Source of the DNA: Ylistrum balloti
Lineage: Eukaryota
Assembly (NCBI RefSeq): GCF_031769215.1
Contig: NW_026782404.1
Location: 186,001-250,000, forward strand
DNA length: 64,000 nucleotides
Reading direction: 5' to 3'
In this document: in pieces, positions 1 to 64,000 of the stretch
How the letters are laid out: each line of letters opens with the position of its first letter
Numbering within the stretch: the stretch's first letter is position 1
The notes under the pieces: generated by a model
Told to the model about the DNA's origin: nothing
Databases searched by the model: none
Seen by the model: only the letters and a program-made list of their open reading frames with translations
Made by a program: the position numbers and the translations under genes

Positions 1-286
1 AAGAGAGTTTACAGGCCTCATTACAATACTTGTTCTTTAGTGTGGTCAGTATATATCAGCATGGCATAAGAAACATTCCTACAGTTGGAAACTCTGCACC
101 ACCTTAGTACTTCTATTCCAACTATTCTATTGTAGTTATTATATACCTTTATCTGACTATACACTACATATGAAGATCTGACAATGTAAACATGACCTTT
201 CAACTAACCAATTAAACTGCAACTTGCAAACATATGTCAGCTGTATGTTTCCTTTTATTTCAATCAAATTATTTAAAAACAAGATA

Positions 287-2090
287 TTACAGAATTGTAA
301 CATGATTGAGAACATGACATTACAGAATTGTAATAATACCCATTAAACATTACAGAATTGTAATGAACCATAGTAAGAGTTGAGAACAAAGTATTACAGA
401 ATTGTAATGATACCATTAGTAAGAGTTGAGAACAAAGTATTACAGAATTGTAATGATACCATTAGTAAGAGTTGAGAACAAAGTATTACAGAATTGTAAT
501 GATACCATTAGTAAGAGTTGAGAACAAAACATTACAGAATTGTAATGATACCATTAGTAAGTATTACAGAATTGTAATGATACCATTAGTAAGAGTTGAG
601 AACAAAACATTACAGAATTGTAATGATACCATTAGTAAGAGTTGAGAACATGACATTACAGAATTGTAATGATACCATTAGTAAGAGTTGAGAACAAAGT
701 ATTACAGAATTGTAATGATACCATTAGTAAGAGTTGAGAACAAAGTATTACAGAATTGTAATGATACCATTAGTAAGAGTTGAGAACAAAACATTACAGA
801 ATTGTAATGATACCATTAGTAAGAGAATTGAGAACAAAGTATTACAGAATTGTAATGATACCATTAGTAAGAGTTGAGAACAAAACATTACAGAATTGTA
901 ATGATACCATTAGTAAGAGTTGAGAACAAAGTATTACAGAATTGTAATGATACCATTAGTAAGAGTTGAGAACAAAACATTACAGAATTGTAATGATACC
1001 ATTAGTAAGAGTTGAGAACAAAACATTACAGAATTGTAATGATACCATTAGTAAGAGTTGAGAACAAAGTATTACAGAATTGTAATGATACCATTAGTAA
1101 GAGTTGAGAACAAAACATTACAGAATTGTAATGATACCATTAGTAAGAGTTGAGAACAAAACATTACAGAATTGTAATGATACCATTAGTAAGAGTTGAG
1201 AACAAAACATTACAGAATTGTAATGATACCATTAGTAAGAGTTGAGAACAAAGTATTACAGAATTGTAATGATACCATTAGTAAGAGTTGAGAACAAAAC
1301 ATTACAGAATTGTAATGATACCATTAGTAAGAGTTGAGAACAAAACATTACAGAATTGTAATGATACCATTAGTAAGAGTTGAGAACAAAACTATTACAG
1401 AATTGTAATGATACCATTAGTAAGAGTTGAGAACAAAACATTACAGAATTGTAATGATACCATTAGTAAGAGTTGAGAACAAAACATTACAGAATTGTAA
1501 TGATACCATTAGTAAGAGTTGAGAACAAAACATTACAGAATTGTAATGATACCATTAGTAAGAGTTGAGAACAAAACATTACAGAATTGTAATGATACCA
1601 TTAGTAAGAGTTGAGAATAAAACATTACAAAACTGTAATGATAGTATTAATAAGAATTAAGAACAAGACATTTCAGAAATTTAATGATACTATTGGTAGG
1701 ACTTGTGAACAAGACATTTCAGAAATTTAATGATACTATTGGTAGGACTTGTGAACAAGACATTACAGAAATTTAATGATACTATCAGTAGAACTTGTGA
1801 ACAAGACATTACAGAAATTTAATGATACTATTGGTAAGACTTGTGAACAAGACATTTCAGAAATTTAATGATACTATCAGTAGGACTTGTGAACAAGACA
1901 TTACAGAAATTTAATGATACTATCAGTAGAACTTGTGAACAAGACATTACAGAAATTTAATGATACTATTGGTAGGACTTGTGAACAAGACATTACAGAA
2001 ATTTAATGATACTATTGGTAGGACTTGTGAACAAGACAATACAGAATTACAATGATACTGTTAGTAAGACTTGAGAACAAGAATAACAGA
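287..2090 (+). repeat. 46-bp tandem array (~39 copies) in a WDR81 intron, with two sub-arrays
   Basis: Unit attacagaattgtaatgataccattagtaagagttgagaacaaaac (period 46, e.g. 1441 and 1487). A diverged variant (ttacagaaatttaatgatactattggtaggacttgtgaacaagaca) takes over from ~1660 to ~2040. Confidence 0.95.
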
Positions 2091-2124
2091 ATTAGTTAAA
2101 GTAGAAATATTTGATTTATCTCAC

Positions 2125-5100
2125 CTGAGATTGCATCATGTTTTTTGGTAGCCTGGGTGGCTGTTGCCCCGTTATTTGGGAAACAGGGATCCTATGGGGA
2201 TGGGGCATTTTGAACAGCTGAACCACACCCCTGTTGGTCACATGTTTATGCTCATCCACCAACTGTAGGTTTACATTCTTTGATTTCACTGCTGCTGATC
2301 CTGTCAGCTAACAAAATAAACAAAAAGATCCAACATGTGATCATCAGTTCTGTTTAGATGTGATGAAATTAAACTACATGATTGTTTCCAGATTAACAGT
2401 GAAACAGTATACATATATCAAGGACAATATACCAGATTAATTGACACAGGGATTGTCATTAATCACATTTCTGATTTTAAGTATACCCAAAAGAAAATTG
2501 TCCATTGATCTCAATTTCTCTGACAAATTGATTGTTCACAGACAACATGGCCTGACCAATGACCTACCTTGTAACCGAAGGTGAGGTCTACCCAGTGATG
2601 TAGATTACTTGACACCTGTTCACTTTCTAGAACCTCCATGTGTTTACTGATAAACTCTTCTGCAGTTGCACTCCAGGGAGGTAACTCCAGATCAGGCAAG
2701 TCCTCATGCATAGAAGTGAAGATGGTTGGATCAGTGAAGAATTCTGGTATACATTCATCAGGAGTCCACTCCTGCATCCTTTGCATACTACTAGGATACT
2801 CATTTGGAACCCATCGGGATCTTACATGGGTGCACAGAATCGATTTTGATGTGCGTCGTGCTTTATATACATAGTATGTTATGTCTGATAAAACATCAGA
2901 AACATGATGAGGAATGTGAGAATCATCTGAGAGTCCTGAGAATGTTTCATATGTCAAATCAAGTTGATTATCCCCCTTGTTTAACCTATATTTAGATTTT
3001 TTCAAATCACGAAATCCAAAATCTGGGCCAGAAAAATCCATGACCCATGGCAAAACAGGATGGTGATTGGGATCACCTGTTCTTCTCCCTGCTAATGAGT
3101 TTAGCACCATTAAGTATCTGAAGTTACTTATCTTCCGATTCATCCACTGTTCTACAAAATCAGGAAGATGTTTGATTTCAAATTTAAAGTTCTGACTAGA
3201 CTGTAAATATCTTCTTGCATCTTCTACCATAGTGTCACTCTCACTAAAAAGTCTCTGAAGTGTTGGAGCCGTGATCACCTCATCTCCAACATGTCCGACT
3301 TCAGTGGTCCCTTGACTTTCAAGGGCATTAATGGTGTCTGAGTCCTGAGAACCACTAGACCCAACACTCAGTTTTATAGGCCTCACTGGTACATTAGAAA
3401 CATACACCCAGAGTTTGTGATCAATCAAAATATTCCTCATGTTTAGATCCCCAGCAGACAATCCATGTTTGTGGAATGTTCTCATGGACTGGAGGATCTG
3501 GTACAATACAAACAATGGTTTGCTTAAAGATGATTCAAATATTGAAGGACTAAAGGTGACTACGTCATGGAGAGATTGTGCAAAGTATGGCTGTATAAGA
3601 TGAAAATACACATCTGTTTCAACTACAGTTAAAATTGAAACAATATTCTGAAGGAAGGTTGAGGAAGCACTTGGCTGATCAGTCATGGGTTCAAACTGGT
3701 AATTTTTGCTCTTGTTTAGACAATTAAAGGCCTGTGGATGTAATCGATGGAGGTATTGCCTCACTGCTCCTGTGAACTACAAAAAGACACAAAGAAAAAA
3801 ATCCATGGTTAGCATTCATGATATCGTTATAGGACTTATGTCATACTTTTGTATATGTAATCATGCTATATGACCTGTTGTTACTTCACGGTGAGGACAA
3901 TAGATACATGGAAAATCTTGTCACAAACTTTTCCTTTTAATTTTGTAGATGCTTGCTAAAATGAGAATTTCTTAGAATTGCTTTTAAAATGGAAACTCAT
4001 GTAAAATCTTTCATAAATTTTAGCTTCAACATGTAGGTAAACAGATTGTATCCTTTTATCACATTTATAAATAATGTATGTACCGTGCAAATACAGAGCT
4101 TTAGCAGTTAGAAGTGTATTGAAATGGATTTGGGAGAATTCTGAAGATAACATGGTTGGAATTTTTCTTGACTGATTCTAATCTTACCTGCGTTTGTCTT
4201 TGTGTCACCCTGCTTTCCTCAGTTCCATGATAACGATAATATGCAGATCTCCACAAATTCTGAAAGTTTTCTTTGCTAGTCTCTGACAAATGTCCCAGCA
4301 GTGATGCATCAAGATCAGTGTTATACAAAGATTCATCCTGGGGCCTGAAGTTAAAGAAATGTATCATTGTTTTTTTTTTCCAACAAACACTTTTATACCT
4401 GGATATTAATCAAAACTATAAAACTGAGAAAAAAACAAATTAAAGAATTAATTAATCAGTTCTTATTATCACATTTGTTAAGCAGATGTATTGTTCTTAT
4501 TGAGGTTGTATTACATAGATATTTCATACAGTTTGCAAACAATGACAACAACTGTGTTTTTACAATCATTTCACAAACTTACCAATCAATCAGTTGATCT
4601 GATTTAAGTATGCTTTTGACAGATATCCTTAGCCATGGATGTTGTAACATTGCCGTTGAAGGCGCAAGGAGACGCTCAGACTCTGCTACTGTCAACAGAT
4701 TACCCCATTTATGTCCCTCTACATTTCCCTGAACAGCAAGCTGCAACCAGTTTTCAGACACCTGCCAATAAACAGAAAACAAAAGACTATTAGCCAATGA
4801 ATATATTTATCATATAACATTTCTGAATTCAATGTTTTTTCAGTCATTTTTCAGTCAAAACTGAACACTATTTGAAGAATTTTAAGGAATGTTATATAAT
4901 TACTAAACAGATATAGCTGATTCATTAAATGTATGCTGAGACTAATCATGTGGGGAAAAAAGATAAATCCTATCAAAGTTAGCGAATAAGCTCACATATT
5001 TGACATGTCAAATATAACAGTTGTATTTCTTCTGAGGTTGAGTATATAATTAACATTAATTTATGAGTGATGTGTGAGCATTTCATTTGGAGTAATGTGG

Positions 5101-6493
5101 TTTTCCACAAGTTTTATAGAAATTATATCATAATGATCATGCGCTGAAATCACATTAAACAATTCAGATCGAAGTTCCTCCGAGTATATGAAAAGATGTC
5201 AACACTTGATTTAATTTTTCAAACTCTTGATCTCTTCTCCAATGTGAGCCTAGGACTATAATATCACTTACTATCATATCTTTCCATTCCAGAAGTTGAC
5301 CTTTGGCCTACAATATAGCTTACTATTCCGTGAGTTTAAGGATTGTGCTAGAGGTAAATTTCAAGTAACAAGAGGCAAGCCACACAGCATGATGCTGGAC
5401 CATCTGATGTTGTTTAAGGACAATTAAGGCTATTTCTTTACACCAGTGTTTACAACCAAGGTTTCGGTTTTCTCTTGTTCAACATACATGAGCAGGAAAA
5501 TATAATAGGAAGCATGGGCCACTGTCCCTAACTCTTTGTAATGCTATAGTAAAATAAATTTCACCAATTAACTCCCTTGGTTTATAGATTTCAGTAATTT
5601 ACTTCCTTGATTTATGAGGACAATGACTTTGTAGTGATGACTTTTGCATAAAATCAACCATCCTCTGATCTACAGCTACCTTTTGTGTTTTATTATTGTT
5701 TTTAGGCCATTTATGTTAATCCATATTGTTAAGTAATGTGTCAATTGTGGGTTTATTTCATAACAACATATTTTCTGACAATTAAGCATAGGAAATCAGT
5801 GTATAATTAAAACCATTCCATACTGTATATCCTTTTCTTTGTTTTTCCCTTAGTAACAGTGATTTTTCTCTTCTTTTTACTTATAGAATGTGCAATCTGC
5901 TTTGAATTCTACTTTGAAAGACCATATCATTCTCACAGTACAAAGTTGAAACCAAAGTAAAATTACAAAATCATTTTTTTAAACACTTTGTAGAAAACAA
6001 AATAGTTTTGTGTCATCTGTTCATGTTATGTCCTGGTTATGATCACATTTCTTCTGACAAAGACACCTGATATTATGCGGTTTCCACTAGTACTGTAGGT
6101 TGTAGCGCTTCAGAAGAGGTAATTGCAACTACCAGACTTGAGCTCACATATTGATATTTATATATGAATAATGGATGAAAAACAAAAACAAAAAAAAAAT
6201 ACAAGTGTATATGTATGTATTACTTATTTTTCTCAAACAAAAACCTTAATTAATGTTCATTATAATTTACAATGCTTACAAATCATTCCATAAATATTTC
6301 CTGATAACATGTTAAGTTTTCACAGGAAAAAGTTTGTTCAGACGGCCGGTTTTCATACACACCATCAGAGGAAGCAGCATCAATATTGCACAGCATCGTC
6401 ACTTACCAAACAGACGACTCTAGTTTTGGAAATACGTTGAGTATATTCCCTTGGGATGTTCAACGCTCTGGGAATTTCATCTCGGGGCTCCAT
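2125..6493 (-). CDS. WDR81: WD repeat- and BEACH domain-containing protein 81, 5' coding exons; the gene continues past the left edge
   Basis: Phase-compatible GT-AG exons: 6493-6407 (MEPRDEIPRALN...VVCL), 4761-4583, 4344-4188, 3776-2568 and 2307-2125. Exon 4 has the BEACH motifs ISNFRYLMVLNSLAGRRTGDPNHHPVLPWV, WTPDECIPEFFTDP and LHHWVDLTFGYK, preceded by a pseudokinase-like HGLSAGDLNMRNILID typical of WDR81. The next exon reads LTGSAAVKSKNVNLQLVD...GVVQLFKMPHP. Confidence 0.93.
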
Positions 6494-8132
6494 CTTTTGA
6501 CCTGTCCCCGAGCTGACAGAAGTCAGCGATCAAGGCATCGCATTATTTGCAACATCAGTTAATGAAATGATAGTTGACATGTAAAATCACAGGTGGGTGG
6601 AAGGGTCTAATGAAAACAATGCAGCTTCCGGGTACTGGAGATTTCATTAAAGAGCGATAACTCTAACGGCGTTTCATGCATAAATTGGATAGATCATCAA
6701 GAGAAATAAACGAATTGAAAAATGTTCACAAATAACCGCAAAGCTATATTACTTTCCCCATACTCCTACACTTTGAAATGCAAAAATTAATAAAATAAGG
6801 GAACCAGAGGCTATTTTTCTTAATCTTAAGCGATTTTATATCTTCTTTAATTCTTATTTCAAATTTGACGTCAATAATGTGAACAAATCAAAATAAGTAA
6901 AAAAAAAAAATAATAACAAAATACACACAACCATATATTTATCGCCAACAAGCCAAATGATAAATAGCTCTATGATGAAGTTGACTAAATAAAACCTTCG
7001 AAATACCCAAGATGTTGCAATTACTATCCTATCAATATGAGGATTTAGACAAATCGAAAGGACTTTATACCTACTTCTTTATTTTGAATGTATTGAAAAG
7101 TAATAGTCCTTACTTATTATAATTATATTTGTAGTTGAGGAAAGTAGATAAGGTGTACACAGCATTTCAGATAGATTAAAGTGTAAGTAATTACATTAAA
7201 TGTATTTACATGCCTATCTTCCTTGAAGTATCATGGTTAGACTTTTCTTATGTCTATAAAGACATAGTTCTTTGAGATTAAACCAGACTTCCATATATAT
7301 ACAAAATTTACAATATTTTCACTGTAGCTACTACTATTTCTGATCTCCAATGCATTAGATAATGTCACCATGACACGCTAAATGAATAAATATGTTATGG
7401 AAATATTTCGTTCTAGTTAATTGATAATTATAAACATGAATTTTTTGGATTTTTTTTATACGCGCTTTGTTTGAAGGAATATTTTCATTTCAAGGAACTT
7501 TGATACACATTAACAAACCTTGAGAAATCACCACAACCAACCTTCATCAAACAAAACTGACTAAAAGACAAAAAATATAAGTTATAACAGAGTTAACATC
7601 ATGATCAGTACAGTATTAAAAATATATTATACATAAATCATGAGCACCAAATGTACAACGCGCAAACTTTTTATCTTTAAAAACTTGAAAACATATCATG
7701 GCGGTGGGTGTGAAAAACCTGAAAAAGTGTCATATCGGCAGGTGTGCGCGTGGGACGAACAGTCCTATTCGGTGACGTCTACTGAGGTAAAGTGATGTTA
7801 TATATTAAGACGACCTTGTCAAAACGACAAGGATTAAAACAAAATTGATGTTCTGTTTGTAAGTTTTGTTTGTTTATAAGTGCTGTTAGTTGATAATTCA
7901 AACCAAGCCCCCAGACTAGCTTCTTATCAACTCGCACTTACGGTGTTCTGTACGCTTACGTCATGTCGAGAATTCCGTACAATATATTGTTCAAAATTTA
8001 TCAATAGTTCAACCACACTGTGCTTCTTTTTTTTAATGTGTAGTAATCGTATTGTTATTAAAAAAAATTAACTAATTTTGGATGCTTTAGAATAGCAATT
8101 TGAAAGATCGCGGCAATATTTACGCAGAAAAT

Positions 8133-8180
8133 TGCCGCTAGAGGGCTCTAACTCTTTTCGATATTTCAGCCAATGAGAAG
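8133..8180 (+). promoter_or_regulatory. CTCF-like motif followed by a CCAAT box
   Basis: tgccgctagagggctcta at 8133-8150 resembles the CTCF core CCGCNAGNGGGC. agccaatgag follows ~20 nt later, in a locally CpG-richer patch. Confidence 0.3.
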
Positions 8181-8479
8181 GCCAGGATCGGTAAATTTTG
8201 TCTGAAAGGCCGTCGCAATAGGCAATGCGTACTGAGTACGTTTAGCCTAAAAAGAGAGAGATACCAAAGGAAACCAAGTTGACGCCCACCATTTTTTGGT
8301 CTTCAACTGTTCTTTAAAAGTTGTATTTTTTCCCTTCTTACATTATCCTTGCTCTTAACTATGAGAAATTGGACAAGTTCTCTCAAGAAATCACGATGAT
8401 ATCTTCAAGTTTCAAATACAGTAAAAGATAGTCGCCTTTCAGTGCTTGGTTTTTCTGATTTCTCCCAAAATAAAAATGG

Positions 8480-8942
8480 CAGAATAAGGGACCAATGGCA
8501 ATCATCATATGAGATTTGAGAAAGATTCATGTCGTAATTCTCTGGAAATACTGCAGGATATCAAACTACATGTATTACTGTGAAAATCCAAGACGGCCGC
8601 CTGTCGGCCATATTGTTTTCTGGGTCAGCCAAACTAAAATAGTACAATTCGCAAGGGGTCCCTGCATATGAAATTTGAAAAAAATCAATCCAGTACTCCA
8701 AATATGACGATAACAAACTCTTATTTTCAAAATTCCACGATGATCGCCTCAAGATCGGACATATTTTTTTATCAGTCCGAAAATTGTTTAATGCACAATT
8801 AGGGACCAACGTGAACATACATATAAAATTTGAAAAGAAAATATCCGTCTAGTACTTTTCAAGAAAAAGCAAATGCTGTTAAAGGATGGACGACGAACGC
8901 ATGGCGATTTGAACAGCCAACCATCTGATGGTGAGCTATAAA
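8480..8942 (+). mobile_element. Non-autonomous pearl/HINE (Helentron-derived)-like element
   Basis: Contains caagacggccgcc...ggccatattg and two diverged internal units with aaatttgaaaa...agtact. It has a ggacgacgaacg microsatellite-like stretch and the family-typical end tggtgagctataaa. Confidence 0.5.
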
Positions 8943-9889
8943 CAAAATAACAGTCATCTTCTTCGTCATTTTGGTTACAACAAAACGTACGATTTCTACT
9001 TCACATTATGGGATCTATTTCAAGCTTTAGTTTGTGTGAATGAACCCTCTACATCCATCAATAAGGGATTGTTTATAGACTTTTACAAATAACTGTCTAC
9101 AATTCGATCTTTAGAATTAGTATAAGAGCCAGTGACCATTACACTCCGTAATTTCTTGATAATGTGCCATTGTTTGACATTTCAATTTTTCTATTAAATT
9201 TCAGGGGATATCTTCCTTGTTCAAAATTTACCATACTATTTGGGATATGTTTTCGTCTTTCAAAATTAAAATAATGTTTCTTACAAACTTACCTTTATAG
9301 ATGAAAATATTGCTTTAAGGCCCTTCTCTGTAATTCTCTGATATATATTTTAATGCCAAGGTAATTAATATCATCTCATCAACTATATTGAAATAAATTC
9401 CATAATATATCCAGTGTTCATAAGCTTTCACGTTTCTACCATTTCGAATTTACAGCTAAGTCCCTCTTATATGTATAGTTTTAGGGCGAGTGTAATACGT
9501 TGTGAAGGTCTCCGGTGGTCTCTGACAAACTGACCACGTCATTTGCATACATAAGTGGGAACAGGTTGAGTAGCTGAATTTCAATAGATTGACAGTTTTT
9601 TTCCCAAAATGAATTGCACAATCGTATACATACAAAGAGAACAAAATCGACAACAGAATTTTCTCCTGGCGTAATCGTTCAGTGTTCTGTCGGCCTGAAC
9701 ACTTTACAACAAATCCCCAGATGCTCAAAACTTGGTTAGAGTTAAGAAGTGATTAATGAAACTTTTCACATTCTTTGTCATTTGTTGAAACAGGTTTGAT
9801 CAATTTTTGGGGGTCCTTGTTTTTTATCTGTAGCAATAATTTACTTTTTCAAACAAGGATTAGCCAAAAGCAATTCTTTTATTTGAACT

Positions 9890-10115
9890 ATATTTCACCT
9901 ACCCTTAGTACACAAAATCAGAGCAAATATCTGCTACATTTCACCTACCCCTTGTACACATAATCAGAGCAAGTATCTGTGCTGCATTTCACCTACCCCT
10001 AGTACACATAATCAGAGTAAATCTCTGTGCTACATTTTACCAACCCCTTGTACACAAAATCAGAGCAAGTCTCTGTGCTACATTTCACCAACCCCTAGTA
10101 CACATAATCAGAGTA
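9890..10115 (+). repeat. 46-48-bp tandem array, ~5 copies
   Basis: tttcacctaccc..gtacaca.aatcagag recurs at 9893, 9939, 9987, 10035 and 10083. Confidence 0.85.
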
Positions 10116-11917
10116 AAAAGCCTTCTTGAGATGCACATGTTATCAGATATAGAAAGGGGCGTAAGGTAGGCTTCGTTTATGTACGTTTCATTCTGTAACA
10201 AATATCGAGACTAAAAGAAAACGTATCAAATCAGGTCAAAAGCTTTTTTTTAGTAAGATCATCCGTCAGAGAAATTAGTGCGGGCCTCTTTTTTGGTACG
10301 ATTGAAGAAATTGACATCATTGTATGACAATATTTGGTAAGTATTTCTTTCTGTTAAGTGGGAAGAGATAATTAGTTCTTTACCTTTTGGTGTTCATTTC
10401 CTCTTGTAAACTCACCTAAACCACGCCTTACATACCTTAACAGTGTCTATTTTATAGCATTATGACACCACTTTTCGTCCGTCCCCTACATAGCCTGATG
10501 CAAATACATGATTTATCATCTCATACGATTTTTTTAAAAATTTTCTATAATATCACAATAACGAACACCGAAGGAGGAGTATCTAAACCTTGAACTTACA
10601 ACCATTCAATCTTGTGGTCACATACCCTTATTTCTGATGTTGTCTAGTACCTTACTGGAATATCATTATTATCTGATGTAAAGACGTTATGCATTTCTAT
10701 TTTATTTAACATTTCGCCGTGACTTCAAAAATTAAATAAATATCAGTTCGTTTTAAATGTCCCTAGATTTATAAATGTAGCGGTTCGATGTTGACGATAA
10801 TTCCTCGATATTTCTCTTTCTTTGGTGACATCACACTGAATATGACGCTGTGTCAGTCAAGGATTTCTTTCAATTACATCGACTATAATCATACACAGAA
10901 AATACTTGATTATTTATATTTACATGAACCCAAACGGTTTTATTGAGAGAAAAACATAATTAAGATGGAATCCAGTAACGGGAACAGTGGAAACCTTGAA
11001 CGGTCGGGAAGAGAGCTCCATGACATCATAATAGGCAGGAATAGTTATGCCCCCGTAATACCAATAGCCGTCTTGTTATAACGAGGGGAACAAATGGTAA
11101 TATTCATGTGTGATGGGTGTTGATATACTACTAGTCACAAGGTAATTACAATAGTAATACAAAAATAAAGACACTAGTCAGGAATCGTCCATGGTTTTCT
11201 GAACGCATAACAAAAATAAAAATCTAGCCTCGGAAGAGATTCTCGACCGCGTAAGAGTAATGAATTAATCTAAAGCCAGGGAAAGACACCATATTGCTCC
11301 ATACGTAAAATAAGTGAGGATTCTCTTGTCCATAGCCAGAAAAAAAGTTTAGAGATATTTTACGCCATTTTGTGGACATTTATTTCATTTCCGGCAACAA
11401 TCAAGTGAGAAATAAGAATCTTCTTACTTTGTAAGTATAATTTCATTTCACTCTGGCTTAGATAAAGTAAACGTGTCTATTAAATCATTAGAATAAGCGG
11501 TTTTCTTGTAGTATCATGGTAGCTGTAAATGGCAGATATTTGTAGACAGACATCATATTGTCGCTAATTTACATACTCATGTTGCTGACATTCGTCATCG
11601 ATATCAATAATCTAAAGCATCATTTGGATCTCGACGCCACATACTGACGTCACAGTGGTCACGCGCTGGATAGCATTTATTTTAACAGAAATTACACATT
11701 TATCTGACCAGTTTATGGTGTCAATGCCTCGCAAATATAAGTATATGCACAGAAAGACAGAACAAATATTTTGAAATATATGTATCAAAGAGAAATCTCA
11801 GCAATCGCTATCATATTTCAATTGTTACAATATTTACGTGACCAAGTGCATCGGTACGTTTGCCTGTTTTCATTATATAAAACAACTAGATATTACCTGG
11901 TGTTTTCATTGCAGGCA

Positions 11918-12751
11918 ATGGATAATTACTTGGAAACCCAATTGGAAGAGCGCAGAATTGTCCTTGTTGGAAAAACAGGTGTCGGGAAAAGTGCGACCGC
12001 AAACACAATTCTAGGATGTAAACGATTTAAAGCCAGTCCGTTAACAGTGTCGGAAACTAAGCAGTGTCAACACGCGATTGAAGAAAGATTTGGCAGAAAC
12101 ATTATGGTAGTTGATACACCCGGCTTATTTGATACCAAGGACGAGGTCGATGTCACTTGCCGTGAGGTTGTGCGATGTCTAGGTATTGCCTCTCCCGGTC
12201 CACACGCAATTATTATCCTGGTGGTGTCAATAGGCAGATTTACACAAGAAGACCGCGAAACTGTCGAAATGCTTGCCGGTATATTTGGAGAACATCAGAT
12301 GTGTGAACATTTGATAGTGGTTTTCACTAAGAAAGATCAACTCATGTCTCACAACTTGACGATTGCCCAATACGTATCTTCAAAACAACCGTATCTGGAT
12401 AGCGTTATCGCCAGATGTGATCGTCGCTTCCTTGGATTCAACAATGAAGGCACGCTGATTAGCAGAGACCAAGATGTGCGCAAGCTCTTCAAGATGATCG
12501 ACCAAATTGCTAATGAAAGGGGTAACATCTCCAATGATATATTCCGCGAGATTGAAGAACACTGCACACCTACACCTGGAGATAATATGGAAGAATTGAT
12601 TACTTATATCGACAAGTTACAAGTTGATGGCCATCCAGCGAATACCCAAATACTTTCTTCCGATGAAGAAGACACAAATGACCTAACGCTGGACAAGACA
12701 ACGCAAAGCATGCACACAAACCAGACCGAAAACAAGAGAAAAGAGTTTTAG
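11918..12751 (+). CDS. GIMAP/AIG1-family GTPase (277 aa, single coding exon)
   Basis: Acceptor ttttcattgcag lies 3 nt before the ATG at 11918. Motifs: G1 GKTGVGKS, G3 DTPG, AIG1 box PGPHAIIILVVSIGRFTQED, G4 FTKKD, G5-like FNN. No ortholog symbol can be assigned. Confidence 0.9.
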   Translation: MDNYLETQLEERRIVLVGKTGVGKSATANTILGCKRFKASPLTVSETKQCQHAIEERFGRNIMVVDTPGLFDTKDEVDVTCREVVRCLGIASPGPHAIIILVVSIGRFTQEDRETVEMLAGIFGEHQMCEHLIVVFTKKDQLMSHNLTIAQYVSSKQPYLDSVIARCDRRFLGFNNEGTLISRDQDVRKLFKMIDQIANERGNISNDIFREIEEHCTPTPGDNMEELITYIDKLQVDGHPANTQILSSDEEDTNDLTLDKTTQSMHTNQTENKRKEF

Positions 12752-13198
12752 ACTTCTACAAAGATGGCAACAGATAGAAAAAGTAACATACGAGGAAGCT
12801 AACGAAGAAAGAACATTGCCGAAAAGGAGTTCAGGAAAATTTGATGCGTGTATCATTCACGATAAGGAACACGAACACACAGGCAGTAGAGTTATACCTG
12901 TTGAAACGCCACCGGAGAACAAACACAAGTATGCAGTACAAACAACTCAAGATAACGGCATTCGAAGCGAAAGATACCAGCAGACGGATAACCAGGACGA
13001 ACCAAATGAAGAAGAGCCCAGACGTACAATCCAACAACTAGTGGAAATAAATACATCAAAGAAATAGCTGAACGCGAACAGCTCCGTCAAGAATTTGAAG
13101 CTCTAAATGGGGCAGAGAAAGTGTGGAAGATGATACGAAATATTGCTGGCAAAGTATGGAAAAAGTCGTTATTTGAACGTATCGATCAGAATATGTGA
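12687..13198 (+). pseudogene. Out-of-frame continuation of the GIMAP C-terminal tail
   Basis: A second frame is open from 12687 to 13067 (charged, E/K/Q-rich). A third frame is open from ~13010 to 13198 and reads KEIAEREQLRQEFEALNGAEKVWKMIRNIAGKVWKKSLFERIDQNM*, a coiled-coil plus amphipathic end. Confidence 0.5.
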
Positions 13199-14344
13199 TA
13201 CATCCATAACCATCCGTTAATGCTGACTACAGTGTACATACCAATACCAATGGGACAGTTAAAGAATATTCACATTTATCAAGATGGATAGTTTGGGTTC
13301 ATTTTCTGCCATAAAAAATGTTTGTTGATCGCCATACGTGACAAGGTCTGTTACAGAATAATAACATTTATCAAAACGGACCTCATTTTGACACGGTACA
13401 CCACAACCAGCATTGGTTTTAACGGAGAGTTCCATTTCTTTTATTCATATACACTGAACAAACATTATTTAATATGGTCGGTTTGATTTCATTCACACAA
13501 CAAACAAATCAACTTGGACGCCTTTGTTCTATTCGGCCACAGAGTGTGTTAATCACTGACGTTTATAACAAATGTTCTGCTTCTTTTTCCCGATTTATCA
13601 AAATGAATGGTTTCATCCTCATTCCTCCATAGTATACACCTGGTGACATTAACAAGACAAATGTATAGAATGAGAATCAGGGTAGCTATCTAACGGGTTT
13701 TACGTCCACGAAGGCCTTTCAGCGTATAAGAGGGTAGGACACAAAGCCTAATACAAAACATGTTACCCCAATAAAAGCACAAAGCAACCATAAAGGCGTC
13801 ACTTTGCTTTGTAAAGTGATTTTTTCTCAAGGCAATCCTAGTTCTCACGGAGAACGTGACATACTTGTATAAGATAAGCTTAGTATGGCGAGCGCCGTCA
13901 GTGAAACAGAAAATGCTTACATAGCATCCCGGAATTCTCGTGCACAAATACCTTGGCCAATGATTAACCTGATATCTGAATTAAAATATCACATCGATAA
14001 CCTGAAGAATTTCCGAAAGACTCAAAGTGAGATATTATTTTCAATGTTAAAGCCTTTGTGAAATGTTATTTTGTGATCTAAATGAGTTTAAAGAAAGATG
14101 GATTCAGCACAGATTTCATGATTGAGTATGGGAATGGTTTCCTGAATACGGGCCCGGATCTTCGGATCCGTGTCAATTATTCTTTTGTTTTATATTTTGC
14201 CCTCGTTTGTAGATTTGTTTTTCTAGATTTGGGATATTATGAACGTCATTTTTATGGCATTGTACTAAGTCAATGTTGTAACCATAATTTAAAAGTTCAG
14301 GAGTGTACACATGGACATAATAAGTAAGTACATGTGGCACGACA

Positions 14345-14825
14345 AATTACCCAAATCTACACACAACCTGCCCATATCTACCCAAATCTTACCCAAATCT
14401 ACCCATAACTTGTCCTTATCTACCCTCAACTTGTCCAAATCTACCCAAATTTTTCCCAAATCTATGCACAGCTTGACCAAATCTACCAAAATCTTATCTA
14501 TATCTTACCCAAATCTACCATAACTTGCCCAAATCTACTCACAACTTGCGTAAATCTTACCATAATCTACCCTCAGATTGCCCAGATCTACCCAATCTTA
14601 CCCAAATCTACCCACAAAATGCCCAGGTCTACCCAATCTTACCCACAGCTTGCCCAGGTCTAACCAATACTTGCCCAAATCTATCAAAATATTACCCTAA
14701 CCTTACCCAAATCATATCCAAATTCTACCAAAATCTATCACTACCTGCCTAAATCTTACCCAAGTATATCCACAACTTGCCCAAATCTACCCACAACTTG
14801 ACCAAATTTACCCAAATCTTACTGA
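14345..14825 (+). repeat. Degenerate C-rich minisatellite with ~10-11-bp subunit (cccaaatcta)
   Basis: Recurrent cccaaatct(t)a and cacaacttg subunits. CCC runs are exactly 10 nt apart at 14581, 14591, 14601 and 14611. Confidence 0.85.
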
Positions 14826-16075
14826 AATGTGAACAAGTATACTGAATCTTATCTGAATAATTAGCCAGTCTCTGCTTCTATTACCTCCCTTTCAACGTAA
14901 CTGCTTTTTTGTTACATAAAATATATTGTTTCCATTCATATTTCACAACGGTTAATAAAGATATATTTCAATTTGTCAACAATCAATATTAAAAGAACAA
15001 ATATATGGAAAATATAAAACAGATTTAAATGCTAATTAATAAAACTTCCTGAGTTAGGCCAGGACACTTGGAAAAAATCCCTCTAATAATGATCTCTGTT
15101 ACCAAGAGGTATCAACAAGGTGGCAATATCTTTAGGTACTGAGATGGTGGTGATGTTATTCAATCCTACATGTAAAGAAGCAAGATCTGCAGACAGTTGT
15201 CCATTCCATCTGTATGAAGGCCTCCTTACCACAAAATACTGTTGTTCCCGGAACTGCAACATCTTCAATACAATAGTTACACAACTTCTTAATGTAACTG
15301 CTACCGAACAAATGTGTTACTACCATGGTCTTTTTGTTTTCACAAATAATCTTTTTTTCCGCTTTAGCATTTTCTTTCACAATCAACTTCTCAAGTGTTC
15401 AACCATAGCCAATAACAGATAAGATTTATGATTAACCACATCTTCTGTAAGAAACAACACTGCACACAACCAAAGAAATATGAGCATGGTTTTGGTGGGA
15501 GGTGTTAACTGCAATGGTCAAATTTCGGCATGAAATGAGTGATTGTTGTTGAACAACCAGAAAGTGAGAATGAGTTGACTTGACAATGACCCAGTTGGAA
15601 GACATTAAAGCACTTTCATCAAGTTGAAAATGAGATTGGCAGCCAGTAAGTACCTAAATATATTCTTTCTCCATTTGTTTTCAGTAGTCAGAAATTACCT
15701 AGGTATGCCTCATAGTAGTTTAGTACAACAATATAACGTAATTGTACTTCATAATTCTTGGAAAACAAAGTGTTCATAATAAGGTAACAGTTCTTTTCAC
15801 TTCTTTATTGAAAATGAGCTGAAACTATTGCCAAGATGATTCACCCATATGTGTAGGACGGTTTCATCAGAAAAGAAAATACCAGCAACATTATCACAAT
15901 CCAAACTTCACATATTCATCATACCCACTGACTTTTTAGAATATTCGAAGCCCATGTCATAACTAATCACTGCTGTTGTGCAACTTGGAATCCTTTTTAC
16001 ATAAATTATTACCGTGACACTGAAACTGCTGGTCATGATATGTTGGTGATATATTGATAAAATGGAAGCTTCCAA

Positions 16076-16586
16076 AGGACGAGCCTCTAGTGGTATAAGG
16101 TAAAAGGATGAGCCCCTAGTGGTATAATGTTAAATGATGAGCCTCTAGTGGTATAAGGTAAAAGGATGAGCCCCTAGTGGTATAAGGTTAAAGGATGAGC
16201 CTCTAGTGGTATAAGGTAAAAGGATGAGCCTCTAGTGGTATAAGGTTAAAGGATGAGCCTCTAGTGGTATAAGGTTAAAGGATGAGCCCCTAGTGGTATA
16301 AGGTTAAAGAGCCTATAGTGAAAAAAGCTAATGGATGAGCCTCTTGTGGTATAAGGTTAAAGGATGAGCCTCTAGTGGTATAAGGTTACATGATGAGCCT
16401 CTAGTGGTATAAGGTTAAATGATGAGCCTCTAGTGGTATAAGGTTAAAGGATGAGCCTCTAGTGGTATAAGGTTAAATGATGAGCCTCTAGTGGTATATG
16501 GTTAAAGGATGAGCCTCTAGTGGTATAAGGTTAAAGGATGAGCCTCTAGTGGTATAAGGTTAAATGATGAGCCTCTAGTGGTATAA
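16076..16586 (+). repeat. 29-bp tandem array (~17 copies)
   Basis: Unit gatgagcctctagtggtataaggttaaag, period 29 (16392 and 16421). Confidence 0.95.
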
Positions 16587-19034
16587 GTGTTCATTGGAGA
16601 TGACAGCTAAGCTCTTGTTATAAAAAAAAACTGTCTGTATAGCAAGCAAGTTATGGCGTGGCATAGCGCTGAGCATTCGTACATTTACTGTCAATGTTGC
16701 CTTCAAATAACTGGTCAATATTTGTTCATATATATGACCTGATCAATGTCCAAGGGATCAAATTTAATGACATCTCGCATAACAACCAAGAGTATTAAGA
16801 TCATGATATTAGATCAGTGCCATGCTGTGATAAAAAGCCTACTACCTTGGTTCATATGTCAAATGTGTATCGAACCACTTCTGTTGATGACAAAAGGTTG
16901 GAAGTTTATTTTTTCTCTAATGCTTGAATGAAAGGCTTTCAAACTTTGTTCATATAAACTGCCTTATTTTGAAAACTTATTACAGTGACTGATCATATGC
17001 ATAATTAGTAGATTTGATAAAGAAACTTATCTGCAATATGACTATTTTCCTAAAGGAACAGTCCTTGAAACCTTTCCTGAGTCCACTTTGCCTGTAAATT
17101 TAAAGTTAGCAAAATTGTGATTTTCAATGGAGGAGAGTCTGTAAAACCATTTTTCTTTTTGTTTATAATTAACATTCATTTTCTTGTTGTAACTTCAAAA
17201 CTTTATCAGTAATTTACTTGCTGCAATGAAAGCCATGCAGAATGGATATAAACACTTGTGCTTCCAAAATGTTTGTTGATATTTGTTTTTATTTTAGCAG
17301 TTGATGCATGCAATATATCAGTCACTGCACTGAAAATTGTAATAGATACATCAATGTGACAGAATTGGATATATTTAAGAAGAATTATGTGAAATAAAAC
17401 AGAATCACACACTACAATTTCTAGTTTTTACTTCTATTACCCTTGGAAAAGGTAACTAAACTTGCAAAATTATATTGTCTACCTCACCAAACAAATGGTT
17501 TGCTAGGAATAAACATTTTATTCTTTTGAATTTAGCAGAGACCTTGCACCATTTTTAGCATGCTTACAAAGATGTACTTAACCATCAGATTTATTAAAAA
17601 AGAAAAGAAAAAAAACTGTAACTACAACATGACTTCAAATTCTGTAGAGATCTGTTAATTGAGATCCTACACAGATAGCTGAAAACCTTGTGATGATATT
17701 TCAATTCTCTGCACAAAGTTAAAACAAATGTTACAAGTATGAATGATGTAAACATTGTACATAGCTAACAATATTCAAGATAATTAAGAATTACACAGAT
17801 ATTTCTACTCCTATGTCACATATGTAACTGCAATATCAGAGTGTCTCACAAAGGACCAGACACACAAGTTTAATCTTAATTAGTTTGAGCTACAGATGTA
17901 GAATGAAGACAAATGTTGGTTTGGAGTAACAGCCTGATAAATGTACACACAAATTTCTGGTCTATACCATCATTCATTTAATTTGCTTTGAAAAAAGCTC
18001 AGTGATTCTTTATTGATATCATTTAACATTAATAATCATTCATTGCTGAATAGAATAAACATGTCTACATTGTAGGTTTGTGTACATATTGCAGGTTTGT
18101 GTACGTGTATACAAACAGAATAAAGGTAAACTGTACAATTGGTTTATGTACATTGGCCACAGACAGCTGCAATACTAAGTAAAACACACAAAGATATATA
18201 TATTGTCAGTAAGCAAAATCAAACTTAAATATTATGAAAAAAAAGTGATTAAAAAAACAACAGGTTTGGAGGCATAGATAAAATTCTTCATCTCAGTACA
18301 TGCTCTTTTCCTCAATGAAATACAGAGACAATTCGGAAATCATTCACTTGACAAAGTTCATAATACTATTTCAGTTTAAAGAAGTCCAACTACATCATAA
18401 CTCTTTATAAAATTAAATAGTTTTGCATTTTTAGAAGTATACAATTACTGTAAATCGTAACTCTATATAAACTTTCATAGTTTTGAGTTTGGAGAGGTAC
18501 AAATACGTCACGATTATATAAAACCTCCACTGTTTACAGTCTTGTGAAGTCTTACTACTTTATACACCTTTTTACATTCTCGTAGTTCAGAGTCTGTAGA
18601 AGGTGGATAGATTTCATTAACCAGACAGTATCACAATATGCTTAAGACATACTATGGTAAAAAGTTTTAAAGTCCAAATGGACTATCCACACAATATATC
18701 TATGTTATCCTCAACATATTATATATCAAAATCATGACTCCTTTGTAACTACAATAATGTTCAAACTGTATATACAACTTAAATGAAATATTTCAAAAAA
18801 GAAATTTGTTATCCAACTTGATTAATATTGCCAAACAGATGTTGATATAACGATGTATGCCCAAGCTTGGAAATGTACAGCATTAATACAAAATAGTGTG
18901 TATAAGGTGTACATCAGTGTGTACCATGGCTGTGATTACCAATGACATCATTAACTGTAACATTAGCTAATCAATAAGGCCCTCCTAGTAACTAAATTCT
19001 AATGTTATCAATTATCCATAGGCAGACACCCTGC

Positions 19035-20437
19035 TCACTTTTTGTTTTTCTTCTTCCCAGATTTCTTTGGTGGTGGTTCACTTTGAGATTTTGCTTCTTT
19101 AGCCTTGACTTTCCTAGCCTCCCTAAAGGCCTTAATGTTTTCTTTGCCAATTAACCGATTGGCTTCCTCAAATATTTCTTTTTTGTATTTCTTCTCCATG
19201 CCATCAACTTTGACCATCAGTTCATAGGCCTTAAGGATTGATACACATCTATCCCGCTCATCTATCTTCTGACTTTCAAGTGTAGTGGACGGAAAGTCAG
19301 TTGGCCAAGTTTGTGGACAGAACTTCACCTTCTCAAAGTCTGTAATGTTACCCTCACCTGCTTCCACCATCAAATCATAAACTACCTGAATAAACATGTA
19401 GAAGATAGGTTACACCTGTATGGTCCAAAACCGTCTACTTATTGGTATTTAGTAAAAGTTAAGCATTGCTTCGAAATAAAGGTAAAAAAAGTGACTCCAA
19501 AAGGCAAAATATTTTAAAAGAACTACCAATTATGCTAAAGCTATTCTCAGACTAAAGGTAAAATTGTTCAATGCATTTTTGATATTGATGTTAATGACAA
19601 CTAGAAGTTGTTCTTATATTGATATATGATAACTTGTAAAAAAGAAGCTAGCAACACTGCAGTCCAGGAGCACTACATTAATTAAGACACAGTACACAAA
19701 CCTTTGTGTCATAGATGTTTGTACCATCAAGAAGAATCTCAAACTGTTTAAACAGGGTCTGAGAGGCATTGCCACAACCATGGAAAACCTGAAAAGATGG
19801 AGTGTGTTGATAATAAACATTTAATCTGAGTAAGCAACTTACTGGCAAATCAGTCAAATAATTCCCGTTTTTCAAGACATCTAAGGATAGTATCCATGAA
19901 ACATAAAATCATGTATATTTTTTGTAGTTTGTTTCGTTTAACTTATAGCTAAACCTTTGGTTTTTGTGAGTATAATGTATATGATTTCTGCAATTGTGCT
20001 GCAATTAAGTTTGATTTAATTTATAATCTGATATATGATGTAATTTAGAGTTACAATCAATTTACTTTTAAAATTTTTCAACTAAGTTGTAATAATTTCT
20101 GGAAAATTTTTATCATCAAATACCATTTGTGCATAAAGTTACAAGGCTACTATATATTTCCCTACCTTAGGGAATTCTTTAGAAGTGAGAAAATCATGTA
20201 GTTTGCCATCTGTTATCAAACTTTTATTCTCCCCAACACAAAACAGAAAACAGTCTTTCCTGTCCACACACAGAATGTGAGAAATGCTGCCTTCTTCCTC
20301 TCCCAATTTGTCTCCATAGCATGAAATGGCCACTGCTGACTTTGTTTCACAAATTCTTTCTACGGCACTTCTACTCTCAGGGCTGTCACTGATTTCTGTA
20401 ACCTCATACTCTATCAAGTGCAAAGAATCCATGTCAA
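19035..20437 (-). other. Egl/EXD1-like DEDDy 3'-5' exonuclease-fold domain, catalytically degenerate, encoded by TRPT1 exons 10-12
   Basis: AVAISCYGDKLG-x-GSISHILCVDRKDCFLFCV-x-ITDGKLHDFLTSKEFPKVFHGCGNASQTLFKQFEILLDGTNIYDTKVV parallels the remembered EXD1/Egl pattern IAVDCEGVNLG-x-G.LTLLQI-x-VYLFD-x-LK.LLES..I.KVIHDCR.DS.ALY.QFG-x-NVFDTQVA. Recognised by eye, not by HMM. Confidence 0.7.
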
Positions 20438-23400
20438 CTTTAAACATTAAGAACAAGGAAATATGACTGACAGAACAATATATGTCTTTCTCAGGTACAG
20501 AAGAACCTAACCATGTACTTAACAGCTGATTTATAAATTAACAATCACTTCCTCACTTTGTCACATGCAGTTGATAGACCAGAATAAACCTGCTTCATAA
20601 GTTTGTTAGAGTTTATCTGCACAACATTTCAGTACCTATACAGCAAATCACTGAGTGTAAAAACACAAGTTTCCTATTGAAAGGTATGAGAAAAATTCTG
20701 GATACTTAAGCACACATACTTTTAATCTCATACTGACAGGCTTATTCAAATATATTGGGCAAATGAATTCCTCTTGATTATCATATTACAAATGTATTAA
20801 ATCAAGGTTTCTTGGTTTTACACATGATATAGACAAAAGATTAAATAAGTCCTAAAGATACTAAACATACATGAATATTTCTATAGAAACATGTTTTTGT
20901 TTGTTACATTATATGCATGAAACAAAGATATCAAACCTTCCTCCACTTTGACTTCTGAGTTGGTCTCGGACCATTCGTCGTCCGAATAAGGAACAATTGG
21001 TTGACTTGGATTCTCATCAACTATGGGAGTATCAACTTTCTCTTTTTCTTCATGTAAATATTCTGTTGTATCTTCGGATGTGTCTTTTTTTTCAATAAAC
21101 ATGTCTGATATGTCAACATCTATCTCTGGTTGGTTTTCCTTCTTTTCTTTCTTCTCCTGACCTGTGTTTTTCTTCCCTTCCTCACTCTCATCCTCTCGCC
21201 CACGCTTTTTTGTTTTTTTATTCTTTTTCTTGCTTTTAGGAGCAGTTTCTTGAACATTTGTCTTGGTTATATTCTTGTCAAACTGCAGCATCCTTCCTGA
21301 TACAGAAAGAAGTGAAATATACATTGTTTATTCTGTGACGAAGCCTATAGATATTTGTATGAAGTTTGTTTCCTGGCATTTCAGAAAGACTATCCATTAA
21401 TTAATTAGTAATCAGAGAAATCACGCTGAGCACATATTATGTAGTTGAATTAATACAAACTTGATAGCAAATTTAATACAGATGACAAACTCTGCCATTG
21501 CGATACATGAACATCCATGTGTGTTATTCAAAAACATGATATACACCATGAGAATCCTGTATATAAAATTGTGAGATGGACAAACACGATGTAAGTTAAC
21601 AGTGGTAAACAATATTGTAGCTATTTCAATTTAATTTAATGTGGCTGATCATGCAATACTTACTTGGGTATCTTTGTACAACAGTATCAAAGTAAGCTGG
21701 GTAGATAATACCACGCTCATCTCCAGCCGACAGGATCACATTGTTGGCTGAACGGAAAAACTTGAGTCCATCTGTAAGATACAGAAATAAAGTTTAGCAA
21801 ATTTTGAATATGCATATTACAGTATATTGTATAACATACCAATATACAGATATAGATATATTAACACAGTGTGACAAGGCAAACATTCATTTTTCATTTT
21901 CATGTTTTGCTTTTGTTAGATTTGTGGGTACTCTTAATCAACAAAGTCATGTGTCTACTAGCTGTTAAAACTACTACAAGCAGATTTATTGACCTATATC
22001 TGTCCACGAAGTCAACTGTCAAGGAAATCGTAATTATGAAGAAGAGGCCTAGTGGCCTTGACAGTCACCTGAGATAAGCAATATTGAATATAAAGGTTAA
22101 AGGATAGTTATCAAGTGTCATGAAATAGAAATTGTGACCCTGAATATAGACAGTGTCAATACATGCATTCCATCAAAACTGTCATCCCATACTGATAATT
22201 TCTATAAAGTTATTTCCTGTGGGAAATAACCATTGTTATGCTCAAAAATACAATTTTTCTATGAAAATTACAGTAAAGTCTAAAAAACCCATTCCTCCTC
22301 ATTTTGGTCAATCTGAGTCAATTTGACCCCATTTGCCCTCTGGGGGATGGGGATTGTGTAATTCACAATTTAGGTTAATTTTAGGCCAGGGAAGGTTTCT
22401 GCAAAATTTCAATGAAATTGTATCAGGGGTTTTTGAGAAGAAGTCAAAAGTGTTAAATTGTTTACAGACACACAACACCACATGAAGGGTATTAGAATAG
22501 GTCACCATGAGACTTTGTCATACGTGACCTAAAAACCACAAAAACTAAGTTTGGCATCCTGTAATACAAGTGACTGTTTGTTTTTATTACATTATATTTG
22601 TGTCTTTTATTCGTGTTCATTCCCGTATGCATCGGTTACTTTCGATTTGTTAAATGTATATGTCTAGTAGGCCAGGAATAGGCATACTGTTGTAGGTTAC
22701 ATATTGTACATGTTGTGGACAATGACTGACCACTTGACCTGTGACATGCGCTGTTTAATTCTTTCTTCCTTATCCTACCTAAATTTTTCTTCCTTTTTTC
22801 ATTCTAATTTTTGGGCCTGAATCGAAAAGACATGTTTTTGATATTTCTCTTTACTCTCAAGTCCGTCGTGCCATACATAGAGATCTTTATGTTTCGTCTT
22901 TGAAAATATATATATGGAATGACTGTGTACTTCATCTGATTACATGTACAGCTAAATACCCTGTATAATATGGTATATATACTACATGGTATATCATTAC
23001 ATATCCCAAATCTCCATCTAATAATAGTTTTCTTATTAGTTTCAATTCCTGTACATACCAGCCAAGGCTTTCTTCATGTCCAACATTATAATCACCTCAC
23101 AGGAGGACCTCATCCCTGAAATAACATCATGCCAATAGATACAGATATTCATAAGCCTTAGTAATTGTGTCCAGATCTAGTCCTAGTCACATTATAAACA
23201 ATATTTGTCAATCCAGACAATATTGTAAAATTGGAAGAAATAAATGTGTGTATACTGAACCCAGTATTTATTTTGTGACTATACATGTATGATCATTTTT
23301 ACTCACCTGTTTTTATACATCCACCTATAGCTTTATCATTACAATTTATACTTTTATACATTTTACACTTGCAGCTATATATAATGCACAGCTAGTAAGT

Positions 23401-26400
23401 TTCCATTACATGGTGTCATATTTTAAAATGTTTTTCAGATTACAAGACAAAATTTTCAGCAAGTTATCATTTGTATATGTAGCTAATTAATCTATTTAAT
23501 TAAAAAAGATATTTAAACTTGCCCAAACTGCAAGTAATCATTAACATTAAGGTAATTTTGTGAAAAATTTGATATATTCATTGTTGAGAGAGTAATGAAA
23601 ACAGACAAAGCAAGAAAAATAATTTTCCACACTTCATATTTGTTATTAACTCTATAGTTCAATTTTTTCTAATATTTGAGGTTACCTGGCATACACTTTG
23701 AAATACTGTAAGTTACATGATGTACACCTTCCCAATTCTGCTGAATACCTCAGGTACAAATTGCAATAATTCTGGTGAAGTGTGGTACACTCTGTAATAT
23801 TTCTGATGACCTGATGGTCACCTAGTAATACATTTGGTTACCTGAGGTAAACATTGTAATACGTCTGACGACCTGATGGTCAATTAGTAATACTTTAGGT
23901 TACTTGGGGTAAACATAGTTATACTTCTGATGACCTGATGGTCACCTTGTTATACTTTTGGTTACCTGGGGTAAACATAGTTATACTTCATATGACCTAA
24001 TGTTCACCTTGTAATACTTTTGGTTACCTGAGGTACACATTGTTTTACTTCATATGACCTGATGTTTACCTTGTAATACTTTTGGTTACCTGGGGTAAAC
24101 ATAGTTATACTTCCGGTGACCTGATGGTCACCTTGTTATACTTTTGGGTACCTGGGGTAAACATAGTTATACTTCATATGACCTAATGTTCACCTTGTAA
24201 TACTTTTGGTTACCTGGGGTAAACATAGTTATATTTCATATGACCTGATGTTCACCTTGTAATACTTTTGGTTACCTGGGGTAAACATTGTTATACTTCA
24301 TATGACCTGATGGTCACCTTGTAATACTTTTGGTTACCTGAGGTAAACATTGTAATACTTCTGATGACCTGATGGTCACCTTGTAATACTTTTGGTTACC
24401 TGAGGTAAACATTGTTTTACTTCTGATGACCTGATGGTCACCTTGTAATACTTTTGGTTACCTGTGGTAAACATAGTAATACTTCTTATGACCTGATGGT
24501 CACCTTGTTATACTTTTGGTTACCTGAGGTAACCATTGTAATACTTCTGATGACCTGATGGTCACCTTGTAATACATACCACTAATAACTCCATTCTCGC
24601 CTGGTTCTCCTGCTGCAAAGTGAATGTGATTCCTTCCCATGCGACTCAGACCCTGCAAAACAATATCAATCAAAATAAAATGCTTACTTCATGTTATCAC
24701 TAGTACAGGATACATATTATTAACTTAGCCAGTTGTTATTACAACTGAAGTAAATGTGTGCAGTTTGGTCTGTTGATTCTATGCATTGGGTGATCATGCC
24801 TGTCATCCCATTTTCGAAAATCTGTCAAATGTTCTAAACCTATATCAGTATGCTTCCACTTCAATAATGTCAGGAATATTTTAGTGAATCTGCCTGTATC
24901 CAATTTTGGCATTTTCAGAGAGTATGATAAACAGGAAAGGTTACATTTTGTAAGAATGCAGAATCATTGGATGCATATCTTCAACAGTCAATACTTTTTA
25001 AGGGCAGACTCAAAATGACTGCAATTGATGATGGGCTTTAAAACAATCCAAAATAAAGTTGAGGCACAATGAATTTTGACTACATTAATGTCAGCTGGTC
25101 ATTCAGAGTAAAGGCTAGGCACTGTGACCTTCAGTCGTTACCATGAATTACAAGAGATCCCACAGGGACCTTGGCACCCACCATCCTTTGATCTTTATTT
25201 GTTCTTTGAAAGCTGGACCATTTCCTTTCTTTTCTCTTCTCTGTTTTTGCTCTTAATGATTAGAAATTTGAACATTCCTTTGCAGAAACAAAGATGATAA
25301 TCATTAACTACCAAATGCAAGATGGTCACGTGGAAGCCATTTTGTTTTTTTTTATCAGATTCAAAATCAAACTCTCACATATAGGGACAATGGGGAACCT
25401 ACAAATGAAATTTGAGAAAGATCAACCCAGTTTTTCTTAAGAAATAGCGATAACAAAATTTTTATACAGACAAACAGACCACAGACATATATGGCAATTT
25501 GGATACCATGGTAAACTACACTATAACCTCAGGTCATGGTTTATAGTAGGTTAGGGTTAAATCTTAGGCCATGGTATTAGCACTAGTGTCTGTAGTCAAT
25601 GATTACCGTTTTCTGTATGATTTCCCAGCTTTTCCAGTAAGTACCATGAATGACTTGGTCTACCTCGTTAGCACTGGTGATGGGTTTCAGGTCTAAATCA
25701 TCTACCTGAAAGTAAACAAACCTGTGTACATACCACTCTGGGGAGGACTACATTAGAGCTGAAAATCTAATTGTGATGATTATGGGTATAGTGCAGCCCT
25801 TTGACAGCTATTGATCACAGAAGCTATTAAAAGACAATTATAATTTGGATCAAAATGACAATAAAACGATCAAAAGATAATAATAAATGTGTCAATTATC
25901 CCACAAACAACAGTGATCTTTAAAACAGAAGTGACCTGAATAACTTCAAACAAAACTGATATGAAAGAAGGAAACAAGATCTTGCTTGCGAAAATAAATT
26001 ACAGTTCAAACTATCAGAGTTCGCATTACCAAAATCATGACATTATGTTTAAAATCATCTTAGCAAGGCAGGAAACTACTGCTCAGTAATAGCATTTTCT
26101 TTAAAACAATATGTCGATTATAAAATGATTTTCATTTTTCAAACTACTGCTCAGTAATAGCATTTTCTTTAAAACAATATGTCGATTATAAAATGATTTT
26201 CATTTGAAACACTTACTGCACTGCAATACATGTTAATACTGTTAAGATATCACAGGCTTCATTTAGTTCTTTATCACTTTGCAAAAGCCATATTAAATGT
26301 AGCCCGACATATGTCTGTTCTTGTATACACAGAAGTTAGCATTGACGAATCAGTAAGCAGTGTGAATTGAGACTTTACATGTCTTCAGGTTAGTGTTTGT

Positions 26401-29400
26401 TAAAATCAAATGCCTCTTACAACTATTTGGATAGTCTTGACATGACTATCTTATCAAAAAGTGAATTGAAACACTGTTGTTCTTTGACATTACACATGCC
26501 AATATCCTGTGGTCCATGTATTCTAATTGCTTGTAATACAGAGTTGAGGCCTGTAATTGTGTCAGAAGGCACAAGCATGGTGTTATGGCATGATGTGTAA
26601 GAAATCATACTAAATCAATGATAATTAAGTGACATGAATGTGGTTAATTTGATGGTATCAATTGCTTACAATTGTCATTTATAGCCTGTTAAGACCCACA
26701 GCAATCATTGTCCATGTGAATATTAGTGACCACATGGAGCGATTATTGTGACATCAACATCTTTATCCATACTTATATGTGCAGTGTCATGATATGTTTG
26801 AAAAATTTGAATTTTAAATGAAACAGACTAGAGAGGGTTCAAACTATCACTAGACAGAAAATAATTGTTTTTATCAAAAACATCATATGTTCTAAATTTC
26901 CCTGCCTATTCGAATTGACAAAAGGTTTGCCAAAATCACTTTCACGGCTGTCCACTACAAATCATGTACCAGTATTAGTTGCTCCTAACATGGATTAAAT
27001 TACTGGTACATTATTGTACCTGTAGGTACATTGCACATGTTCTGATACACATTAAGATACTGATATAACATCTATGGTGTGTCATAAAATCTATATTTCC
27101 TCTGTTGAAGATCTTAGGAACAATGCCAATAAGTTCTGAGATCTATGGGAGATAAGCTCTCTGGTGAGTGTAACCTTTGAGAAATTAACCTTTGATATAT
27201 TTCTACCTACCAGGCCAATCACACTGGAATATTGAGATTCATAGGGTATTATCTTTATGGTCAAAGATTCATATCAGTTTTACTGCCACAGTTTATTCTG
27301 TAGTCTCTCAGAGATTACCTCCATAGTGTGACCCTGATTGGCTCGTATCATCAATCGCTTGTTTTCTGGATTTCGCTTGAGAGCAAATCTCTGTTTGTCA
27401 TTGTTTGCAACAACTCGTTCAACATCATCAATTCGAAAATCTTGGAGGGAAGGAAGTTTTAAAACATCCTCTACAAAAAGGAAACCACCTGAAAAAACAA
27501 GTGTTAAGATACAAAGCTGAAGATATGTACCAGAGTTAATATTCACTAATTATGATTTCAATACAAATTGATTCTTTAAAAAAGTCTTCCATCATATTTT
27601 ATTTTTTCCAAAAATCTTTCATCATATATTTTTCTATATATATAAACCATTATATAGCATTGCTATGGTGTAACCTTACCAAAACCAGATGTGTATTACC
27701 AACTCATGAACTGCCGATGGCATATACATGTATATTGCATGAGAAAAAAAATTATGTTGCCTCCCCTTAAAATGGGATAAAATTGAAAATGATAAATATA
27801 GGCATTGAACTACCTTAAGTTGGCAATCATGGGCAACATTAAATACTTAAATACATATAGATAGACTCTTGATTCGTTCCATTAACACCCCTCTGAATCC
27901 AAATCATTATTACATTCTTAACGACCCATCAACACATAAAAGGTCATTAGGGCTGAATTGAAGGCAAAGGAGTTTAAGGGACTGTTTCTGAGATGAACTC
28001 AGTAGATTTGAATGCCAATTCTAATAATCAGTACCATATTTGATAAACTAGCTTTACTCAGATAATCCATGAAACTGGACAGGTAGTGCTTTTCAACTGC
28101 CAAATGTACAAGATTATATCAGATATATATAGGAAAACAAAGAAGAACACACGGTACTGATAAATAGCTTTTTGAAATACAAATTTATACTATCAAAGTA
28201 AAACATAACTATGGTATTACTGCCTCACAAATTTCAATACAGAAATATTCAAAATATGATCATCTGATGTTTGAGTTTGTAGCAAATAGCTCAAGAGACA
28301 ATGACACTACAAAAACAAAGGTGGGGTATAATAACGTTGCCTGCAGTTTTTGTTTTACTTTACACTGCAATTAGTACCTGGCATTAAGGTGAATCCCTCC
28401 TTCTCTGCTCCATGGCGCAGAAGAAATGATAGCTTCTTTGAGAGATGGAAATCAGAATTGGAATCCTATGAACAGAAAAATACCATACATGTAATGATGA
28501 CTTTTTCATCAATAAGAAGTACTAACATGGTAGACCTAATGTTGATTTTGTCAAACTGTTTCCATACCTTATGTTATTAACAAAGAAAGGACAAACATTT
28601 CACCAGTGATATATTGATTTAAGCTGACATGCAAGTTAAAAAAAATCCATGCTGAGATAAAAAAAAAAATAATATACATTTTTTAGAATGCTTTCGAGAC
28701 CTCCCCTATGCTAAAAATATATTCTTGTCATTGTATCTAAGGAAGTGGCAGACATTTTGGTTTAAGCCTTGCTTGGAAATGTGTACAGGCATCCCAGGGT
28801 ATAAAAGGCATGCAACCTGTTGAACCAGTTATCATAATTTCAATGTCAGCACAACGCCACTAAGACATACATTGCATGAGAACATTTACTCGCTCCTATT
28901 TTTTTTCATCCAAGTGACTGAATAACCTGGAAATGGATGTTGAACATGAATCTATTACAAACAGATACAATATTAGCCAAACAACTGAAGTACACATTTA
29001 TTTACATTACAATTTACACACCTTGAGCTGTGCATTTGGGAGGAAACAACACATGATATATCAACAAATGAACATCCACGATAAACCCTCCCTTGTTTTC
29101 CAGAGTGCAGACATAAATTCTTGCGTATTAAGCTTGACTACTTCCTATTATTTCTTCACAAAAAGAGTTCACTAGTAAAATTTCAGACAATCTACAACAG
29201 GTCACCACTTCACATGGGTTTTACTGGTCAAGCATTGTAACAGGGTCATAATTAATTAGTTATTATACTGATTGTCAAATATAATAAATAAAATATTTTA
29301 TATTTATTTGTCGTTTAGTACAATATACAGAATTTGTTGTTTTATACTTACTTGTATATTATCTGTAAAATTCGCGTTACGTTTTGCCTGTCAATGTATA

Positions 29401-32400
29401 GCAGTACGTATACTAGGTATAGCGTGAGTACGTTTCTTTTTTGGCGCTTTACATATGTATGTGTGCTGTACGTAAGTTGTGGTCAGCTACGGACTGGACT
29501 TGTTACACTTGACAAACTTTCACGAAGTTGCTAGATTGGTTGAAAGTTTCTGTCTTGTGGATTTCTTTTTCTGTCCTTAGTAATTCGGTATAGTTAATTT
29601 CTATCTCTCCGAGTGAATGGTTGGACTATTTTGTCAGTAACACTGTCCCTGTATATTTCAGGGTAAGTTTAATACTTTTTCTATTTCTAGTTTTTTCCCT
29701 AGTTTATCCCATCTGTTTGAATGAGTAATTGTGTAAGTGAAATATTAACAAATTATTTTAAAAGTGTAACTGCACAGTATATTGTGATCAGTATTTCATT
29801 TAATGTATATATATTTCTTGAAACGTTACGTTCTGTGATTATGTTGTATTTGAATATTGTAAGTAAGAATATGTATTGTATTCATTGTAGCATTTGCACC
29901 TGCTACTGTGATGTCAACCCCTCAACTAAATTATGTGGTATCATCTGTGTTGTGGCGTGTAACAATAATGCACGTAACATGTTGTAAGTGAACTTTTATA
30001 TATTTAATGTAATTGAATTATTTCATTGTAATGAATACTAATATATCTGTAAAGTTAAATGTGTATTGTGATACTGTTTTCACTTATTTGTTAAAGTTGT
30101 GATTTGTTGAAGATTAAATTGTCAGTAGATGTCAGATGTGTGTGAGAGTCTGATTTTGTTTTATCCTATATGTTACAGAATGTCTCTGTTTTAATAAATG
30201 TAAAACATCGAACCCAGCAGCTTTGTTATGACCATTCTGCTACAAATGGTGCCCATGTAGGGACCAAATTCTGATTGAGGGTCCGGACACAAGAGGGTTT
30301 ATACGCCTATGGACAAGATCATCAGAACCAAATTCCGCCACAACATTTTAACCCCAGGTACATCTGCCGGAAGACACCACTAACGGATGTTGTTGACAGC
30401 CACACATGTGTTTACCATTAGGCCTATAGGCTTCCATGGACAAGATTCTCCACTAGTGCTGTTTACCTGGAATTTTGACCTATGCTGAAGATGGATGATA
30501 AATTGTGACACTCCTGCAATGATGTGAATTATTTATGTTACCTTTCGTCTTTTCTATTTGGAGTTTTATGTTGTCACTTGTTTATTTTGTGCTATTTGAT
30601 CTATTTGTGATGTGCAATTCTGATGTGACTGTGAGTATGGAGGCCTTATTGTGCCTCTCTCCATCTGTTTCCCTGTTTCAGTAAGTATTGAGTATGGAGG
30701 CCTTATTGTGCCTCTGCCCATCTGTTTCCCTGTTTCAGTAAGTATTGAGTATGGAGGCCTTATTGTACCTCTGCCCATCTGTTTCCCTGTTTCAGTAAGT
30801 ATTGAGTATGGAGGCCTTATTGTGCCTCTGCCCATCTGTTTCCCTGTTTCAGTAAGTATTGAATATGGAGGCCTTATTGTGTCTCTTACCATATGTTTCC
30901 CTGTTTCAGTAAGTATTGAGTACGGAGGCCTTATTGTGCCTCTGCCCATCTGTTTCCCTGTTTCAGTAAGTATTGAGTACGGATTTCCCTGTTTCAGTAA
31001 GTATTGAGTATGGAGGCCTTATTGTGCCTCTGCCCATCTGTTTCCCTGTTTCAGTAAGTATTGAGTATGGAGGCCTTATTGTGCCTCTGCCCATCTGTTT
31101 CCCTGTTTCAGTAAGTATTGAGTATGGAGGCCTTATTGTGCCTCTGCCCATCTGTTTCCCTGTTTCAGTAAGTATCTGTTTCCCTGTTTCAGAGTATGGA
31201 GGCCTTATTGTGCCTCTGCCCATCTGTTTCCCTGTTTCAGTAAGTATTGAGTATGGAGGCCTTATTGTGCCTCTGCCCATCTGTTTCCCTGTTTCAGTAA
31301 GTATTGAGTATGGAGGCCTTATTGTGCCTCTGCCCATCTGTTTCCCTGTTTCAGTAAGTATTATTCCTATTCCTTTGGTTTATTTGGTCAATTTTGCAGT
31401 GTGTCTTTATTGGCTTGTTTTTATTTGCTGGTAGTTGAGGTACTGACCAAGACATAAGCTGACATTGCACTAACATGTCATATCCTGAGTGGGTTTGATC
31501 TTTATTGTTTGTGTGCTGAACTTTTGCGCTTGCGGTTCACTGCTTGATGCTTCACAGAGTTGATATAGATTACTTAACTTTTACTTAGTATTAATTGTGC
31601 AGCTATACATACCGTTACATTTTGGTTTGTTTTGTTTCTTAAGCTTCTGGACTTCGAAAATTTCTTTTCAGGCATTGTGTGCTTAACCATGTTGGAAATT
31701 ACTTTTATTTCAGCTTTTGTATTTCTATAATCAAAATTACTTGTGAATTTTTCACTTGGACATTGACTTGTATTCAAACTTAGTGTTGTTGTACTTTGTT
31801 TTTCAGCTACCTGTATTTTGTGCATTTTTGTAATTTTGCAGATAATTTGTGGACTTTTTGAAATGTTTTAATCCTTACCATTTGGATTTGCTTATTATTT
31901 GTGTGTCTTGACAACATCCCTCACTCTTGGACTCGGATATATGCGATGGACTACATGGACAGATGGGCTGTGTTCTTTAGTTCTATCACATTTTTAAAAT
32001 ATATTTTTGGATAGCTGAGAAGTATTGATCATCATCACGCAACTTTGAAGTCATCAAGTGAGTGCACTCTTTTTTTTTTGGTCATCCGTACTTTTAATCA
32101 TATAATATACAGGTGAGTTTCACTTCGGGCAGTCAATGTTGAAAGGTTGATAACTGGTTTGACAGGTCGTAGGCCTTTTATACCCTGGGATGCCTGTACT
32201 CGTTTCCAAGCAAGGCTTGGACTAAAATGTTGATCACCTCCTTAGATACACTGACCCAAAGATATTGATATCATAGGGGGCATTTTGGGAGTATTTGGGA
32301 AAGGGAAATTTTTGTTATCTCAAAATTAATTCTATTTAATTTGCATTGTCAGCTTTAACAAGCAAGGACTTTCTGTGTGTACTCATAATGAGCATAAGGT

Positions 32401-35017
32401 GTATACAGTACATACCAACCAACATTGGTGTCTATGATAATTGTGTACCTACCCTGTGTCTTCCTCCTCCACTGCCCTGACTACTGTTAGAATAGTAGCT
32501 CCTTTGACTCTGATCGCAATAAAACTGTCTGCTGTCTGTAAACATCATTGGATTAGGAGGTCCTGTGGGTCCATAACAATCTCTCTTCATCCCTCGACCA
32601 TATGGAGATTTATTTCTGGTTTTTGGACTGGGATTTCTGTGTCCTGATGTTGGACGTCCGAAATTGGCTCCCTGACTAGCATTGTGTGACCTTCCTCTTT
32701 CCTGAGGAGGAAGAGGATCATGGAAGTCTTCATTTGGACCACTGTTGTATTGCTGTCCGCTATTTGAATGACTTCGAATTTCATTTCCGGAACAGTAGAA
32801 TTCACCTCTTCTTCTTCTTCCTCCTCCAGGCCCATATTGAACATTGCCTTGATGTCCAGGTTCCCTACTGCAGCCATTATGAGGCAGCGGATTGGAGAAA
32901 AAAAAACATTATTGAACAATACATGCATCAATCTTTTCGAAAGGATACCAAATAAGCAAGCTTTTGAAAAGCTTTGTTATTGTAATATTTAGTTCCCTTC
33001 CAGACTACAATCTATATTAGAGTATAATACTTTTTACCTCTTGCACCAAAGTACAGAGGAAAAGTACCAGCTTGTCCAGTTGTCCATCTGTCTTCTGACT
33101 TAAACTTTTTCAATAATGCATTTGCTCATATGTCCAACGAAAAAATCTTAAAGGTTGTAATTGCTACTTTTGTACATGTTGTACCTTCTCAAAAATTGTT
33201 TGAATTTTGACCATAATTTTATGCAAGGTTATAACTGTTACAGGGTATAATCTGTATATGCTGCTATTTACTAATAGCTTATTACATATACAAAAATGTA
33301 TATACATAAGGGGGTTTATTAATGGTTATATGTATTTGGTTTTGCATTAATGTACAGTGTACGTATATATGGATGTATCATATGTTTTAGTGTTATGTAT
33401 TATGTCATGTCAAGTATGCATATTTTGACACCTCACTGTGGACTGACCACTTGTGTAGGTCGTGACCTTAGACAAGACTTGCTTTTCACTTGTAACCAGA
33501 CCCGGGCACTTCCACCCGAGATACACGCAGCAACGGTTTATATTACATTTATATTACACCTACGTCCCAAAGGGAATTTATAGGAAACCTCTGCATCACA
33601 GTTGTAGGGTAAATGTCTGTTGTATATAACTAATTCTAGTTATTTAGTAATTAGTTTCAAATTTTCTGTTTAATTATATATTTTACTATGCAGTTACGTT
33701 CTGTAGCCCATGTAGCCGGTTATTAATGAAATAAACTACTAGTTTGTATTGTTTTAGTCTGGTAAAGTTTAGTTGTTCAGAACTCTAATGTATAACATTT
33801 ATTCAACATTTCTAATTATGTAATTTGCACTATTTCGTAGCTTAACGTAAGTCTGTCATAGAGTTATTTCCCTTGTTTAAACATGGTCAGGTCTATAGTA
33901 TATATATGTATGTGTCAGAGAGTGAGAGTTTATTGTCTTTTTTCGTTTTACATTGCAGGGTTTTGTTTCTATTATTTAAGAAGGGGCAATCAAAATGCCG
34001 TGAGAACCCACCCAATGATCCTTGTGTTTCTTAGCTATAAACCAAGGACTGTAACATGACAACTGTGGACTTTGCATTTGACCAAGACTTACATAATCCA
34101 TCTCTAATATAATGAATGTTGTGTATTTACATGACAAATGATATTTGAATAGGGCACAATATATTAGATCATAAAATCCACAGTAATCTGTCTAAAACCA
34201 GATCTTTCATTTCACTCTGATACTCTACCTTCCTATGTTCCTTACACAGAAATGTAGAGTATCTGAGTGGACTGATCTGGTTTCAATCAGATTGTCATCA
34301 GCAGTTAATAATCATCTGTGCTAAGTTTGGTTCTTATGTCACAATAATTTTTGAAGTTGGCTTTCACAATTATTGTGGTATATTAACATAATGAATTAAA
34401 AACCAAGTAGAAACTACTGAGGTTGTTTTTAAACAACAAAATCTAAACCAGATTACAATGAGTTTTGATAGGTATTAATTGAGCTAATTAATTCAATAAT
34501 TGCTTATATTGTTTTGAATCAAAATTGTTAAGTGCAGTGTGTTCGGATGTGGTTTATAAACACCCATGGTTACTTTCAGTGCCACTATTGTGCACTTGCA
34601 TTTTATCTCCAAAAATAATGTTTTTCCATCAGTTTGAAATAAAGCCGTATTCATGACATTTGAAAAATCGACGTCATGACTGTATAGCTATAAATAACTA
34701 CAATTTTGACAGCTATAACTCAACACTGGTCTGACCTGGCATTATAAGTATATGATATTGGATTCCATTCTAAGGAAAGTTCATAAAAACAAAATATTAT
34801 AGAAGACACCATATGTGAACATAATAAATTCATCAAATGAATTAGATACCACTAATAAAAAGTAAATTATGCATGGGCGTGTGATAGCAGTGGTATGGAA
34901 TATTAACCGGACGAAATAGTGACCAGTAGCCAAGATTAACAAAGATTGTATTCAACAGTTTGCAATCCCGTAATTATATATTCCTTACCTTTGATGGTTA
35001 CGTTGATAATACGCCAT
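19035..35017 (-). CDS. TRPT1: tRNA 2'-phosphotransferase 1 with an N-terminal low-complexity region and a C-terminal inactive EXD1/Egalitarian-like exonuclease domain (~702 aa, 12 coding exons)
   Basis: Phase-consistent GT-AG exons: 35017-34989, 32867-32453, 28465-28378, 27488-27319, 25705-25607, 24652-24580, 23115-23059, 21771-21664, 21296-20937, 20437-20166, 19788-19702 and 19385-19035 (2109 nt in total, no internal stop). Tpt1 motifs: LSKKLSFLLRHGA, NDKQRF, IRANQGH, IHGT, GLSRMGRNHIHF, GMRSSCEV and DGLKFFRSANNVIL. Exon 1 is the least certain. Confidence 0.88.
22042..22535 (+). mobile_element. pearl/HINE-like non-autonomous element in TRPT1 intron 7
   Basis: Starts aagaggcctagtggcc...gtcacctgag, has an internal core with tttgacccc and tgtaattcacaattt, and ends in a terminal hairpin ggtcac...gtgacc followed by taaaaa. 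Confidence 0.6.
23750..24575 (+). repeat. 62-bp higher-order tandem array (2 x 31 bp, ~13 copies) starting 4 nt into TRPT1 intron 6
   Basis: Alternating gtaatacttttggttacctgaggtaaacatt and gtaatacttctgatgacctgatggtcacctt; period 62 (24304, 24366, 24428). Confidence 0.92.
25300..25545 (+). mobile_element. Fragment of the same pearl/HINE-like dispersed repeat family
   Basis: caagatggtcacgtggaagccattttg...tagggac...caaatgaaatttgagaaagatc resembles the element at 8480-8942; acagacaaacagac is microsatellite-like. Confidence 0.4.
26073..26204 (+). repeat. 68-bp perfect tandem duplication
   Basis: aaactactgctcagtaatagcattttctttaaaacaatatgtcgattataaaatgattttcatt occurs at 26073 and 26141. Confidence 0.9.
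29236..30264 (+). mobile_element. LTR (~1.0 kb) plus primer-binding site of a truncated LTR retroelement, probably Gypsy-like
   Basis: TGTAACA at 29236, aataaa at ~30192 and end tgcTACA at 30244. After 2 nt comes TGGTGCCCATGTAGGGAC (30247-30264), resembling tRNA-Lys-type PBS sequences. No gag/pol ORF or second LTR was found. Confidence 0.6.
30633..31363 (+). repeat. 57-bp tandem array (~12.5 copies, two internal partial units)
   Basis: Unit tattgagtatggaggccttattgtgcctctgcccatctgtttccctgtttcagtaag, period 57 (30661 and 30718). Confidence 0.95.
33236..34056 (+). mobile_element. Probable solo LTR (821 bp) in TRPT1 intron 1, inserted into a HINE-like repeat
   Basis: Inverted termini TGTTACA...TGTAACA; flanks taac/tgac give a 3/4 match to a 4-bp TSD. 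A gaaccca motif lies near the end, as in the LTR at 29236. The left flank has a HINE-like start tttttacctcttgc...agaggaaaag. Confidence 0.5.
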
Positions 35018-35186
35018 TATTCGTCGTTTCGCCGTCCCTGTTAATCGGTTTAATGTTTTTGAAGCATTCACTTTGTCGATGTGGCCGTTGCGTTAGCCTT
35101 GTGCAATTCTAAGAAATACTCCACAAATCGAAAGTAGGTTTTCGAATCACAACTCACGGCATTCTTCATTGGAAACTGAGTCGTAA

Positions 35187-35206
35187 ACTTTCACTTTCAA
35201 TTTCCA
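35187..35206 (-). promoter_or_regulatory. Triple IRF-type element (ISRE/IRF-E-like) at the TRPT1 5' end
   Basis: The minus strand reads TGGAAATTGAAAGTGAAAGT: three GAAANN half-sites including the IRF1/2/PRDM1 consensus GAAAGTGAAAGT, ~170 nt upstream of the proposed ATG. Confidence 0.45.
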
Positions 35207-35769
35207 CTGGTTTTTTTCCACTGGAAACAAATAAATCCGGCAATTTCCATCCAATGATTAAAGCAAGATAATGTTGTTACTATGTGTAAACATATCTATA
35301 ATGTACATATCACAGATGACATTGCTAACGCGCATTTACAGACACGAACTACAGCTGGACTGCTTGCGTTTATCAAGTTTTGGCGTAAATATAATTTACC
35401 GATGATACTTTAAATACTGTAGTTGTCTCGAATGAAATATGGATGTGATATAATATTGTTTTCTTGTACAAATTCTAAATCTGTTTACAACATCGTAATC
35501 GATATTAATATGAAAAGTTTGCTCAATCTTCTATTTAATGTTTGAGGAACGAGTCCGAACGGGTACTTTTCACAAAGGCTGGCGCTAACCGGTTAGACGA
35601 TTTACAAGATCGGGCAGGATCGAACAGGATCGGGCAGAACCGGGGTAGACTACGGCCGTTTAAATGATTTTTATGAATTTCTTTTGCATTGATATCGTCA
35701 TATGTTAAACATTATGACAAGTTTTTAAGGAAAAATGAAGAAGTATTACATAAAACACTCATATCTGTT

Positions 35770-36850
35770 TTGGTCGCGCAAGACAGGATCAGGTAGAATC
35801 GGTCGCTTTATATGTAGAATTTGGGCGTTAAATTGTTTTTAGTGTAATTATTGTGGTGTTAAATAATTTCAGTTAAAATATGACAGATTCCTATTAATTA
35901 AAAACGGCAAAAACATCGGATTTTTTTCGCAGAACGTAATGTGCCGCACAGGACCGAAAGACGATTTACAGGATCGGGCAGAATCGGCCGGTTTATAGGA
36001 AGAATTTGGACATTAAATTGTATTTTAGTGTAATTATTGTTGTGTTTAATAATTTCAGTTAAAATATGATGTTTCCTATTGATAAAAAACGGCCAAAACA
36101 TCGTATTTTTTTCGCAGAACATAATGTTCCGCACAGGACAGAAAGACGATTTACAGGATCGGGCAAAATCGGTCGATTTATATGAAGAATTTGGGCATTA
36201 AATTGTATTTTAGTGTAATTATTGTGGTGTTTAATAATTTCAGTTAAAATATGATGTTTCCTATTGATAAAAAACGGCCAAAACATCGGGTTTTTTTCGC
36301 AGAACGTAGTGTGCCGCACAGGACCGAAAGGCGATTTACATGATCGGGCAAAATCGGTCGGTTTATATGTAGAATTTGGGCATTAAATTGTCTTTTGTGT
36401 AATTAGTGTTGTGTTAAATGGTCTCAGTTAAAATATGATAGTTTCATATTGATTAAAAACGGCCCAAATATCGTAGTTTTTCGCAGAACGTAATGTGCCG
36501 CACAGGACCGAAAAACGATTTACAGGATCGGGCAGAATCGGCCGGTTTATATGAAGAATTTTGGCATTAAATTTGTTTTTTTTTTTTTTTTTTTGTAATT
36601 ATTGTTGTGTAAATTGGTCTTAGTTAAAATATGACAGTTTAACATTGATAAAAAACGGCCAAAATATCATATTTTTTCGCAGAACGTAATGTGCCGCACA
36701 GGACCGAATGACAATTTACTGGATCGGGCAAAATCGGCCAGTTTATAGGAAGAATTTGGGCATTAACTTGTTTTTTTTTGTGTGAAATTATTGTGGTGTT
36801 AAATGGTCTTGGTTAAAATATTTAAGTTTCATATTGATAAAAAATGCCAC
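35770..36850 (+). repeat. ~185-bp satellite-like tandem array (~5.5 copies)
   Basis: gtgccgcacaggacc recurs at 35941, ~36126, 36311, 36495 and 36691. Upstream, at 35585-35596, is a perfect palindrome ctaaccggttag. Confidence 0.9.
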
Positions 36851-37149
36851 TTTAAAATGTTGAAAAACCGTTTGTGCGGTTCCCCCGTTGACTTGTCGAG
36901 GCACCACTAGAATTGGATTTCCAGCGTCGTACGTTTTCACTATAAAAAGTCCAAAATGTACCTTCACCACACATGCGCAGTCTATTTACACTGTACACTA
37001 TACACAATGAATGTCTTAAAATCCGCATTGAGGCTAATATATATGGATCTGGGTGTTTTAACGAAGAGGTACACCTTGCGTTCGAGTTGACTTTACAGCT
37101 TATCTTGACTATTCACATGATTCAGGGCAAAATCGGTTGTGTCACCATG

Positions 37150-39184
37150 AGTATGTTAATGAGTAGATAGCGTAACTTGAGAGCTATTGTAATGAGGCAT
37201 ACTGTGAAATAAAATTTTCAGCTGTATGACACTAGTGTACTGAGTGTACTTAGAATGTATGACCTTTTTAAATGAGACTTAAAAATGTACTCCCTACTTG
37301 TTCTCTCTATACGTCTTATGTCATCTTTACTAAACATTTGCAAGAATGGGTGCTGTCATCAGAAGCTGTGTTGATAAAAAAGGCTACCGGCTTGATAGTC
37401 TGAAATCTTGTAATGGTTGATTGTCTGATACTGGTTAGAGATGGGCATTCTGCCAAAAAGTGCTGACGTGTCTCTGGAGCTGTCCTACAAAGCTTACACG
37501 TAGGGTCGACTTCATATTGGTTGAATTTGGCCCTGTTGCTCCAAAGTGTATAAGTTCCCAGTAAGAGTTTTGCCTTTACTTCTGCTCTTTGGATATCGTA
37601 TGAGCTACTTGAGATGTCATCGTATAAATGATGGACTCTTCCGACCTTGAGTGTTTCAGCATTGACATATTTTAGTGAAGGTTTCGTCTTTCTGTGTTCT
37701 GTCCATTCTTCTTCTACTTTGTTATTTATGGCGGTGTTTATCATCTTTTTCCAAACAGTTTTTGGTGGTAACTCTTTCAACAAGTCAAAGGCAGTTGGTA
37801 AATCATACTTAAGTAGTATTCTTCTGACAGATGCGAAGAAGCTGGAGGAACTTAACTTCTGTAGAGCTAGCTGTCGTGTGGCGATCTCGTATTCAGTACT
37901 GTCCTTTCTGTGTGCTATGTTGTAGAATAGGTTAAGAGTATTCTTGTGTATTACTGATTCGAGGGTCGGGATTCCTAGAAGTGCTAGGGCTATCGAGCTT
38001 GGCGTTCTATATGGAAGGTGTTGGATCTGTCTAAGAGTTTTTCTTTGAAATACTTCTAGAGTGTTGATATCTTAAGATGCCAGGTGGTGGATCTCTAAGC
38101 CATATAGAAGTCTTGGGGTTACATAGGTATTCCAAAGGTTAGCCTTAATTTCCTGTGTAACTCCACTTTTCCCATGGAAACCAGCACCCATTAACGAATA
38201 GGCAGTTCGTCGTCCTAACTGTATCCTTTTTGTTGTGTCCGGGCGGATGTTGATATTGTTCCTGATTATCCCAAGATGTTAATTTTCTTCAGCTATCTCT
38301 ATCTCCTTATTGTATATCTTGAGTTTAACATCTGATTGTTGTACATTGTAGAGCAGTACCTTGTTTTTTGTGGGGTTGATGTTGTATATTGAGCGTTTCG
38401 TGAATACTTCTACGTAGTCTAGCATACTCTACATCGCAGCTTCACTATGTGTCAGGAGGGCAGTGTCATCGGCACTGGTTGTGTGGGGGATGTGTATGGA
38501 TCCTATAGTGGCACCGTTGAATTTCTCAAGATCCATTAGTAGGGTGTTGTTGTACCTCTTGTAGTGTGACGTAGAGACTATCCCGCCCTGTCTAACTCCC
38601 TGTAATATTGGGAAGCTGTCTGATACTTCTCCCTGCCACTTTATTCTGGTAGTTGCTCCACTGTACATGTCTTTGACAATGTTCCAGATTGGAGATTCCA
38701 TCTAAGTAGAGTTGAATTACGTGGTCTACACGTCAAAAGCCTTCTGTACGTCTAGCGTTACAAAGTATAATGGCTTCTTATCCTGGCTGCTTCAGTGATA
38801 CATTCGGACATCATAAGTGCTGAGTTCAGAGAGGAAATTCCTTTGGTGAAACCTGCTTGTAATCGGGAAATGTGTCTTATCCAGAATAGTGGAGTGTCGG
38901 TTCTGTAGAATGTGTTCAATGATCTTCAGAAGGATAGGGGTTATAGTGATTCCTCTGAAGTTTGAAGGTAGCTGTATGTCGCCTTTCTTAAATACAGGTG
39001 TAAGTTGCCTTTCTTTTAAAGAGTTCGGGATTTTCTTCCTGGCAAAAATTCCAGCAATGATGTTCTTTAGACTGTTTAGAATGACATTTTCCCCAAACTT
39101 GATGTGTTCAGCAGTGATACCTTTGATGTCTGCAGCTTTGTTGTTGTTTAACTTTCTTATGGCTTGTAGTAGTTCACCATCTGT
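37150..39184 (-). mobile_element. Decayed non-LTR retrotransposon ORF2 (RT plus C-terminal Zn knuckle), RTEX/Proto2-like
   Basis: KAADIKGITAEHIK, QGVRQGGIVSTSHYKRY, HTTSADDTALL and CKLCRTAPETRQHFLAECPSL, with stops and frameshifts. The endonuclease region is absent. Clade assignment is tentative. Confidence 0.85.
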
Positions 39185-40329
39185 GGGTCTGCGTTTGGAG
39201 GTTGCTTCACTCCTCGGCGTGGAGTTTTGCCCTCCTCCCTCGGCTTCGGGTCTTCCAGAGAGGACTTCTACTTTAAGTGCCTTTCTTCCCTCAGACCCTG
39301 AGGTTAGGGCATCAGGTAGGTCATTGGCGGAGGGTACTATGGTTTCCTCAGCATTGGCTCAGATTCAGAAGGTTCTTCAAGCCAAATGTTCTGCTAATAG
39401 GAAGCAGGATCTTTCCGGTTTGCTTTTAGGGGTGAATGATATTGAGGGGTTCAGTCCTTCTCGATATGCAGTTCACGACCCCTCAATAGAATCTAATCCA
39501 GCCAAGGTGGACCTCCTTTTGGACCACTGCTGGCCTGGAAGATCAAATGACATGATTCATTTGTCTCCCAAAGAGCATAGTCGGATGGAAAGACTGCTTC
39601 GCCTTGCCATTCACGTGCTGGCTTATGCAGATTCTTTTTCCTCTGCTTTGTTTGTAGCTTCTTCTCGTTCGGAGGAGAGTCTATCTGACAGCAAGGCTAT
39701 GAACCGGGCCCACATGGATGGGACTGCGCTCATTCTGGCCGTTTTGACGGATTTCATCCTGGCTTGTCTTGCTTCAGTCTTGAAGCCAAGACTAGCTATT
39801 GGAGAGCCTTTTATATCGGATCTCATGACTGCTCCCCTGTCAGGCTCTGAAATGCTCGGAGGGGTTCTCTCCTCTGTCATGGACAGAGTCAACAATGACA
39901 AGTCGGCTTCAGCTCGGTTGGAGAAACTTAGGCTAAGCCTAAGCCTGGACGGGTGCAGCGCCCAGGCAAACCTAAGAAGGGCCCTAAGACGGCTCAGCAT
40001 CAGGCTCAGTCGTCTGTTACCTCGACTTCTCGAGGGGGGCACTCTTCTCGGGGATGGGGTGGTCGGGGTCACAAGGGAGGAAGGGGGAGGCAAGCAGAAT
40101 GCAGGTAAGAAGGGGCAGAGTTCCTGACTCTTTCAGTCCCTCGGTTCCTCCCTGCCCCTTGCCCTGTCGTATAGACGATCCAAGGGGAAGGTCTCCAGCT
40201 CCCAAGGCCAGATATTCCCGTTGGGGGTCGCCTTTCTCATTTTCTGCCGGATTGGCAGCAGCTTACCGAGGACAAGTGGGCAATTTCGGTGGTGTCCGAG
40301 GGTCTGGGTATCCCTCTTCTAAAGGATCC

Positions 40330-41984
40330 CCTCTATAGGGCAACCTCTATAGACCTCAAGGACGCTTATTTCCACATTCTGATAAAGAAATCGGCCAGGA
40401 AAATCCCTCAGATTTACATCTCAGGGCAGAGTGTTCCAGTTCAGGGCCATGCCCTTTGGTCTTACCATGGCCCCCTTGGTTTTTACCAAGCTGCTTCAGG
40501 TGGTTGTGGGCTATTTACACAGTCGCGGAGTAGATATCCATATTTATTTCGACGACTCCTTGATGCTGCATCTAGATCCAGAGTCTCTGAGTCGCAGCAC
40601 CAGGTCAGTCTTGACTACCCTTCTTCGCCTGGGCTTTATCCCTTCTCGAAAGAAATCCGAGGTTTTTCCCTCACAGGACTTTGTGTTCCTGGGAAACCGT
40701 TTCCTTACGGATATCGACTTCGTTGTTCCACCTCAGTCCAAGTTCCAGAAGGCCAAGGAATTGGTTCTTCTGCTCAACAGTTTGGACTCTATTCAGGTCA
40801 GGTGGTTTCTGAGGCTTCTCGGATTTCTCAACTCCCTTTCGGATGTTATCCCTCTGGGTCGGCTCCATCGACCTCTTCAGATGTACCTACTGTCCAAATG
40901 GAAACCGGCCTCTCATCAGTGGGATGTTCACATTTCCTTGGACAATTCAGTGAAGGCGTCGGCAATGTGGTGGGCCTTGGAGAGCAATGTCCTGAGGGGC
41001 GTCTCTCTTCGGAGATCACCCCCTACAGCTACCCTGTATACGGACGCATCTATGATGGGTTGGGGGGCCTACCTCGACGGTCATTGTCGTTCGGGTGTCT
41101 GGCAGGGAGATCAACTCCAGGAGCATATCAATGTGCTGGAGATGAGGGCAGTTCTGCTGGCTATTCAGTCTCTGCGTCTGTTGCTTCAGGATCAGTCCAT
41201 CTGTCTGGCTACAGACAATGCCACAGTAGTAGCTAATCTGGAGAATCAGGGATGGACAAGGTCTCACAAACTTTGTGCTCTCGCTTGTCAGGTCCTGCTC
41301 CTGTGTCATTCCATGGGGCTTTCCCTAACAGTGAGACATCTTCCAGGTCATCTCAATGTGTTAGCAGACACCCTCTCCAGGTCTTGGAGTCCAATTATCA
41401 CAGAATGGACTTTGAACAGGTCAATTTTCAGAGCCATTTGTATGGTGTGGGAGACTCCCCTAGTCGATCTGTTTGCCACAGCTCTGAATTTCCAAATTCA
41501 GACGTTTGTGTCTCCTGTCCCAGATCCTATGGCATGGGCAGTAGATGCTCTGTCCCTAAGCTGGGACGGTCTCCTAGCCTATGCTTTGCCTCCCTTCAAT
41601 CTGTTGGGCAGGGTGCTGCAGAAGGTCATGGAGCACGACTGCTCAGTTCTTCTGATAGCACCTCTGTGGCCCAGACAGCCCTGGTTTCCTGCTCTTCTGG
41701 ACTTATTGATAGATCTTCCATTGGCTATCCCTCCCAAATGGAATCTTCTCAGTCAACCCAAATCCAGACAGTTCTATCAGAACCCAGAGCGCCTGCACCT
41801 TCACGCGTGGAGGCTATCTCGGTCTCCCTCCTCCAGACAGGCTTTTCTCAAGAGGTTACAGATGGCATCACCAGATCAATACGATCTTCCTCATCTGCCG
41901 TCTACCAATCCAGATGGTCAGCCTTCTGTGATTGGTGTCACAGCAGGAAGATTGATCCACTCTGTGCCTCTATTCAATCGATAG
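40330..41984 (+). pseudogene. DIRS reverse transcriptase / RNase H / DNA N6-adenine methyltransferase-like ORF (N-terminus deleted, frameshifted)
   Basis: SIDLKDAYFHI, FQFRAMPFGL, IYFDDSL, LYTDASMMGWG, HINVLEMRAV, TDNATVV, LPGHLNVLADTLSR and VDLFAT...VDAL..SW...YALPPF. Confidence 0.9.
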
Positions 41985-42822
41985 CTGAGTTTTTCCTTTA
42001 TCTTTTTAAGGTTAAGAAATTAACTCCAGGCACTATACGTGGCTATCGTTCTGCCATTGCCAATGTTTTTTCTTACCGTGGTCGTTCAGATATCTGAATT
42101 TGTTCCTCCTTGTCCAATCTTCTCAGATCCTTCTCTTTGGAGAAGCCTCGGGTTAGACTGCTGATGCCACAGTGAGATTTGGTTTTGGTCTTAGATTCTC
42201 TTACTAAGCCTCCTTATGAGCCCTTGGGTTCTGCTCCTTCCAAGTTTCTCTCTTGGAAGACCGTTTTTTTGATAGCGTTGGCTTCTGGGAGACGGAGAAG
42301 TGAAATCCATGTTCTATCCTCTTCTCCTTCTTGTCTCACGTGGTCTCGGGACTATTCCTCAGTTACCGTTCTTACTGACCCTTCTTTTTTGGCAAAGAAT
42401 CAGGTTCCTAATTTTTCACCAGAGCCTATCAAGATTCCTGCCTTAAAGGAGGTCTCTGGTGCTGAGAATCAGAATTTGTTGCTCTTGTAGGGCTTTGAGG
42501 TTTTATCTCGATAAAACCAAGAAGGGGGGGGGAGTCTAGATCCCGTCTGTTCTTGCCCATTAAATCAAGGCAGACTGATATCTCTGCTCAGACTATTTCC
42601 AGGTGGATTTGTGACACCATCAGGACTGCTTATGAGGGGTCTAGTGCTGACACTTCTGACAAGGTTAGAGTGAGGGCACATGAGGTTAGAGCTCTTTCAG
42701 CAGGCCGTAACACCTTTGCTGATTTTTACCTTCGGTCGCTTCCCTCCCATGCAGATGGGTTGTACTCTCTGGGTCCTCTTGTCACTGCTCAGACAGTCAC
42801 ATGTCCCCCAGTCAATTCTTAG
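41900..42822 (+). pseudogene. DIRS tyrosine recombinase ORF with in-frame stops
   Basis: YQSRWSAFCDWC, TIRGYRSAI, FLIALASGRRRSEIHVL, RAHEVRALS and FADFYL; premature stops at ~42095 and ~42173. Confidence 0.88.
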
Positions 42823-42957
42823 GAAGGCTACCTTGCGGCTCAAAAGGATTTTTAGAGTTTTAATTGTAAATATCCTTTACCCTTATGGGTTTTTTTATGC
42901 TGTTTTTTGCTACGATTAGTGATTGTTTGCGAAGACTCCTCTACGGTAAGACAAATT

Positions 42958-43284
42958 CGCTATTGTCTATATGGTGGTGAGGTATTATTGAAATAAACTT
43001 GAGGTTTTTGTAGTAAAACCAATGTTTATGATATAATACTCACCACCATATATTGGAGGTCCCTCCCTCCTCCCCTTGTCTTCTCATCCAATTTGTTGGG
43101 GTGCGGAAGTGAGGTTTCGGGTCATGCGCGGTGCGTTCGTACCAAGCATTAAGGGTCCTCTCACTGGATATTTATTTTCTTTTTGTTATGTAAATTATGG
43201 GCTGTCGGTGGGAATACGCTATTGTCTATATGGTGGTGAGTATTATATCATAAACATTGGTTTTACTACAAAAACCTCAAATTT
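42958..43284 (+). repeat. DIRS internal complementary region and right terminal repeat
   Basis: Perfect 54-bp inverted repeat (42999-43052 vs 43227-43280) and perfect 24-bp direct repeat cgctattgtctatatggtggtgag (42958-42981 vs 43217-43240). Confidence 0.93.
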
Positions 43285-43470
43285 GTAGTGGTTCCATCGC
43301 TTACAGGTGTCACACTGTATGCCCTCATCGGTAAAGTTGTCATAGTGATGACATGTCTCGATATCTAGATCTTGCTCACTGCTCCTTGTGGCATTACCGG
43401 GATTGTACTCGACAGCTAGAACATCTGCATCGATGATGGAATTGCCAGATAATTCATCTAAACGAGTCAT
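43285..43470 (-). mobile_element. Degenerate PHD-finger N-terminal fragment interrupted by the DIRS end; probably ORF1 of the LINE
   Basis: TCHHY...GIQCDTCKRWNHYK has C4HC3-like spacing and is cut exactly at the DIRS terminal TTT. It lies on the same strand as the RT remnant at 37150-39184. Confidence 0.5.
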
Positions 43471-43664
43471 ATCTGCTATGCTCTTTTCCAGGCATCTGGA
43501 AAATCCTGCTTCTACCCCATCCCGATCTACACCTTTCCCAAGTCGTATTGAAGCTTAAGCGTTTCAACAACATTGAGTACGAGTCAACAATGTCGCCGTG
43601 AAAAGAAAAGTAGTAGAATTTCGCGATAGTCTTTCTTATATTCATTTTGAAGCACACACTCAGT

Positions 43665-46600
43665 ATGGAAGACACAGCGTTAGCTTATTTTGCATCTGTT
43701 AACCCACTATCCAAAAAAATCGTCCACGAGACACGATTGGCGAAGAATATTTTGAATGAAGAATGGGGAGGATTGAATTGGAAGAAACAGGAAGAGGCAC
43801 TTGACGATTTTTTCGTTGACCGAAATGTCCGAGAAAAATATATTTCCGATGCAAAAGACAATACTTATGCCGTATCTTTCCCGAAATTACACATCCAGTC
43901 AGGAGAAAAAATAATCGTGGACATGGACAGTGACGTGAGTATAAGATTTGTTCCGTAAATAGCATATACAGATACAACAAAAATGGGCGTGTCAAATTGC
44001 AATACATACCCAGTTGCATTTGGTTATATGATTTGTGTTGAACAAATGTGTATATAAGAGAGCCATAGCTTAAATATGCAATGGTTTACTTAGTTCATCG
44101 ACGCGAATTGAATTTTTAAAAAAATAGCCAACAAGATTGTGCAAAGTTATGTGGTTAAATCCCTCAAACAGTTGAAAGTTGCTACATATATCGCAATAAT
44201 GAAAATGATATTGCATTATATTGTCACTAGATAAATTGAAATATTGTGATATAATGACCACTGATATGTTGTTGCACACTGCTAAATTTACTTGACTGAG
44301 TTTCATGACGAATATATAGATCACTACTATTACCAGTAACATTTAATTTCATTAAATATTTAACGTCAACATCATATATTACGTAGTAACGGACTATTAA
44401 TATATAATCAAAGTGGGCTTTGGGATGTAGCAGCCATGCAGGTCTTTTTCATTTATTTCTCAGGAACCAGAAACTTGCTATATCCCTGAAGCCAATACCT
44501 AAAACCATTCTATTAAAGGATATGTATTTCTATGTGGAATTTTAGGCATGTTGTACAACTAGACTTTTTATCATTTCACTGTTTCAGTTTGAAGGTATAT
44601 ATACAAATAATACAATGTGCTTTTTCATCCCTGCCCAACAAAGCTGGCGGGGGATATTTAAATGGGTTCTATCCATCTTTCTGTCCTTCTGGATGCTGCT
44701 TTCCGTATATTTTTTGAAATACTGGTATGATTTTGATGAAACTTGGTTGGTGTACTAATTACCTTAATCCCTTGTCCATGTTTGATTAACAGGAAATTCT
44801 GCACATATTTAATGAGGCTTGTGTGACCTGATTGGCTGATGTCTTTTATCACTCTATGGAAAATCTTTCTTCACATTATCTTATGAAGGAATGAAAAGAT
44901 TTTTAGGAAATTTGCTTTTAAGACTTATTACCTTAATTCCTTGGTCAGGTTCGATTATTGACAAATTCTATTCATATTTTATGCACTGCCATGACCTCAT
45001 TGGCTGATATCTTTTGGCACTCTAACTGAATGCTTTCTTCATGTTATCTTTTGAAGGAACGAATGAAATATGATGAGACTTGCTTAGTAGACTTGTTAGC
45101 TTAACCCCTTGTTCAAGTTTGATTATCGGCAAATTCTATGCATATTTAATTAGGCTGCTGTGACCTGAACGGCTGATATCTTTTCCAGTTTTCGTCGTTG
45201 CTCAATTCAATCATATATATTTTACAATTGAACATGGGCAGGGGATCTTGATGACTCTGTCCTTGTTACATATTGCAGATATGGTCGTGGCAAGATGTTC
45301 ATTCCGCTCCCTTTTCATGGCGCTCAAAGGTATGTGCTGGTAACTGTAAATAGTACAGCGGTATATATTTGAAATTTTTGAGTTTTAATTACTAATTATG
45401 TTAAAACTATACAATTTTGTCAGAAGTGTAACTCAAACATATATACTTTTGACATACAGATTTGAAGTAACTGTATATTAAAGTTATATCAAAGTTGTAT
45501 GTGAAAAGTTTGTATAGTAATACTTAGTTATACAGTTGAAGTATTATAATTGGGTGTATATATAAGCAAAATATACTTAACTCTGTGATAAGTATAGTTC
45601 TAAATTAAAAGTACATTTCTGGATAGGTGCAATGAACATTTTAAACATAAGACTTTTGAAATATTGTGATACATGCAAATTGAAACACCCAACTGCTTCT
45701 GCTGTTGACAGAACCATAGTTAGAATGGTGGAGGTGCAATGAACATTTTAAACATAAGACTTTTGAAATATTGTGATACATGCAAATTGAAACACCCAAC
45801 TGCTTCTGCTGTTGACAGAACCATAGTTAGAATGGTGGAGGTTTCGATAGTGTAATCCATATTTACATAGGCCAGTCACTTCACATATCAGAAATATAGT
45901 CTCCTTCTTCTTCTCTTTGTCTCTAGGTATCATTGACCTCATCCTTGATACTCCAGAGTTTACAATCACTTTTGCTTTCTGCATCCTTTGAACATTTCAC
46001 GGTGAAATTGAAGGTACAAGCAATTAATTTGATTGATCTAGTGCAGGTTTCAGGTGGAAAAAAGTGCAAGCTCAAAGCCAGTACTACGTATCATTATGCG
46101 AACTTGTGATTCGTTTATATACATCAAAGTATCAAACAAGTCTTCTTGTATCATACACAAAGTGTCAAATGTAGAGCTTTCAATTTTGCATTGAAGTGTT
46201 CCAAGGGTGCAGAGCTCAAGCGTGAAATTGGTTGTAACCCATGGAGTATCGAGGATGCATTGACTATCAGCACTATCAATGCCTGAAAGTGATAGTTTTA
46301 ACTCTGTATATGCAGAGTATACTACTACAACTGGTATATGGGTATATACTTCCAGAGTCAACAAGACCTTAATCTCCTAGATTTGGACCCAGAAAAGCTT
46401 TCTAAACCTCAGCCTTCTAAAGGGGCTGGCAAGTCCAAGACAGGACAAGAAAATGATGAACGACCAACAGCCTCACAAGAATTTGTTTACAACTCCAACC
46501 CCAGTATATGGGAAACTGACAAGTACAAAAATTGGAAATCTGATCCAAATAATTTTATTTTGCCAGAGACCAATGAAAGCTATGGTATTGGTCATGGTAA

Positions 46601-47466
46601 TACAAGGGATAGCTGTGTCTCTGATGTTTCACAGCCATCTGTTATTGAAAGCAAACATACAGAGGACAATGAGGAAGAAATCTCACAAATAGCACCCCAA
46701 CCAGCTAAAAGACTTCCAAAAAAAGCTTCATCCAAGTCTCCTGTTGCTAGCAGGCTGAAATTGTCTTCGTCATTCTCAAAACGTCGTCAAGAAGAAGAAC
46801 AAGAACTTATGACAGATGAAATGTCCAAAAAAGACTTCCCCAAGGCACACAAAGACATAGAAAGTAATGTCTTTGATAACCCTATGATGAATATCCGAGA
46901 ACAGAATTTAATGGATGAGGAGACAGAGAGCATTAGTAGTACAACCTCATCACCATCAAGGAAACCATTGTTAAAGGAGCCAAGGGTGCAGATGATGGAG
47001 CGGGAAGAACAGATGGACTTGTTTGATGGAGCCAAGAGGACCCTGGACCTAACTGATGATCAGGCAGGACTACTCACTGAATCACATGGCTCTGTTCTGT
47101 CTGGGTCAGACATGGTTGTCTTACGAGATTCAGAGGTGAGAATCATTTAATACATCATGTATTACATCCAATACTTTGGTAACTTATCGGTTATATTAAT
47201 ACCTGGTGAACCATGTAGATGTGCTGTCATATCATATCCTGCTGTTACTACATACTATTAATGAATTGTTCAATAGGAATTAAGAATTAAAAACTAGTTT
47301 TCATAATTTTGTATGTGTAGTTTAACAAGATTTATCAATGAAATTGTTTTTTTTCCTCGTTGATATAATAAGTTTTCTTCATGTTCCTTTCCAATAGGTG
47401 TCTGCAGAGGAGAGACCAAACTCATCTGTTCCCACCACTGGATTCACATTTCTTGACAACTGGTAG
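43665..47466 (+). CDS. C1orf198: C1orf198 homolog (DUF4706 family), ~389 aa, 4 coding exons
   Basis: Phase-0 exons 43665-43934, 45279-45329, 46356-47135 and 47398-47466. Matches to remembered C1orf198 signatures: YFASVNPLSKKI, FPKLHIQSGEKII, WQDVHSAPFSWRSKSQ and the C-terminal TTGFTFLDNW*. Confidence 0.9.
44620..45268 (+). mobile_element. HINE/DINE-like Helentron-derived element with three ~168-bp internal repeats
   Basis: 5' subTIR atccctgccc (44627-44636) with a partial inverted copy ggcgggggat (44646-44655), a tccatctttctgtcc microsatellite-like stretch, repeat cores (gacct...ggctgat at 44825, 44993 and 45162), 3' subTIR gggcaggggat (45236-45246) and end cttgtt. Confidence 0.75.
45625..45841 (+). 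repeat. 107-bp perfect tandem duplication in C1orf198 intron 2
   Basis: aggtgcaatgaacattttaaacataagac...ttagaatggtgg occurs at 45625 and 45732. Confidence 0.9.
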
Positions 47467-49425
47467 TGATGACAATAAAGCATGACATCTCACCACTGGG
47501 ACCATCAACTGATAATTATACACTTAAACATTTGACAGATCTGGATTATATTTGTGCTGCTGATGATGTTTTTTCAGGCTTAATATATTACAGTGTACCT
47601 ATAACCACACTTAAGCAATGGATTGCAGACACATGGACATAACAAAAGAATAAGATTGCAGTATTTCTTGGTATAACTTTCTATTTGCCTTATTTTGTAG
47701 GTCATAAGCTGAGAAAAACTTGCTCAATTTTTAGCATTGTCCTATTAGGGTTATACTGTAAGGTTGTCACTACCATACCATTTCACATCCTTATGTTGAG
47801 ATGGTGATTTTTATGTTTTTGAATATTAACATAAAACATATGTATAATAAATATAGAAATATAACAACTTGTAAAGTGCTTTTGCACAGGAAGTGTTATT
47901 TTATTTTTTCATAATTGAAATGTTAAGACTAGTATAAATGTATTGGTTTTATTTAAAAGATCTGACTATATTTTGCATTCTGAAATTTATTTCGTTAACT
48001 TAAATGATCATTTGTAAGGCAAAATACATGTTTCTCTGTTGAAAGTTTGTAATCATGTGTAAAGTAATTGTGTGTAAAAAGTTTAAAACTTTTTGTAAAA
48101 AAAAAATCTACTAAAACTTGTGGAAGTATCCTGTTGTCAGAGTAGCACTCTAACTATTCAAACATGTTTGTAATGTCATGTGTATGTACTTACTTAATTG
48201 ATTGGAAGTAAGGTCTTTTTTTTAAAATATTAGGTTATGAAGCTTTAAAAAATTTGTGAAATAACCAATGCTTTAATGAAAAGTGTCCAATACTGTAAGC
48301 CTTTATCTACATGTTGTTTGTAGGGAGTATTCACCACACATTAAATATATCTCATAGATGGATGCATGCACAAATAACAATGTGTCAGGCTTTTTTGTAA
48401 TTTTTGAAATTGTCCAAGTTAAAACATGGGAAGTTAATATACATGTAGTAATTTTCATGTTAATTTATAGGCTAACTAAAAAGGGTCATTTTAATTTTTG
48501 GCGAGCAGAAGGTCATATTGCTCTCTGTCAATGTATTTAATCTAGTGTATTTTCAGCTGATTGCCTTACCTTAATGATTTTAACATAAGGAGAGGTCTGC
48601 ACCACAATGACAGAAATAAGTATTTGAAAATCGATAGATGTACAAAAGTTAACAGGTATCACAGACCTGAGTACAAATTTTTCCAGAAATGAAATACGTT
48701 ATTTGCATTATTTTCCCGGTTTCTTCCAGCATTTGGTGGATGGGGGCAAAGCTTGCATGTATCAGTACAGGTCTTTCTAAGCTTAATAATTTCTTTCTAT
48801 TGTGAGAATCAAAACCATAACTATGATTCATAAATGCTGTACCATTATTAATAACAGAGAAGGGAAGAATTCTTCCATTATGAACATGAAATCAGTTTAA
48901 ATACTTTTAACAACAGAGACACTGCAGTGTGGGAGAAACTCATTTTATATACATGGTGAAGAATATTACACTTAAAGATTTGTAAATTTCTTTTGATATA
49001 CATAGAGACATTCTATATCAATTTATATATATGCTAGAACTATTACTCCTGTAGTTTTTAATACCATTTAAACTATGTTTACATTTTGTAAAAGCATTCT
49101 CAATGTTGTGAATACATATTTCTATGTGCAAGTGCAATAAATATACATATTTATTATTCAATAAATATATAAGCTTTCTCTAGTTTGTGAATTTTTGTTG
49201 ATGCCATCTCATAATTCAGTTACAGAAGAGTTTTAAAATCTTTCAGATTGAATCAAGCAATCATTAACAAATTTTTGCAATATATTGTGACGGAATTATG
49301 AACAGGTGAAAATAACGCCTGAAAGGCAACACCTACCAGCTGAGAAAATGTTTAGAGAAACATTCGGCCTGTATTTTCATCCTGGATGTATGTAATCTAT
49401 CAGCCATTTTAAAAAGTCACATATA

Positions 49426-50548
49426 CTGAACCCCATAAAAAATGCAAGTACATTTTCATGTGAAAAATTTTAGTTGACATTTTGTATACTAGTGTTAATA
49501 TCAATAATATGAAGTTGTGAATGCCAATGATGAAATGGCATGCTTTTTGCAATCACAGGTGTTACCTATACAGGTGAGTGTTCATCGAGACATGTCCTTT
49601 ATAAAGTGGTCTATCCCAAAAACATTCATTCAATGACGGTAGCACAAATAATGCTCATTGCAGAGAAAAATGGTTCTTGGAAGTTTGCAGGCGGGTACTT
49701 CTGCTACTATTGTATACTGTTTCTGATTGTCCTCGGCCTGGGAGACCAAGGGTGACAACTCAGGCCCAAGATCACTATATTCTGGTAACTCACCTTCATA
49801 ACTTCACCAGGCTTGCTTGACGCTTCTAACATACGGATACTGTTTCTGATCGTCCTCGGCTGGGGAGACTAAGGGTGACGACTCTGGCCAAAGATCGTTA
49901 CATTCTGGTAACTCGCCTTCATAACTGGGCCTAGCCTGCAACTAGAAAAGCAGCTGCCATCAGAGTTGGATGGCACCCAGTGTCTGCTGAGACTGCCGAC
50001 GTCACCTACACAGAAAGGCATTAAATGCCAATGTTCTCAGGCCTTACGTTGTTCCCTTTTTTGCTGCACAGTCACAACTACAGTTTGACCAGCAAGGAAA
50101 CACCGTCCCCACACTGCTCAAGTACCTATGGGTTTCCTTGCACAGAATAATATGAATGTCCTCTCTTGGCTATCTCTTTCACTGGATATGGCACAAATAG
50201 AACGTGTGGGATGAAATTGGGAGAAAAATCGCTGCTGGCAGAGCTCCATTGCCATGTGCACAGCTAGAACAGAAACCCAGGCATTCTTCCAGACTCAGCA
50301 ATTCCATGTATCCTTTATCAATGCCTTAGGCGGAAACACACATCATTGACCGATTTGTGATTTTCCTTTCATGGGGGTACCTGCATAGTATAGACAGTAG
50401 AAAAAGTAAATTTTAGGAAATAAAATCTAGCCACATTTTGTTTAATTTCAATTTAAAAAAACTGTTGAATAAATAAGTAAAAATTTGGTTTCTGTTTTTG
50501 ATTTCTTACAAAAACTTAAGTAGGACTTGCTTTTCTTTTGGGGTTCAG
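49426..50548 (+). mobile_element. Internally deleted Tc1/mariner DNA transposon
   Basis: TA-flanked imperfect TIRs (ctgaaccccataaaaaatgcaag vs reverse complement ctgaaccccaaaagaaaagcaag). Transposase remnants: SDCPRPGRPRVTTQAQDHYIL (duplicated at a 123-bp offset) and NVLSWLSLSLDMAQIERVW, similar to WPxxSPDLNPIEHVW. Confidence 0.8.
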
Positions 50549-51829
50549 TAAATATCCATGTTATAGCTGACTAACAAACATGTGGTCAGTGTGAAACCTG
50601 TATCCATCATCTGCTACATTCTTCTAGATTTGTCAAGTTCCTTATATATTACAGGTGTGCCAATCACTTCTGTTATAACCAAAGGATCAAATCTTCAATG
50701 ATGGAGTTCATTCTGCAGGCAATTGCTGGTAGCATATTGTGGTCTTGTGGCATCTTTAATGTGACAAATGAACAGAAACAAATCATAAACTGTGAGGTCC
50801 AACTTGATGAATACGCTGCAGTGGGCCAGTACTTATTAAGGCGGCAGGGGGGTGGGGGAGGGGCCACAGAGTCACACTTGTATGACCAAGTGTTAAAAGT
50901 AGCCACATTGACTACAGTACACTGTTACCATCTGGTGTATTTTTTGGTCTATAATCTGTTTACCATCTCTTCACACTATTTTCGACCTTGGTGTACTGTC
51001 TTGTACACTATGTATGTCAGTGTTAGCGCACTTTACACTGGTAATTTGTCTAATGAAGGTGACTGTATAGTCATCGCAACATCACACTCTAATCTGCTAC
51101 AGGTTGTGTTATAAGAACTTCTATTCTAAAGCCTTTAAGTCAGGCGACTTTTCCACAACATCAACTTGCTTGGCTCACTGGGCTATGTAATCTAACAATT
51201 ATATCAAGCAATGAAACCCTTCAAGCCAGGCAACTGGTATCAATTTGTTAAGAAATCATCAAGACAAACAAACCATCAATAGAACATAATTTACTGTTTA
51301 AAAGTTTGTTTTTCAAACAAGTTCAGTATAAAAATAACATGGAGTTCTAATAGTAAAATCTTCAACATATCACAGTGATTCCTTAACACACACATAACTA
51401 AATAAATATAAGGAGTGTATTGATAGGGTTACTCTTCTCAGATTATCTATAATAAATTAATAGTACAGGGATGTAAAATTATTATAATAAAACACATTTG
51501 TAATAACAATTGACAACACATATGGCACGTGATATATAAGAGCAAACAAGACAATGGTCGAGATAGATATATACATTAACAACAAATGTGTGGATGTTAA
51601 TTAATACATTGTGAGTGCAGATATAGGTACCAGGACAACAAATATGAGGAAGACATACAAAGACAGCAGAAAAATATAAGCACACACTACACATACTACA
51701 CAGTAGACTAAGGTGAACATATTTGACAGTAAACCCAAGTAAGCACAATAGACAGTACACAAGTAGACACAGGTAAACATACTACAAAGTAGATAAAGGT
51801 GCTGTAGAAAAAATAAATACAGATTTTTG

Positions 51830-52540
51830 CAGGCGTTTACTTAGGGTGAGAAAATATACTAACAACATGCTGTACTCTGAATCTGGTAGATTAGCATTTT
51901 CAGTAATTCATAAAATAAGAATTATTAAGTACTAGCTAGAATCATTGGAGATGGAGAATGGTATCTTGAAGGCCTTGTATAATGACGTGTTATCTGTATC
52001 TCATTCAAAAACAAATTGGCTCATTAATATAAAAACATTAATGTCTCTAGGTTTTGGATATGTTTCATTTAACCAGAATGTTTGTTATAAATGACAGTTT
52101 ACATTCGACGTTAAACAATGCTTGATTGATGCTTCTGTACAAAATTCAAATTATTTCATAACTCTTATAAATGGTTTTTTGTATAGTTTCCCTCAAGATG
52201 TTAATTGTCTTCAGTACTATCTTAGGAAATCTTTACCAGAGTCATATACTTCAGTAATTGCAGAATTTAGGTTATCTTCACATGACCTTCGCATAGAAAG
52301 GGGCAGATACGAAAGAAGAACATCAAGAAATGAGAGAATATGTCAAAAATATAACTTCAGATATTGAAGATGAATTGCATTTAATTGTTTGTTCGTTTTA
52401 CAATGTTCTTAGAACTCAATATATTGATAGATATTATAGAATATCTCCATCTATGTTCAAACTAGTTAATCTCCTCTCTGTTATAAGAAAATAACAAAAT
52501 TTTAAGTAACCTAGCAAAATCTCTAGTTGCTATTTCTAAG
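51830..52540 (+). mobile_element. 3' fragment of a CR1/L2-group LINE
   Basis: FCRRLLRVRKYTNNMLYSESGR, SLGFGYV, IAEFRLSSHDLRIERGRY..RTSRNERIC and DIEDELH, with many frameshifts. Confidence 0.8.
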
Positions 52541-52589
52541 GTTAGATCAATGCAAATTCTTTACAATAAACATACCAGACAAGGCAGTA

Positions 52590-53465
52590 GATACATGTAA
52601 ACATGCTAGGCAAGATAGTAGATACATTAAAACATACTAGACAGTTGATACATGTAAACATACTAGACAGTAGATACAAGTAAACATACTAGACAGTAGA
52701 TACATGTAAACATACTAGACAGTAGATACATTAAAACATACTAGACAGTAAATACATATTAACATACTAGACAGTAGATATATGTAAACATACTAGACAG
52801 TAGATACATGTAAACATACTAGACAGTAGATACATGTAAACATACTAGACAGTAGATATATGTAAACATACTAGACAGTAGATACATGTAAACAACCAGT
52901 AGATACATGTAAACATACTAGACAGTAGAAACATGTAAACAACCAGTAGATACATGTAAACATACTAGACAGTAGATACATGTAAACATACTAGACAGTA
53001 GATACATGTAAACATACTAGACAGTAGATACATGTAAACATACTAGACAGTAGATACATGTAAACATACTAGACCGTAGATACATGTAAACATACTAGAC
53101 AGTAGATACATGTAAACATACTAGACAGTAGATACATGTAAACATACTAGACAGTAGATACATGTAAACATACTAGACTGTAGATACATGTAAACATACT
53201 AGACAGTAGATACATGTAAACATACTAGACCGTAGATACATGTAAACATACTAGACAGTAGATACATGTAAACATACTAGACAGTAGATACAAGTAAACA
53301 TATAAGACAATTGATACTTATAAATATACTAGACAGTCGATATATGTAAAAACATTTAGCAGTAGATACAAGTACATGTAAACATACCAGTAGCTACAAG
53401 TACATGTAAACATACCAGTAGCTACAAGTACATGTAAACATAACAGTAGATACAAGTAAACATAC
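52590..53465 (+). repeat. 26-bp tandem array (~33 copies)
   Basis: Unit catactagacagtagatacatgtaaa, period 26 (52981 and 53007); contains the palindrome tacatgta. Confidence 0.95.
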
Positions 53466-56216
53466 GAGCATTTCTATACACTTAATTGTCTACTAGCATT
53501 GATCAAAAGAGCTTCACTGATTAGAACAATGCATTAAGTGCAATCAGTAAAACATATCTGAAAACAACAAAAACATGCTCAACAAGAAAGTTGTAAAATA
53601 AGTCACATGCTTTCCAAGCATGACTATGGCCATTTAATTAATGACTAGATCAGTTGTCACCAATTTGTTTCTATCTAAGGTATATAAATATACCATTGGA
53701 GGAAAACATGAATTTAAACTTCATATCTCCTGTTTTACCTGTTCACTTATTACCAATGTACTTTGAACCAATAATCACACACATATTGGACATTGTCTAT
53801 CACAATACATCCATACATACATACATCTAGTACAACTCAACAACCCTGTCTGTTATATTCCAATGCTGTAATTAGAGAACTGTTTACTCAACTTAAATCA
53901 AGGATCACATGAGTTTTCATTTTTATATATGAAACATAAGGCTGTTTTAACAACCCATTTGTATGAGGGACAAATAGATGTTGGATTCTGTTTATCACAT
54001 GATCAATCTTTGTTGCTAGGATTCTGTTTATCACATGACCAAACTTTGTTGCCAATATTCCTAACAATACATTTACAGAATCAATTTGAAATTTAAGATA
54101 TCTGAAATTCTGATTCTGTAATATTTTCTGTTGCTACTTTTTGTGCAACTGAACCATGATGATGCCACTAAGCTGTGACACTGGAAAAAAAACGTACAGC
54201 CAGTCTCGGCACTGCTGCGATTTTATTTTAAACATTTGTTCCTTACATAATTTATATAATAGTCTCAGCACCTCTGGGATTTTATCTTAAACATATATTG
54301 CTAACATAATTTACGTCATGAACATAACAACACTTACACATTTTAATAATTTCAAACATGATCATTTTTCCTACACCATGAACACATTTGGTACAATACC
54401 AATATTTGGTTACCATAAAATCAGCTTTTTGAAAGACTAGCTCAACACTTTGGAAAATCTTCAAATAGAGAACTACACAAGCAACACAAAGCTGAGTGTT
54501 ACTCTGGCCCCACTACTGAACTGCTGTTCACACTGCCTGTTTTTACGAGTAAACTATGACAAAAATACATGTATTATGCTGTTAATATTTTGATTTGGCA
54601 TTAAATACTTAAATATTACCGGTAAGTAAGATTCACAGCATGAAATCACTTCAAATATTGCTAAATCTCTTTAAAGTCATGATGAAAATATTTAATGCAC
54701 AACTTTCCTCATTATCTGACTCAGAAGAGCAATCAGTCTGTTAATTTAACTATAATTATGTAAATTAATGTAATTATGTAAAATTTAAACAATTTTTCTA
54801 TGTAACCTTTCCAATTCTCGGAATGTACAATAAAGATATTAAACACTGATTATTAGTCAGTCTTAAAGATATACAATATACATGATATGGTAAATCAATC
54901 AAGATTATTAAAAACTTGTCTATAATTTCAAGATGAAAAAGATCATACATGTTCTTCAGACTTTCATGTAAAGACCTCTCTATAGATATACACAAAGAGA
55001 TAAAATGCCAGAAGAACTTACATATATGAATATTGGTAAAGTGTGTATTACATAAATATATATTTAATGGTGATGTGTAATTAAGCTCTGTAAATATTGT
55101 AGTAGACTAAAAAAGCACATAAGAAATGTATACATGAAGAAGTTATTGGATTCAATTTAATTTCCATTTACAAAGCTAATGATAACACTTGATGGGTACA
55201 AAAATAAGCTGACACGAAAAGTTCCGAGATATAAACAATCATACTCGGTAAAACAGCCTTCAGATATGTAATAAGCAATAGTACTATATAAAACAGGACT
55301 AAGTGGATAAATAATTTGTCTCTTTGGTTCCATCACATAAAACTACAGATAATACACAAATCACACATTTTACATGGGTCATAAAACATCTGGTCCTATA
55401 GTATCCAGTCATTTATAAAGAAAAAAATAAATATCAACCTTTCCACATGTATATGTATGTTCCTTCACTTCCGGAATGTTTTAAGTTAAATGGATTACTT
55501 ATGTCGTATAGGGCAAGCTCATTTTTAGGTCTTATTATGCACATGACTTACAATCACAAGCACAAACATTTAAAACAGACTACACTTATCTAACCAGTAA
55601 TATTTACTGAAGAAATAAGTTAAAATAATGTCAAATTCAAACTGTTGTCTCCTTCAAACAGCATGAAACGAAGACTTACCATTTCAGCTCTGGCTAATAA
55701 AATGACAAATATAGTGTTTTATCGCTGTAATTTTGTTTCCTCGCATCATTTGGTTGGGCAAGTAAAATGTACATGTACCTGCATTTTTGTAAGTTTGAGT
55801 TGGTACAATTTTTACGATTAAATCATTTAAAGTGTAGCATTTACTAAAGCAAACATAACACACTAATATTAAAACATCAACTATGGAGATCTGATCCTTC
55901 CCCTGTATGGATTGGCTTCACATAATCTAAAACATAGAGAGTTTGCAGGAACCCACAAAGGATGGTGACAATGACTCTGAACGTCTGTCTGATGCTGACT
56001 CACAGGTGGTCTACAGGAATGATGTAAACTGCTGCGACAATGACTTTGAACGTCTGTCTAATGCTGACTCACAGACGGTCTACAGGAATGACGTAAACTT
56101 CTGCAACAATGACTCTGAACGCCTGTCTGATGCTGACTCACAGACGGTCTACAGGAATGACGTAAACTGCTGCGACAATGACTTTGAAGATCAGTGTGAC
56201 ATTACTAGCAGACAGT

Positions 56217-63717
<7,501 letters not shown>

Positions 63718-64000
63718 CTGGTCATTACATACAAAAGAATTGATCAAAAATATACAATTCCTCAGTCCCTCTTCAGTAACTACATATTCCATACAAAATT
63801 GAACATTATTTTGTTAGTGGTGGATTCAATTTCACTGAATCAATATTGTGTGTGTAAAATGTCCAGTTATTAGGTAGGAGGATGTTTAATCTATTAAACT
63901 GATTGCTTAAACTTCATTTCAAATCTCATAATACTGACAGCAGCTGTATCTGAATATTTATAATACCTGTGTATAGTTAACATCAGAGATGGCTTCATCT

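What the first reader, a model, noticed from the sequence alone, without database searches (positions are those of the whole stretch)
19035..35017. TRPT1 fused to a catalytically dead Egalitarian/EXD1-like exonuclease domain: candidate undescribed RNA-end-modifying reader-writer protein
Seen: twelve phase-matched exons give a ~702-aa ORF. The Tpt1 domain keeps the Arg-His-Arg-Arg catalytic set (LLRHG, KQRF, RANQGH) and the NAD+-binding HGT and RNHIHF motifs, so it looks active. A Lys-rich/acidic linker (exon 9) follows. After it comes a DEDDy-exonuclease-like domain whose ExoI DxE reads SCY and whose ExoII HDxxxD reads HGCGNA; ExoIII appears lost. The basic tail PPPKKSGKKKNKK looks like an NLS. 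Established: human TRPT1 is a ~250-aa single-domain enzyme that removes RNA 2'-phosphates using NAD+, and Tpt1 enzymes can also ADP-ribosylate 5'-phosphorylated nucleic-acid ends. Inactive exonuclease domains in EXD1 (piRNA pathway) and Egalitarian act as RNA- or protein-binding modules. Inference: the fusion may steer 2'-phosphotransferase or ADP-ribose capping activity to particular RNAs (piRNA/germ granule, transported mRNA or viral RNA) beyond tRNA splicing. I do not know of a description of this architecture in animals, but novelty is unverified.
Basis: partly seen in the sequence, partly recalled or inferred. Interest (0 to 1): 0.85.

Follow-up and report, generated by a model that had tools for sequence, protein, structure and literature searches.

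The report
Scallop TRPT1 carrying dead exonuclease domain
This scallop gene really does encode an RNA 2'-phosphotransferase (TRPT1) joined in one protein to an inactivated Egalitarian/EXD1-type exonuclease fold; the arrangement is conserved across molluscs, sits in databases only as an "uncharacterized protein", and may be a clue to what TRPT1 does in animals.

Summary
On the minus strand, 35017..19035, twelve GT-AG exons join into one open frame of 702 aa. With the exon-10 acceptor that the orthologues support (20410), it is 693 aa. That product matches RefSeq "uncharacterized protein LOC132557400" of Ylistrum balloti.

- **Tpt1 domain.** Exons 3-8 give a full-length Tpt1/KptA domain (PF01885, 208 bits, 2e-54 to human TRPT1). 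The yeast catalytic tetrad is conserved.
- **C-terminal domain.** Exons 10-12 have no Pfam hit. A profile of 32 mollusc sequences hits Egalitarian (8e-14) and EXD1 (3e-9). A confident AlphaFold model superposes on the Egalitarian exonuclease-homology domain (Z 21, 2.8 A, 186 residues). The DEDDy catalytic positions are substituted in all 32 mollusc sequences.
- **One transcript.** No RNA reads exist for this species. Intronless contigs from related scallops carry both domains in a single ORF.
- **Distribution.** The fusion occurs in bivalves, a chiton and a cuttlefish. Gastropods have short TRPT1.
- **Parallel case.** Protists independently fuse Tpt1 to an intact ERI1-like exonuclease.

Function is inferred. 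I read the dead exonuclease fold as a non-catalytic targeting module for an active Tpt1. I found no paper describing this architecture. It is a new variant of a known enzyme, of moderate to high interest.

The parts
34989..35017 (-). Exon 1: start codon at 35017, MAYYQRNHQ, donor AG|gtaagg
   Evidence: The N-terminus MA(Y)YQ.. is shared with the orthologues P0001 and P0007-P0009.
32453..32867 (-). Exon 2: basic, Gly/Ser/Arg-rich, low-complexity N-terminal region (pI 10.0) with RG/GRG motifs
   Evidence: Only 30-36% identical among scallops.
28378..28465 (-). Exon 3: start of the Tpt1 domain, with LSKKLSFLLRHG (catalytic Arg-His)
   Evidence: Pfam PF01885 positions 2-27. Aligned to yeast R23/H24.
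27319..27488 (-). Exon 4: Tpt1, with NDKQRF (catalytic Arg, yeast R71) and IRANQGH
   Evidence: PF01885 positions 27-90, E 7.6e-15.
25607..25705 (-). Exon 5: Tpt1, HGT motif
   Evidence: PF01885 positions 85-119.
24580..24652 (-). Exon 6: Tpt1, GRNHIHF (catalytic Arg, yeast R138)
   Evidence: PF01885 positions 114-146.
23059..23115 (-). Exon 7: Tpt1, MRSSCEVIIMLDMKKALA
   Evidence: PF01885 positions 137-160.
21664..21771 (-). Exon 8: end of the Tpt1 domain (DGLKFFRSANNVIL...), strong donor CAA|gtaagt. It has no in-frame stop. Read-through into intron 8 stops after 12 codons.
20937..21296 (-). Exon 9: Lys-rich then acidic disordered linker (KSKKKNKKTKKRGRE..., pI 5.0)
   Evidence: The sequence runs unbroken across the 8>9 junction in the transcripts of relatives.
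20166..20437 (-). Exon 10: first part of the exonuclease-homology domain, with the degenerate ExoI motif (ISCYG). The acceptor is 20437 (reader) or 20410 (RefSeq and orthologues).
   Evidence: The mollusc C-domain HMM gives 1.6e-25 on this ORF.
19702..19788 (-). Exon 11: degenerate ExoII motif (KVFHGCGNAS) and the IYDTK motif
   Evidence: HMM 1.1e-14.
19035..19385 (-). Exon 12: remainder of the exonuclease fold (ExoIII lost), a C-terminal helix, the Lys-rich tail GKKKNKK and the stop codon (19037-19035)
   Evidence: HMM 8.5e-32.

Best explanation
**Shown.** This is the scallop (Ylistrum balloti) TRPT1 gene. It encodes one 693-702-aa protein with five parts:
- a basic RG/Ser-rich disordered N-terminus;
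- a complete Tpt1 domain (NAD+-dependent RNA 2'-phosphotransferase / 5'-phosphate ADP-ribosyltransferase) that looks catalytically competent;
- a Lys-rich then acidic linker;
- a well-folded DEDDy/RNase D-type exonuclease-homology domain, nearest to those of Egalitarian and EXD1, in which the metal-binding catalytic residues are replaced;
- a Lys-rich tail.

The architecture is old. It is found in bivalves, a chiton and a cuttlefish.

**Inferred.** The dead exonuclease fold does not cut RNA. I propose that it serves as a targeting module, as the homologous domains do in Egalitarian (binds RNA stem-loops) and EXD1 (piRNA-complex adaptor). It would hold a particular structured RNA, RNA end or RNP so that the tethered Tpt1 domain can remove a 2'-phosphate or ADP-ribosylate a 5'-phosphate there. 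The Lys-rich linker and tail would add nuclear targeting or non-specific RNA affinity.
For: **Gene model.**. It is 98.7% identical to RefSeq P0006; the only difference is one acceptor.

**Tpt1 domain.** PF01885 positions 2-177 at 208 bits. E 2e-54 to human TRPT1 (7yw3). The tetrad aligns with yeast R23/H24/R71/R138. 32 of the 38 proteins that carry the C-domain keep all five Tpt1 motifs.

**Exonuclease-homology domain.**
- Profile against PDB: Egl 7.8e-14 and 4.5e-13, EXD1 3e-9.
- AlphaFold model: pLDDT 86.9, pTM 0.82.
- Foldseek: the top 8 hits are all Egl, down to 2e-11.
- VIA-align: Z 21.0, rmsd 2.8 A over 186 residues, to Egl 525-747.
- Catalytic positions are degenerate in all 32 mollusc sequences.

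**One mRNA.** Contigs L001 and L002 (3.1-3.3 kb) carry uninterrupted ORFs of 741 and 731 aa spanning both domains. They read straight across all four predicted junctions.

**Conservation.** Among scallops the exonuclease-homology domain is 57-66% identical, against 30-36% for the N-terminal region.

**Precedents.** The Egl exonuclease-homology domain binds stem-loop RNA without needing its catalytic residues (PMC13186709; bioRxiv 10.1101/2025.08.03.668247).

**Independent pairing.** Protists fuse Tpt1 to an intact ERI1-like DEDDh exonuclease.
Against: - There is no RNA evidence from this species. The only run that holds the locus is genomic DNA.
- The exonuclease-homology core is acidic (pI 4.9, net charge about -11).
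- The Egl residues that contact RNA (K657, K659, R686, R687) fall in loops that are shorter or different in the mollusc domain (alignment). RNA binding by the core is therefore not supported by sequence.
- Egl's other RNA-binding parts (LOTUS-like domains, XAD) are absent.
- A Tpt1-only short isoform cannot be excluded. Read-through of intron 8 reaches a stop after 12 codons, and an ATTAAA lies at 21640.
- No activity was measured.
Confidence: 0.5

Rival explanations
1. The exonuclease-homology domain is a protein-protein module and not an RNA reader. It would drive dimerisation or dock onto another factor, as the EXD1 exonuclease-like domain does in the PIWI-EXD1-Tdrd12 complex. In this reading it controls the assembly, localisation or regulation of TRPT1.
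For: - The core is strongly acidic (pI 4.9).
- The Egl RNA-contact residues are not conserved.
- EXD1 is the second-best sequence relative (3e-9; Z 16.5).
- The GRG/RG motifs in the N-terminus resemble the Tudor-binding methyl-arginine sites of germline proteins. This last point rests on my own knowledge.
Against: - The nearest relative by every measure is Egl, whose domain binds RNA directly.
- No partner is known.
- The Lsm domain that accompanies EXD1 is absent.
Confidence: 0.3
2. The C-terminal domain is a decaying remnant of a once-active exonuclease fusion. It no longer contributes to function, and the protein works as plain TRPT1.
For: - All catalytic residues are lost.
- Gastropods manage with a short TRPT1. 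The Haliotis locus has no exonuclease exon within 10 kb downstream.
Against: - The domain is kept in three molluscan classes.
- It is predicted to fold with high confidence.
- It is about twice as conserved among scallops as the disordered N-terminus.
- It has no frameshifts or stops in 30 or more species.
Confidence: 0.07
3. The fusion is a reading or annotation artefact. Under this view a TRPT1 gene and a separate EXD1/Egl-like gene lie head to tail on one strand and were merged.
For: - There are no RNA reads for this species.
- Contig L003 from a more distant organism has a stop and a frame change between the Tpt1 ORF and the exonuclease ORF.
Against: - Exon 8 has no stop and has a consensus donor.
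- Exon 9 is a 120-codon open linker in phase on both sides.
- The intronless contigs L001 and L002 carry one ORF over both domains.
- The same order is predicted in more than 30 molluscs.
- The break in L003 lies in a repetitive linker on a single contig, so it may be an assembly error.
Confidence: 0.03

Closest known systems
Human/mouse TRPT1 and yeast Tpt1 (PDB 7yw3, 7yw2, 7yw4)
   Same: The Tpt1/KptA domain is complete. It is about 50% identical to human TRPT1 over 193 residues, with E 2e-54. The catalytic Arg-His-Arg-Arg tetrad and the HGT and RxHIH motifs are conserved.
   Different: The known enzymes are single-domain proteins of 230-253 aa. This one adds a 150-aa basic disordered N-terminus, a 135-aa charged linker and a 190-aa exonuclease fold with a Lys-rich tail.
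Drosophila Egalitarian exonuclease-homology domain (PDB 9rvy-9rwb, 9uju)
   Same: It is the best hit by profile (7.8e-14) and by structure (Z 21.0, 2.8 A, 186 residues). In Egl this domain works as an RNA-binding module that does not need its catalytic residues.
   Different: - Egl keeps all five DEDDy residues; the mollusc domain has lost them.
- Egl's LOTUS-like domains, XAD helices and dynein-light-chain motif are absent.
- The Egl RNA-contact lysines and arginines are not conserved.
- The partner domain here is an enzyme (Tpt1), not a BicD-binding adaptor.
EXD1 (Bombyx Exd1, PDB 5fiq/5fis)
   Same: It is the second-best relative (3e-9; Z 16.5). It is also a DEDDy fold that has lost its catalytic residues and serves as a non-catalytic adaptor.
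   Different: EXD1 is a stand-alone protein with an Lsm-like N-terminal domain and acts in the piRNA PET complex. Here there is no Lsm domain, and the fold is fused to Tpt1.
Protist Tpt1-RNase_T fusions (e.g. Ectocarpus P0100, P0071)
   Same: The domain order is the same, with Tpt1 at the N-terminus and a DEDD-superfamily exonuclease fold at the C-terminus.
   Different: The exonuclease is a different family (PF00929, ERI1-like DEDDh). It has intact DFEATC, EIIEFP, GDWD and HSGIDD motifs, so it is probably active. It is an independent fusion, not homologous in its linker or tail.

Membership tests
Tpt1/KptA RNA 2'-phosphotransferase (PF01885) | Full-length match to the family profile above the curated cut-off | tested here: met
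   P0006 (the product of this gene) scores 208.3 bits against a cut-off of 26 and covers profile positions 2-177 of 177. The window exons tile the profile in order.
Tpt1/KptA RNA 2'-phosphotransferase (PF01885) | Catalytic tetrad Arg-His-Arg-Arg (yeast R23, H24, R71, R138) | tested here: met
   The phmmer alignment to yeast Tpt1 (7yw4) places LLRH, KQRF and GRNHIHF on R23/H24, R71 and R138.
Tpt1/KptA RNA 2'-phosphotransferase (PF01885) | NAD+-dependent removal of an RNA 2'-phosphate | not testable with these tools
   This needs an enzyme assay or complementation of yeast tpt1 deletion.
DEDDy 3'-5' exonuclease fold (RNase D / PF01612 superfamily) | The alpha/beta RNase D-type fold | tested here: met
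   The AlphaFold model has pLDDT 86.9. VIA-align gives Z 21.0 to Egl, 18.7 to E. coli RNase D and 17 to RRP6. 129 Foldseek hits have E <= 1e-3.
DEDDy 3'-5' exonuclease fold (RNase D / PF01612 superfamily) | Match to Pfam PF01612 | tested here: not met
   There is no PF01612 hit for the exons or for any of the five full-length scallop proteins, even at E <= 0.1-1.
DEDDy 3'-5' exonuclease fold (RNase D / PF01612 superfamily) | The five catalytic residues Asp, Glu, Asp, Tyr, Asp | tested here: not met
   ExoI D-x-E reads S-C-Y and the ExoII Asp is Ala (alignment to Egl D561, E563, D621). No mollusc sequence in A1 has the full set. ExoIII Tyr and Asp appear to be Glu and Cys by my hand alignment, which is less certain.
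Egalitarian / EXD1-like non-catalytic exonuclease-homology domains | Closest significant sequence and structure relatives are Egl and EXD1 | tested here: met
   Egl scores 7.8e-14 and EXD1 3e-9. The next family scores 0.03. The top 8 Foldseek hits and the top 6 VIA-align hits are Egl.
Egalitarian orthologues | N-terminal LOTUS-like (WHD_Egal) domains, an XAD after the exonuclease-homology domain, and a dynein-light-chain motif | tested here: not met
   There is no WHD_Egal or other Pfam hit. The structural alignment ends at Egl residue 747-752 and does not extend into the XAD. This gene is not an Egl orthologue.
EXD1 orthologues | Lsm-like N-terminal domain; membership of the PIWI-Tdrd12 complex | not tested
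   No Lsm-type Pfam hit was seen, but no dedicated test was done. The region before the domain is a charged, low-complexity linker. Complex membership needs experiments.

The most novel reading that the evidence does not exclude
The pairing of Tpt1 with a DEDD exonuclease fold may be a Rosetta-stone link that has arisen at least twice. In molluscs the partner is a dead Egl/EXD1-type DEDDy fold. In protists it is a live ERI1-type DEDDh enzyme. This would point to an unrecognised pathway in which Tpt1 acts on RNA ends or stem-loops together with a module that recognises or trims 3' ends. That pathway could be the missing physiological role of TRPT1 in animals.

A sharper version concerns origin. 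The mollusc domain may be the Egalitarian exonuclease-homology domain itself, relocated to TRPT1 in a lineage whose Egl-like proteins lack it (PMC12579938).
Probability: 0.15. Interest if true: 0.8.

Novelty: new variant of a known kind. Interest (0 to 1): 0.6.

Why it matters
TRPT1 is conserved throughout animals, yet its job there is unknown. To my knowledge, animal tRNA splicing does not need it and knockout mice are viable. Its in-vitro ability to cap 5'-phosphate RNA ends with ADP-ribose has no established target.

A conserved natural fusion is one of the few sequence-level clues to partners and substrates. Here an active-looking Tpt1 has been tethered, since early in mollusc evolution, to a fold that in Egalitarian recognises RNA stem-loops and in EXD1 recruits small-RNA machinery. 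Protists independently tether Tpt1 to a live ERI1-type exonuclease.

This makes a concrete hypothesis testable: Tpt1 chemistry is aimed at specific RNA ends or hairpins. It also adds a third animal example of an exonuclease fold reused as a non-catalytic module. Pfam does not detect this domain, so the architecture is invisible in standard annotation.

Tried and rejected
1. **Transcript evidence from this species.** The only public run that holds the locus (X1) covers introns evenly and shows no splice joints, so it is genomic DNA. I had no RNA evidence for Y. balloti.
2. **Pfam on single exons and full-length proteins.** Nothing was found for the C-terminal part.
3. **Single-sequence searches with exon 10.** The PDB search gave only E = 1.7 to Egl. 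The exhaustive representative search gave 5 hits. A profile of 32 sequences was needed.
4. **XAD-like module after the fold.** The structural alignments stop at model residue about 202-207, so I do not claim an XAD.
5. **Conservation of Egl RNA-contact residues.** K657, K659, R686 and R687 are not conserved.
6. **A hidden exonuclease-homology exon downstream of a gastropod TRPT1.** None lies within 10 kb in Haliotis rufescens, while the same procedure found all three exons in the window.
7. **A short canonical TRPT1 in scallops.** None appeared among the 120 best short Tpt1 proteins. This is not proof of absence. An earlier scan note mentions a divergent Tpt1-like gene elsewhere in this genome, which I could not check.
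8. **Origin of the domain (Egl, EXD1 or the mollusc 451-aa PF01612 family).** I did not attempt the tree.
9. **Octopus, Owenia, Saccoglossus and Mnemiopsis long Tpt1 proteins.** None has a detectable exonuclease-homology domain with the iterated HMM.


Full report
**What is in the window.** The window is AT-rich animal DNA with about 33% GC. On the minus strand between 35017 and 19035 I rebuilt twelve exons from stop-to-stop open frames and their splice signals. They are 35017-34989, 32867-32453, 28465-28378, 27488-27319, 25705-25607, 24652-24580, 23115-23059, 21771-21664, 21296-20937, 20437-20166, 19788-19702 and 19385-19035. Every intron is GT...AG, and the exons join in phase to 2109 nt, or 702 aa, with one terminal stop. 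The stop-codon frequency on this strand is 0.075, so a 120-codon open stretch has P about 9e-5. Exons 9, 10 and 12 each sit in open stretches of 124-148 codons.

**Identity of the gene.** An exhaustive search with exon 10 found a 738-aa protein of Mizuhopecten yessoensis with the match at residues 499-583. A word-indexed search then returned Ylistrum balloti 'uncharacterized protein LOC132557400' (P0006, 693 aa). It also returned Pecten maximus LOC117323459 and two proteins from Logan assemblies. My model is 98.7% identical to P0006. The only difference is nine residues at the start of exon 10. RefSeq and all four orthologues use an AG 27 nt downstream, at 20410.

**Are both domains on one transcript?** The only public run that holds this DNA (X1) covers exons and introns alike and shows no splice joints. 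It is genomic, so I have no RNA evidence for this species. Indirect evidence is strong. Logan contigs L001 (3147 nt) and L002 (3251 nt) carry uninterrupted ORFs of 741 and 731 aa with flanking untranslated sequence. In scallop genomes the same coding sequence is split into twelve exons over 16 kb, so these contigs are spliced mRNA. Their proteins read without any gap across each junction predicted here: RYP|R, VEE|EYE, FPK|VF and DTK|VVY. A genomic contig from another organism (L006) has the last Tpt1 exon and the exon-10 equivalent 4.5 kb apart on one strand. One contig (L003) has a stop and a frame change between the two parts. The break lies inside a repetitive linker on a single contig, so I treat it as a likely assembly error but list it as counter-evidence. 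A Tpt1-only isoform cannot be excluded. Reading through the exon-8 donor gives a stop after 12 codons, and an ATTAAA lies at 21640.

**The Tpt1 half.** Six exons tile Pfam PTS_2-RNA positions 2-177 in order. The whole protein scores 208 bits against a cut-off of 26. The domain matches human TRPT1 (7yw3) at 2e-54 and yeast Tpt1 (7yw4) at 1e-30. In the yeast alignment, LLRH, KQRF and GRNHIHF fall on R23/H24, R71 and R138, which by my recollection of the yeast mutational work are the essential tetrad. That motif is conserved too, but it is not R138. Of the 38 proteins that carry the C-terminal domain, 32 keep all five Tpt1 motifs.

**The C-terminal half.** Pfam finds nothing here, even in full-length proteins. 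A single exon gave only E = 1.7 to Egalitarian. I collected the homologous region from 38 mollusc proteins by iterated HMM search and aligned 32 of them as A1.
- **Profile search.** Against all PDB sequences the profile hit Egalitarian at 7.8e-14 and 4.5e-13 and EXD1 at 3e-9. The next family scored 0.03 (T. brucei RNase D, then the Werner syndrome WRN exonuclease and RRP6).
- **Structure.** AlphaFold2 on A1 gave pLDDT 86.9 and pTM 0.82. The eight best Foldseek hits are all Egalitarian chains from the 2026 Egl-BicD-RNA cryo-EM structures, down to 2e-11. VIA-align gives Z 21.0, rmsd 2.8 A over 186 residues, to Egl 525-747. E. coli RNase D scores 18.7, RRP6 about 17 and EXD1 16.5. ESM Atlas searches agree.
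- **Catalytic residues.** In the HMM alignment, Egl D561-C-E563-G aligns with scallop S-C-Y-G, and the D621 of Egl H616-D-C-R-N-D621 aligns with Ala in H-G-C-G-N-A. By hand alignment the ExoIII Tyr and Asp are Glu and Cys. No mollusc sequence in A1 has the full set. Mytilus keeps only the ExoI Glu.

The domain is thus a DEDDy fold that cannot bind the two metals in the usual way.

**Corrections to the precedents.** The structural alignment stops at about model residue 205 and does not reach Egl's XAD. LOTUS-like domains are absent. According to the K10-complex preprint, Egl itself retains all five DEDDy residues. So 'dead' applies to EXD1 but not to Egl.

**Distribution.** Long Tpt1 proteins with this C-terminal domain occur in the following groups:
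- scallops;
- mussels (Mytilus spp.);
- oysters (Crassostrea/Magallana, Ostrea, Saccostrea);
- Solemya;
- unionids (Potamilus, Sinanodonta);
- Dreissena and Mya;
- the chiton Liolophura (P0055);
- the cuttlefish Acanthosepion (P0061).

Gastropods, Lingula, a nemertean, cnidarians, sponges and chordates have short TRPT1 of 200-300 aa. The Haliotis rufescens TRPT1 locus has no exonuclease-homology exon within 10 kb downstream, although the same procedure finds all three exons in the window. Haliotis TRPT1 does end in a Lys-rich tail. No short scallop TRPT1 appeared among the 120 best short hits. The fusion is therefore probably the scallop TRPT1 orthologue. An earlier scan note reports a divergent Tpt1-like gene elsewhere in this genome, which I could not check.

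**A parallel in protists.** The same search showed many Tpt1 proteins with a C-terminal PF00929 (RNase_T) domain, among them Ectocarpus and Heterosigma. Their exonuclease keeps DFEATC, EIIEFP, GDWD and HSGIDD, an intact ERI1-like DEDDh set. Tpt1 has thus been joined to a DEDD-superfamily fold at least twice, once with a live enzyme and once with a dead one.

**How it most likely works.** The shown facts are an active-looking Tpt1, a folded and conserved but catalytically degenerate exonuclease-homology domain, and basic disordered ends. The mechanism is inferred. In Egl the homologous domain grips stem-loop RNA with surfaces outside or around the vestigial active site, and the catalytic residues are dispensable. 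In EXD1 the dead domain is an adaptor in a small-RNA complex (cited). I therefore propose that the mollusc domain positions Tpt1 on particular RNAs or RNPs.

Several points weigh against direct RNA binding by the core. It is acidic (pI 4.9). The Egl contact residues are not conserved. Egl's helper domains are missing. A protein-docking or dimerisation role is therefore a serious rival, which I put at 0.3. The domain is 57-66% identical among scallops, against 30-36% for the N-terminal region, and it persists in three molluscan classes. That argues against a functionless relic.

**An open lead.** A 2025 paper reports that Egl-like proteins of planarians, molluscs, annelids and brachiopods have a short conserved central region where Drosophila Egl has its exonuclease-like domain (PMC12579938). 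An unchecked scan note says the same of this genome's Egl-like gene. Whether the Egl-type domain on mollusc TRPT1 is that missing domain relocated, an EXD1 derivative or another paralogue needs a tree that I could not build.

**Novelty.** The gene model is public but named 'uncharacterized protein'. UniProt calls the orthologues '2'-phosphotransferase', and only PF01885 is recorded. Full-text searches found no paper that links Tpt1/TRPT1 with EXD1, Egalitarian, an exonuclease fusion or bivalves. A survey of NAD+/ADP-ribose systems mentions only a KptA-Nudix fusion and viral KptA. I rate this a new variant of a known kind. The enzyme and the fold are both known. Their conserved union and the hidden identity of the C-terminal domain appear undescribed.

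Noticed in passing
P0071, P0100 and about 15 others: Many protist proteins (Ectocarpus, Heterosigma and unnamed metagenomic ones) fuse Tpt1 at the N-terminus to an ERI1-like RNase_T exonuclease. The DEDDh motifs DFEATC, EIIEFP, GDWD and HSGIDD are intact. This is an independent Tpt1-exonuclease fusion.
   Followed up: partly
P0053, P0059 (Mytilus), P0115 (Mya): These are extra paralogues that keep the exonuclease-homology domain but lack some Tpt1 catalytic motifs. They may be copies with a degenerate enzyme half, or poor gene models.
   Followed up: no
L007:22616-22768: Haliotis rufescens TRPT1 is short (267 aa) and has no exonuclease-homology exon within 10 kb downstream. It nevertheless ends in an acidic stretch plus the Lys-rich tail KQRRKKKKHKK, which resembles the extreme C-terminus of the fusion proteins.
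   Followed up: partly
L003:700-900: On this 1785-nt contig from an unidentified organism, the Tpt1 ORF and the exonuclease-domain ORF (P0005) are separated by a TAG and a frame change inside a repetitive linker. This is either an assembly error or a real split.
   Followed up: partly
window 23793-24575: A 62-bp tandem repeat of 12.6 copies at 90% match fills the start of intron 6. It begins five bases from the exon-6 donor at 24580.
   Followed up: no
window 30632-31362: A 57-bp minisatellite of about 12 copies lies in intron 2. It is open in frames on both strands (for example GRGTIRPPYSILTETGKQM repeated), and so mimics long ORFs.
   Followed up: no
window 22052-22840: This segment of intron 7 is a very high-copy repeat. 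The summed contig depth in run X1 reaches about 8,290, against about 9 in the flanks, with many internal joints.
   Followed up: no
window 35783-36500: A 185-bp tandem repeat of 3.9 copies begins about 770 bp upstream of the start codon, in the presumed promoter region.
   Followed up: no
window 11741-12748 (+): A single long ORF encodes an AIG1/GIMAP-type GTPase (PF04548, 2.3e-56).
   Followed up: partly
window 2514-3776 (-) and 60510-63813 (-): BEACH-domain coding sequence lies at both ends of the window. The 2514-3776 ORF also has a weak protein-kinase-like stretch before the BEACH domain (PF02138 2.6e-36; PF00069 1.4e-6, below cut-off).
   Followed up: partly
window 37319-42819: A GC-rich block (up to 51% GC) holds retroelement remnants. 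There is a zf-RVT/LINE-like ORF on the minus strand and an RT plus RNase H ORF on the plus strand.
   Followed up: partly
window 20410-20437: Two candidate acceptors for exon 10 lie 27 nt apart. The upstream one has the better pyrimidine tract. The downstream one is used by RefSeq and fits all orthologues. Alternative use would add or remove nine residues just before the exonuclease fold.
   Followed up: partly
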